A DNA stretch of 64,000 nucleotides, taken from assembly GCA_964106915.2 (NCBI GenBank), contig OZ066916.1; one strand, written 5' to 3'. The DNA comes from Podarcis gaigeae. Its lineage: Eukaryota. The first letter of the stretch is position 1. The number at the start of each line of letters is the position of its first letter. Positions 1 to 64,000 of this stretch are shown here, one piece after another. A model generated the notes under the pieces. The model ran no database searches and was not told the origin of the DNA. It saw only the letters and a program-made list of their open reading frames with translations. The translations under genes were made by a program, and so were the position numbers.

Positions 1-1164
1 TTAGCCTTCATGATTTGAAAGAAGAAACCTTTGTAAGTCTCAGGAAGCATGCTGGGAGTTGAGTAATACAAAACTGTATGCAAGTCTCCAGAGATTCCCC
101 CCTCCTCCTTCTAATGTCAGTGTGCCTTCCCAGACTATGCAAAGTACAAATAGAAGAAGGGAGATTTTTGTGGACAAACGCTCAAAATAAAATACTGTAG
201 CAAGACGAATGAACTAGCTTGTTCCAGTGTGTCTAGATCTGCACAATTATATAGAGATTTACATCATCTCTGTGTCCATGCACAAATATTATTTAAATAG
301 ACTGTAGCAAAACAAAATTGTTTTGACTAAAAACACATTTTATTCTACAAATAGCATGCAGTGTTTTACTACTGGTATCTAATACAATATCTGTATGTAT
401 AACAATGCACATGACAATGTTTAAAAATCTATCGTCAACCTGTCAATTTATCACATGTATATGTTTAAAGTGATTGATACCAGATGAACCGTTTATCCAC
501 TGAAGGTTATTTTAAAAGAAACAGAAAAAAAGAAACCCCAAATCCTTGTAAAGGAACATGCAACAGTATTCTTAAAAAGTTAAATCTGTGCTTGTTCTGT
601 CTCATCGTTACAATATTAACCAAAGTTTTTCTAAAAGCAAGGATTTTATTAAATAATTATCAAGCTTTGTTTTTAATATGACTAAGGCAGGGACTATTAA
701 CGTTAGAAACTGGATAGTTGTGAAATAGGATTGTTGTAATGTAACTTTAAAAATGGCAAAACTTGTTCCTGCACTTCAGTAGCCCCTCCATTGCCCCTCA
801 GGTCTGCTCTACACAATTTTTATGTACAATGCAAAATCTGAAAGTGTGGTCATGGAAGTGGAGTGGCACATGGCACATCCATGTGTCTTACAATAAACAC
901 ACACTTTTTTATTTGGTGCAAATAATATTACAGTATTCATAAATGGAACCAAACTCCTCTTGGCCCCATTACTGCTGGTGGGAGGGGTGGGAGTCTTAGC
1001 CTTTGAAGTTTTTGTTACTGCTGTGTAACCCATGTGAATGTAAAAAAAGGTTCACCTTTTACTATGTGAACAAAGCTTTCTATCTGAGAAAAATACTAAG
1101 TTTTCTTGCAGCATAAGTTAATCCCATGAAAAAGAAGCATTTTTTGAACTGGCATGCTGTTATT

Positions 1165-1195
<31 letters not shown>

Positions 1196-1800
1196 GGCTT
1201 ATCTATGCAAATCCTACACACATTTACTTGGGTGTATCACATTGGACACAATGGGACATGCTTCTGACTAGCAGGCAGAAAAAGGCCCACCTCACTTCTA
1301 ATTTACCGTGCTATATCTTCTAAAAGATTCATTTTAACGTGCTGATGTTGCACTCTGTAATAATTAGCTCTTGGATACCTTCTTTGATTTAAAATGTATA
1401 CTGTGTGACATGAAAAAGTGTGCAGAATTCTATAAACTGTTTATAATTGTGCCTTGCTCCATCTCAAGAATGCAGCACCACAGTGGTTGAAAATAAAGAC
1501 GTCATAAATAGTAATGGTACAGAATGTACATCCTGTGTAACTAAATGGATACATTTGTGACTTGTACTTGTTTACATTTAGATACATTTGTTACTTGTAC
1601 ATTTGTTACTTGTACTTGTTTACAAGATAAGGGCAGTACCAAGAAAGTGAGAGCATCAGTAACTACGTCTTTTGACATTTTACCTTATCAGTGGAATGCA
1701 ATAAACTGACTTGCAAAGTACCCAGTCATAATTCTTTAGAAGAGTAACCTTGATTCTTAACATATTTGTAGTTCTACCTCCTCCACTTATACAATAAACA
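1..1800 (+). other. Probable 3' UTR / 3' flank of the upstream gene (SLC16A10 by synteny)
   Basis: AU-rich and repeat-poor, with AATAAA at 892 and 1492 plus others. Gene identity comes only from remembered SLC16A10-MFSD4B-REV3L order; no coding sequence is visible. Confidence 0.35.
1168..1195. repeat. (AC)14 microsatellite
   Basis: Read directly. Confidence 0.95.
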
Positions 1801-3251
1801 GTTTTCAAGGAAACCTTTTTAGTTATTACCCAATCTGAAAACATTTATAAAAATTTCCAACTTTTACTTCTAGCCATATTCCTATTACCAACATTCTAGC
1901 TGCATAAAACAAAAAAACTGCTTATGTCCGAAGTACAAATATCTATCAACTTTATCTCACTTTTCTTAATAGCTTAGCCCCATGTATCTGAGGCTTTTTC
2001 TCTTAGCTGTGCTTCTCTGTGCATGTGCCATGCTTAAGGAGTGTGGTGACAGCAAAGGTTTAATAACCCTGTCTCAAATATTAAAAACCCATTGCCAACT
2101 ATTCAGTTGTATTATATATTTTGTTACCTCCTTGAAAAAGTAGGGTGGTGAATTTTCTGCCTTGTCAAAATGCAAATGGGCATCTATACCCAGATAGTCG
2201 ATCAGCAGAGGTCACAGTGGGCAGGGTGGAAATTCAGACTACTCAGCCCCACCTCCTAGCTAGGTGCTATATGAACAAGGTTCTCCTAAGCCACTCTCCG
2301 CCCCAGCCCCCCAGCTATTGAGAATATATATATACCAGCCTACAGAAACGATAAAATAAAAAAGTAGATAAATAAAACAGTACATTTAAAGATCCAGAAT
2401 ACAATAAATACATTGTTACCGTCATTTAAAATAGCAAGTCTCCTCTTGAACAGGGTAACACTCAGGACTCCAAATAGGTCTGAGTAAACAACTCGAGTTT
2501 TTTGGAGATGGAGCATTATTGCGAAATCTCCTTTGGAAGGGTATTGCAGAGGGTTGGGGCTACGACAGAAAAGGCCTGCTTCAAAGAGTTTTTGTATAAG
2601 GGGAACTTGCAGTGGCAAGACATTTTCTAACCACTTAAAGACAACCCCCATACACGGCATTTTCCACACGTAGTAAGATCCGAGTTATAAAAAGCATCAA
2701 AAAGCATCAAGTCCTGTTTGAGTGGATGGTCGTTACCCAGCCACAACCATAAGAAATATTTGGCTTTCTCCATTGCTTTCTCCCCTTCTCTCTCTTTTTT
2801 AATTTCAAGTTTACATACCCATACAAGGAATTGCCAATTTCTTTCTATGGCGAAAGGGGGCTTTCACTCCCGTCCCTGTAAAAAGGCAGCGGGGGTGGGT
2901 GGGGGGAGGCGGAGGACCCCAAAAATGCACAAGAAATCAGTTTCCCGGCAACGGAATGGTCTCTCTAGCTTTTCCTATCTCTGTCCCCTTCAGCATGTTC
3001 GTTCCCTTGGCAGCACTTAGGCAACAGGCGGCAAGCCCAGATCTCCAAAATATAGTAACGAGCAAAGGGCAGGTAGCGACCCGGCCACCCCTTTTCACCT
3101 GGCGGGAAACCGCTTCCGTAAAGCAGGCGACTAACTGGGAAGCTCGAAAAGCACATTTGAGCGACCTTAGCCAATGCGAGCACTTGAACGGCCTTCGCGG
3201 AAATAAACAGGAATGAGCGGGCATACAGCTGGGCGGGGCCTACTTCCAAGG

Positions 3252-3270
3252 GCATTCTGGGAGTTGTAGT
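3252..3270 (-). promoter_or_regulatory. ZNF143 (STAF) / THAP11-HCF1 ACTACA-SBS element
   Basis: Minus strand reads ACTACAACTCCCAGAATGC, matching the ACTAYRnnnCCCR/SBS promoter motif, about 120 bp upstream of the ATG. Confidence 0.75.
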
Positions 3271-3390
3271 TTTTAACAGAGAGGAGGTGCCCCCTGGCCC
3301 TCCGGCCTTCGCTGCGCAACATGCGGAAGCCACTGTGCGTCTTGGGGTCACGTGGCCCGGCGCTTGCCATAGCGGCTCCCGGCTGTAGGG

Positions 3391-3723
3391 ATGGCGGGCG
3401 CTGCCGAGAGGAAGAAGCAGGTTCGCTTCGCTCGTCTAGAGGAGGAGGATGAAGGCGGAGGAGGAGGAGGAGGAGGAGGAAGCCGCCGCGAGGCAGAGAG
3501 TGAGTCGATGGCGACAGGAGGGGCGCCTTCGGAGGAGCCACTCGGGGGCTCTGCTGCGCGGCTCGCCCTTCAGCCGCTGGTCGTGGTGGCCGAGGGCGGC
3601 CGAAGAAGCCGGGCTGGAGGCGGCGACAGCGCCGCAAAGCGGGAAGCGGCTGTGGCGGCGGCTCCGCGGCGGGCGCTGAAATGGTGCACTTCGGCGGCTC
3701 TTTGCGCCGCTTTCCTGGGCCTG
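3391..3723 (+). CDS. MFSD4B: MFSD4B coding exon 1 (MAGAAERKKQVRF...LCAAFLGL)
   Basis: gggATGG Kozak context inside the CpG island; donor CTG|GTGAGC; 111 codons, phase 0. An alternative in-frame ATG lies at 3508. Confidence 0.85.
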
Positions 3724-3948
3724 GTGAGCTCACTCAGCGTTTCGGGGGTGGGTGGGTGGTCGTGTGTCACTCAAAGTTTCCAGGGTTTCTTCTCTGGTTG
3801 TCCATGCGAGGCTCCCTCGCAGTGCTGCCGAAGGCCCTCAGACCACGGAGGAGCCGAAGGAACGTCAGGACGGGACTCGGCACGTTCCGGTCCTTGACAC
3901 GGGCAGAAATGCGGCGTCACCGCCAGTAGATGCGTAAAAACAAGTACA

Positions 3949-4006
<58 letters not shown>

Positions 4007-7000
4007 CTGAAAGATAGAGGGATTTGCGGGGCGCCTATCTTCCCTCGGATTTCTCCAAGAAACGAGCAGACGCCTTTTCTTTAATTGAATTATTATTATT
4101 ATTATTATTATTATTTGAATTAGTGCACTGTTCTCCTCAAGTACCGGTACTTGAAATACAGAGCGTTAGCGTGGCCTTCCCAGAGATGTGGATTAGAGTT
4201 CTCACTCACTGCAGCCAAGCGAAGATTTGCAGGTGGTTGTGGCCCAAAACACCTGGAAGGCTCTAGGATGCCGAAGGATAACATGGTGAATGGGCCACTC
4301 CTGTGTAGTTCAGCTGCGGTCCCAAAATAGAAGCCCTCAGTTTGTTAGGTTTAGATCCTGCCTTTTGCCAGGATGGCCTTAAGATAGCTTGCAATATATA
4401 TTTTTAACCATATAAATTAAATAGCTCAGACCAGCACCAGCAGAAAAATTCAGGTAAAAAGGAGAAGTATATTTGTAGGGTCAAAGGATGAAGATCTTGT
4501 TGCCTATTACATGAAACCACCTAGTGGTTTCTGAGGATTTTGAGTCAGGTGTCGCCAATGCATATGCTGATGTTGCTCTCCTGTTTTTGTGGTTAAGGTG
4601 GGAGAGTGGAAGTGCTAAATTGTTGTTTGGTCTTGGTAATGGATTAATAAATTTAAGATCAATCTCAGCAAAATGGAGGTGCTGTTCATAGGTGATTCTT
4701 CTGTCTCAGACATGGTGTTCAACCTATTAAAGGTGGGGTTTTATGTCTAGCATGTAGTTTCTTAAAGTCGCATCATTTTGGTTAGAGTGGCTCCTCTTGC
4801 ACTGAAATAATCTGTGCTCTGGTAATCACAATGTACTTGCTGATTTTGATGATTATATGGAAACCACAGTTAGTTCACAATATAGCTGTTTGGGATGGTT
4901 TCATGAGCATTTAATTGATCTTAAAACTGCTTTTGATCTTATTCCTAAAAAAAATTAATGGGAGAATAAATATTTGTATTCTGTGGATAAGATAATTCTT
5001 TTAAAATTTGAATTGCAAGTAATAATCTCCCATTATCCCATGAATATAAGTTGCTCTTACTTCTGGATAAGTGTGCTTAGGATTGCAAGGAGTGGTTGTC
5101 ACCTACTGACTTGTTTTTATTTTTTATCTCAAGTTTATTAATAACAGAAAGTATGTTTGATTTTCACTTCACATTGATATTTATTTATTTCCAGGGTATG
5201 GCCATTGCTATCCTAGGCCCCACATTTGAAGACCTGGCTGCAAATGTGAACAAAAATGTCAGTCAAATTTCTTATATTTTTGTGGGCCGTTCATCGGGGT
5301 ACTTTGGTGGTTCTCTGATTGGTGGTATACTTTTTGATTGCATGAATGCCCAACTTCTCTTGGGTAAGTACACAGGGAATAATACTGATTTTTATATCAT
5401 TGCCCTGATTCACAAAAGTTGGATGGGCAATTGCATAGTCAAAAACGTAAGGGCACAAATATGTATGTCACAAGCTGTGCATGCAGTCCAACCTGAGGGG
5501 AAATGGAGCGGATTAAGTTTCTCTCGCTCCCACAGCCCATTTCCCAGGCTGTTTGATACTTTCTTTGCACCGTTGAAGCAAGTCATTCAGTTTTTTAAAA
5601 ATGGCTTGACTCTTCAGCAGTGAGAATTCAATGGAATTCAGCTTTATGGGTAGCTTCCTTGCATGTTAATAACTTTTTTTAGATTGCTGCTTCAATATGC
5701 AATCAACCTTTTGGCGTCTTAAGACTTTAGTACTATTCCCACTTACCTGGGAGAAACACGCACTGGTAGACAAGTATATGTCTAAGGAGACATGTTTAAG
5801 ATTATACTGCATGCATGCTTTTGATGTCTGAATGTAAAACTAGCATACAGGGTATTTTGTGTGACTAATGTCTTATGTTTATTACTTAAATCTAATTTAA
5901 ATATTTTCCAGGAATAAAAAAATTCCAGAATAAACTTAGATTTGAAATTATTATAAATTGTAGCTTTTAAAAAGTGCAATATGAAATGGTGTGTTTAATT
6001 ATTTCTCCCTTATAGGATTTTCTATGCTGGGTACAGCCCTGGGTCTTTATGTCATCCCCTGGTGCAATAAAGCACTTCTGTTAACATTCATGATGTCTGT
6101 CATTGGGTTTGCAATGGGAGTCCTTGATACAGGTAATAAAACCACAACACTTGTTTCATGATATTCATCCTGTTTGGAATGATTCAGTTAGGATTATGTT
6201 GAATCTCTTAATTTAAAATGGCTTACAATTTTTAAATCAGGAAAGTGAAGAGAGATGCTCACTTTGAAGAAAACTACTGCTTTAGTGGTTATGGAAGGGG
6301 TAAGAGATACCATGTGGAGGAAGATGGAGTGTGCACAGTGTTGAAGAAGCTATGGTGCTGATCAAACAGATGAGGCAGCAAAGAGCTTAGAGACAGAACA
6401 GTTTCTATTGAAGATCAAGAGAGTATCCAAGGCAGTGAATGGGGTCGTTAATTCAAAGGTGAAGGTCAAAGGAACACAGCAGAGGTGGTGTTAGAAACTC
6501 AGATATATAAGATAGGAGCCAAAAGGCTTCTTAAACCAAGATTGCAGTCACCAAAACAGAATGTCTAGTTGCCACTTTGGGGCAATACTACTCTTAAGGT
6601 CTTATTTTCAAATGAAGGTCTGACTGATTGATTCTCAGTTAAACATCTGGCTAGTTCAGATGACAGCCTTGAGCTAGGTTAATAATATTTTGAGACCCTA
6701 AAGAAGAAAAGCCACTTGATTCAGGGACAGTTCATATATATATTGGCCTATTCTGACCTCTTTTTCTTAATACAGACCATTCATAATGTAGGAATATTTT
6801 TCACAACTGCGAGCAGGCCAGTGGGGTAGGGTAAGTGAAGACAAGCTACAACAATTAACTATAACATCCTTCACTGCTCCTGCTGCACAGAAAAAGCATT
6901 TTGGTTGTCATGTATATTAAAGGAGATGGATGGGAATATTGTCAAATAGGAAGAAGGTGAGCCAAGGATTTTGATCTGAAATGATTATTGAGAAAGATCA

Positions 7001-10000
7001 AGGAGTGATAAAGGGAAGCAGAATGGAGTGGTAATGGAGAACAGTATCATTACAGAAGTATGGATTTTGGAGGTTGAAAAACAGTGAGATGGGTGTGGTT
7101 GTGGTCAGGCTCTGCGATTAGCAGGGAGAAGGTCAGTGCTAATGCAGCCACAGGAAAGAAGTGACCGCCAGAAGGAGAGACCACTGAAGGAGAGGGCAGC
7201 AGCAGTGTCAATGCTGGTGGTAGAGAGTCAGATTTTGGTGAGTGCAAGTTGCTGGAGGGTTTAAGAGAAGAAAGGATTGTGAAAGATCAATGATTTCTTA
7301 GTGAGGGAGCAGCAGTTCCAGAGGAAGCATGAAAATAGGAGTGGGGAGCAGTGAATGGGAGACGGCAAGTGAATGCCACAACGCTGGAGGAAGCCATTAG
7401 AGCTCTGGAGCCAAGAAAAGGCTCTGAAGGAGAAATGGAAAATGATATTGGTAGAGCAGTGAGGGTCATAAAATGCATCTCTGGCAGGTAATCTTGTTGT
7501 CTTCAATGATGGGTTGTTTCTGTGGTGTAATGCTGGTAAGAGGGTCAAGCAGGTGTGATATCTTGCCTAGTAATGTATCTGCATCTTTCTGTTGCAAACA
7601 TAGTGCTTTCCTTTGAAAAAGAAGTTTAGTCCTCAGTAGCACTTGGAGCCAAGGAAGAAAGAAGACTGTCAAGACAACAGGGTTGTTGTTTTTTATGCTG
7701 GCTGGACTGTGCACTTGTTAAACAATTTCTTAAGGGAGTCATTTTAATGATTGATTTTAATGTTTTTATATTGCTGTACACCGCCCTGGTATTTTACGAG
7801 AGTATGGGATATAAATCCTTATCAGTAAGCAAACCTTTGATCTTTGAAGTGTCACTGTCAAGCTAGAGGAAACTTTCTGTGTTTCTGTGAATAGAGGCCG
7901 TTGAACCACCTCCTGCTATTTATTCATAATATTATCAAAACTGTGTTTTCAGCAGGAACCGTTTGATAACAATTACAGAATTTTATGGGAATGTTCACTT
8001 AGTTATTGAAATAATTGTGAAGCTTTATAGTTGACATTGAATATGCTCTGTTAAATTGACCTCATTCTGCATACTGGTGAGCAGATGGATTCCATTTAAT
8101 TAAGATACTAAACATATTATTGCATATAGTGCTTGTCACTTGAGAGAACCTGGGTTCTGCCTGTTGAGAATTTTGAAGGAACTCCTTTCTGTCTTACCTC
8201 TTATGCTCTCCTCCTCTGTGCTTAATCAATTGGGGGAGGGGTTCATTCACCAACTGGCATGACCTGCATACAGCTGCCAGTTGTCGTCCCCCTGAACCTC
8301 CCCCTCACCTGTGATCACTGAGTGAAAGTATGATGTAGGGCTTTGCATGTGTGATTGGGGAACCAGGGTTATCCTAGTTGCCCTAATCATTTGTTCAGGC
8401 CCTGTGTGTTTACAGTTGAATGTGCACAGGGCCCACCAGCAGGGTGGGATTCAGTAGCTACAAGCTTTTCACACACTGAATATGGATTGGGAGTGTGAGA
8501 AGAGGGCTTTCAGGAAGACTTGTGGGGATGGAGGAGCTGCTAGTCTACTGCTTTTCGTCACTTCTTCCCCCCTCAACTCATGAGTAGGGGGGCTCCTTGT
8601 AGCTCTTCAGGTGCAGCTGGTTGCTAGTTCTCATCTCTGAATACTGGCCCTAGTGACTGTGGCTGATGGGAATTTAAGTCAAGCAGCAACTGGAGGTTCC
8701 CACCCTGGGAAAGTACACTGGGAACTGAAAACAGGCTAACTAGCCACAGCTCCCCCTTTTCTTTCGTTCGGCTGTAATCCCTTCTAGTTACCTGTGCCTG
8801 TTGATGAGGGAGCCTTCAGAGTTCTCAGCAGGTGGAGTGAGGTTGCTCTTGAGTGATGATGTAAGGTTCCAAGAAACCAGTCTGAATATGGAAACTATAC
8901 CCTGTATATTTTCTTTACCCCACAGGTGGCAATGTTCTTGCCTTGGACACATGGGGAGAAGAAGCCGGTCCGCATATGCAGGCCTTACACTTCAGTTTTG
9001 CTCTGGGTGCTTTTGTGGCTCCCATCCTGGCCAAGATGGCGCTAGGTGGCTCCGCTATTGGTTCTCCGGTTCTGTTGGGTGGTAATGTTGACAATCAGTC
9101 TGCCGTGAATTCTCTTCCTGCTGCTACACCAGTCCTGAAACTGCATTTAAACTTGAACTTTATGTGGTCTTATGTTGTTATAGGCAGTTATCTTTTGCTT
9201 GTTGCATTGTTTTTCCTTGTTTTGTGTTTGAAGAGCAGTCCCGTCCGCGACAGGACAAAGTTTTCCACACAGAAATACCAGATTGCTAAATACCACCGTG
9301 CCGTCATATGTCTCCTCTCTGTGTTCTTTTTCTGGTATGTAGGGGCAGAGGTCACTTATGGTTCTTACATTTTTACTTATGCAAAAACCTTCGCTGCCAT
9401 GAAGGAACATGAAGCAGCTGGGTTGAATTCCCTCTTTTGGGGATCATTTGCAGCTTGCAGGGGACTGGCAATCTGTTTTGCTGCTTGCTCTTACCCTGGA
9501 ACTATGATCCTTCTGAGTATCATAGGCTCCACTCTGTCATGCCTATTCCTGGCACTGTTCAGTACATACCCAGTCTCTCTGTGGCTTGGCTCTGCAGTAT
9601 ATGGAGCATCCATGGCGACTATCTTCCCTAGCGGCATTTCCTGGATTGAGCAGTATACAACCATCCATGGGAAATCTGCAGCATTATTTGTAATGGGTGC
9701 AGCTCTGGGGGAAATGTGTATTCCTGCAGTGGTTGGCTACCTTCAAGGACATTTCCCTGCTATCCCTGTGCTCATGTATTCTGCGTTGGGAGCAGCAGCC
9801 ATGACATCAGTGCTGTTCCCCGTGATGTATAAATTAGCTACATCACCCTTCGATGCTAAACTGAAGGATGTGGGGGATGGTGAGCTCCAGGAAGCCTTAT
9901 TGTCCCATTCTCATCTTGAGGATGATGATGATGACGACGGCAGAGAATGGAATGAAGTAGACTTTGAAGTAATTGAGATGAATGACACTATGAGGAACTC

Positions 10001-10142
10001 TGTCATAGAAACATCCAAGACGATCGAAGGGGAATCGACACCTGCCACCTCTGCTCATCCTTCTTCAAGAAACATTTTTAATTCTTCTCCTCGGCTTACT
10101 GTCGGCTCCCCAAAACATAAGAATTCTAGTAAGAATGACTAA
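3391..10142 (+). CDS. MFSD4B: MFSD4B (SLC60A2 / KIAA1919 / NAGLT1-like) major facilitator superfamily transporter, 611 aa; join(3391..3723,5195..5363,6016..6132,8926..10142)
   Basis: Four exons with GT-AG sites join in frame (333+169+117+1217=1836 nt). Translation LCAAFLGL-GMAIAILGPTFEDLA...GVLDTGGNVLALDTWGEEAGPHMQALHFSFALGAFVAP matches the MFSD4B family as I recall it. Tail-to-tail position next to REV3L fits known amniote synteny. Confidence 0.93.
3952..4006. repeat. Compound (GT)n(GA)n microsatellite in MFSD4B intron 1
   Basis: Read directly; (TTA)n follows at 4089-4115. Confidence 0.95.
5195..5363 (+). CDS. MFSD4B: MFSD4B coding exon 2
   Basis: tttccag|GGTATG...TTGG|gtaagt; GMAIAILGPTFEDLAANV...QLLL. 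Confidence 0.95.
6016..6132 (+). CDS. MFSD4B: MFSD4B coding exon 3 (absent from the ORF track)
   Basis: cccttatag|GATTT...ACAG|gtaata; (G)FSMLGTALGLYVIPWCNKALLLTFMMSVIGFAMGVLDT(G); phase 1-1. Confidence 0.94.
8926..10142 (+). CDS. MFSD4B: MFSD4B terminal coding exon 4
   Basis: ccccacag|GTGGCAAT; continues into ORF 8943..10142 with several TM helices and an acidic cytosolic tail; TAA at 10140-10142. Confidence 0.96.
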
Positions 10143-12350
10143 GCCCATCTTGCTTTAAGAACAAGAGGTTCACCAAACACTTCATTAAAGTGGTAAGAAG
10201 CTTGGTTAAATCCCAGTTAAAGTTGGTTTTTGGTATAAATGTGTATTTGCAGGTACCAAAAAGGGATGATGTGGTGGAGCCATTTATGCGAGTGTGATGG
10301 TAGTAGAAAAAGCCAGGTTTTCATAAATCCATATTCTAGTGGTTCTTTAGTCAGATGGTGAGCTTACATCTGGGAAGCGTAGTAAAATAATCACGACTGT
10401 CTTGATTCAGATCTGATTTCTATACTGAACATTGTAAGCAAGCTTTGACCAAAGGGGGTTGCATTTCATTTGAACCATGGTGTGATACTTAACGAGGTAC
10501 CTTGTGAGGGCACCAGGGGTGGTCCTCATTCTGTAAATAGTTATTGCTTGTGTTCCTAAGATGTTGATGCCAAGATTTACTCTAATAACAAATATATTTT
10601 TTAAAAAGTGAAAAAGTTGTTTTGCGGGTTGTATCTGATTTTTGAAAAGCAGAAGTATCACATTATGAAAATATTTAATTCTTTAGTACTTACATTATTG
10701 GTACAGGCAGTTTTTAATTTGTGTGGAGGTTATGTTCCGGACTCCCGTGCACATTGATGGAGCATGCTCCCATCCCACCCCTTTTTGTGACATCTTTATG
10801 CTTTAGGGCTACTTTAGGTTCAGGGCCATGTGAGTGATTGTGTGTCGTTCAAACAATCCTAAATTGATCGTTGCCTGTACTTTCTCTGGGAGCAAGCTAA
10901 AACCCAGGCACATCTATTTCCCTATATGTATGAGTAAGCCCTAGCCACCCTATTTCCACTAGCAGAACTTACAAGTCATATCATTTTATTTTATTTTACT
11001 GAAAAGCACATGGCAACAGCAATTTGCTAGGTTACTGTAGAAGGGAAATGCTGTAATCTGTAATGGCACTTCATCCAGATCCTTACCCTCAATAATGCCA
11101 CTTGGTAGAGGTGTTCTTTCTAGAACATGCAGAATGTGGTTTAAAGAACACAACATTGCAAGCACTACTAGAAGAGCACAGGTTGTGCTTTCTTCCCCCA
11201 CTCCAATCCAGGCATAATTTCTCAACTTATTAGTGTACAGACTGTCCATACCTAAGAAATGCTCTTTTGTAACTGCTGTATAATTGGAATGGCGTTATTT
11301 ATGACTGTACAATTAAATGGCAAGATTCTGTGGTATGTGGTTTGTTCATGGTGAAATAGAGGACTTGTGGACTGGAACTTGGGAAAGCTAGCATTTTGGC
11401 TGTAGACAATGATGCTACCTCAATGGGATGATTTTTAATATTAAAAGCTGAATAAGTAAAGATGTCGGTCTTTTAAAAACTAAGCATTAATATGCAATAA
11501 ATTGCGGATTAGACTGAATTTGTACACTGTTTCACAATTAGAAATATTACACATGTAAAAGCCAGAGTTAATTGTGTTTCCATTAACTGAATCTCATTAG
11601 TAAATTTCTTAACCGTTTGAACTGCCTGAAGTGTGTATATCCAGCTTATAGTTGCCTGTAAGAACTAGGATTCAAAATACTACTTTAGGCATGCATAAAG
11701 GATTGAATATGCGCAGGGGATTGTTTCCCCCCCTCATTTTGAATGGTGCACCTCATTGCCATAACAAGAACAGGTTTTCCATGCACTATGAAAAGCTGCT
11801 GTTGCTGAATTACAGTTTCAAAGTTTCTTTGAAACTGAAGCCATGTGGTTGTGTGGTAGCCTTTTCATTGATGAAAATAGCTTCCGATTGTTGGGTAAAA
11901 TCAAATCAAGAGCATGGTAATAGCTTATGTTTTTCAAGAATTTGTGCTGAGTTGTGGGTGTTGGGTATTACAAGGTCGTATTAAGGATTCTTGCTCTTTC
12001 TTGGGGTTCTAAGTATTGTAAATGCTGTAACTCCAAACTCAGTATTTACTTGAGGAATCGGGTCCTTTCCTACAATGAAAATGTTATTCTTGGTATATTT
12101 GTGATTGTTCTGTATGAAATGGCATTATGAAATAGACATTTTGACAACTTGTTTTAACTCACATCAATGCTACATTTGCCTTAAATGTTATAGCTCTTAT
12201 TTGGGTATGATGATTAGTTTTTCTCAAGTGTGTGTCTATTGGTAAGGTAATTTTGTAATGTAAATGCAGCTAGGGAGTTAATTGCTTGTGTTTACAGGGG
12301 TATTGGGAAGTGTGATATTTTCTTGAATAAAAATTATTTATTTACCAAAG
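10143..12350 (+). other. MFSD4B: Probable MFSD4B 3' UTR, with AATAAA at 11496-11501 and 12326-12331
   Basis: AU-rich sequence after the stop with two canonical hexamers; the true end cannot be fixed without RNA data. Confidence 0.5.
10704..10877. mobile_element. Tigger-like MITE in the MFSD4B 3' region
   Basis: TA-CAGGCA...TGCCTG-TA; GGTTATGTTCCG shared with 42105-42333. Confidence 0.6.
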
Positions 12351-12834
12351 TTAGCCTTGACCACCATTTCTTAGGGAATCCAATACTCAAGTCCATGAGT
12401 AAACAGAGTACATTCATTGTTTCCTTAATGATCGACTTTGCATGTAACTAAGCCATGATTTAAGAAACTACAAATAAATCCTGAGTTGTTTCAGTCAAAC
12501 CATTGCTTCTCTCTCTCTCTCCATAGTTTGGTATGTTTTCCAGGTGCTCCTGCTTGTGGGGTGGCCAAAGGAACTATGAAAAAGAGTGCCAGGTTCACAC
12601 ATTAGACAAAACCATGAAAAATTTAGTAAGGTAAGCGATTGGGTAAACAGGTCATTTACCAGTATTCTTTTTCTTTAAAGCTTGCTTTATCGTATGAGAA
12701 TTTCTTATTTGGGGGATTGTTATACTAAATTGTGACTAAAGGTGGATTTCTCAAGAAAAATGATGGTTTTTAGGGAATGTTATTTTGGAACTCATTGGCC
12801 ATTATTGTTAAAGAAAAGCACTACAGCTACATTG

Positions 12835-13799
12835 AAGTTTAAAAATGCACATACATTTATTTTATTTTACTATGGTTTCCATTAATTTTTAAAACAAAAT
12901 GATTTTCAATTAAAAAATGCACTGACCACATAATTCCTTTTAATTTTATAGTTATACAAATATCCTAAATACACATTTTCTCAAGATGATGGCAAATAAG
13001 ATTTAACTGTACAGTACATCATGAAATATTAAGCATATTTAGAAGCAATAGAAATGTCTATACAAAAGCAAAAATGGAATAAAATTTCTTATTTAAAGTA
13101 TTGCAACAGTCCCACAGGTTTGTAACAAAAATGTCTTTGCACAGTTCTTCACAATGCCCCAATTAATAGCTAAAGCAAAAGTGATTTTTAGAAAATGTTT
13201 CAAAAATGCTACACGCTACTGTTTGCACAGTCTGGTCAAAACAACAAAGCTACTTGGAATCAAGCAAAACTTAGGAGAAATACTCCAACTGATTTTAAAA
13301 TTGTCCGTATAAAATTCATTGCACATTATTTTTACTCAGTTGTTTGAAAAGTAAAAAAGTCTATTTACAAAATATTCTGCAGTCAAAATTATAAAGTGGA
13401 TGAGATATCTATAAGTAACAGCCTGATACTGACAATTCAATAAAACACAATGACATTTCCCCAAAGATTTTCAGTACTTCAGAAGCCCATTGGGAAAAAG
13501 TTTTTATATTGAAATGGATTTACAGGATGTTAACACAGCTATTTCAACATCTGCATTATAAAACAGTATGTTACAAAGGCAGAAGAATGAGGAAAATTGA
13601 CATTGTAAAAAGTCAGTTATTAATAGATTAACAAGTGTTTTTCAATTTACTTAGGACAAACATTTATTATTTCTCAGAGTAGGTCAACAATGAATGAAAA
13701 TTCTAGACAAGATGAAATTGAAGGACCATGCATGATAGTTTTAGAATGGTAAACATTATTAAAAAAAATAGCACCTGCAATCCTGCTATTATAGGCAAT
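12835..13799 (-). other. REV3L: REV3L 3' UTR with overlapping AATAAA pair at 12856-12866
   Basis: U-rich minus strand after the stop; AATAAAATAAA about 940 nt downstream. Confidence 0.65.
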
Positions 13800-13940
13800 C
13801 TAAAATTGATCAAGTAGCTGGCGAAGATACGGTGCCTTGGATAATTCTCTGCTCACTCTTGAGACCTTGTAAAGTACAGGACAATTCAGTGAAACACAAG
13901 GTATCTGTCGCTCCAAGCAGCCTGTACAATTCTTGCATAT
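13800..13940 (-). CDS. REV3L: REV3L last coding exon with CysB [4Fe-4S] ligands (CKNC...CVSLNC)
   Basis: ICKNCTGCLERQIPCVSLNCPVLYKVSRVSRELSKAPYLRQLLDQF*; TAG at 13800-13802. Confidence 0.96.
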   Translation of the reverse strand: MCKNCTGCLERQIPCVSLNCPVLYKVSRVSRELSKAPYLRQLLDQF

Positions 13941-16900
13941 CTAGAGGTACATAAAATGGAGTAGTGTAAAATTCACATAACTAGAAGAATTATAATAATC
14001 TTGGCTACAACATTTACTTGGAGGAAGTCAGGTGAGATGGGACCAACACTAAAAACAATGTGAGAAGGGTTGTAGGAAATGAATGGGCTTTCGAGAGAAA
14101 GGGACGGAAAAGCCAGAATCAACCAACCCCATAAAAACACAGCAGCGATGCCCACGCTACAGGTTGGATCCCCATATGGGAAAACAGCCTTTTCCTGCAT
14201 TGTAGGAGGGAGCTCACATTCACTCAAAGGAAAACATTAAGCATAAATAATGGAGAATATTTTAACAAGAATTCTAGCTGACTCAACATTTTAGTATCAT
14301 GCATCTGGCAAGGTAAGAGATTTATAAATGGCAAAAGCTGCATTGCAGATAAGATTGGTTTCGGCTATATATATGGGATTAAGGTATACTGGACATAAAT
14401 ACACTGAAAATATTTATGAGAGTACAGTTCCATTAAATCCTGGTATTTCTTGGTAATATTAAATAATATATTGAAATTAACAGAACAGTGGGGAATATAC
14501 ATTTAATGGCAGAAATTCTAGCAGTTTCAAAGTGGAAACTGGATAATGATCCTTTGATAAAAGAGTGGCTTAATAAACCTGTTTACAACCAAATTCAGTC
14601 AGATTTAATTTCTGTACAAACAGAATCCTTCACATAAAAGGAAGATCTTTATGATTGGGAGTTCAACATAATTTTGTATTAAAAGGTCATTCATTAGCCT
14701 GCCAGTTTCTCTGATAGCACTTTTTCATGCCTTTGGAATACCTTTTGTGAAAGTTCGTTATTTTGCTTATTAGGGAACATGTTATACTTAACTATTAAAA
14801 AACAAAAGGTGCTGTTTTCTCCACCTCAGAAAAGTTTCTTTTAGGTTCAAGTTTATTAGAAGCAAAATAAAAGATGATTTCCCCTACCTTGGCTAGGTGT
14901 TCATGTTTACGTTCCAGCTCTCGAATTTCTTGATTAAGAATCACTACCACATGCTGTGGTTGGCTCCTACATTTACTGCAGATGCCATGCTGAGTCAATT
15001 CATCACACACAGGACAGTGTAGAGTGGTGAAATACTGGGAAATTGTCCCTTTTCGGCTTTCCTGCTCGCTGTGGGATGTGGTAGCAGCTTTCTGGATCTG
15101 CAGGGTTTAAAAATATTTGATACATATGAGTAATAACTATTTTTGCTAACATACGTTGATCAAATTTACACCTTCTCAAATTAAAGATTACTGGGTCTTG
15201 GCATCCTATGTTCCCAAAGACGTATCAAAACATAACAAGTCCATTCAAAACTGTTGGAGCTGAGATTTTTCCTATTACCACTAGGTGGAGCTGAATACCC
15301 ATTTTGAGATCAGCTCCACATGCTAAGTGAAACCGTTCTTGAGAGGCTGCCCACACACAAGGTTGTTCATATCAGGATGGATGAAAGCCAGCCCTATTAA
15401 TAATGTGTTGTGGAAATCCACCTTAGATACATTGTTTCCCATTTGGCCAACTAATTCCAGGTGGGAACCAGAAGTATGAACAATCTGAGGTTTGGGTCTA
15501 TAGCAAGCGAACTCCTTGTCTGCATATACATAACCTGTAGGTGTGTGTTTTGCTTTATTTACTTACTTCTTTCTTTATTGTGCATTGCTGTTACTATGGG
15601 TAGTCTTTCCTACACCCTCTTCCTAGTAAGTCTTGCATCAAATGATAGGGGGTTGGAAGGAAAATCTATTTGTTAACCTGCCCCAAACCTGTTAGTGATT
15701 CATCAGGTAACTGGACCTTCCCTCCCACAGCAGCCACGGGCTCACATTGGTAGGAATACCCTCTACCCTCTCTATTTAGTGGAATAACACTGATAGTTGG
15801 AGAGCCAATTCAGTAACCAGGAGAAGTACTAACTGTTTTAAACTACAGTGGTACCTTGGGTTACAGATGCTTCAGGTTACAGATTCCGCTAACCCAGAAA
15901 TAGTACCTCGGGTTAAAAACTTTGTTTCAGGATGAGAACAGAAATCATGCGGCAGCGTGGCAGCAGCGGGAGGCCCCATTAGCTAAAGTGGTAGCTCAGG
16001 TTAAGAACAGTTTCAGGTTAAGAACGGACCTCCAGAACGAATTAAGTTCTTAACCCAAGGTACCACTGTACTTATCTATAAAAACTCCATTCCAGCTATA
16101 GCCATATCCAGATTTACTATTTCACCAACTTACCCTTGGTAATTCATGATACCAGCTGAAAACATCTATGCCAATAAGTGATAAGATTCTAGCCAGCGGA
16201 GGAAGAATTTGTTTGGTGATGTAGTAAGTGGCATTCAGACGCAGGTTTGGATCCTGTAGAACTTCAATCGGCCGCCTAACCAACTGTATGAGAGGCAACC
16301 CAGGCACGCCATACACAATGACATAGGGCACCCTTTCACCGACTCGTGGCTCAGACCGCCGATCATAGGCAAGCATCCTCCTGTTGGGACAAATAAAATC
16401 AATCTCAAAATATATGGCCCACAAATGAGAGAGACAGATCTATGTACCTCTTTCAACTCCTATTAAAAATCTCCATATATTCTTACAACTTTCCTATCAG
16501 TATTGCCGGTTTGCACAGCAGCATTAAACACAAAGGAGAAAATGAAACAGCACCTTATGCAACCACAAAATAATTTTAGAAAGTGAGGACATGTTTATAC
16601 TCACCACTGCACCTTAGGGCTGAGGCTGTGATCACTGTGGTTTATTCATTTCCCCCTACATTTCCCAGACTGTTAATTTCCACTTTGTATTTGAACTTTC
16701 ACATGACATAAAAGCCACTTCCAGAAACAGAAGAGGTTTGGGGCTCATTTTCATGTTATTTGCTTCCAGAAAAAAAAATCTGTTTGCAAAAATGTGCTAA
16801 ATTTGCACTATACAGTATTCTGCTATATTTCGTTATATGGGAGGATGGGTCAGCCAGAAGCACTTCTCATTCTTTGAGGAAACCCTCCAGTCTCACAAAC

Positions 16901-19900
16901 AGGACTCCCCACTTGTGTGTGTGTTCCTCGCTTAGCACCCCTCTTCTTGCTTCTGCCCACAATCATCTACTACTTTGGGGATCTTAGTCCCCCCTTCAAA
17001 GTTGAGCACTATGAGGCCCCATACTTTTGCCCAAAGTCTGGAGCCTCTGACAGAACCACTATTCACACTTTTCCCTCTGAAGGAGGAATGCAGAACAAGC
17101 TGTGGATGTATTTAGGACCTGGCTGATGGAAAATATATCTATCTACAGAACTGTCCCATTGGAAGTGACTCCAAGGGCCATCTAGTCCAAACCCCTGCAA
17201 TGCAGGGACTACAGCTAAGGAGCTCCCACTGATCCATATTTTATATTTTAATGTAATAAAATCCTGATATTCTTAGAAGCATAAATTTCTGTAGTAGATA
17301 TTTAACGCATCTTTGAACTCCCATAATGAGAATGATTTAATATAAACTAAAATGATCTCACAGTGCCATTCATTATATATCCGTATTACCTTGTGATTTC
17401 TAGAGCTGGTACACAGGCTCCAGGTCTGTATGTAGAACTTCCTCTGTACTCCTTTGCAAATATGAAGTCTTGCATGCTGGCCTTCCCTTCTAATAATTTC
17501 ATGCACTGATTTTGCACATACTGCTTGATATGACTTATATCACGTGTTTCAAACAGCAACTTGATAGAACACTCAAGCATCTGAAAAAAGTGTATTAAAA
17601 AAGATTTTATAGTCATTTGAAACACCAAAGGCATTTTAAACATTCCCATTCTGAATCCCTCAACTTTCACTTTTGGAGTCCCCCCCCCCCCAATATGTGG
17701 AATTGATACTGTACTAAAAAGAACTTCTGAACACAATAAAATGCCTGTGCCACTTTACCTTGGAAACAGCTGGGCAAGAATCTCTTCTAACAGTTTCTAT
17801 GCCTTTTGCATCAAATACTGGGTCCTTCTGTTCCAGTGATTCATACATGTAACCAACATACCTCTTCTTGGTTTGCAAAATACATGGCAAATAGACCTGC
17901 AATGCAAAGAAAAACTCTGCAAGTCTAGATATAAGAGAAATGCAGGCAAACTTCTGGACTGAATGCTTTTCTTCTTTACTGCTCATAGTTAGACCCAAGT
18001 CACCCATAAACTATATATCTACATTACTAAGCAACATACTCTATTTTAGGCCCTAAGCGAGAGGATGAGATGATAAATTTGTGCATGCATGACAGGCTTT
18101 CTCAACTCAAAGAAGCTTCAAAAATAGCCATTTGAAGAGCTCTTTTTGTGTGTGGACTAGGGGCTAGAAGGGAGGATATGAAAGCCCTCCATGTGTACAT
18201 GTAAACACTTGGATGCACTGAAAGAGTTTCTGTTAACCATAAAATATTTTCAAGCATATTAGGTACATTTAGAGCAGATTGATTTCTGAATTTGAAAAAT
18301 GTTTCATTTTTCCTAAATTGGGAAAAAATTAGGCTGGATGTTTGTTAATCTCTAAATGTACATCTTTGTCCTTATTCAGTTAATGTTATGTTATGATTCA
18401 ATCAACCTGATCACTGTGCTAGGCAGAACTGCAAATGTATTCATAATACCACCAGACATGGACAGAAGTGTAATGCAGAACATTCTCTGACCCCTTGGGT
18501 ACTGTGGAGTTAAAAAACCATTTACCATGCAATTTTATTTGTTTTATTATTTTGTCAAGTTTTTCTGACAAAATATTTTCTCCCTACTTACAACAAGAAA
18601 AAAGGAGAAAGACGGGCCTTGCCGTCAGGCATAAAGACGACAAAGGGAAGTGTAGCAGAAGGAAAAGACAGAGAAGGAAAATCAGTTTGACAACAAAAGA
18701 AAGTGATGGATTGTAAAATAGGCATTTAAATCCAATTGAGGGACGTATGAGTGTTCCTTGCAGTTTAAAACCACCTATTCCATGACACTGCCATCTCTCC
18801 TTCATTACTGACTTTTTGGGCAGGTTCCAAGAAACCCCAGAGCTGGACTCTAATATTAGTACCCTCTCACAAATCCCTTCTGGAGAGGAAAATGGGAGAT
18901 TTTTGTTCTGGGTTTGATGTCCTGCAGCAAAGCAGAACAGTTGTGTGATGAAGGTCACTAAGGACACCGGCCTTTCTCCACATGTCAATGAGGTTGGTGG
19001 CAGTGAATCAATGAAGAGCAATAGTGGAAAAGCCTCAGTCAAAGCATGTTAAAAGGTAAAGGTACCCCTGCCCGTACGGGCCAGTCTTGACAGACTCTAG
19101 GGTTGTGCGCTCATCTCACTCTATAGGCCGGGAGCCAGCGCTGTCCGCAGACACTTCCGGGTCACGTGGCCAGCGTGACAAGCTGCATCTGGCGAGCCAG
19201 CGCAGCACACGGAACGCCATTTACCTTTCCGCTGGTAAGTGGTCCCTATTTATCTACTTGCACCCGGGGGTGCTTTCGAACTGCTAGGTTGGCAGGCGCT
19301 GGGACCGAACAATGGGAGCGCACCCCGCCATGGGGATTCGAACTGCCGACCATGTGATCGGCAAGTCCTAGGCGCTGAGGTTTTACCCACAGCACCACCC
19401 GCGTCCACTCAAAGCATGTTAAGTTCATGTTAAATTGCATTCATTTGTAGGGGGAGTGTGCGCACACTCACTGTATTTTTATGTTCATGTGTGCCCCCTT
19501 TGTGTAGGGCAGGCAAAGATGTAGCTTGGCTTTCCTGCAGAAAGCAGGACTGTTGTGCATGCACTGATGCATGGAAAGTTCAATCCTGCTTGGCGTAGGT
19601 GCATTTTTTATAGGCAGTCTTTGTTTTTTTGGTTTTGTTTCTTTAAGTGGTAAGCTAGCAGCTCTTCCCAGGTTTGCTTTCCCATCCAGATTCCCTCTCC
19701 TCTTAACACTTTGTTTCAAATATCTATTTCTTAATTTGCTCATTATGTCACTTTCTGGAAAGGTGTCCTGTTAAATGTTGCAGTCAGGCAACACTCAGAT
19801 TTTTCTTACCTTTTCAAACTTCAGTTTTACTGGTTTGGGGTTGGTAGCTGTTACAGCTTCAGCAATTTCCTGGCCAATCTTAAAAGACTGTTCCTTGGTA

Positions 19901-22900
19901 GCTCCTTTCAGTAGTACAAACATGCTGAAATAAGATAAGGGAAATCCAGAAATGACTACAGTCATACCTCGGGTTAAATATGCTTCAGGTCGAGCGCTTT
20001 CGGGTTGTGCTCCGCAGCGATCCAGAAGTAACGGAATGCGTTACTTCCGGCTTTCGCCTCTCACGCATACGCAGACGGTCAAAATGACGTCACGCGCATA
20101 CGCGGAAGCGGCGAATCGCAACCTGTGTTTTACGTTCACTTCAGGATGCGAATGGGGATTTGGAACGGATCCTGTTTGTATCCAGAGGTACCACTGTAAT
20201 TAGCTTTCCCACTCTAAAAATATTCCAAAAGTATGGCAACTTTTTTCTCTCTCCTTGTGACTAAAAACCGAAAATGAACAGGTAAGCAATTGATATTTGT
20301 TATTTATTAAATTGGTATAGTGCTCTTCATCCATAGATCTCAGGGCAGTTCACAACATAAAAATCCAAGATAAATACACAGAAGAGATATATCTGAAGTT
20401 TGTAATGGAGTGGATGTGGGATGGTGAAATGAAACTTAATCCTAGTAGAACAGAAGTCATCTTAGTCACGTTATATGTGGGACTAACTTTAAAGACGGTT
20501 CAAAAACTTCAGCTGGTGCAGAATTCAGCGGCCAGGTTGCTCACCAGGAAAAGAGCATGTAACGCCAATCCTGGCCTGGCTGCATTGGCTGCCAATTAGT
20601 TTCTGGGCCCAACTCAAAGTGCTGGTTTTGGCTTATAAAGCCTTAAACAACTCAGGACTACAATACCTCAAGGACCGCCTTTCCCCATCTGAGCAGACCT
20701 AGACTCTACAATCATCATCTGAAACTCTTCTTCATCTGCTTCCACCATGAGAAGTCCAGAGGGTGACAACACAAACAGATCTTTTCTGTAGTAGCTCCCT
20801 GTTTATGAAATGTTCTCTCCAGGGAGGCTTGCCTGCTGCCTTTGTTACCTATCTTTAGGCACCAGGCAAAAACATTCCTCTTCTCCAAGGTCATCAGCTA
20901 ATTAAATAATTATGGCCTTTTAAACTGTTTGGGATATCATTTTTGTTTGTTATTATGTTATATATTTTTGTGTATTCATATTGTAAACTGCTCTGTGGTC
21001 CTTGGATGAAGGGTGGTATAAAAATGTAATTTAAAAAAGTGTGTGCAAGAAATAAACTTACAATTGCTGTTGTTCAGGCTTTCTTTCCTCACTTCTGCTG
21101 CAGGAAAAACACATTTTCCTTGCTTTCAAAATATATAATTTTGTTGCTGAGAAAACAAATGTTTCTTCCAGCTAACATACCTATTTTGCATATTAAATTC
21201 CTACTCTGGTTTAAAGGTTGCATATTACAAATCTACTAATTTCTGGTAAGGGAAGGAAAGGCAGTCAATGACATATTACTGGTTGGAAAGTCTCCCAAAC
21301 AAAAGAATAGTTTTAATTACCTGTCTGTGTCTCCATATACAACCCGTGCTCCCCATTTTTTTGTTTCGTTCACCAGTTTTATTGCTCGTTCCAAGGTTTC
21401 TCGGGCTTTGTGCACAATGCTATCACCAATCTGCAAAATATAAAGATAAACCTTGATAAAATCTTTCTTGTGGACAGATCATGCATATATCATTGTTCTG
21501 TAACTCATTCTATAAACTCTGTAGAAAGTTTGATCTTTTTGATTAACAGCAGCCCACTTCTTCTCCATAAGACAAAAGTTTCAAAAGCAATTTGTGCTGA
21601 AGTTTGCGGAAGGCATGTGCGTGATAACTTTAAAAATAAGAAAAGTCAAACTCTCTTGACTGTGTCCAAATAGCTCTGTGGATTGATGCATTCATCAAGA
21701 GGAAATAGCAACTGCAAGTTATTAGTAAACATGCATATAGATATTTCAAGGGCTTAGGCCCAGGAGCTGCATGGGAGCAATGTTCCCTTATCCAATTTCT
21801 ACCGATATTGCCTGCTCCCAGCCTGCCTTTTCACATTGTGCAGGACAGTCTCCTCAGTCTTCCAGAGTAGTTTTCAAGTGGGCACAAGAGAGGAGCAGCA
21901 GGAAAGCCTTGTGGCATGAGTGGTCTTATGCTTGTGTAACTCTGGATCCAACCTAAGGTGTTTATAAATCTTTAATTGCATGTCCTCCTCAGGACCCTCT
22001 GAAGTCATTGTTCCTATTTTACAATCAGAGAACTGAGGTTAAGAATCAGCCTTTGCCTTAATGTAGGTATTATTATAGTGAAGAAGAATGGGAGCGTTGG
22101 CTCCCAGTAAGTTTCTGAGCACAATTCAAAGTGTTGGTGCTGACCTTTAAAGCCCTAAACGGCCTCGGTCCTGTATACCTGAAGGAGCGTCTCCACCCCC
22201 ATCGTTCAGCCCGGACAGTGAAATCCAGCGCCAAGGGCCTTCTGGCAGTTCCCTCATTGCGAGAAGTGAGGTTACAGGGAACCAGGCAGAGGGCCTTCTT
22301 GGAAGTGGCGCCCGCCCTGGGGAACGCCCTCCCTTCAGATGTGAAGGAAATAAGCAGCTATCTTCTTCTTAAAAGACATCTGAAGGCAGCCCTGTTTAGG
22401 GAAGTTTTTAATATTTAATGCTGTATTGTTTTTAACACTCAATTGGAAGCCACCCATAGTGGCTGGGGAAACTCAGCCAGATGGGCGGGGTATAAATAAT
22501 AAATTATTATTATTGTTGTTTTCTTGTCTCTGAAATATCTTTGCACTTTACTTTCATCACTTACCTCTACACATGGCATCCTTCCAGAAAAATTAGCAGA
22601 AGTATAACCAAATGTGACATTTGCTATGAGCTTAAGGCCAAGCTGACGTGCTTCAAGCATTCGAGTGATGGCTTTGTCATTTTTATAAGCTTTCATTGAT
22701 TGCTTCACCATGATTCTAGTCTTCAGAATTTCTTCTAACATTTTTGGCAATATACCCTTTCTTACTGAAGGCTGCACAAAAACAACACCATTAAAAATTA
22801 ACATTTAATAATAAAAATATATGTTTAGCAGCAACATTAATACTGTTTATTTTAGGGTGGTTTACAGTAGACCACTGTTGGGTCAAATGTTTGTAATGCA

Positions 22901-25900
22901 GCTTATCAGATAATTTTTACACTACTGATAACCAGGTAATTTTTCCTTCTGGGAGTTAAGATAGAGTATGAGATCTCCCCACCCCCCCACCCCCAGTGGG
23001 CCAGAGCTTTGTCTGCCCCCACTTTCATGCAACAACTTTGACAGCTGAGTCAAAGCCACCCATCTGTCAATCATCTGATCAAGTGACTGGTAGGTGGCCA
23101 GTCCCACCCACTTGTCAAAGTTGATCTGTGGGGTGGTGTTCATAGCAGGGAATGTGTGCTGACAAAGCAAGCACCAAACAGTATCAAACTCTCTGCTCAT
23201 CAGCTGAATAGTGGGTTAATCCTGCTGCTTAACCTGAAGGTGCCTGTTCCCAGAAACAGCCAAACTGAGAAGGATTTAAACTCCCTGCATCAGCTAACAA
23301 GTATGGGTTAAATCCTGCTTTGGTTGTGCACGCAGAACTGGGCGGGGAGGAGGAGCATACCTAAAGCAGAATGGAACCCTGCCATCTCACCCATCACCTG
23401 ATATTATGTGTACATTGGAGTGATGTCAGCTGATTGACAGGCGAGCATGGCTTTGGTGAAATGGCCTTGCTGGCTGGTTCCCCATTCCTACTGCAGATAC
23501 TGTGTTTATTAATATGCTTTACATATTTACATTTCATGCTTCAGTGTCTTTTTTCTTCCGGAAAGCAAGATGGAAGTAGAAATAACAAGTTAAACATAAA
23601 ATGTCAACAAGAAGAATAAAGCATTACCTTAACAAAAGCAATTCCACTGGGTGACACTGTGATGTCATGACGAAGTTGATATAGCAAATCAGGAGATACT
23701 CTCAGAGAAGTGCAGCCAAACTTAAATTCATCGTATCTGGAAGATAAGACAAAGTGTACTGAACCCTCAAGTAACATCACAGACTAACTGCTATTCATAG
23801 ACAAGATTTATCCCATGCTACACACTATTTAGTGCTATGGCAGCATAAATACAGTACCTGTTTTAATTTTACATCAGATTTGTATCTCTTAAGTCTCTCT
23901 CATGCTCTAGCCTTCTCTTTGTAATCCAGCAAGCTCTCCTATGTCTTATCAGGAAATAACTTACAATTTAAAGATCAATATTAACAAAATATTTCCTTAG
24001 AGATAATCATATTGGAGTGTGCCCACCTTCCAACATCCACCCTACTGAGTCCTTGTATCATGGGCAATATATATATTTGAAACACACCTTTTCCTCCCAT
24101 ATTTCATCTACGTATTCCTTGGTATGCATGTATGGGAGACTGAATCCACCCACACACAAGCAGTCAGGAGTTACACACTTGTTTTGATGCACTTCTAAAA
24201 TTGTATATTTCAAAAATGCTGTTCACAAGTTCTGTCTCTGCAGCCAAGAAGTAGATTAATAGAATTACAAAAATCCCAGACGACAACTTCTTTTTTTAAA
24301 AGAAAAACAACTTCCTGGTTGCATGGTTTGAGAAGTGGTGGGCTAAATGTATTCCATTTGATCTTTCAAGTACTTATTAAGTAGCAGAGAAAATGCATCT
24401 AGATTTTAAATATTTAATACTTACTTTCCCAAGTTCTCAATATGTCCCAAGCATGTGGAATAACAGTAGTTGTATGCTATCACAATAGATGGATATAAAG
24501 ATTGAAAATCTAGTACAAGGACAGCATTACTGTAGAAACGGGATTCTGGCTCCATTATTAAAGGAATACACTGAGGGGCTCTCATTTGAGCTCGTTGCTG
24601 GACACTCGGTGTAACAGCAATGTAATTCATTGGTTTGGCAATACGTAACATCATTGACTCCACACGGTACTACAAAAGAAAAACATTAATTACTGATACT
24701 TTTGAATGTTCATGTATTCTTAAAATATATTCCTGTGGTGTGGAGACTAATGAACAATATAAGTGGACTTTGTGAGCCTTTATGGCGGTTAAAAGACATT
24801 ACACCCACTGTCTACTACTTCACAGAAGATTTCACTTCTTTTCTATATTCAAATGTATGCCTTGTTAACTGCCAGTCTTGTTTAGATACCCACTGGAGCA
24901 CAGAAACTGCTTATATTGACCTGTATGTTTAAATTATAATTGATGGAGTATTCTTACTGTCAATGTCTGCTGGCAATGTTTTCATCCTCTTTTCTCTTTC
25001 TTATATTTGCAAATAAAAATACTGATCTGGTATGACTATACATTTAATATTATTTTCCTAATAAGCAGCAAGGCTAGTGGCAATTGGATTTTTAATGTCT
25101 TTTAGAAATGACCCCTTGTTTGTGAAAACTTCCAAGGTTCAAAACGTGAGAAAAATTCTGAGGTCCCAACAACTTCTCAAAAATATTAAGGACAGCTTAC
25201 CTGCGATCCTCTTGTTAATACATGCAAGAACTGAATTCCAAAAAGCCTTGCCATTTCACTTGTTCTGCCAATTAAGTCCACTTGTTCTAACAGCTGGAGA
25301 TTTCCACGGACACGGCTTGTGTAGTAATCAATCATTTTCCAGCTTTAAAATCAAATAATAAATGTACAAAAATCTTAAAAGTCTTAAAGGATGATCTAGG
25401 AAAAAAAACTTTCAAGGCAGTAATCAACAGTTTGCAGCTCTAAGAAATTGATGTGCAGCCCTATTAGTTCTCTTGGAGGCTTTTAACATAAGGTTAAGTC
25501 CAGTAATAATCCATAGTATCCTTCTGGACCACCTGAATGGGTTGTTCCTTGGTTTATTTTTTGTTCTTTCTGTTGCACCATATCCAGAATGTGGTGCTGG
25601 GGGACTACTGTTCCACACCACGGCCTTGTCTTCTATGTTACTTAATATATAAATGAAACTGCTGGGAAGGGCAATTCAGAGCTTTGACATAAGGTGACAT
25701 AGATTTTATACCTTAAAATTAGAAGTGGAGTGACTTACTATGCCACTCATTATTAATTTGATGCATTATGAAAACAATGCACTAAGTCACTTCTAAAGTA
25801 GCATGACTACTTTTTTCTGTTTTTTCTTAGCTTCAATAATTTCAAGGTCATTCTTATCACTGGTGCATTAATTCAGCTATCCCAGCTATTAAAGGTAAAG

Positions 25901-28900
25901 GTAAAGGTACCCCTGCCCATACGGGCCAGTCGTGTCTGTGGGGTTGTGCGCCCATCTCGCTTAAGAGGCCGGGGGCCAGCACTGTCCGAAGACACTTCCG
26001 GGTCACGTGGCCAGCGTGACAAGCTGCATCTGGCGAGCCAGCGCAGTGCACGGAAACGCCGTTTACCTTTCCGCTAGTAAGCGGTCCCTATTTATCGACT
26101 TGCACCCGGGGGTGCTTTTGAACTGCTAGGTTGGCAGGCGCTGGGACCAAGCAACGGGGATTCGAACCACCGACCTGACGATCGGCAAGTCCTAGGCACT
26201 GAGGTTTCACCCACAGCGCCACCCGCGTCCCTATCCTAGCTATTAAGGGGTAGCAATTTGTTATTTATTGCTTGAATAAGAATAAACTGGAAGGAAAACT
26301 GCACCATGAAGTTCTGTTACACTTGAGATATACAACAATGGTAAAGTCTAGTTAACATGTTACCTTTACAGCACAATTGCCACTCCTGTGATCAGCAACC
26401 ATGTTACATAACTACTTATGTCTGATATTCAGCAATATACAGTATATCTTTGATAATGTCAGTACTTTGCACATGAGCACCACATCTTCACTGGGTCTGT
26501 TGAAGTGCCACTTGATCCACCTCCAGTGGTACCTGGTCATGCAGGAGTGGTATGCAAACTTGACTAAGTCAAAGGTAGCCAACGCGATGGCCTCCAGAGT
26601 ACGTTGGGCTACAACTGCTGTCATCTATGACCATAGGCTATGATGGTTGGGGTTGGTGGGAACTGTAGTGCTAAATCATCTGGAAGGCACCACATTGGTC
26701 AGTGCTGCCTTAACTGATCAAATGATATGGGTAGAAAGTTGATTTGTGCACTACGGAATGGCAGCACATTTGTTATTCTTCTGTCAGGAGCCAACTTTGT
26801 TTCATTTTTTCCTTGCTAATTAAGTTCTCATTTGGTTTGAAAACTTTATATACAACAGATCAGACTTTGATTCAGGAAGCATACTTTAAAATACTCATAA
26901 GAACTGGTACTTACCGATAGATGTCTGTCTTGTTGTCAAACCAATCAGACAGAACGCGAGAGGTAAACAGTGGAAAGCGCTGATGAAGTATATGAAAGCC
27001 CACATTTTCAAAAGTATAGTTAGTTAGAGTCACCTAAAATAAGAGAAGACTTGTATGATCACTTGCCTATATAATTTGTCCTGGTAAGGTGGAGTGGAAG
27101 AGTAAGAATTACAGGGTATGTTTAAAAATGCTCACAACTTTTACTGGTTATAGCTTGCACAGTTTGCCATGGCATAGCACAGAACAAGGAAACAGGTTCA
27201 AGACAACCACTCAGCTCAAATACTTCAATAGATCCATCAATGGATAGAAGGCAAGCTCAGGCCCACTGTGTAGACTGGTACTATGAGCTATCACTGCAAC
27301 CACCCTGGGTGTGTTGCAGGCTTGCTAGCGCGTGAGCTGGGTTTGGCTCTGAAGTGACCCCAAGATCCATGATGAGGGTCCTGCAATGGGGAGGCAGCCC
27401 CTGCTATGTATGTGACTGTCTTCAAGGTCTGCCACACAGTTATGATGAAACTACAGGGCAATGTAATCAAATCATCATTGAAGAACATTGCTGTGGGGAA
27501 GGCAATACCTTTGTAATTGCTAAGCCAGTTGTGACTATGAGTAAAATTAACCAGCAACTTAATCAATTGTAAGGTGAAGTGTGCTATAAGACAAGAATGG
27601 AAGTTGACAGCACTGTTGAGGCCCAGGCCAGGCCAACTTTTCATAACCCAGGAATGGACCAGAAGGGAAGGGAGGGTTTCCCCTCTGGTTCATACCATGA
27701 TCTGCCCCCAGGAAGCCAACAGGCGCAACCACTGCTGGTGGGGCTCTGCCTGCAGCGGGGGGGGGGGGGGGGGAGAGCACAGATCATCATCTGAACATGC
27801 AAAAGGAAGTTCAAACACCCATAAAGTAGACAATTAGAGGGACTAAGGGGGGAAACAACTGGTTTTTCACCAAGAATTAGAAATGTCTTATGGCCATGCT
27901 TTTTCATTACATAATCCAGAAGAAATCACATTAGTTTGCAGCAAAAACCAAGAGACCTATGGCAAGTCAATCGTGGCATAAACCATCAAAGACCAGAGTT
28001 CGTTTTATCAGATGCTCCTTTCTGTATCTGATGATAATGGCTCTGGCCCCTGAAAACATACACCACAATTCATTTGTTAGCCTTTCAGGTGTCATAGGAC
28101 TCTTTGATTTGTCAACACAGTTGTTACCAGTAGTATAATTAATAATATCAGCAAGTGTAATAAAGAAGGAATTAAACCAGTAGGCAGCCAGTGCTGAAAT
28201 GCAAGGTGGCCCTTGAACAGAGAATAGGTTATGTGAGTGGAATATGCTATAGAGTAAAGCATCAGCTCAGCAAAATAATGGAAGATTATGATTATAACTG
28301 CATTTCCATGGATTTCATATTTCCTGTACTGATAACAAGCATATGGGAAGAAGGAGATACAAATTTGCAAACTCCAAGATAAGAAAATGGTTTTTTATTG
28401 AAAATATGGCATTTATTTCAAAGTAGGTTTTTTGTGATTTTGCCAAAGTTTACCTCATTTCTCATAATTCTCCAGATATTCAGCATAACCCTTCCAACAA
28501 TGTTTATTTCACTCATTGTATCAGACCCATATTCATCTTGATCTGAAGTAAATCTGTTTTCTTTCTTATCATCTAAATCATTAAAAGAGAATATTTCAGC
28601 AACTCAAATCAACTTTAGTACAAATACAATGAAATATTTATCAGAAGGAAAAGTCATCTTCTGAACCTATAAACTAGAGTAGTGGTGGTCAATCTTTCTG
28701 GCAAGAATAACACAAAAAAGGCCAAAATACTGCTACTAGATAGTATGTTACAGCAAATATGAAAATCTTTGTGGTTTGTTGTGGGTTTTCTTTTTATTCT
28801 ACTTAGGAATGCAGGTCTGATTTTATAATGGAATCTGGTTTGCAGACTCTCCCAATTTCTGTTCACACATGTTAAAGTCACCTGTAGCATCTGTAAGGCA

Positions 28901-31900
28901 TATCCGTAATCCATGCACTAGAAGAACCAGAAATGTTCATTATTTTGTGTTTTTAAAATCTTTGCCCTTACAGCTTACCATATTTTTCTGTGTATAACAT
29001 GACCCCATGTATAAGACAACCCCTATTTTTGGGAGCCCTCAACAGTTGTTTAGCTTCTTTTGTAAGTTTGCTGAGCTGTTGAGCAGCTTTTCGACGATCC
29101 CCTGCTCTGGCTGATGGGACTGGTGCCGCAATACACCGCATACTGGCACTCACCAGATACTCTTCCTAAGCCAGGAAGAGCGGGGAAGCAGTCTCCTCTC
29201 CGACATTTCCCTGTCACCGCTGTAGCACCAGCCCTTGCTTACTTAGCATATTAACCCGTGTATAAGACGAGCCTCAATTTATCACAAAAAATTCAAAAAA
29301 GGTCGTCTTATACATGGAAAAGTAGAGTACTTACTTTTTATCATATTCCAAGGTTTCATCACTCATATAAATTGTCCAGAAGCAGCATCCACGGCACTAC
29401 TCATGGCTTGCATGTCACTTCAAACCATAGCTAACCTTAACCATAGTTAAGTGAAAGCTGGGGCTATGGGCTGGAATTGTGGGCACTTTACTTCTTCCTC
29501 ATTCCCGCTGCTATGTTGCCAAGAGCAAAGCCATGGTTTGGTTTAATGTTACGGATGAACCTGGGCTTCTCTCTCCCCCCAAAGAAACCACAAGCTAAAT
29601 GCTACTCCCTCCACCGCTAGGTTTGTTTGTTTGTTTGGAGGGAACAAACCATGAGCCCACAGATGGGCGGGGTTATAAATAATAAATTAAATGATGATGA
29701 TGATGATGATGTAAAACTAACCCAGACCATGGCTTAGCTATCAGCAGCAGGAAAAGAGCAAAGTGCCTGTGATTTTAGCCATGTGCACCAGCACACTGTA
29801 CCCTTGAAATTACAACTAAGCTTAACTATGATTTTAAGTAGTGAGGGGGAACCCTCACATGGGCCTAGTTAGGCCCATCAGGATTACCCATTTGGCCCGT
29901 GAAGCCACCTTCTACACACAGCCACCTGCCCTACACCTCATATATGATGTTGGGGCGGGGGGTGGGATAAAGTTGCAGCTCCCTGCTGAAAGTGGGGTTT
30001 GAAGGTACTGAAGATCAGCTGTCCCAGCAAAGCCCTGTGCCTCTGCAAGCCCTGATTATCATGCTGATGCTTGCAAAGACATAGGGCTTTGTGACTACCA
30101 ACAACCAGCTAACCATTGGAGCCTGCAAAGTGTGCCTTTACCCATTCTTTCTTAATTCAAATTGTGTGATCAAAGGAAAATGGATTGCCTGATGTCACTG
30201 GGACATCAGGTGATTGATAGGTGGGCAGGCAAAGTATGACTCCAACCCATTGGTTGGATTCAGTTCCACACCCTAGGTTTAAAGTAGTGTGTGAAGAAGA
30301 CCACAGTTCTATATGGTTTCCATTATGCAAACTGGTTTATATTTAGTCACTCTTCCTCAGGTTCTTATTTTGTGGACACTCTACACAGGATATGGCTCTC
30401 CCACTGTTCATTGCAGTGACTCAGGTACTCAAATGCTTCTCCCTTGGCTAGCTGCTTCATCTATTTCTGCTCCCATCTCTTCAAACAAAAGATAAACAAC
30501 CACTACTCTAATACAGAAAACTGAAAGAAGGATCCTTGCTAGCTGACTGAACAGAATGCATGTAGTCAAGCTTCCTAGTGAGAGACAGTGAAAAACACTA
30601 AAATTGGAACAGTAACACCGTATTTTTCCATGTATAAGATGCCCCCATGTATAAGACGACCCTTATTTTTTGGAACCCCAGATTAAGAAAAATGAAACCC
30701 TAAAATAGAAGTGAAAATCTGGATGATTGATGGTGGCATGTTGTTGATCTTTTTGGGGGCAATTGCCCTCAAAGTTTCCAGCATGAGGTGCATGCAGTGC
30801 ACTGTGGTGCAGAAGCAAAGGCAGTGACTGCAGAAGCAGGCTCCCAAGCAGGATGCCAAGGAAGAACCGGGGAAGGCAGGGGGGGAAGCAGCCGGAAGGA
30901 CCGCCTCAGCCCGCCCAAGCCAAACATATGCTTAAATATTTTAAATATTTTAAAAATTCCCCCAGATGCCCATGTTCTGTGTAAAAGACAACCACCAGTT
31001 TTTAACTATTTTTTTTATAGCAAAACACCTCATCTTATATACAAAAAAATTGGTACTAATGGCTTTATACCTGGAATAATAGTAGAATAAAACCACGGCT
31101 TCTCACAATTATTAATAACTTTAGAATTAGGAACCTTAGAATCATAAACACACCTGGAACACGTGAGACCATTTGGCATAAATCAACACCTAGAGCAGCA
31201 GCTCTCTGCAAGAGGTATCCCCAGGAATGCATCTGAACTTCATAGCCCAGCAAAATATCTGGATCATACCTAAAAAGAGAACACACATTTTCTTCATAGA
31301 ACCATGTGCTCTTTTTTGTTTCAGCAAACCTACTCAGACATGTAATTTTAGCATTTCACGTCAACTAAAAGTTATGCTTTTAAAAATTACTCATTTTTTC
31401 TATTTTACCATCTTATGTCGTTTGTTTTTAATGTTTGCTTTTACAGGTATTTTTAATGGATGTTTTATATTTTGTTGTAAACTGCTTAGAGGACATTGTT
31501 GTTCTAGTATGCAGTATATAAACTCTGTTAAATAAATAAAATAATAAACTCAACAAATTTATACTGAATTTAATGCCAGCAGCCTAATATAAACATGAAG
31601 TCTTGCTTGAGTAAAGAAGGAAGAACATACCGTGAGTCAGAAAACACAATCTACACAAAAAAAAAGGTACTGAGTATGCAAAAGTCTGCCACGTGGATGG
31701 GGCTACGGAGAAAAACTGAACACATTTAATTACAAATAACAAAAATTCCGTATTTATCCCCATGTGGAAACTTGTACCCAAGTGTAAGCATGAAGTGCCA
31801 TGTATCCATAGTTGTGTATATCATTCCCTTGGTGCTTTCTCTGGATTAGGTCTAACATGTATATTTTCGTAATGACAATTTTGGAAATACAAGCAATTAA

Positions 31901-34900
31901 CCACAAATAACTGGTGGAGAATTCCCTTCTAGTTCCCATGGGGAGGGGAGAGGCTGGGATCCAAAGAGCCAGTTTAGGTATGTATGGTGACATGTTGTTA
32001 CTTTTAAAACAGCAGGTCCTTATGCCATGTCATAAGGTCCATGTTTGAAACTCCCAGTGTCCCCTGGAAGGTTGCTGTGTGATACATAATTATTTTGAAC
32101 TTAGCTAGTAAATACTTTGCCTGCTTTAGATGTGACGCAATATGCTGGTTCAAATGCCAGTAACACTCATACAGAGGCTGCATTTGAAAGAGAATTGGTA
32201 TCTCCATACAAGGGCCGTTTATACTTTTTGTGACTTGTGTGATCGGGGCACTTCAAAAAAGCACTGCAGTAACCATATGAATCATGGTAGCCAGTGCTTT
32301 TTTCTTTAAAAAAAATGTTTGGGGGTACTCTCATTATCCTACTCATATTGAAATACTGCCCCTCAATGAGGCCAAACTTAGATTCACAAAATGTTTAGGG
32401 GTATGCATACCCCTGCGTACCCCCAGAAAAAAGCACTGACAGTTGCCATGTAGAAAACCACCACTTGGAAGCTCTAATTCTCACAAGTAATACTTATAGT
32501 GAGTTCTCAATGACTTAAATTCAAATGAGAAGAGAAAATATCACCATGTTTGAGGAATCTGTAATGTTTCACATAAGTAGGGAAAAATTATAGTAGAGTT
32601 ACATTGTCCAGTTGGCAGAGATAATGTGGGATTTAGATTCACTGAGAGTATTAATGTTTTGCTTTATATTTTTGTGAGCTGCTTAGAGGCTCTCTTACAA
32701 TCAAGCAGTATATAAGTGTTGTACTGTATCAAGACTGCTGCTTGGAGCCCATATGACTGAATGTTTGTCCATACAAAATATTTCCTTCACAGAGAAAGCA
32801 AGACCCAGGTACAGCATTACAAGCTCAGTGAGAATGACGCCCAAGTTATATACATCACTGCAGGAAAAATGTACACATTTCACCATAAAGCAGGAGCAAT
32901 TCCTTAGCTCCCTCTGCAAAAGTAACATGCTCTATAGAAAGCTTCATTTGCTATAATTTCATGCTTATCCTTCAAACTGCATTGTCTTATAAAATGATGA
33001 CACACAACCAGGTAAATTCTGCACACGCAGCAAGGCTTCAAAGGCTCTATTTACAGAAAAAGCCTAGACAATGTACTTCAGAAGCAGCCTCCAACATTGC
33101 ACTAGAACCTGCTGCCATGTAATACTGTGGCTCTTTGAATTATGGTAAGTATCTAAAAATGTTAATCCATAAAACTTTGCTTAACACGTCAGATTTCTAT
33201 GCCTCCTTGTGAGCAGAGGTGAGACACTCTGGACATTGGTTCTGCGTGATGTGCATATGCTGCCCTTGCTCAGTATTTTAACGAAGAGTGATTTTCCTTT
33301 TCACTTTTTCAGCACTCTGAGCCTAAACCATGTAGCTTCCCAGCCAAAATCTTATGATTGATAGACTGAGGAATGCCTTTAGTTTAGTTGTTACATACTA
33401 ATTTCTTCGATGGTTTTCTAATCTGTTATGGCTCAGGCCAACCCACCCACTATTCAAAGTATAGTCTTTGTACCCAGTAGTGGATTGGGATGGGCAGCAG
33501 ATCAGTGGCCTCCTTAGCCTGTCCACTGTTGCCAACATTCTTCTGGCTGGCCACTGCTGTTGTCTGAAACTTCAGCAGAACTGCTACAACTTTGCTGTTA
33601 TAGTGGTCCTAAAGGGCTCTCTAGGTCATCTATATCTCTATCTGCAGAAGGGTTCTTCCTCAAGAGTGGGCATTGTGGACGCTTCTTTAAAGTTTCAGAG
33701 TTTACTGCTAAAAAACTTTAAACAGTCCTTGCTGCCATAAAGTGGCAGCAATGCAGACATTATCCAGGGCCACCTTGCTTCAAGGAAGGGTGTGTGTGTG
33801 TGTGTTTAAAAGAACATAGTCAACATACTTTGATTCCTTAAAAATACCCCCAAAAACATTTCCCCCATCTAGAACTGCTTGGTGTTTTAAAATGAAAATG
33901 TGGGTTATTATTATTTGACTTAAAAGGCAAAAGGGCACCCAACAGATTCTGTTGTGAAAGCTTTGTTCTATACTTCACAGACTCTTGTGCTTTCACTAAG
34001 TAGTGTACCACAGACCCAGTAGGTTATTTCTCTCTCTCTTTTTCCCCTGCATTCTTCTACAGTAGGTTTGGACAAACTGGCCATGCTGACTTGAGCTGTT
34101 AAGAGTTGGAGACAATTGACATCTGGAGGGCCAGTGGTCAGGGATGATGGGAGTTGTACTCTAATAACATTTAGAGTGCCATAGGTTAGCCACCTCTGTT
34201 CTACAGGTTATATTCCTTTTCATTTCAGAAGAGAGAATACTTTTCTAAATTGCACAGTTTAGACAAAAAGGAACTGTAGGACATTCAAACATATAAAAAT
34301 TATTTGGTAAGGCTTATCCATTAGTAACATTAGGGAATATTGGATTTCTCAAAACATTTTTTCAGGTCATTTGTACTATTAAAAAATAGAAGTTTCTTCT
34401 AGGAAATAATTTGGTTCTTTTTGTAAAAGTTCTCATTTCTGAATTAACTCAACAGGCTTTTAAGAAATTATAACAGAGACATCATTATCTTCAGTTTTAC
34501 TTTAATGTAGCCAGAAAAATCTACAGCAGCAGCTTCCATAGCTAAAAGGATGTCACCTACAAATATCACCATTTTATTATAGATACTGCCAACTTGAACT
34601 TGTGAACATAATTTGCTTCTATCCTGAACTTGCTGAAAAGATCTTCAAAGTGAAACTGTGGAGCAATCATAGTTCAGTGGCAAAGCATCTGCTCTGTGTG
34701 CAGAAGTTCCCAGGTTCAACTGCCAGCATCTTCATGAAGCAGGTGACCCTGCCTGACCTGCTAGTGAGCCGGTGCCTGTCAGAGCACTAAATGTCTTGGG
34801 TAGGAGGATCAATAGCCTGACCCTCTACAAAGCAGTTTGCCAAATCCTATGTCACTGAAACCTTGTCAAATCTTGGCCAGGTTAAGTCAATGAGGTTTGT

Positions 34901-37900
34901 ATGGAATCCAAACGACAAATGATATTTGCTGTATTGTTTTGGACTATCCCTAGGTTCAAACAACTGCTGGTCTTATTTGTATGGCTAAGTAGTTGGATTG
35001 AATTCAGCATCAGAATCAATAGCTCCTAAAGAAAAAAATCCACAACATCACAGAAATGTCAAAAAACATTTTCATTTGGATTTTCTCCATTCAGCAGTCT
35101 TTTCAATAAATCAAGTGATGCATAATAATCAGCAACAAAAGCTATTATAGGATTTATGAGTCCAATATAATTATTATTAATGATGAAGGGTAGTATATAA
35201 ATTTAATAAATAAATATAATAGTAACTGGGGGGGAAAGAGGTTAAATTCTTGTCAGCTCTCATAGTGAAATTGAAAACACATTTATTCTGAAGTACGTCA
35301 TTGATTTTACAGAAAGATGTTGCAAAGAATGTGGCCCAAAAGGAATAGTTTAGGTATTAATTGCTGTTCTTCCTGAGACCTCTGTGTTTTATATGAGCAG
35401 TCAATTATATAACTCCCACAGTATCTCCATCATCAAGAAGGTATGGTAAAATTAGTTTGCCCTTTAATCTGGTATTTAAAACAAACAAATGTGAAATTCT
35501 CTTTACCATCAAGGTAAAGAAACAATATTAATAGAAAATTATTTAAAAAGAATGAAAAAGAGCAAATGTCTCTACTGTTCTAAGCTGAGAACTGCCTAAA
35601 AAAAGTCTTGTGTCAACTTTTCTAGAGGGGTTATGAACTGCTATCCTTCAAGGGATAAAAACAGCCTAATCAAAATATTTGAAGGTACACACGATATTCC
35701 ACTTGTTGTACAGACGTTGCAAATAGGCACACAGCACTTCAAAAGCTGTTCCCCAGGTAACTTTGAATGTCCACCACAAATATATTAGAAATTGGTGTGC
35801 TTTCTTCATTCAATAAAGCCTTCAGCAGTTAAGTCTTCAGAAATACAAATAAATTGTACCGATATTCTTTGGCATGGTTTCATGTGGCCAAGTGGCATTT
35901 TCCCCAAATAGTGGAGCACTTTATAGGAAAAATAAAAGTAGCAGGTTGTTACTTCCAAGTTGTTTCCTAAGCCAGACGGAGCAGCGGATTCCCAAAAAAG
36001 AGAAAGAAAAAATTAATTTCCTTACCTGTAATTTTGTCTTCTCTGAACAGGAATCCGCTGCTTCGCCAGGACCCACCCAGTGTTGGTTGCTCTCAGCAAC
36101 TCTTTAGTACTCTGGTTTCCTGGATTTAGTCAATGCCATTCTCATCAGAAGTTTTCTAGTCAGAGAGAGAGAGAATTGCAAATGTACTCTGCCTAGTACA
36201 CATTTTCCTTGAGAATGTATTCCAGCCAGATGTTTCAAAATTTTGTTTCCTTGGTAACATTCAGACTTTGAGGTTTTGGCTATTGACCTGAAGAAAGACA
36301 CACCTGAAGTTCCACAGGCCATGATCAGAGTTTGCTACAAAAACTGGCCAGGAACTTTTCAAACCAGGGGAAAATAAGGACTTTCACATTGAGAGAAGAC
36401 ATGTAAAGAGGCCAGTTTTTATATCTGTTTATGTCTGTACCACTATGAGATATGAGTTTTGCGATAAAGTTCTTTTTTTAAAAAAAAATCTTCCTACTTA
36501 AGACAGTGTATGTTTTAATTTGTATTGCAAGATCATTTAAACCTTAGAGTATTTTCTAATAAACATTGAAATGCAGTTTGGGAATATTAAAACTCCAGCA
36601 AGATTGATGTGAGAGGCCTGTATAAGAGAGACTTGCATAAAGAACCTTATAATATAGATATATCTGTTGTGAGCAGGAAAAACAGACTTTTCCAAGAAAT
36701 CAAAACCATTTAAACATGGGAAGAGAAGGTAGGGAAACTTGGATTTGAAAATGTTTAAATAAAAGTTTCAGAGGATGAAAAAGCAGGGTCTACAGATGCC
36801 CTACCTTTTAACAATGTTCACCACTTCCTGGAAAAGTGCTCTCTCATCAGCAGCATATTTGACTTCCAATCCTGAGATGCCAGATCTGGTAAGCAAAGGT
36901 GCATGTTCTCTGTTACCTGAAAAGCAAATTAAATACTTATTTCTAGTAAAATACCACCGTGTTGTTGTTTTAAATAAAAAACACACATTAAAATTAAGCC
37001 ATGATTTTTCATTGTTCAAGTCCCCTGCCACTACTGCTCATTGCAGACAATGAATAGTTGGTGGAGATTTCGTATTTGAACAAACTGTGGGAAAGCATGC
37101 ACATGCTTTTGTACTTTATAGAGCTCTGATTTAAGTAATTATCTTTTGCTCAAGTGTTTATGACCTTTCATCAGCATAAATGTGGTACAATAAAGTGTGG
37201 CACCTCCCAAGCTTACTTCTAAATTTTGGAGAAAAAGATTTAGCTTTCACCACTCAACAGAGTGATAATAAAGGCTCTGTCCACACATTATGGTAAACCA
37301 TACTCAGTGGTTTACAGGGGAACTTTATTTCAGAAAATGGTTTACCAAGATGTGCAAACCAAGCCAGCCTCATTTGAAATGTGATTCATAAGCAATTTTC
37401 TATATTTTTTTCCAATCAGTTCATGAGAGCTTGGCATTTAATAGCAACTAACAAATAGATGTTTTAAATGAATGCAATTTTCAGCAGTCCTCAGTTTCTA
37501 ATATACTTGATCCAAAGAATGGAAACCTTTTACATCCACAACAGTATGACTACTTATGTTTAATGAACATTATAAGAGCTGTGCTATATCACATTAATCA
37601 TTCTGCAAATAATTTTTAAAAACTTAATATTTTATGCAGACATTTACAACAAGTACAAAATTCTGGTTGCCTCAGGTATTAGATGCATGGGAGGGCATCT
37701 CTTTGAAGTGACACTCAGGCTATGATGGAGAAGATTAAGAGCAGCAGTTGCCAATCACTAAGGTGGCATGGTGGGAAAGGGGTTAACAATGCTAGGATCT
37801 GAGAGAGCTGTTCTGCACTCTACTGCCTGTGCATGGGATAAGTAGGACCACATCCAATATTCAAACTGTCAAAAATGCATTAGTTATTTGATTCAAACAA

Positions 37901-40900
37901 TAATCAGAATAAATCTTATCACTTAACCATTTCAAATAGATGTGAGTTTTAAAAACAGCAAAGCAAGACTGAAAGCGATTAGTGGCCTTAAACCAAAATC
38001 TAGACAGGACAATATATAATAATTTATTATTTATACCCCGCCCATCTGGCTGGGCCTCCCCAGCCACTCTGGGCGGCTTCCATATAGAAGTGATAGATTA
38101 ACCATAAGCTATGCATTACTTTATTCACTGATGTATCAAATAAACCAAGAGACTCGAAAAATGCCAGCACTCAATACTAATAAATAAAGAACTCTGCAAC
38201 ATTAAATGGGGAAATTCTGTGTTTACAATCTAGTCTTATTCATAAATTCTTTTTCAGAATCCATCAAGTTAGCCTCCAGGAAGTCAGGAAAATTTAGTAC
38301 AATGATCTATTGCTTTAGAAAGTAAAAAATTGAAGAAAGTAAGATAAGAACAGGAAATTAATATTCTTAACATCTAGAAATAAAAGTGGATGAAAGATAG
38401 AAGTTTTGTCATAATGCTAATTTCTTATTTTTCTCAGAACCTTAAAGCTAGGCAGCATGAAGTTGTTTAATGATAAATCATCTCACAGAGTTTAACATTT
38501 TACTCTCAATATCAAATCTATTTTTGTTTACTAGCCTAAACCAGTGGTACTCAACCTTTAACAGCTGGAGAGCCACTTCACCATTAACTGTTGTTGCAGA
38601 GCATAACATCAAGTACCAACATTGCAACCTTGCATCATGATGTTACATTAATTTGTGATGATGCCGTGCCACCACAAATACCATATGTTACAAGACATTT
38701 TGTAATCTTCAGTTTCTATTAGCTGCTGGGAAAAAGAGGGAGGTTTCCCCATTCTCCCCCCATGGCTGCTGGGTTGGAGGCAATTTCTATTCTTACCTGT
38801 GGGGAGATCCCAGCAGCTCCTTCGCTTTCCTCCTATGGGAGGAGGTACTTCAGTGACTCCCACACTGCCGGTCCTTTGGTCAGTGCTCCCCGCGCTGCCT
38901 GATAGAATGGAGCGCCGATCAGATGCCTACACTGCGAGAGCCGCCTGTAGGGCCTCAAGAGCATCCGGCTCTAGAGCCACAGGTTGAGTATCACTGGTCT
39001 AAACAAAGCCAAAAAGGTACAATACAATAAGGGCCCTGTTTAGACCCTACAAAGATCAGAGAAAACCACACAACAACCCTTATGCAATATTTAACAAAAT
39101 CAACTTGCTATTTCTACTAAAATCAATTTTGACAGATTACCAAAGTTGCTGTTCTCGAACAGTCCCAATGCAAACTAAAAGGAACTGGTCCAGCACAAGG
39201 GTTTTGAGTACTTCCTTCTAAGACATGTTTTCCTGTTTATATCTTCTGGACTTCTGCAGGAGCATGCAGTGAAATATTAAACTTTGGTTTAATATATTAT
39301 TAATTGGTATTTAAAAGCATTATAGCCCTTGCAAATGTGCGCAGGAAGATATAAGGCAGAAACCATTACTATGCTTCTCATGATTGGACAGTGAGATGAC
39401 ATAAATTTAAACAACACTAGCAAAGAGCCTTCAAAGCCACATTTTCTCATATTGTTCATTAATACCCAAATATGACAACATTCAAACACTGAAGTAAATT
39501 CCTAAAATAAAATTGAAATAAGAACCTTGGCTTGAGATTGTTCTTGTTCTGTCTTTATCAATCACTATAGCACCAGTGATTTCCATTTTATCAGTATTTG
39601 GCAACGATGTGTCAGATGATATGCAGTAGAATAGAGCACAGATAGGATCAAATTCAGGATCTGCCTCCAAGTCTCTTCTTGTTCGAGCATGCAACTCTAC
39701 ACTGAGAAGTGTAAGATGTTGAACCTACAGCAAAAAGTATACATTGTTATCTTCTTTTACGATACCTTTGAATCAAATCAAATACGAAACTATCAATTTA
39801 TTTTACATGCTGGTCAATAAAAATAACCTCACGTTTGCTTGTGGAAATTGAGAAAAATATAGAGTATGTTTTGTGATAATTATAATAACTGGGATTAAAT
39901 GAAAGAAGTATAGGAAATCTAGACTGTTGCTCGCTACTATTGAAGATTTATGGATTTTTTTTAAAAGTACCAATCTGCAGCAGGAATCTGATACTTAAAA
40001 GCCATGTATTTTATACACTGCATTAAATTTTGATATTACTGTATTTCAAACAGCTTGTGTCATTCCCTATCTTAACACTTTCTGAGGATTTTTTTTAGCA
40101 GGATGCCAAAACCAAATATTAATATTCAAATGCAATCACTACCAAACAAGCACCCATATAAGAAATTACAGTCAAGATACCCAGAAACTCCCACATCAGC
40201 TAATTTTTAATCACTATGTAAACAGAGTAAGAATTGCCCAATTATACATGTTCCATAATAATACATATTTTTAGCTAATTCAGGATATGACCAGTGTGCA
40301 AGAGGAAAACTGACACATAGCATCCACCCTGCTTGAATGGCTCTGAAATTTAGACTTCACATTAAATTTATTTTAAAGGCAGGTGGTTACATCCACAATA
40401 CACAAAGCATACCAAAATATAACTCAACAGAAAAAAATTATACATGGATTATTTGAATGTGAAATCCAAAGAAAATACATACTAAATGAGTTATACCTAA
40501 TTAGTTTTGACACAAAGTAAGGGGAATTTAAAAGAGAAGACTGCAGATAATCAGGAGGGTGACTTCTGTGAGTTGGCATGTTTTCCATTAATCTGCCCAT
40601 CATTCCATCTGCAAGTCCTTTCCCTCTCTTCCTCTAGACTTGAGGATAAGCTTGGAGAATACCATGACATCAACTGCCAGATACCTCCATGTATCTCTAT
40701 CCCATTGTATGCTTTATGGATTTTAAATGCAAACTGCTTGGGGAGCCAACTGCGGCTGAAAAGCAGGGCAGTAAATTATTTTATCAGAACGAGTTGTTAA
40801 CTTTCCACAAGCTGACAAATTTTAATGCTAATCAAGCACAGGTCATCAGTACAAGAGATAATGTAACATAGCCTTTGCCAATCTGGTGCTTTCCATATAT

Positions 40901-43900
40901 TTTGGACTACCACCAACCACGGTCAGCACAGGCTGGGACCAGACTGGCAAAAGCTGATGTAATGTAATAAACAAAAGCATAGGGCAAACAAAGTTACAAG
41001 CAAATATCTGTCATTCCAGATTGTATTTAGATTAGAAACCAAGAACCTCAAAGTCTCGTTACCATCAAAGAGGATCTTGTGTTCTATATCCAGGCTGCCT
41101 ACACCTGCTAGATCTGCTACTCTTAGAACAATTTTCAGGGCTATGTTAAATGCTTCACTTTTTAAATGCCTGCAATATTTTTAGATAGCTGAAAAAGAAA
41201 CAGCTGCAGGAAGGTTGCTTTCCTCCTTCCCGTCAGAAAGAACTCTGCTGTAATTGCCAGTTGTCCCATGACTTTAGAAGTGATGAGAATGCTTCTGCCA
41301 CCAGCCAGAGGCCTAGGGGATCTGTGACGATAACAAGGCTTGTTGAGGCTATGAGTTTGCAGGTAGGAAGATTACTCAGTGTCTATCCAGCACACCTACC
41401 CTGGCTGTTGCGATGCCAGGGAAGGAAAGTGTGAGACCTGGGATTTCCAAATATCATGGGACCTATGAGACAAAGCCTCACAGAAGCTAGGTTTCCTGGG
41501 TCTTATGGGTCTTCCTGAGTGAGATATGCAGGCCTACATAAGGCTCTGCATATATCTACCTCAGTCAGGGCCAGACAGACAGTACAACTCATCCACTCTG
41601 GGCTTGGCACAAGTTTACCCCAGGTCACAACTGGTTACTCATTTGAGGGTTCAAGAAGCATGTTTTCAATGGCTCCAGATAAGCTATGAAAAAGCACATT
41701 TTTTGCCTTCCTTGGGTATTCCATTTTGTGTTACACATAAGCTACATGCATTACTTTGACACAACTTTACTTCTGTTACATTTGATATATATTGACCATT
41801 TTACTCCAAGATTTGCCTATCTCCTTATTGCCATCTACAAAGAGCCACTGGGTAGTTGCACCACTTCTATACAAGCAAGAAAAACAGCAAAGAAAGATCA
41901 GCTGGGTCCAGTTCACAACTTCATCCTGGCATTACCAAACCTCCTCCTCCTCTCTCTTTTCCTTTCCTTTCCCTTCCCTTCCCTTCCATTATGTATCTTG
42001 CCTTTTTAGTTTGCTAGTCTGATGACAAGACATGCCACTGTTTTATTGATGTGAGCAGTTTTGGGAGACAGTATTTGTTCGAAGAGCTGGATAAAAATAT
42101 AATACAGGCAACCCCCCATTTACATGTGGGTTATGTTCCGAGGCACCACAGGTGTCAGTGAAATCACATAAAATTGAAACTCATTGAAAAAGCCTGCAAA
42201 CACCCCATTCCAATCCCCTTGGTGATGGTTCAGTGACATCTTTATGCTGTTTCTGGGTCAATTCCAAGTTTGGCACAATGCACATATACACAATCATGGA
42301 CATATTGAACGTGAGTAAATGGAAGGCTGCCTGTGCGATATAATAAATAAATCCAGTGGATAAGCAGTCATATACTAAAATTCTTAAATCCTGGATGTAT
42401 TTAAATCAGAAATCAAGAATCTCACATTTTGGGTACTGCCACAGCAGCAACCACACAATTTTGGTTACTGCCACAGCAGTTTGAGTAAAACACAAACCCT
42501 CTTAAATGCTAAATCTGACTGAAGAATGCAAGAAATATCCCACCTTTCCCCCTGACAGGACTCAAGGCAGCTTACAGATAAAACCAGGAATTGCTAAAGA
42601 CATAGAAAAAACAAATGCAACCATAGGTAAAGCATCTTTAATAATACTGTAAATTACCTCATGTAAAGCCTTTGCTTCCTGAAGATTTTGTACACTTATT
42701 TTAAAACCATATGAGTTGTTTAATGATGGTCCTTCAATCTGAGAAGTCTCTTTCTTTGGGGCATTAAAAGGAGTGAATCGGTTCTGTAAAAATAAAACAT
42801 TAACAACAATAAACTTTTCACTGATTAAGGCCTTAACTCTACCAAGTCTAATTATTGAACAAATTCAATTATTGGGATTACTCATTATTTAGATTACTAA
42901 TTTTCTTCAGTTGCTAACAGTAATAAAATATATTAACTTATACTCAGTTCCAGGAACAGAAGCCCTGCCATATCAAACTTCTATTCTATTTACATGCACA
43001 TGTGTGAGAACCATTTCACTGTAGCGTTAGACACACCACTAAGAGTGTGTCTAAATGGAGCAACCATATGGGTATGGCAAATCTTGTAAGGTTGCGCACC
43101 AACTGTTTCCTAACTTTTGGCTAAGCAATAAAAGGCTGGAGGAGGGAAGCAACTAACTCTATTAACATGATTCCAGTATTCACACATGCATATCAGTCAC
43201 ATGGAATTGCACCACAGGACAAAGGGGTCCTTTGCTGCTGCAGGTGTATAGGAATGGGTTCCCTAGTCTGACTAGATCAGGTTCTAGGTGCCTGGCATGC
43301 ATTCTAAATGTATTTAGCACTAAGGAAAGTCAAGCTGAATTTGACTGGGGGGGCAATCAACATTATTCACAATCAGAATCACAGATAAGTACCAAAGAGT
43401 TAAAGGTACTTTTCTGGCACAGAATGCACTTTCTGCTCACAGAAGGACTGTTTTACAAAACATGCTAGAGCCCTGCAGTATTCAAATACATCCACACCAG
43501 TATTATTAATTGAGTCCAGAAATAAAGTGGGAGTTACTGATTTTCTTTTAACGGCAGACTGATGTGTTCACAATGGTCAGATGCAGTTAATCGCTTGCTG
43601 TGTTCTGCATCAGTTGATGTCAAGACACTTTTCAGTGCAAATATTATGATGCAATTTCAATTAAGAAAAATTATAAGTACCGTATAATTATTGTACAGAA
43701 GTATCCTTACGGTAATGTAAAAAGGTAAAATGTTTTACTTCAGAACTCAGAAAATAACTAAAATTGAGCCTAATAAAAATGCATCCAATTCCATTTTTAC
43801 CTTGACTTGAGTTCTTAAAAGTACTTTTCGAAAAGCATCAATATTCCTTCCCCTTCTAGGATTCAATTTCTGAATGTTTGGACCTGGGATGAAGGAAAGA

Positions 43901-46900
43901 GGAGAAAGTAATGAGTGACTACCACAACAAAAATATACTAAAGCATCCTTTAGGTAAAGGGTAAAGGGACCTCTGACCATTAGGTCCAGTCATGACCGAC
44001 TCTGGGGTTGCAGCACTCATCTCGCTTTATTGGCCCGAGGGAGCCGGTGTACAGCTTCTGGGTCACGTGGCCAGCAGTGCACAGAAACGCCATTTACCTT
44101 CCCGCCGGAGCGGTACCTATTTATCTACTTGCACTCTGACGTGCTTTCAAACTGCTAGGTTGGCATTGGCAGGGACCGAGCAATGGGAGCTCACCCCGTC
44201 GTGGGGATTCGAACCGCCGACCTTCTGATCGGCAAGTCCTAGGCTCTGTGGTTTAACCCACAGTGCCACCCGCGTCCCCTCAAAGCATCCTTTAGTATTA
44301 CTGAATTAATTTTTCAAAAGCTACAAAATGTTAAGTACAATATCAAGGCATAGAATGGTCTGACACTGCAGCATCTTATACTGCTGGTCCTAAAAGTTAT
44401 CCCAAGTATAAAAACTAATCTTCATTTCCTTGGTCATGCTAATTACATATTATGGAAAAAATCAAGTTATTCTGGTTAAGGCTATTTTCTATTAGTAAAC
44501 CTTAAACTACTTGTCTAATAATACTTCTATAAGTGGTTTCAAGCTTTTATTGCCTATCTTCTATTGCATAAGTACATATATGTTTGCATAATTTCACTTT
44601 CAATTTCTGTAAACCACTCCTTTCATAATCTTACCTGGTAATAATGGAGTGAATCCAGGTGTTTCAGTTATTCCTCCTTTACACATTTCCTCTCTAAGGG
44701 GTGTACTATGCAGGCAAGCAGTTTCAGAATTACTATTGCATCCTTTGTTCACAAATGGGGAGACAGTGAAGGGTATCTTGCTTTCCTCTTTGACAAGCTT
44801 CTGTTCTCCATCTGTTAATGTTTCATTTTCTTCCATAGAGGATAAAATATCCTCTGAATCTTCTGAGGAAGATTGTTTGGAATCTGGGGATGTTACTTGT
44901 TGCCAAGGCGGAAGCACTGATGAATCAGGGGAGCTATAATCAACATAATTCTCCTCATCCCTGTCTGTTTCTATTGCTGCAGTGTCAAGCAGCACAGTCT
45001 TACTTATTTCAGGGATATCTGTATCATGCTTATCCATGGTTTGTGTTGGCATTGGATTTGAGGATGAAAAACAAGTACCTTCTGATGCTACAACACTTTT
45101 GCTTGGCAAGATAGAATTCTCAACTGCCTTGGCCATTTGAGAACACATGTTTTTTGGCAAAGACATGCAGTTCAAACTCTCATCAACCTTTTCCACCTCA
45201 ATCGATTTGGTAATCATTCTTTTCCTAAAGTGTTCATAATCTTCTTTTGCCTGCAGCCATGACTGAACTTGCTGGCAACTTGGTGCACATTTGCAAGGCA
45301 TGATCACTATCTTTTTGTCTTCACTAGTTTTACGGTTATTTCTTTGCTTTTTGTCAGTAGTGGATTGGCTACTGCGAAGCGGAGAACCTGGTCTAGGGCT
45401 TTGTGCCATTGCCAAAAATGCAGTCTTCCATAGTCGCAGCCCTTCCAATGAGAAGTCTCCCTCAAACTCAAGTAGGTCATTTGGAAGTCTGGTTTCTACT
45501 GTAAGCAGTCGTCCTCCAATTTCTCTGTGAAGATATTATTTTCAGTTAGCAATAAATTTATCTTACTAGAAGAAAAGAACTGTCAGGAAAAAAGATTCTT
45601 GTATTTGTCAATATCCAAATTAGGTCATCCACATTTCAAAGACAGACAAGTTTTGATTCACATTTCAATACTCCCCATAGCAACTCCCCATAGCAATAGC
45701 TAATGACTATGAATTGTATTCAGTATTGCATGAGCAATAGATCTTTTCCTTTGCCCTTATAAGTCCTTCTGCTCAATTTTGGGTGATACCTCCTGCCAAC
45801 TTCAACCTTGTGTAATACAGTATGTCATGCCCCCACCCTCAGGAGAGGTTTTACAAGATAGATAATGGAAGCAGGAAGGGAAAGGTAAGACTGACTGTTA
45901 AAGTTTGTTTTCTACACCTGCAACATTGAATACAACCCTATGTTAAATTCTTCAAGGTGCCCAGAATTTATGAATCTGCAAAGATAAAGCAGAATATTTT
46001 CTTTTTATAGAATTTTAGGATTTCCCAAACCTGGGTTTTCAGCTCTTTTTGGACTACAATTCCAACCATGGCTTACCACTAATCTTGCTAGCTAGAGATG
46101 ATGGGAACTGTAGTCCAAAAACAGTTGGAGATCCAAGTTTTGGAAACCCTGTTGTAGATTAATGAGCTACTTTAACCCCATGGAATTCTGGCTCTTGCTT
46201 AAGGGAACAGGAAAGAATGCTACATTAAAGCTACACCTAATTTTTCCATGACTATATAAATTATGTAAAAGCCAACTAAAAATACATAGGTATAAAATAG
46301 AAAAATGTGACTAGTCCACTGGTATTACCACATTACCTTGGCTTTTCTGGTGCATCAGAAGGGTTGCTGCAAAATGGTTCCTGATAAATTGCTTCTGCAA
46401 GATCGTGATCCAGTAAAGTTGACATAATTTCTTCACGACTTGGAGGTGACATGAGAGGCTTAAGGATGTGAGCAGCACGAGGTGTAGAACTTCCATTTTT
46501 TGACTGTGAGGGGGAATTTGTAGATCTAGGTGAACTATCTGGGGTTGGTGTTAATGCCTCATTGTTTCTTGAAATATACAGCTCTAAATCTTCAGAAGCT
46601 GCATCCATAAGTTCACCATCCGGTGATGATAAAATGGAAGAAAAAGATATACTAATTGAATCAAGTGACTGAACAGGTTCAAAAGTGGCTTCCTTTCTAA
46701 AGTGGTTTTGACTCCAATCACTATTTGGCGATGAAAGGTTAAGAAAAATTCCTTTCTTCACTGCATTTCTCTCCAATTGAAATTGTTCCTTTTGGCACAT
46801 CTCTGCCTGTTGCACATCTAGTGGTAAGCTAGGTTCAGATGTTGATGTAATAATGTTATTTTTCCACTGGCTGTGGAGATGGTTTTCATTCGTATCTGGG

Positions 46901-49900
46901 CACCTTTTATCAAAAAGCTGAGGACTTAGTGGACCAGATCTTAACCAAGCTGTGGGGTCTGAAGAATAATGGTTTTCTTCCTTAGAAATTTTGCTATTGT
47001 GACTTAAAAGATCCATTTCTGCTGCTTGACCTGGAAAAAGGTCCTGAGTTACATCGCTCAGAAACTTCTGTGGTAGATTTTGATCTGCTGGGACGAACTG
47101 ACTTGCAGAATAAAAGCTGCAAAATCCAGTCTGCCCTATAGTATTAATATCAAAATTGTAATTATGATCAGGTGACAGGCTGTCTTCAAGTGAGTAGCAA
47201 CTTTCAAAACCTGGATCTGAACCAAAAACCGGGCTATCAACAGATAACACATGGCCAGTCTTACTGTTTTGCTGCTTTGCAGAATCTTTTAAAAGCTTGA
47301 GATTTTTTTCTTTAGATTTTTTCTCCCTAGATGTACGAGGATTTCTTGGGGATGCAACTGAACGTGATTTTTTAACTGATTTGTTTTGATCAAGAGGGTA
47401 GGAAGCACTTCTGTTCAACTGAGTTTTAAATGATAACTGCTCATGCATGTTGTTTAGATGTGCTTTTTGTTGCCTTTTTTGAAGTAATTCCTTAAGAACA
47501 GCTAAGCCAGAATGTCCTTCACTGAATGCTGAAGGTGTTACCAGTGTCTTGCCTTTACACTGGGAATCAGCTTTGGTTTGAGAGGTTGTTTCTGACAGAC
47601 CCTTTTGTTTTATATTTTTTTCAGGGTTAAAATGTGACATATCCAAAATAAATCCTCTTTGTTTCTGTTCCCATCCCAGCTTTTTAACCGGACTTCTCAA
47701 AGAAGCTACAAAGCATTTTTTTGGCAACTGAAAAGATCCATGGCTTTCCTCAGAAGTTTTAAAAAAAGAAGAAATATGCTCAGCATTTTTTGTTGATTCT
47801 GGAAGATAAACAATCTGCTGCTGATTATCTTTACAATGCAAAAGTTTACTAGGATGAATCTGATCGATCTTCATTGCATCTGAAGAAATATAATTTTCAT
47901 TTACATTTCCAACAGGGGATAAAAGTCTGCACTGCGAATTTGTAACCTCTTCAGCCTTTTTATGCATTATATCTTTAGAACTGTATGCATTCAGTGCTAC
48001 CTGAGATATATGGTGAGACTGGTCAAATAAATTATTTTGAATTGGTTCTTTTGTCCTAAATATACCACTTTGACTAGTAGCTCTTTGGAAATTCATTTTG
48101 GCTTTTTCCTTTCCAGACACCACAGAAGTTATGGCTGGATGATGGTCCTCCTGTGTCAGGAGGGAACCTTGATATCCTACAGGCTTTTCATTTTCCAAGA
48201 GTGAATGGAAATATATCAATGGATTTACTTGTGCATGAGCTGTCAATGGCATTTGTGCTGATGGTAGATGCCCTGTTGAACAGCCAGTTGCTTGGATATC
48301 TTTTTGGGTACAAAGTGGCTGCGAGTTTCCCAAGCTGTGAGCATTCTCAGGTAAATCATGGTGGTTCAGCACATGTTTAACCTCAGTTGAAGGAGGAATA
48401 CTACTTTTTTCATCTGTTACTGTCATCAACTTTGACACTTTTTCTATTTTTTGTTTTTGTTTTGCTCTAGGCTTTCTCTTCACCTCATTTCCGGTTTTGT
48501 TAGTCAGATTATTCCTAATCTTTTTATTAACTCTAACAGTAGCATTAACAAATTGCTTTTTACATTTTTTAGTCTGAGCTTTTGCTTGACTATGTTTTCC
48601 TGTATGGGAATTAACAGTCTTAGTGCTATAGGTGGTAGCATTTTTAAACACTAATGTTTCTTTTTCTAGATTATTAATAATTTCTTCTGCATTTGGGTCA
48701 GTGGGAGACCAACAGCGAGGTGGGGATACATTAACTGGACTTGCACTTCTTTCTGACAGAAAGCCTAATTTAGACATAACATCGCTATAGTTCAAGTCAC
48801 AGTCTTCAGCTTCAGTGCTATATGATGGTAGAGGGGGAGACAGAAAGGCAGAGGTTCTTCTTCTGAAATATAGGGTTCTTTTAATATTTTTACTGTTCAT
48901 GTTTTGCAGTTTTCCAACCTTTTTCTTGGTTGACTTGCATTTTGCTTTTCTTTTGTGACCTTTCTTTGGCATTAATGGATAAATAGGATATTTGGTTGCA
49001 GGCGAATCAGGAACTTTTGGCCAAAAGTCCTTTAAAGGTGCAAGTTTTTTATATAGATTCATTTTTTCCTCTGTAAGTGTAACTTGCTCCTCACTAGAAT
49101 CTATTTTTCCTAGTTTAACAAGCATATTTTTCCTCCCTCTGAACCTATTTATAATAATATATTTTATAATAACAGGTGGTAATTTTTTAGAAAGTTTTCT
49201 TCGTTTTCGACATTTTTTTGATCCATCAATATTTTCATCATTTTCCAAAGAATGAGGTAGGCTAATTTTTGAATTATGCACACCAAAGCTAGATTCGCTG
49301 TCTTCGGTTTCATAATTTATCTTGCGTTTAGCTCTGAGTGTGTATTTATTTCCACATAGCCCAAACGCCTGCTCAGATTCTCGAGCACCATCAGCTCCAT
49401 CTTCAAAATGGCAGTCAATACAATTACTTGTATCCATAGACAATTTATTTTCTGAAGCACCAGGAGAAACTTGAATGATATCATTTGGTAACAAACTGTC
49501 TTTATCAGGAATGTTATTACTAGCATTACCTTGTACATAGCAGCTCTCTTTTGTGGAAGCAATATCGCTGATAGTTGTAGACGGCTGATTGCTAAGAATT
49601 ACTTTCTTTTTATTTAGTTTTAACCTAGATTGTTTCTTGCCTTTTTTCAATTTATATGTAACAGGACTTAATTTTTGTGGCTGACTGAGACAATTAGAAA
49701 GAACAACACTAGGAAAGAACATGTAATGCGCTGCTTGTTGATTAACATTTGTTTTTTCAGCTTTGTGCTCCTGAAATTCTTCATATCTAATTTTAAGGTT
49801 ATTAAGGCCATCTCCATCAGTGCTACCTTCAGCAGAATAAATACTAGTTCGATTACCCTCTGAGCAAGACACCATTTCACAGTTTTCTGGTGCTGGGAAG

Positions 49901-52900
49901 AGGTTATTTGTATTTGTGTTGCTGGCTTTTTTATTTGCTTCATAGGATGCTTTATTTTTGGAGTGGACCAAATCTGAAAAGTTGGAATTTTGAACCGAAA
50001 AACTTTCACCCATTTGGTGGTTCATATGCAGAGATAAATCCTTTGTAGTTTTTCTTATTCCAGTGTACTTTCTGTGAGGCAAATGTCTACTTATTGAGGA
50101 AATGTCTTCATAAACTGTTTCACACGAAGCAGGGAATATTTCACTTTTATTACTTTCTGTGTGTGAATTTTCAGAATGGAGAATATTATTGAAGGATGTT
50201 GGGTATTTCACATTGTAAGTGCTTTCTTTTGTAAGAGAATGGACTGACAATTCAGGTCTTATGTCTCCTTTGTTTGGCTGAGAAAGCCCTTCTAAGTCAT
50301 CATTGTTCAAAATATGAGAAGAAAGGGCACTTGTGTGTTTACACTGAAAGGTAATCTTAGCAGAAGAAGGTGGTTCCAGAGTAGCAGCATCTTTATGAAA
50401 AATCGAAGACTTTACAGATGTTTTGCTTGTTGCAATTATGGAGGTTCGAGAATTCTCATTGTTCAACGGATTGTCTAGAAAGGGATAGATACAACACATG
50501 CAATTTTCACTATTCATCTTTTATTTTTTAAGATCAGCTATTTTAAAGATTAGCCAGTCACTTAAGTATTAGGTAAAATAGCAACTGCTAAGAGACCCAA
50601 TCTCTCTATCTCTTCCTTAATCTTACATTTCCTCTGAAACTCACTTTTGGTAGTTTTTGGTAGTTTTTCTAACTAGAAAAATACCACACTCAAATATTTT
50701 ATTGCTGTATTTTTAATCTGGAATTTAGTTACTTCCTACAATCTATATCAGCATGAGTTTGACCAAACTGCGGGAGGCAGTGGAGGACAGAGGTGCCTGG
50801 CGTTCTCTGGTCCATGGGGTCACGAAGAGTCGGACACGACTAAACGACTAAACAACAACAACAACAATCTATATCTCAAAGACAATTGAAGTCAGGCTTC
50901 CCTTGTCTCTTAAGATGCTTTTAAAGTGTGCTACTATGTTTCTGTTTTTCTAGGATTTTATTGCATTATATGGTTTTCTTGTATTTTTGTTTAATTGTTA
51001 TATATATGTTTGTTATTGTAATGGCCCAAACCTAGAACATTATTAAGCCAACATGTAGTCACTTACCTTCTTGTATTTTTCTCACCAGTTACATTGTGGC
51101 GATTAGTATTTTTTTCTCCTTACTGCTAGCTTCCACTTAATCCACGCATCTGACTATTCTACTTGTGCCCGCCCCCTGCCCCACACTTCATCTCTGCAGC
51201 CACCATAGCACACCTTTATATTCTCCTGAAACAGCTAACCTTTCAGTAGCTACAGATGGATATGGGACAAAGCAGACTAGAATACTAAATTTAAAGTTAA
51301 AAACAAGGCACTAAAATTGTAGTGAAGCTATTTTTAAGTATTAACAAATAGTAATGCTTGTTTGAAGGATTATTTATCAGGCTATACTTAGTTACTTTAA
51401 ATAGCACTGCATAAACAGGATTATTGCCCCTTTAAGAAGTTAGACATGTAAAACTGCAGTTTTATCCCCTAACCAAGCATGGCCAGTTACCCTATCATTT
51501 TCTTTTTCCAATTAACACACAACTTCCATCACCTAGGACTTTACATGCAGGCTTCAACTTGGTCCTCATTTCCTTCGGCCTGGAGTTCTTCACTTCTCTG
51601 CAGTCTTCAACCTGGCGCAGCAACAACTGCCACCTCAAGTTTACAATAAGCAGTTGTCACTTGACAGTACCTTTCTTTTCAGGACTGCCACAGAGCTTTG
51701 CTACCTTTTACAATCCCTCCTTACCCAATCACTACAATTTGGGTGAAATTCAACCCTTATTGGTCTGTAATTATGAGCCAATAAGATAAGGAAGCATGTC
51801 TATGATCCAATTAAAACTGGCTACCCTGTTGATGCCTGTGATACTGAATATAAAGCTAGAAACCACTTCAAATATAGGCATCTTCCCGACACTAGGTTGC
51901 AATGACAGTTTAACTGACACTTCGCTGCCTGCTAGTCTTTGATACAATGTATCCCTCTATTCCTGGCAGAAACAAAGGCAGTTTAGTTCACATACTTCAT
52001 CTTTTTTGAAATGATAAAATAGCCTATAATTTCACCATGTAAACAATGCAGTTATCTTTTATAAACTGCTTAAAGTCTGTTTTGGCATTAAGTAGTATAC
52101 AAATATATGAAATAAATAAATAATGACATGAAAAGTTTGTAATTTTATTTTACCTAGATCAGGAGTTCCCAACATTATGGGGCTTGAGGGCACATTTGGA
52201 AACTGATATAGTTGCCATAAAATGGCTGTCATGAGGGGCCTGGCTAGTTGCAAAAATGTTTAGTGTCTGGTTAGAATAAAATAATAATAAAATTGTAGAG
52301 TTGGAAGGGATCCTGAGAGTCATCTAGTTTACTATATGTCTTGCATTTGTTTTTATTTGTAACCTATTCTGGAATTGCAGTTGCAATGAAGAATAGATAA
52401 TAAATATTTTAAATAAAAAAGACATTACAGTTATGTGTCACAGTTTGAAAGTTAGGAAATTTAAACAGATGAATTAATGCAGTTTTAAAATTTCAACCTA
52501 TTTATGTTGAGAATTCTAATTCATAGACTATATTGGCAGAATATTTAGTACAAAGGTATCTATTGAGATTTTTTTTATCAAGAAGGGAAAACTACTTTCT
52601 CATGGGTATATGAAATTCCAAAACTATGATTTACCACTGTTTTCATCTGCAGTTCCATCTAACTGAGGTATAGATAGGCTTGCCAGAAGCAAATTGTTTT
52701 CACTCCAGTCCATATCATCTTCTGAAGTGCCATCATCTTCAGTTGAGCTCTGGTTCCTACTTCTGCCTGATGACCTGGAAGTGCAATTTATTTCAGGTAT
52801 ATAAAAACCTTTGGTCAGCCACTTGAGAATTTACTGGTTATGGTGTTAATACATGATACTTTGCTTGGGAAGGAAGGATACAAAGAATTTGAACGTTGCT

Positions 52901-55900
52901 TACTAAAAATGAACATTAACTTATTACACTACAGAATGTGGTCTAATACAATATTTTAAAGACAGTCATTAAACTGTATTTCAAACTGACAGGATGCAAA
53001 AGTGAATAATCATAGAGTGGTTTCTTCCCCTGAGAATACGAAAATATTTCATGAAAATCACAGTAGGGTTCAAATTTCAACAGAGGTTGAAATCCACCCA
53101 CCAGTGGATCTTCAGAGTGCCAATACAATCTTACATCAGATTATACTGAATGAGCCTGTTGTTGATTCTGTTTTCGTCACAGGACTTCTCCCCCCTGGTC
53201 TTGTATTTTATCCTGCTTCCGAAATCCTACTTTCCCCTAAAATTTCCACCACTCTTCTGTTACAAGCATGCTACTGTGAGTTTGTGTTCCAGACCCTGAT
53301 TCAAATATATCTGTTTCTTGTTGCCTTCTTATTTGCACCAAGTATGGGTGTTCCCTTCTCCAATGGACCTTCCTTTAGAGGGCTCATCCTCTTATTTATT
53401 TCCCCAAACTGTTCACCCAGAAAGCAGGATATGTGGCCTGAAAATTCCTCTTCTTCCCCTACATCTCTCAGCGATCGTTGCTGTAATTTCTCATCAAGTC
53501 CACACCTCCCCACCCCTGCCAGTGCTTTTGTTTTATCTCTGCATGCTAAGAAACCTGATTTCTTGCTCGTGGGGCTTCCTGTAACAACTTACACAGACAC
53601 AGCAGCACTGTTCCTTCCTCCTCACAGTATTTAACACACATTAATATACAGTGGTACCTCTAGATACGAACGGGATCCGTTCCGGAGCCCTGTTCGCATC
53701 TAGAGGTAAATGTATCTAACAACGGCACGTATGCACATGCACTCGCTGCTTTTGCGCATGACGTCATTTTGAGCGTCTGCACATGAGCAAGCGGCAAAAC
53801 CCAGAAGTAACACGCTCCGTTATTTCCAGGTTGCCGCGAAGCGCAACTCAAACTCACTCAACTCGAAGCATATTTAACCCGAGGTATGACTGTAATGTAC
53901 CCATTGAGCAAATATAGCAATGCACAGTAAGGAGTAGAATTCTGGAGCAGTCATTGCAGAACACACTTACAAATCTCTCTCATTCCATTCAAGCTCTGGC
54001 AGTCTAGTAACCCTTGGGTTTTCTTATCTGCCTGCTCATTTGAGCCACATGAAATTATATCACCAATCACATTTCTTGTCCAATAAACACCTCTCTTCAT
54101 AGTATACCAGCGTCTGGACACCCACATTGATTTTCTTTATTAAGTATGAGAACTTCAGTCTAAGTTCGTTAGTACCATTTCCTCCGGAGCTATTATTCAA
54201 AAAACAGAAGATACCTTCTCTTTGCATTCATGTCATTCGGACTGCTGTCCCATCGTTGGGACATTAGCAAGCTGAGCTCCATTTCTTCCTTTTCAATTTG
54301 TGGTTCATTTTCTTCATCATCACTGTTCTGGGGATTTCTACAGCTTCCAGAGAAGTGTTGTGATAATGTACCATGTCCTCCAATTGCGTATCCATCATCC
54401 TCCAACCCAGCCAAGAGATGTATCATGGCTTGATCAGCACTACTGTCCACTGAAAGAAAAACAAAAACAAATTCAGACATAGCCTATATCTTTAAAAGTT
54501 CAAGATTATCTTTGTGATGTGTTCTTTTAAATAACCTATATTTTCCATGTGCAGATTGAACACAATATTTTAAAAGCAAGTATTAGACAAACAAAACTTT
54601 TTACAGTATCTTCTTTTTGATGCCCTTGTCCTTTGAGAATCTTACTACCTTTTGATAATTTCTCACTTTTGCGGTGTATATTTTAATTTCAAGCTTCCAA
54701 ATTGAAGTGGTTTTACAGAGCACTAGGACCCAAAGGCTCCTCTTTTCAATCAGTAACAGAACACCACTACTGATGAACAGCTAAACTAGAAATACTTTAC
54801 AGAAATCTATTTTTTGGAGTAAATTCAGTTTAGACAAACTGCATGGACCACTAGATATAAAACTGCCAGCATACTGAAGAATAACCTATTATTGTGGGGG
54901 AAAGGAATATATTTATGTTGTACTTACTGAACACCGGGGTCTTATTCAGTCTCTGAGATGAGGATTGAAAATGCTGACTATTTTCCATGATGTTCAAAAT
55001 AGCTTCTTCATTAATAAGCGCCTCCTCCTCCTTATACTTCCTGTTGGACTCCTCTAAAAATGAGATTTAAAACTCTGCACATGAGCTGCCAATACATTTT
55101 CCCCACAAAAGTAGTCGCTGAAGACTATTAAACATCCAAATTAAATATCCAAATTAGTTGAACAAGATTTTCAGAAGATAGAGACTTATGCTAGTTGGGA
55201 TGCATAAGTTTATACACCTTACAGAGTCTGAAAGAGATAGGAATTCATGGTGGCAAGACTTTTCTTAATACAATTTGAGCAAACTCAGTTGTGGTTATTT
55301 AAAACTGTTTTTAATGGAACTCGCAGCAGATCAATACATTTCCAAAGGGTACCTTCTCCTTTCACAAGTTGCCATTTCCCAGGCATTTTGCTCAGAGGAA
55401 GTGGCAGAAGATTACATGAGCATAAGAAGAGCTTGCTAGATCATGCCAATGACCCATCTAGTCCAGCATTGTGTTCTCATGGTGGCCAACCAGATGCCTA
55501 TGGGAAACCTGAAAGTAGATCTTCCTGCACTTGAGAACAGAGGGGTGCAATTCTGATCTCCTCTTCCCAGCAATTTCTGGAAAGAGAATAGAGTTTTTGG
55601 GAGAGGGTGGGGCACAAGGATGTGCACTAAACCTCTCTTTTCTTCAAAAGTTTCTCTCCCCCCGCCCCTGCCCAAAAAAACCATTGGGGAAAGCAAATGC
55701 AGAAGGTAACTATTCCTTGGTGCCACTTCTCACCATCACCACACCCTCAGAAACAGTGAAATGCAAGCATGCAGGCGGAGAAATGTTTTTTCTGTGCCTT
55801 TCTCTCTCTCTCTCCATCTCTTCACTTTTGCTTTTCTCAGCTGTTTTATGACACAGAAAGAAAAGAACTGAGAATATTGTAGACAGACATGCAAAGGTAA

Positions 55901-58900
55901 AGATTATTCCTTGTGCATTCTTCTATGTCTCTTTCTCCTCCTTTGCTCAGTTTTTCCATAAAAGTAATTCCAGCTAGGATGTACTCATGAGCTGTATTTG
56001 ACTTAAAAGCCAACTGTATTAATACTACTAACCTTTGCTGAGTTCTTTATCTCTGTGTACTTCTACCATATTTGCTGGTGAACATGGAACAACTTTAGGA
56101 GATTGTACCTCAGAATGTAGCGTCAACTCTGCAGAGAATTCCTGTGATCCATTACTGTAGTCCAGTGATCCAGATAATGTCCTTATTAATAAATTTAAAA
56201 AACTTTTAAAATGACTGTACAACTCACAAATAAAAACAAGAGTAACAGCTAAATGAACGCTTACACAGAGAGATCACTTTGCTTGAGGATTTCTTTAAGC
56301 CTCTTCTGAAAGATTTTTTCACTTTCTGTTGCAGTTACAAATCCACGATCTTTAATTAAGGGTGAAAGGTTATACAGGATGGTTAATACAGCAACAAAGA
56401 AAAGACTACTGAATTCCTAAATAAGAAACTGAAACTTCATAGGCATTCTATTAACAATTAGTACCCTTCTCTTTATGTATTTTTTCTAATACTTTTAAGC
56501 TCAGAGCAAGCAACATAGTCTGAATTTCAAGCAGCTCTGAGCCAATTTTTAAAAGGTTGTTTTCTTTTTACCATGCTTTTTATATAGTTATAAAGATATT
56601 ATAAGGAATATAATCTCTTGATTATATCCAAATTTGCTGTTCTACTAATTAAGTTTCTCCCACTCACAGAAGGCTGTTTCCAAATTAGAGGAAGAGCACT
56701 GTGTGAAGAAACTGACTGTAAATCCAGAGGAATTCTTCTGTTTGCACAAACATTCTCAAAAACGTTTGTAATCACCCTCTACTTGATGCCGCAACTGACT
56801 GTAGGAACCTAGAGCACTATCAAATTATAGCTTGTGGGATCACTTTCAGTTGCTGCAGCCCAAGGATGTGAATGGGATGCTTGCAGTGTTGGGACTAACT
56901 TACATGCTCTCTCAATTGTTGCCCATAAGATCTGGTAAAATCTAGGAGGGGATTGACGGTATGGGTCCAAGGAGTGATCAGTGGAATGGAAATACACCTA
57001 AAGCCTTGAAAAAAGAGTCTCAAGTGGCTTCTGTCGTTTGGAGAGCTTATGCCCAGCTTAGGCTGGTTTGCCAGCTATGGCCATTCCTGGAACAGGTAGC
57101 CTGGCCTCAGTTGTCTATGTTCTGGTTATTTCTCATCTGGACTACTGTATTGCATTGTGTGTGGGGCTGTCCTTGAAGGTGGTCTGAAGACTGCAGCAAG
57201 TGAGGCTGGTAAGTGGGGCAATCTGATGGGACCATGTGTCAGTAGTCCTAAAACTGTTGCACTGACTGATTAACCATTTTAAAATTAATCAACGAACCAG
57301 ACAGCAGCTTAAATAAAGAATGTAAAGTTTACTATCATGATGTCTCCATTAATTTTATTAACTACAGTATTGTATTAGAAGAAGAATGGGAAAGCTTCTT
57401 GACTTTCTGATTGCTGTGATAAAATTAACAACCCAACAAGCAGCAAATGCTTAATTGAGTACTGACCCATCAAACGTACCTGCCCAGGAATTGTGACTGA
57501 GAAATAAATATGTAACAACAACAACAACAACAACTTTGACCTGTTTACCTTGTGAGTTAGGAGGACTAATTTGAGAGGACTCATTGTTTTCTCTACGCCG
57601 TTGTTTCTCATCATCCCATATCGCTTGCAAACCTGGGTTCCGACCAACCTGGGCTGGAAAAAGTAAAAAATACAGCAAATTCAACAGGAGTGTCAAGCTT
57701 ACTCTGGCTGGGGCAGAGTCCAAAATATGCAGTCCAAAATATCTGGAGAAGCAGCTTGGGAAGATTGTGCTAAGCACGCATAAAAAACAAACTTGTTAAT
57801 GTCCTAAATGATTACACAAAGCAAAATTGTTTACCTTCAATATCCAATCTGTTTAAAATATCAGCAGCCACTGCATCTACTTCCAGTTCACAGGTACTCT
57901 GTGGTTCAACACCCTCCAGTATCAAAGAACTGCAATTATATTAAAATTAAAGGATGATTAAAATATGGTACTTCCCACTAAAATTATATTCTCTTAAATT
58001 CTATTAGTAGAAAAAATAACTAACTGAATATTAAATCACAATTTATCTTAAATAGTCTGAACATTTTAAAGTAATGATATTTATGCCATAGTTAGATGGT
58101 AGGCAGAAGCACATTAGTCATGCACTCTGAATGAACATGTATGCAAATCATCACCTGTTCCCTACCTTAATGGACTCGTTTTACCTAAACAGATTCGTTT
58201 TACCTAAACAGCACCACTGAAAGAAAGTATCTATAGAGATTTGCAGGCAGCACGGGGCAGCGTATACAAGCAAGTTAGGTTCAGAATATGTCCCATGGGA
58301 TAAATACAGCTACCGTATTTTTCGCTCTATAAGACACACATTTTCCCCTCCAAAAATTAAGGGGAAAATTTCTCCCATCTCCTGCAAAAGCCCACAGGAG
58401 GGAGAAGGGACTGACTCGGGCCAGTCAGTCTCTTCTCCCTCCTTGGGGAAAAGCCCCCAAGAGCGGCGCACTCTTTAAAGGCTGCGTGGCTCCTGCAGGC
58501 TTTTCGACCCAGCTTGTGGGGCTGGCGGTGGGGGGAAGCACTGCTTTCCCCCACCGCCAGCCTCCAAACCAGGTCCGGGAGCAGTGCGAAGGTGTCGCAC
58601 GCCTTCCCACTGCCCCCAAGCCTGTGGGGCTGGCGGTGGGGGGAAGCGCTGCTTTCCCTCACCACCAGCCTCAAAGAGCAGACTCTCCTGGCTTCAGCGA
58701 AAGCAACGTGAAGCCTCCAGAGCACAGGCTTCAGAAGCTTCACGTTGCTATCGCTAAAGCCAAGGAGCCTGCATCCGCCCCATAGGACGCAGATACATTT
58801 CCCCTTCAGTTTTGGAGGGGGAAAAGTGCGTCCTATAGGGCGAAAAATACGGTACTTTTCATGACCTGTAACCTTTCCAGACACATGTGAAGAAGTTTTA

Positions 58901-61900
58901 TGACTCTTTGTTTGCTGTGTTTGAACATCTGTTCTGAAGTGCCTCGGGGCAGACCTTCACATCTGTTCTGAAGTGCCTCGGGGCAGACCTTCTCAACTGG
59001 CACATTGAGCTGAGTGAGCTCTGTCCTATTGCAACAGTGGTGCCCCGCAAGACGAATGCCTCGCAAGACGGAAAACTCGCTAGACGAAAGAGTTTTCCGT
59101 TTTGGAGGTGCTTCGCCAAATGAATTTCCTATGGGCTTGCTTCGCAAGACGAAAATGTCTTGCGAGTTCCTGCGGGTTTTTTCCCCTTCCCCCCCCTTTT
59201 TCAAGCCACATCCGCTAAAAGCCGCTAATAGCGCTAATCCGTCAATGGGCTTGCTTCGCAAAACGAAAAAACCGCTAGACGAAGAGACTCGCAGAACGGA
59301 TTCTTTTCGTCTTGCGAGGCACCACTGTAGCTATAATAAATGCTGGGTTCCTAAATCTGGATGATGGACTTGGAAATAGTTTCCTTGGGTCCATTGTTTA
59401 TTCAAAAGGTGATTGTTCCTCAACTGGGTAATGAACAAGGTGGTGTAGAGGTGAATTCTTACCGTACAGGGATTGCGCCTAAAGTCAAAATTGTGTATAG
59501 TCAAAGCACATTGGGTTCAGCAGTGAGTGGGATTGCCAAAGTAATGTTTCCCAGACCCCACTCCTTACTTTATATTTATTTTTTGCCACTGGTGTAAAGC
59601 TGAATGCACACAAGTGAAATGTTCATAAGTTGAAGACTTACTGTATTTAGTAAATCCTGTTTGGTCAGAACCATATTTTTAACCATGGCTTAACTGGGCC
59701 TATCTGTGCTTCCTCCATCCAGCCACCTTTGTCTTGAATCAATCCACCAGTGATAGCAAGTAGACACTGAACCAGGGCAAATATTTCTTTTTCTCACATT
59801 TCATGTGTTAATTAGCTAACCAGTGCCTGGACATGTATACTTCCAACTATTTTTTAGTCAGTGGCCACTGTTAATAACATAATTATCAACAGCTATACTT
59901 TTAGCATTTCCTTTTCTTTTGACATTACTGTTTACAATTTTTCCCAAATATGCATATATTTCTGTATCTCAGGGTAACACTTCAAGCCTCTGATGAAGTG
60001 GAATGCAATCCATGAAAGCTTATGCCATAACTATTTTTTAGACTAAGTGGTCTCAAGACTATTTAGAGAGAGATATATTCAGAGATGCTAACCTTGGTAT
60101 TTGATTGTTTTCCCATTGAAGAAGGGTTCTGGTAGCAGAATGTCCTGACAAACTGTATTTATAAGATCCACTTTCTTCTAATACATCACCTACAAACAGA
60201 TAACAGTAGATAAGCTTTCAGGTACTGTGAACTATTATTACTCTAAACATTTTATATTGAAAGTGATTTTTGTTGTTGTTTCTTTAACAAAACATTCATA
60301 TTCCACTTGCATTGTGAATGAAGTCAGAATCCTATAACAAAAATAAATGCAAAATCAGTTTAAGAAAGGGTGCTTGAGAAAATACAAGAGTATCAGTAGG
60401 TATATGATTTTGAATACCAGCTGCTGGGGAAACAAGCGGGGAAACTTATTATGCTCAGGTCCTGCTTGTGGGCTTCTCATAGGCATCTGGTTGGCCACTG
60501 TGATAACAGGATGCTGGAATAGATGGGCCTTTGCTCTGATCCAGCAGGATATGTCTTATGTTCTTAAAACTCTCTGATCCCATTTGTTTGCCCTATGTGA
60601 CCTTCTCAGATTCAGAGAACATTGGGCATACCATAAGTAGAAGAGAACCTACTAAAACTTTCCAACAAAGTTTGAGCTTCTAGAGCCTTAGCTTTTTTTT
60701 TGCTTGGGTCACATATTTTATTTGTTCTCAATACTCTGTTCCACAGATTGGTCCCTAACAAAATGCCCATTAGTATAACTCAACTGTCCTCTCACAACAG
60801 TACTAGTTTCCTGTTGCCTGATAAAAAAGCATGGTTTTGGAAGAAATTAATCTGAGCCAGACATTTCTGTCAGAGAATTTGAAGCGGTCACAATCTAGCA
60901 GTTGAGGTAAATTTTCTTTGTTTATATTTCTGAGGTTTTAAGTATCTGAGGTTTAATTTATTTTTTAAATGTATATTTTTATCGTTGTAAGATGCTTTGA
61001 GATTTCGATAGTGAAAAACAGGATGTAATTTTTTTAAAAAAATAAATAAGGGCTAAACCTGCTCTCCCAGTGTTGAAAAGTAGTGTCACGGTAGAGAGTC
61101 AAAGATAATTATTGACATTCATGGAAGGAGGAGCTTGAGAAATGTTAACAAGGTCCTACAGGGGAAAGGGGAAATGTCTGTGTACACACATTGCCTCAAT
61201 CATATACAGTTTCATTATCAGTGGTGTGAAGGCCCAGGGAGCAAAATGGGACTCCCCACATTTTTCCAGTTTTTGCTGGTTTGTTTCTGGAAAGTGGGAG
61301 AAACAAGGCAGATGAAAGTTGCCACTGTGCAAACTCAGAAGTGGAGCTGATGCAGCACTCCTGCCAGTGCATTGCACAACACTAACTTTCCAAATATCTG
61401 GCTTCTCCTGGTCTCTGCTGCTGGGTAAGCACTGCCACTACACCCAACTGTCTGCTACTGCCTATGACAGATTCGCTAAAGCAGAGGCTCCCCCATATAT
61501 AGGCACTAAATGCTTTCTTGCCTGCTGGCTATGTTCCTGCAGCTGCTGGGGTGATGAGGATGTACAAAGAATGTGTCAGCATCTGTGGTAGGGCTGACAG
61601 GAGTGTTCCTGCTTCCTCCTCATGTATTCAGTTAATGCATGAGATGGTTGTTGTCTTATCAGCCTTACAACAAATGTAGGGCAGCTGTACAATCTAAACA
61701 GCACAACTTTGTGAATAAGCATAGAAAATTACTAGCCTGAAAACAGAATTACTAGCCTGCTGAATCATCCCACTGCAATCCTTTTTAATGTATTTTAATT
61801 CTTTTTCACATGTAATAAACATAATCTAAAATACAATAAACAACAATGATAGCAGCTAGTCTGTCATTTATTGTGAAAAGTGTAACAGGATCTTAAAGTT

Positions 61901-63151
61901 GGAACCACTACTTAGAACCGATTTATAATGCCTATTTAAAGCCTCTAATCTAATAGGTCTCTACCAGTGTTTCCATAGGTTTGGGGAGGTTGTCTTGATT
62001 GAGCATCACATCTGATATGGGAGCATTTCTATGCTAGGCGTGGAGGAGGGGGCGTCTCTCCTCTAGCTGCCTACCTGGTGTCTATCCTAGGCACAGAGGA
62101 AAAATGAAGCAATTCACCATATTTAGCTGCATGGAATTACTTGTCATCTATGACTGCTGGCTAATGCTTAAATAGGAGGCTGCAGTAGTTCCAATGTAGC
62201 TCTGTATATGCCAGCTAACTTCCTATCATCACAAAAATAACCCTAAGAGAACCCCAAGCTGAATAAATTGTCTCTAAATGTGGGAAAGTACTGTGTTTCT
62301 TTCCTCAATTCAAACTACATCTCTACACATTACATGGTATACTAACAGTGAAGAATAGTATGGAAAATACATCGTTTATTAGAAAGGCAGAATCAATTAT
62401 CATATCTTGTGTCACACAAAGTCTATTCCAGAGATTTGTCAAAAACCGCTAAATAATATTTATGAATTGGAATTGCATACCTTTTTTCTTCGCCTTTCTA
62501 AACTTGACAGCAGCCAGGTTTATTAGATTCATTCCATACAAGTTGTAATCTATAAAGAGCTGGAGGAGGTAGGGAATATGAGCTTCATGAGGTTGATAGT
62601 TTTTATTCATTATGGCTCCACCTTGTAGAAGCTCACACACTCTAAAATGGGGAAAAGTTAGAAATGAAACATATTACCATATTATTTAAATATAATGCTG
62701 GTTTAAACATAGCGCTGGTTAAAATATAATGCTGATCAATACTGAAACACAAGCCAAAAGTACAAAATACACTTTTTCTAGCACACAGAATTATAGCTAA
62801 GCAGTCAAATTTTTAGGCACTAAAACCATGTTCCAAAGAGCCAATTTACATGTGTTATATTTGCAGGAGCAGATATTAAAAGAAGCTGTTTGCATCTGTT
62901 TAAGCCAGAAGTTCCCAAACTATGATCCAGGAGCCACCAGTGATCCACAGATTAGAATTAGAAGCAGCAGCTTCTAAATTGTCTTTAAAGGCAGCCGCTG
63001 GGAGAATGCAATATTGAAAGGTAACAGGGAAAGTGTTATTTTCTAAAGTAGACACATCATATTTTTATTACATTACCTTTTCACCATAGCAGGATTATAA
63101 AGGTAGATCTTCATAAATTGTCTTTCTTTTTCATGGTAACCATAAAAAGGT
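13800..63151 (-). CDS. REV3L: REV3L, DNA polymerase zeta catalytic subunit (5'-partial; 30 coding exons, 9025 nt in window)
   Basis: B-family motifs DFQSLYPS, KLIANVTFGY and YGDTDS; REV7-binding motifs; CysA/CysB; C-terminus APYLRQLLDQF*. All junction phases were checked and are consistent. Confidence 0.98.
14888..15097 (-). CDS. REV3L: REV3L exon with CysA (CPVC...CSKC)
   Basis: AG/GT flanks, 210 nt. Confidence 0.95.
15846..16068. mobile_element. Tc1/mariner-type MITE
   Basis: Perfect 18-bp terminal inverted repeat (TIR) CAGTGGTACCTTGGGTTA; TA on both sides. Confidence 0.88.
16134..16380 (-). CDS. REV3L: REV3L exon (RMLAYDRRSEPRVGERVPY...WYHELPR)
   Basis: AG/GT flanks, 247 nt. Confidence 0.96.
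17390..17580 (-). CDS. REV3L: REV3L exon (MLECSIKLLFETRD...FIFAKEYRG...ALEIT)
   Basis: AG/GT flanks, 191 nt. Confidence 0.95.
17759..17896 (-). CDS. REV3L: REV3L exon (VYLPCILQTKKRYVG...KGIETVRRDSCPAVSK)
   Basis: AG/GT flanks, 138 nt. Confidence 0.96.
19053..19408 (-). mobile_element. Sauria SINE, full length, 14-bp TSD TCAAAGCATGTTAA
   Basis: tRNA-like head with A box and B box (GTTCGAATCC), (ACCTTT)n tail; TSD at 19039-19052 and 19409-19422. Confidence 0.88.
19810..19924 (-). CDS. REV3L: REV3L exon (MFVLLKGATKEQSF...NPKPVKLKFEK)
   Basis: AG/GT flanks, 115 nt. Confidence 0.95.
19959..20196. mobile_element. Tc1/mariner-type MITE (CpG-rich)
   Basis: CAGTCATACCTC...GAGGTACCACTG ends, TA TSD; homologous to 53649-53892 in inverted orientation. 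Confidence 0.85.
20400..21037 (+). mobile_element. Degenerate L2-clade LINE fragment
   Basis: LNPSRTEV...KLQLVQNSAARLLT remnant with a similar 3' tail. Confidence 0.7.
21321..21430 (-). CDS. REV3L: REV3L exon with catalytic motif C (YGDTD-S)
   Basis: IGDSIVHKARETLERAIKLVNETKKWGARVVYGDTD; 110 nt; the Ser codon is split by the intron. Confidence 0.96.
22095..22514 (+). mobile_element. L2-clade LINE 3' end
   Basis: ORF2 C-terminal remnant LVLTFKALNGLGPVYLKERL; tail GATGGGCGGGGTATAAATAATAAA(TTA)n. Confidence 0.75.
22565..22771 (-). CDS. REV3L: REV3L exon with motif B (KLIANVTFGY...GRMPCVE)
   Basis: AG/GT flanks, 207 nt. Confidence 0.96.
23628..23736 (-). CDS. REV3L: REV3L exon (YDEFKFGCTSLRV...GIAFVK)
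   Basis: AG/GT flanks, 109 nt. Confidence 0.94.
24425..24669 (-). CDS. REV3L: REV3L exon with polymerase motif A (DFQSLYPS)
   Basis: AG/GT flanks, 245 nt. Confidence 0.96.
25201..25342 (-). CDS. REV3L: REV3L exon (WKMIDYY...TSEMARLFGIQFLHVLTRGSQ)
   Basis: AAG acceptor, GTAAGC donor, 142 nt. Confidence 0.94.
25893..26231 (-). mobile_element. Sauria SINE (same subfamily, two small internal deletions)
   Basis: High similarity to 19053-19408; TSD CTATCC(C/T)AGCTATTAA. Confidence 0.88.
26915..27033 (-). CDS. REV3L: REV3L exon (VTLTNYTFENVGFHILHQRFP...WFDNKTDIY)
   Basis: AG/GT flanks, 119 nt. Confidence 0.94.
28454..28572 (-). CDS. REV3L: REV3L exon (DKKENRF...SEINIVGRVMLNIWRIMRNE)
   Basis: AG/GT flanks, 119 nt. 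Confidence 0.94.
28978..29327. mobile_element. Older pogo/Tc2-type MITE
   Basis: Degenerate CCRTATTTTTC..TGTATAAGAC ends; shares its 5' part with 30618-31053. Confidence 0.65.
30618..31053. mobile_element. Older pogo/Tc2-type MITE
   Basis: CCGTATTTTTCCATGTATAAGA...TCTTATATACAAAAAAATTGG. Confidence 0.65.
31154..31269 (-). CDS. REV3L: REV3L exon (YDPDILLGYEVQMHSWGYLLQRAAAL...)
   Basis: AG/GT flanks, 116 nt. Confidence 0.95.
32292..32438. mobile_element. hAT-like MITE
   Basis: 14-bp TIR CAGTGCTTTTTTCT; degenerate 8-bp flanks. Confidence 0.7.
34660..34850 (+). mobile_element. Old tRNA-derived SINE
   Basis: TAGTTCAGTGG A box and GGTTCAA B box with tRNA-like spacing; decayed. Confidence 0.5.
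36026..36155 (-). other. REV3L: Candidate REV3L poison cassette exon (130 nt; alternative acceptor at 36287)
   Basis: ctctctctctgactag| acceptor and CAG|GTAAGG donor; in the incoming frame it reads RKLLMRMALTKSRKPEY* (TAA 36104-36106). Confidence 0.55.
36805..36916 (-). CDS. REV3L: REV3L exon (NREHAPLLTRSGISGLEV...VNIVK)
   Basis: AG/GT flanks, 112 nt. Confidence 0.93.
38014..38082 (-). mobile_element. Short L2 3' tail
   Basis: Reverse complement of the 22444-22510 tail. Confidence 0.7.
38542..38996. mobile_element. hAT-type non-autonomous element
   Basis: TIR CAGTG(G/A)TACTCAACCT; 8-bp TSD GCCTAAAC / GTCTAAAC. Confidence 0.8.
39526..39724 (-). CDS. REV3L: REV3L exon (VQHLTLLSVELHARTRRDLEADPEFDPICALFY...)
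   Basis: 199 nt; start of the inactive exonuclease domain; weak donor G|GTTCTT. Confidence 0.92.
42105..42333. mobile_element. Tigger-like MITE
   Basis: TA-CAGGCAACC...GGCTGCCTG ends. Confidence 0.6.
42658..42783 (-). CDS. REV3L: REV3L exon (NRFTPFNAPKKETSQIEGPSLNNSYGFK...LHE)
   Basis: AG/GT flanks, 126 nt. Confidence 0.93.
43801..43883 (-). CDS. REV3L: REV3L exon (PNIQKLNPRRGRNIDAFRKVLLRTQVK)
   Basis: AG/GT flanks, 83 nt. Confidence 0.9.
43954..44280 (-). mobile_element. Sauria SINE (second subfamily), 14-bp TSD AAAGCATCCTTTAG
   Basis: Same head and core as the other copies with a different 3' region; TSD at 43940-43953 and 44282-44295. Confidence 0.87.
44635..45524 (-). CDS. REV3L: REV3L exon (890 nt) with REV7-binding motif 2
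   Basis: EIGGRLLTVETRLP...IVIMPCKCAPS (45278-45310). Confidence 0.95.
46016..46151. mobile_element. Small palindromic hAT-like MITE (GGACTACAATTCC...GGAACTGTAGTCC)
   Basis: Internal inverted repeat and degenerate TIRs; related remnants near 26650, 34100 and 40880. Confidence 0.6.
46337..50474 (-). CDS. REV3L: REV3L giant exon (4138 nt) with REV7-binding motif 1
   Basis: ORF 46333..50517; ctag|ACAATCCG acceptor, CCAAG|gtaatg donor; ILKPLMSPPSREEI near 46438-46470. Confidence 0.97.
50750..50863 (+). mobile_element. 5'-truncated BovB/RTE LINE 3' end, 12-bp TSD ACAATCTATATC
   Basis: GCCTGGCG..GTCCATGGGGTCACGAAGAGTCGGACACGACT followed by an (AAC)n tail; TSD at 50738-50749 and 50864-50875. Confidence 0.82.
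52635..52774 (-). CDS. REV3L: REV3L exon with Taspase1 site (…LSIPQLDGTADENS)
   Basis: AG/GT flanks, 140 nt; QLD/GTAD at 52645-52665. Confidence 0.93.
53649..53892. mobile_element. Tc1/mariner-type MITE, same family as 19959-20196
   Basis: CAGTGGTACCTC...GAGGTATGACTG, TA TSD. Confidence 0.85.
54215..54449 (-). CDS. REV3L: REV3L exon (DSSADQAMIHLLAGLEDDG...MSQRWD...)
   Basis: AG/GT flanks, 235 nt. Confidence 0.93.
54928..55053 (-). CDS. REV3L: REV3L exon (ESNRKYKEEEALINEEAILNIMENSQ...PVF)
   Basis: AG/GT flanks, 126 nt. Confidence 0.9.
56033..56181 (-). CDS. REV3L: REV3L exon (TLSGSLDYSNGSQEFSAELTLHSE...)
   Basis: AAG acceptor, GTTAGT donor, 149 nt. Confidence 0.9.
56265..56349 (-). CDS. 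REV3L: REV3L exon (RGFVTATESEKIFQKRLKEILKQSDLS)
   Basis: AAG acceptor, GTAAGC donor, 85 nt. Confidence 0.9.
57549..57653 (-). CDS. REV3L: REV3L exon (QVGRNPGLQAIWDDEKQRRR...)
   Basis: AG/GT flanks, 105 nt. Confidence 0.93.
57835..57929 (-). CDS. REV3L: REV3L exon (SLILEGVEPQSTCELEVDAVAADILNRLDIE)
   Basis: AG/GT flanks, 95 nt. Confidence 0.94.
58313..58852. mobile_element. pogo/Tc2-type non-autonomous DNA transposon
   Basis: TIR CCGTATTTTTCGC(T/C)CTATA, TA TSD, internal ~50-bp G-rich direct repeat. Confidence 0.85.
58925..58992. repeat. Perfect 34-bp tandem duplication
   Basis: ACATCTGTTCTGAAGTGCCTCGGGGCAGACCTTC x2. Confidence 0.92.
59035..59327. mobile_element. Tc1/mariner-type MITE with internal GCAAGACG repeats
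   Basis: TIR CAGTGGTGCC(C/T)CGCAAGACGAA; TA present on the right side only. Confidence 0.82.
60093..60189 (-). CDS. REV3L: REV3L exon (DVLEESGSY...LLQWENNQIP)
   Basis: AG/GT flanks, 97 nt, phases fit both neighbours; divergent sequence. Confidence 0.85.
62481..62641 (-). CDS. REV3L: REV3L exon (VCELLQGG...PHEAHIPYLLQLFIDYNLYGMN...)
   Basis: AG/GT flanks, 161 nt. Confidence 0.95.
63077..63151 (-). CDS. REV3L: REV3L exon (PFYGYHEKERQFMKIYLYNPAMVK)
   Basis: AG/GT flanks, 75 nt, N-terminal domain. Confidence 0.93.
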
Positions 63152-63699
63152 CTGGAAAACAAATATTGAGTAAGGTGTAAGGTTATTGTTTGTCCCATGA
63201 TCTGTATGCTGAACAACCCTATTGTAGTAAATGGCAGTTCAGCACTTTAGACCTTCCACTAAGCTCCATATTTGGATATCCTCTATGCATCATAATTATG
63301 GCTGTTTGCTAGTCCTACATGAGGGGCATTTTATCATCCAAAATCTATGTAGTAAATGGACCAGAGTGAATCACAGGATTTGAAAGATAAGACTTTGCTT
63401 ACTAACACAATCCTAGATGGCTTTAAAACAAATCTTTCGCATATGTGTCTCAAACTATCCAGGAAATATTACAAAAGCTTACCAAAAATATAGTATGTTA
63501 AAGAATACAGCACAAGTGTACTGGAAACCTATGTAGTCGATATATTTAATTATTTTGTTTAATAAATTTATAGCCCACTTTTTAAAAAAAAATCTTCAGA
63601 GAAAGAAAAGTTGGGGTTGAATTAAACTCAGGACATCAAATTTACATGGCATCAAAAGGGGAACTAAACTGGTGAGCGAGTGGGAATTGAAATGACTTA

Positions 63700-63995
63700 C
63701 TGGGAGGGGGAAAGTTGTTCTCTTCTGTGTATAAGGATACTAACAAGTATTGTCAACTCAAAGCCTTCGCAGAAGTATTTTTAATACACCTTTCTTCAAG
63801 TTACAAGAAGGGAGATTCTTACTAAACATTGGGAAGAACTTTCTGACAATAAGACTTGTTTGAGAGTGCAACATACTCCCCCAGGTGGTTGTAGATTCTC
63901 ATGGCCATCTGTCATGGATACTTTAGTTGAGAGTCCTGTATTTAAGGAGTTTGGACTAGATGATTCTCAGGATCCCTTTCAATTCTATGATTCTA
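63700..63995 (+). mobile_element. CR1 LINE 3' end
   Basis: GGACTAGATGA..GATCCCTTTCAATTCTATGATTCTA terminal signature. Confidence 0.7.
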
Positions 63996-64000
63996 AATCC

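What the first reader, a model, noticed from the sequence alone, without database searches (positions are those of the whole stretch)
36026..36287. Hidden poison cassette exon in REV3L that would remove the whole polymerase domain
Seen: in the 5.5-kb intron between exons 36805-36916 and 31154-31269, the minus strand has a strong acceptor (ttctctctctctctgactag| at 36155) and a strong donor (ACAG|GTAAGG at 36026), defining a 130-nt exon. Spliced to the upstream phase-2 exon it reads RKLLMRMALTKSRKPEY-TAA, with the stop 78 nt before its own donor. A second good acceptor (tgtgtctttcttcag| at 36287) lies exactly 132 nt upstream in the same frame and reaches the same stop. I saw no transposon signature in the surrounding ~1 kb. 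Known: a stop more than 50-55 nt upstream of a junction triggers NMD. Inference: regulated unproductive splicing that limits mutagenic Pol zeta, or a REV7-binding but polymerase-less truncated protein. I do not know whether it is annotated in other species.
Basis: partly seen in the sequence, partly recalled or inferred. Interest (0 to 1): 0.8.

Follow-up and report, generated by a model that had tools for sequence, protein, structure and literature searches.

The report
Conserved poison exon in lizard REV3L
In lizards, snakes and birds the gene for the error-prone DNA polymerase zeta carries a hidden extra exon that is really spliced into some transcripts and stops the protein before its polymerase part, most likely a built-in dial that turns the gene down.

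Summary
Confirmed and extended. The window is Podarcis wall-lizard REV3L. The 130-nt exon 36155-36026 is spliced: RNA data show the joint 36805>36155 (three runs, two studies; 3 raw reads plus a contig) and 36026>31269 (one contig), beside the skipped form. The exon and ~60-nt flanks are 92-97% identical in Varanus and two snakes and 76-84% in a bird (a second bird matches), against 44-70% for the surrounding intron. All nine sequences keep both splice sites and a stop 66-102 nt before the exon's donor; length is never 3n and the peptide is not kept. This fits a sauropsid-conserved poison exon. NMD itself and regulation were not testable. The second acceptor (36287) has no RNA support and is lost in Crotalus and birds. 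In squamates a 34-bp hairpin holds the donor in its loop (flagged earlier in this scan on this same window); in birds the same exon arm is predicted to pair upstream instead. A second, even more conserved stop-bearing candidate exon (39046-38797), overlapping a hAT-like transposon relic, lies in the previous intron. Mammals untested. No paper on this exon was found; two snake RefSeq models contain it as an in-frame insert.

The parts
36805..36916 (-). Upstream constitutive REV3L exon (112 nt, ends in phase 2); holds a very weak internal donor at 36825 that two snake RefSeq models use
36358..36413 (-). Position of the upstream complementary element; strong in birds (pairs with the exon's 3' arm and donor), only a remnant in squamates, not above shuffles in this window
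36287..36300 (-). Second possible acceptor (262-nt form); kept in lacertids, Varanus, Python, lost in Crotalus and birds; no RNA joint seen
36156..36215 (-). Conserved 3' splice-site region and pyrimidine tract (83-97% outside lacertids)
36026..36155 (-). 130-nt cassette (poison) exon, spliced in RNA
36104..36106 (-). Premature stop TAA, 78 nt before the cassette donor
35975..36067 (-). Predicted 34-bp exon-intron hairpin (-42 kcal/mol, z about -7 in all squamates) with the 5' splice site in a 13-nt apical loop (36028-36016)
31154..31269 (-). Downstream constitutive REV3L exon (116 nt)
38797..39046 (-). Second candidate poison exon (250 nt, stop 194 nt before its donor) in the previous intron; splicing not tested
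38542..38996 (.). hAT-like non-autonomous transposon relic overlapping the second candidate exon (15-nt terminal inverted repeats, 8-bp target duplication matching at 7 of 8)
   Evidence: read from the alignment; family assignment is inference

Best explanation
The 130-nt segment is a poison cassette exon of REV3L that arose before the lizard-bird split. Shown: in a share of transcripts it is spliced between the exons at 36805 and 31269, placing a stop after residue ~2400 of ~3118, inside the exonuclease-like domain and ahead of the whole polymerase domain and the C-terminal metal-binding module. Inferred from established NMD rules: with the stop 78 nt before its own junction and 14 exons downstream, the mRNA is degraded, so the inclusion rate sets the amount of productive Pol zeta mRNA. 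Inferred, less firmly (about even odds): inclusion is tuned by RNA structure. In squamates the exon's 3' arm pairs with the downstream intron and displays the 5' splice site in a loop; in birds it pairs with an upstream intron element that partly covers the 5' splice site.
For: Joint 36805>36155 in raw RNA runs X22 (2 reads) and X23 (1 read) and contig run X7 (depth 8.1); joint 36026>31269 in X7 (8.1) beside the skip joint (30.6); cassette reads lie on the same strand as the REV3L exon reads. Snake RefSeq isoforms XP_063167158.1 and XP_039207138.1 contain the same exon with the same ends. Identity to Varanus/Python/Crotalus 0.92-0.97 and to bird 0.76-0.84 over exon and flanks, as high as or above the coding exon (0.88-0.89, 0.80), versus 0.56-0.70 and 0.44-0.45 in nearby intron. 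Lengths 130/127/128/130, stops TAA/TGA/TAG/TGA at 78/102/76/66 nt before the donor. Domain positions from Pfam. Hairpin energy and conservation; partner choice in ensemble folding.
Against: No NMD-inhibited or condition series was available. Read numbers are small, and the tool drops human-like reads, so inclusion levels (about 20% in X7) are rough and may be biased upward. A fair steady-state level could also mean weak NMD. Run X14 (another species) showed the skip joint and unspliced pieces but no inclusion joint. Covariation in the hairpin rests on two both-sided changes from one bird, so structure is predicted, not proven.
Confidence: 0.84

Rival explanations
1. The main selected function is the hairpin as a Microprocessor substrate (splice-site-overlapping microRNA or Drosha-bound hairpin); exon inclusion is a side effect.
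For: 34-bp stem with 13-nt loop, near-invariant across squamates; only sub-threshold Rfam hits, mostly to miRNA precursor models; precedents in DROSHA exon 7 (PMC5473138) and eIF4H exon 5 (PMC4006729).
Against: In both birds the local hairpin is weak (about -19 to -20 kcal/mol; z about 0 in Alectura) while the exon, both splice sites and the stop are kept; conservation extends 150 nt upstream of the hairpin over the acceptor; no Rfam family at gathering score.
Confidence: 0.07
2. The inclusion transcript escapes NMD and yields a polymerase-less REV3L (~2400 aa) that keeps its REV7-binding region and acts as a scaffold or dominant negative.
For: Appreciable steady-state inclusion; the 16-residue tail is identical in lacertids, Python and Crotalus.
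Against: Tail is frameshifted in Varanus and differs in birds; none of roughly 400 retrieved REV3L-related proteins ends in this peptide; 14 downstream exons favour NMD.
Confidence: 0.05
3. The exon is coding: together with a donor 20 nt inside the upstream exon it inserts 36 residues in frame, as two snake RefSeq models show.
For: Candoia and Crotalus models; frame open in Python and Crotalus.
Against: That frame is closed in all lacertids, Varanus and the bird; the shifted donor scores below every real donor in the window; no such joint in RNA.
Confidence: 0.02
4. The block is conserved as a DNA element (enhancer) and the splicing is noise.
For: Few raw junction reads.
Against: Conservation is centred on the two splice sites and falls off about 60-75 nt outside them; contig-level inclusion about one fifth; stop retained through different codons.
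Confidence: 0.02

Closest known systems
Conserved poison exons (AS-NMD), e.g. SR-protein genes, Smndc1 (PMC11357089), Tra2b (PMC11791180)
   Same: Cassette with premature stop, exon and flanks as conserved as coding sequence, peptide not conserved.
   Different: Host is a translesion polymerase, not a splicing factor, so simple autoregulation is unlikely; shown here only for sauropsids.
Rev1 and Polq cryptic exons in mouse ES cells (DPPA5A; PMC10372678)
   Same: Unproductive exon inclusion lowers a mutagenic polymerase; that paper also lists Rev3l among genes with more cryptic-exon inclusion in ES cells.
   Different: The paper's main text gives no Rev3l coordinates, so identity with this exon could not be checked; here conservation over about 280 My (divergence time from own knowledge) and an RNA structure are seen.
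Structure-controlled poison exons of BRD2/BRD3 (PMC10789245)
   Same: Complementary regions around a poison exon predicted to set inclusion.
   Different: Here the exon's own 3' arm is one strand and its partner differs between squamates (downstream) and birds (upstream).
DROSHA exon 7 hairpin (PMC5473138) and eIF4H exon 5 (PMC4006729)
   Same: Pre-miRNA-like hairpin overlapping an alternative exon; the DROSHA one spans an exon-intron junction.
   Different: Microprocessor binding or cleavage is untested here; the hairpin is not kept in birds.
Known REV3L splicing events: 5' alternative exon (mouse 'exon 2', circadian, PMC3446320; 128-nt human 5' insert, from memory) and RBMX-repressed cryptic acceptor in exon 13 (10.1101/2020.10.09.333039)
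   Same: Same gene, unproductive or shortening outcomes.
   Different: Different positions; this exon lies about 2380 codons into the reading frame.

Membership tests
Poison exon (AS-NMD) | Spliced as a cassette between two constitutive exons | tested here: met
   Both joints at canonical intron ends; upstream joint in 3 runs, downstream joint in 1 contig; same exon ends in two snake RefSeq models
Poison exon (AS-NMD) | Alternative: a skipped, productive form exists | tested here: met
   Skip joint at depth 30.6 (X7) and 14.6 (X14)
Poison exon (AS-NMD) | Premature stop more than 50-55 nt upstream of a downstream junction | tested here: met
   66-102 nt before its own donor in 9 sequences
Poison exon (AS-NMD) | Splice sites, flanks and stop conserved, peptide not | tested here: met
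Poison exon (AS-NMD) | Inclusion isoform is stabilised when NMD is blocked | not testable with these tools
   No UPF1/SMG1/cycloheximide data available
Poison exon (AS-NMD) | Inclusion is regulated across tissues or conditions | tested here: inconclusive
   Cassette depth differs between X22 and X23 but on a handful of reads; sample identities are coded
Microprocessor-substrate hairpin / splice-site-overlapping miRNA | About 35-bp stem with a loop of 10 nt or more across a splice site | tested here: met
   Predicted 34 pairs, 13-nt loop in squamates
Microprocessor-substrate hairpin / splice-site-overlapping miRNA | Small-RNA duplex reads or Drosha-dependent cleavage | not testable with these tools
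   No small-RNA run was laid
Microprocessor-substrate hairpin / splice-site-overlapping miRNA | Match to a curated miRNA family | tested here: not met
   Best Rfam scores 17-22 bits against gathering 50-100
Coding alternative exon | Frame-preserving and open across species | tested here: not met
   Open only in snakes and only with a shifted donor

The most novel reading that the evidence does not exclude
Reptiles and birds limit Pol zeta through a pair of poison exons in adjacent REV3L introns, one exapted from a hAT transposon, and the exon studied here is governed by a structural switch whose pairing partner was swapped in evolution: a splice-site-displaying, pri-miRNA-like hairpin in squamates versus a splice-site-masking long-range duplex in birds.
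Probability: 0.3. Interest if true: 0.75.

Novelty: new member of a known kind. Interest (0 to 1): 0.58.

Why it matters
Pol zeta makes many damage-induced mutations and its level is thought to be kept low, but how is poorly known. A conserved, spliced stop-exon gives a concrete, deletable control element. Because it is present in birds it can probably be tested in chicken DT40 cells, a standard Pol zeta model (chicken itself was not checked here). The lineage-specific change of pairing partner offers a natural experiment on how RNA structure around a 5' splice site sets poison-exon inclusion. It also suggests that two snake RefSeq isoforms are mis-framed.

Tried and rejected
Mammalian ortholog: the deer locus L008 has an assembly gap over almost the whole intron (left unfilled); three other mammal look-ups returned no gene and Rhineura exceeded the size limit; turtle, crocodile and frog introns were not fetched. 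Human sequence was not sought. A metagenome scan gave only one further bird, twice. Protein searches found no isoform ending in the cassette peptide. Rfam: nothing at gathering score. The inverted repeat 22444-22510/38016-38082 is an intronic dispersed repeat, unrelated. The first splice-site null missed an exon and misplaced one acceptor and was replaced. The upstream complementary element is not above shuffles in the window, Lacerta or Python, so a switch within squamates is not claimed. Predicted pairing did not change between 20 and 41 C, so there is no support for an RNA thermometer. No similarity or notable complementarity between the two conserved blocks. Nine literature searches found no report of this exon; supplements of three candidate papers were not held and one held supplement had no REV3L hit.

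Full report
Setting. The window holds most of REV3L on the minus strand; a 30-exon model opens one frame of 3007 codons. The large exon is 99.1% identical in protein to Podarcis raffonei, 98.1-98.5% to P. muralis and P. lilfordi and 96.5% to Lacerta and Zootoca, so this is a Podarcis lizard. There are no N stretches in the window.

Observation. On a small matrix trained on the window's own sites the donor outscores all 29 real donors; the 36155 acceptor is modest (beats 7 of 30). Six pseudo-exons with both sites above the lower quartile of real sites occur in 40 kb of intron, so site strength alone would not single this one out.

Conservation. Orthologous genes were fetched for P. raffonei, Lacerta, Zootoca, Varanus, Python, Crotalus and the brush-turkey Alectura, and a second bird came from a metagenome contig. 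The exon and its 55-60-nt flanks are 92-97% identical to Varanus and the snakes and 76-84% to Alectura, at or above the neighbouring coding exon (88-89% and 80%) except for the bird's downstream flank, whereas nearby intron is 56-70% and 44-45%. Across all REV3L introns in the window only two blocks are conserved this way, and four of the six pseudo-exons have no alignable counterpart. Both splice sites are kept in all nine sequences, 638-763 nt behind the upstream exon. Lengths are 130, 127, 128 and 130 nt. With the normal donor a stop always falls inside the exon, 66-102 nt before its donor, through different codons, and the peptide changes in Varanus and birds. Selection thus appears to act on splicing and on the stop, not on a peptide. 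The second acceptor is lost in Crotalus and birds.

Expression. Fourteen small contig sets guessed to be RNA, from five studies, hold words of the exon. Laying two raw RNA runs and two contig sets on 31154-36916 gave the joint 36805>36155 in X22 (2 reads), X23 (1 read) and X7 (depth 8.1), and 36026>31269 in X7 (8.1) beside the skip joint (30.6), about one fifth inclusion. Raw-read cover of the exon is on the same strand as that of the REV3L exons. No joint uses 36287 or 36825. X14, another species, showed skipping and unspliced pieces only. The numbers are small, and human-like reads are silently dropped, which may explain why the raw runs list no skip joint; levels are therefore rough. Independently, RefSeq models of Candoia aspera and Crotalus tigris contain the same exon. 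They keep the frame open by ending the upstream exon 20 nt early; that frame is closed in lacertids, Varanus and the bird and the shifted donor scores below every real donor, so I read these models as support for the exon but not for its frame (inference).

Consequence. Inclusion ends the protein at about residue 2400 (junction at 2383 in P. raffonei), within the exonuclease-like domain (2229-2472) and before the polymerase (2538-2988) and C4 module (3030-3097). With 14 exons downstream, NMD is the expected fate (established rule, not tested).

RNA structure. Prompted by scan note s1-692070 I folded the donor region. In all squamates the last 40 nt of the exon pair with the first 50 nt of the intron: 34 pairs, about -42 kcal/mol, z about -7, with the 5' splice site in a 13-nt loop. 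Squamate substitutions fall on unpaired positions or keep a pair; the two both-sided changes come from the bird, which is weak covariation evidence. In both birds the local hairpin is weak (-19 to -20) and the same arm instead pairs with an element 240-300 nt upstream of the acceptor (-52 and -44 kcal/mol; above all 200 shuffles), partly covering the donor. Ensemble folding assigns the arm downstream in squamates (0.83) and upstream in birds (0.8) at 20-41 C. Squamates keep only a remnant of the upstream element. These are predictions; that structure sets inclusion is about an even bet. The squamate stem resembles a Microprocessor substrate, as at DROSHA exon 7 (PMC5473138), but matches no Rfam family.

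A neighbour. The other conserved block, in the previous intron, holds a 250-nt candidate exon 39046-38797 with good sites, 97-100% identity per 100 nt at best to Varanus, snakes and bird, and a stop 179-195 nt before its donor in the seven sequences scored. It overlaps a 455-bp element with terminal inverted repeats and an 8-bp target duplication, typical of hAT transposons (inference). It is not detectable in the gap-free orthologous deer intron. Its splicing was not tested.

Comparison and verdict. The exon meets the four poison-exon criteria testable here; NMD sensitivity was not testable and regulation is inconclusive. The nearest precedents are the Rev1/Polq cryptic exons of mouse ES cells (PMC10372678, which names Rev3l without coordinates), structure-controlled BRD2/BRD3 exons (PMC10789245) and the DROSHA hairpin. 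Known REV3L events lie elsewhere in the gene (PMC3446320; 10.1101/2020.10.09.333039). I found no description of this exon in the searchable library, which omits most subscription papers and splicing databases, so an existing annotation in chicken or mammals cannot be excluded. Verdict: a real, sauropsid-conserved poison exon, a new member of a known kind, with an unusual structural setting. Joined spliced sequences were used only in local scripts, never in searches; mammals remain untested.

Noticed in passing
window 39046-38797 (-), block 38480-39160: Second, even more conserved stop-bearing candidate exon in the previous REV3L intron, overlapping a hAT-like transposon relic (38542-38996); a 9-bp stem is predicted around its donor; undetectable in deer; the P. 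raffonei assembly has AAG instead of TAG at its acceptor. Splicing untested; deserves its own RNA check.
   Followed up: partly
P0307 (XP_063167158.1), P0315 (XP_039207138.1); L007:52271-52398: Snake RefSeq isoforms include the exon as a 36-residue in-frame insert through a weak donor 20 nt inside the upstream exon; probably mis-framed models.
   Followed up: partly
L006 about 15639-15690; L009 about 3560-3635: Bird upstream element is both complementary to the exon's 3' arm and similar to the downstream arm, i.e. three copies of one ~60-nt motif; possibly a relic of an old inverted-repeat element.
   Followed up: partly
P0263 (Lerista edwardsae), P0271 (Ophiophagus hannah): Gene predictions include pieces of the first and second conserved exon respectively, suggesting both are present in a skink and a cobra.
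   Followed up: no
window 51067 (-): Consensus donor AAG|GTAAGT with several upstream AGs (e.g. 51225) in the intron before the large exon; not conserved outside lacertids at the thresholds used.
   Followed up: partly
window 19052-19417, 25897-26230, 43955-44288; 22444-22516, 29655-29689, 38009-38082: Sauria-SINE-like copies and short lacertid repeat ends; the copies at 19052, 25897, 43955 and 38019-38082 are absent from P. raffonei, so recent insertions.
   Followed up: partly
window about 3370-10140 (+): An MFS-transporter-like gene (MFSD4B by synteny, from memory) lies tail to tail with REV3L.
   Followed up: no
window 31530-32715: RNA reads and a contig join 32715 back to 31530 with 9 letters between, in three runs; probably reads from a related repeat elsewhere.
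   Followed up: no

What the first reader, a model, noticed from the sequence alone, without database searches (positions are those of the whole stretch)
35975..36067. Long RNA hairpin that presents the poison-exon 5' splice site in its apical loop
Seen: a perfect 13-bp inverted repeat AGCAGCGGATTCC (35980-35992) / GGAATCCGCTGCT (36050-36062) straddles the candidate donor. In the minus-strand pre-mRNA it extends outward through one A-C mismatch by 4 more pairs (GGCG/CGUC, one G-U). Inward it continues with AGAGAAGA/UCUU(U)CUCU and AAAAUUA/UAAUUUU. The terminal loop is CAG|GUAAGGAAAU, the splice site itself. CpG-containing arms in an AT-rich intron are unlikely by chance. Inference: a structural switch for U1 access, responsive to a helicase, a dsRNA-binding protein, ADAR (A-C mismatch, though the 5' G neighbour is unfavourable) or, in an ectotherm, temperature.
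Basis: partly seen in the sequence, partly recalled or inferred. Interest (0 to 1): 0.8.

Follow-up and report, generated by a model that had tools for sequence, protein, structure and literature searches.

The report
Folded RNA guarding REV3L poison exon
The gene for an error-prone DNA repair polymerase carries a hidden stop exon shared by lizards and birds, whose end folds into a local hairpin in lizards but pairs with distant partners in birds, probably to set how often the message is destroyed.

Summary
The hairpin is real (MFE -44 kcal/mol, z -6) with the donor in its 13-nt loop. It lies in REV3L (DNA polymerase zeta). The donor is used: an RNA-like contig of a close relative splices it to the next coding exon at about a fifth of the skipping junction's depth. 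It ends a 130-nt frame-shifting exon with a stop (36155-36026), 80% identical in birds; the 262-nt exon of scan note s1-692069 has a non-conserved acceptor. The hairpin is 97% identical in a second squamate (flanks about 60%) but weak in birds (z 0 to -1.6), with only one compensatory change. Birds instead have four mutually complementary elements: upstream A, exon end B, downstream C, and D about 3 kb further. A-B and C-D are predicted to win and bury the donor. This lizard keeps a decayed A and no D. Best reading: structure-tuned unproductive splicing, with partners differing between lineages. Direction and trigger are untested; a thermometer and editing at 36063 found no support. No paper on this exon was found; mammals could not be tested.

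The parts
36805..36916 (-). Upstream coding exon of REV3L, ends ..VNIVKR
   Evidence: (joint 36805 to 31269)
36801..36803 (-). In-frame TAG at the start of the intron (AAG|GTAG); read-through of this donor stops translation at once
   Evidence: same in L004 and all birds
36348..36401 (-). Decayed remnant of element A (intact in birds, where it pairs with the exon end and donor)
   Evidence: synteny; local alignment p about 0.007-0.05
36336..36423 (-). Window-only stem (arms 36410-36423 and 36336-36349) enclosing the A remnant; not kept in L004
   Evidence: z -2.8
36176..36196 (-). 21-nt block upstream of the pyrimidine tract, invariant in six of seven species (branch-point or protein site, inferred)
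36156..36175 (-). Pyrimidine tract and conserved acceptor AG (36157-36156)
   Evidence: use in RNA not shown directly
36026..36155 (-). 130-nt frame-shifting cassette (poison) exon; 128-130 nt in all species
36104..36106 (-). In-frame TAA of the cassette exon, upstream of the whole polymerase domain
36029..36067 (-). Element B: 5' arm of the hairpin = last 42 nt of the exon, with invariant purine-rich stretch
36016..36028 (-). 13-nt apical loop with the donor CAG|GTAAGG (GT at 36025-36024)
35975..36015 (-). Element C: 3' arm, U-rich then GC-rich
31152..31269 (-). Downstream coding exon (YDPDIL.., exonuclease-like domain), acceptor for both the skipping and the cassette junction

Best explanation
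REV3L has a lizard-and-bird poison exon with a strong donor. Inclusion adds a stop before the polymerase domain, so the mRNA is an NMD target (exon, stop and donor use shown; NMD inferred). RNA pairing keeps its inclusion low and tunable by hiding the exon's last ~45 nt (purine-rich, enhancer-like) and the U-rich tract after the donor (inferred). In birds two long-range duplexes do this: upstream A pairs with B and donor positions +3..+8, and distant D holds C; the rival pairing A-D would leave only a weak B-C hairpin and free the exon. In squamates A has decayed and D is not found, and one strong local hairpin B-C hides both stretches while leaving the donor in a tight loop, which allows leaky inclusion. 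The trigger is most likely kinetic (elongation rate, or proteins binding before the stem forms), not heat melting (inferred).
For: Donor spliced to the next exon in contig X1, depth 6.5 vs 32.1 for skipping; contig has 0 differences over 293 nt where neighbouring intron contigs differ 3-4%. Block 36243-35964 about 80% identical to birds, as high as the coding exon. Exon 128-130 nt, never a multiple of 3, both splice sites conserved. Hairpin 96/99 identical between two squamates, flanks 58-63%. Bird duplex energies A-B -47 to -55, C-D -46 to -49, A-D -45 to -62, B-C -19 to -26; B pairs upstream 0.74-0.80 and donor P(unpaired) falls to 0.23-0.42; RNAalifold of five birds gives A-B. D is a conserved island (0.89 invariant vs 0.68 background). 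Opening the purine stretch in the lizard hairpin costs about 7 kcal/mol, the inner helix about 5.
Against: No experiment on structure or inclusion. Covariation is weak for B-C and absent for A-B, whose pairs are mostly invariant. Only two squamates and five birds. Use of the acceptor at 36155 was not seen; the X1 contig runs on unspliced to 36315. Raw-read support is 2-3 reads. The direction (repressing vs exposing) is my inference.
Confidence: 0.55

Rival explanations
1. The hairpin is the permissive state: B-C displays the donor for U1, A and D are repressors that undo it in birds, and squamates are fixed in the displaying state (closest to the first reader's view).
For: Donor P(unpaired) 0.91 in both squamates vs 0.23-0.42 in birds; the inner helix is 98.8% paired across all species; the donor is used in lizard RNA.
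Against: The same stem buries the exon end and the U-rich tract; an 8-bp U1 helix in a 13-nt loop probably needs the inner helix opened, about 5 kcal/mol; inner-helix pairs never vary, so they say little.
Confidence: 0.2
2. The duplexes are a landing site for a dsRNA enzyme or protein (ADAR editing, or Microprocessor cleavage as in splice-site-overlapping miRNA hairpins), with splicing affected secondarily.
For: 30-45-bp imperfect duplexes with A-C mismatches in both clades; position 36063 is G in birds.
Against: No letter difference in the spliced contig across 36063; no Rfam match (best E about 2-4); the bird hairpin is not stable enough for a miRNA precursor.
Confidence: 0.1
3. The unit acts mainly through intron retention: the 649-nt upstream intron is kept (in-frame TAG at its start) and the site serves as a decoy exon or alternative donor; the sequence is conserved for protein binding and the complementarity is a leftover of old inverted duplications.
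For: X1 contig is spliced at the donor but unspliced through the acceptor to 36315; X5 contig is unspliced across the donor; bird spliced contig L008 reads into the intron; little covariation.
Against: Acceptor and pyrimidine tract are conserved (95.6% between squamates); 16/16 A-B complementarity and the D island persist across birds, which neutral leftovers would not.
Confidence: 0.1
4. RNA thermometer for an ectotherm, or a palindromic MITE.
For: Strong hairpin in squamates and weak in birds; other strong hairpins exist in the window.
Against: Inner-helix pairing changes only 0.91 to 0.88 from 10 to 42 C; motif found only at A, B, C, D in 294 kb; no pile-up of repeat reads here, unlike three other places in this intron.
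Confidence: 0.05

Closest known systems
BRD2 exon 3b / BRD3 exon 5b poison exons controlled by conserved complementary regions (PMC10789245)
   Same: Cryptic conserved poison exon whose inclusion is set by RNA pairing; likely sensitive to elongation rate.
   Different: There the paired regions lie in introns around the exon; here the exon's own 3' end and donor are the hub, and the partner differs between birds and squamates.
ATE1 exons 7a/7b, five elements R1-R5 (PMC7797038)
   Same: Several conserved elements compete for one partner, plus a long-range pairing.
   Different: ATE1 picks between mutually exclusive coding exons; here four mutually complementary copies of one motif surround a single poison exon.
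Local stems at 5' splice sites: SMN2 exon 7 and MAPT exon 10; fibronectin EDA loop-displayed enhancer (review PMC11802352)
   Same: Local structure changes access of U1 or SR proteins.
   Different: SMN2's donor is in the stem and EDA displays an enhancer; the lizard hairpin puts the donor in the loop and the exon end in the stem.
Other REV3L splice variants (mouse Rev3l exon 2 circadian splicing, PMC3446320; an SRSF1-dependent frameshift event, PMC13733691)
   Same: REV3L output is modulated by unproductive splicing.
   Different: The first is a 5' exon; the second paper's main text does not say which exon. Neither describes this exon or structure.

Membership tests
Conserved poison cassette exon (AS-NMD) | Frameshift or stop upstream of later exon junctions | tested here: met
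   TAA at 36106-36104; 128-130 nt in all species; many coding exons follow
Conserved poison cassette exon (AS-NMD) | Both splice sites conserved over long distance | tested here: met
   (two squamates, five birds)
Conserved poison cassette exon (AS-NMD) | Donor used in transcripts | tested here: met
   X1 joint, GT..AG, depth 6.5; one RNA-like contig set
Conserved poison cassette exon (AS-NMD) | Acceptor used in transcripts | tested here: inconclusive
   No junction listed; X23 depth fits 36026-36155 but is 2-3 reads; X1 contig reads through
Conserved poison cassette exon (AS-NMD) | Isoform stabilised on NMD inhibition | not testable with these tools
   needs UPF1 knockdown or cycloheximide
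Structure-controlled splicing (BRD2/3, ATE1 type) | Conserved complementary regions | tested here: met
Structure-controlled splicing (BRD2/3, ATE1 type) | Compensatory covariation | tested here: inconclusive
   B-C: 1 pair, 34/500 shuffles as high; A-B: none; too few species
Structure-controlled splicing (BRD2/3, ATE1 type) | Disrupting and compensatory mutants change and restore inclusion | not testable with these tools
   minigene needed
RNA thermometer | Sharp opening in the physiological range | tested here: not met
   (prediction only)
Site-selective ADAR substrate | A-to-G change in RNA at the mismatch | tested here: inconclusive
   0 differences in X1 contig; contigs drop minor variants; X5 has one unlocated difference
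MITE / palindromic repeat | Many dispersed copies | tested here: not met
   no repeat library was available
Known miRNA or other Rfam family | Match above gathering score | tested here: not met

The most novel reading that the evidence does not exclude
A four-element bistable RNA switch (A-B plus C-D versus A-D plus B-C), with the late-transcribed D acting as an elongation-rate timer, controls DNA polymerase zeta dosage in the reptile-bird ancestor; birds and squamates were then fixed in different conformers (donor buried versus donor looped), a natural experiment in rewiring an RNA structure switch between endotherms and ectotherms.
Probability: 0.25. Interest if true: 0.8.

Novelty: new variant of a known kind. 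Interest (0 to 1): 0.58.

Why it matters
Polymerase zeta makes most damage-induced mutations and is essential, so its dose matters (own knowledge); an undescribed, deeply conserved off-switch in its pre-mRNA gives a concrete handle on that dose, testable in chicken DT40 cells. It is also a compact case in which the same exon end is held by different partners in two lineages, which makes the rules for a donor in a loop versus in a stem directly testable.

Tried and rejected
Acceptor at 36287 (262-nt exon): AG lost in L004, region not conserved in birds. Rfam: nothing. Element D in squamates: no significant alignment (p 0.15-0.31). A remnant in L004: lands at the syntenic place but not significant. 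Bowfin (Amia) intron, about 840 nt: no similarity and no comparable donor. Mammals: the deer intron is an N gap, which I left unfilled; narwhal locus gave no DNA; the metagenome scan gave only a bird and distant eukaryotes. Amphibian and pipefish loci not on record. No turtle, crocodile or tuatara locus was reached. Upstream stem 36336-36423 is not conserved. Nine paper searches found no description of this exon (supplement search). No contig taken for human was met, and no human sequence was used. The large protein search was not used.

Full report
Observation. The minus strand of 35970-36072 folds into one long hairpin, -44.2 kcal/mol, z -6.2, MFE equal to centroid, with CAGGUAAGGAAAU as the loop. 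Strength alone is not decisive: four other loci of similar GC content in the window fold at -41 to -47.

Context. The minus-strand gene is REV3L: its large exon matches named REV3L proteins and downstream exons match DNA_pol_B_exo1 and DNA_pol_B. The host looks like a lizard (inference from 84% identity to unnamed contigs and about 72% to birds). The hairpin lies in the 5535-nt intron between the exon ending at 36805 and the exon starting at 31269.

The donor is used. Laying four runs of a close relative on 31120-37000 gave the skipping junction (depth 32.1 in X1, 30.2 in X5) and, in X1, a GT..AG junction from 36026 to 31269 at depth 6.5. That contig has no difference from the window over 293 nt, whereas other intronic contigs differ by 3-4%. 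It runs on without a junction to 36315, so acceptor use is not shown. Raw reads of X23 give sense-strand depth that fits an exon at 36026-36155, but this is two or three reads. X1 and X5 are RNA by the tool's guess; their exon-exon joints support that.

The exon. The block 36243-35964 is about 80% identical in Pitta, Vidua and three further birds, as much as the neighbouring coding exon. The conserved acceptor is the AG at 36157-36156, behind a pyrimidine tract and a near-invariant 21-nt block; the AG at 36287 proposed in note s1-692069 is lost in the second squamate L004. The exon is 130 nt (128-130 in all species), never a multiple of three, with TAA at 36106-36104. Inclusion would end the protein before the polymerase domain, and many junctions follow, so NMD is expected (established rule, not tested).

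Is the hairpin conserved? Between the two squamates it is 96/99 identical against 58-63% in the flanks; one change turns G-U into A-U. In birds the same local fold is weak, z +0.1 to -1.6. On seven sequences one pair changes on both sides (G-C to A-U), six pairs are broken in all birds, and the inner helix is 98.8% paired but nearly invariant. Covariation therefore neither proves nor excludes the fold.

The larger picture from birds. Self-comparison of bird introns shows four mutually complementary elements, E 1e-6 to 2e-3 within the intron: A about 280 nt upstream of the acceptor, B the exon's 3' end (5' arm), C the 3' arm, and D 2.7-3.1 kb downstream. Duplex energies are A-B -47 to -55, C-D -46 to -49, A-D -45 to -62 and B-C -19 to -26 kcal/mol. 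With A present, B pairs upstream and the donor becomes mostly paired in all five birds, while in both squamates it stays in the loop; RNAalifold agrees. A and D are more conserved than the intron (0.88 and 0.89 invariant versus 0.68), D as an island. The window keeps a decayed A at the syntenic place, 36401-36348 (p about 0.007-0.05), and no D was found. A profile of the motif hits only A, B, C and D in 294 kb, and repeat-derived reads pile up elsewhere in this intron but not here, so a MITE is unlikely. Bowfin lacks the element; mammals could not be tested, and the deer N gap was left alone.

Mechanism. Shown: exon, stop, donor use, sequence constraint, predicted folds. Inferred: every strong duplex hides the same two stretches, the purine-rich exon end and the U-rich tract after the donor, which from general knowledge resemble SR-protein and TIA1 sites. 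I therefore favour damping of a strong donor (U1 duplex -11.5 versus -9.7 for the upstream donor): by two long-range pairings in birds and by one local hairpin in squamates, with leak through the looped donor (0.55). The opposite sign, a hairpin that displays the donor, remains open (0.2). Heat melting is not predicted between 10 and 42 C, and editing at 36063 is not seen in the spliced contig. Which state is ancestral is not known.

Comparison. It works like the structure-controlled poison exons of BRD2 and BRD3 (PMC10789245) and the competing elements of ATE1 (PMC7797038). It differs in that the exon end with its donor is the hub of four complementary copies, and in the change of partner between lineages. 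No paper in the held library describes this exon; that library is incomplete and gene annotations may list it. The scan noted the exon before only on this same window (s1-692069).

Verdict. A real, selected element and a new variant of a known kind; interest 0.58. The limits are few species, thin RNA support and no experiment.

Noticed in passing
window 36803-36801 (-); L008:545-616: The intron starts with an in-frame TAG in both squamates and all birds but not in deer or bowfin; a spliced bird contig reads 68 nt into this intron, hinting at retention.
   Followed up: partly
window 36410-36423 / 36336-36349: 14-bp stem enclosing the decayed element A (z -2.8); not kept in L004.
   Followed up: partly
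L001:25518-25556, L002:14739-14778, L005:12107-12146, L009:12003-12042: Bird element D, a conserved island complementary to C and A; in L009 a C-to-T change in D matches the A in C and A.
   Followed up: yes
L001 about 22040 and 26275 (intron positions 108 and 4342): Other 40-nt windows 95% invariant among four birds in the same intron.
   Followed up: no
window 53740-53641, 40960-40861, 23130-23031, 59340-59241: Other strong predicted hairpins (-41 to -47 kcal/mol) in REV3L introns, probably repeat-derived.
   Followed up: no
window 32302-32440, 34127-34170, 35184-35200: Fragments of transcribed repeats in the same intron; reads from elsewhere pile up there.
   Followed up: no
window 3391-10142 (+): Major facilitator superfamily gene (probably MFSD4B, from my knowledge of synteny) facing REV3L tail to tail; its last exon is one 399-aa ORF.
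   Followed up: partly
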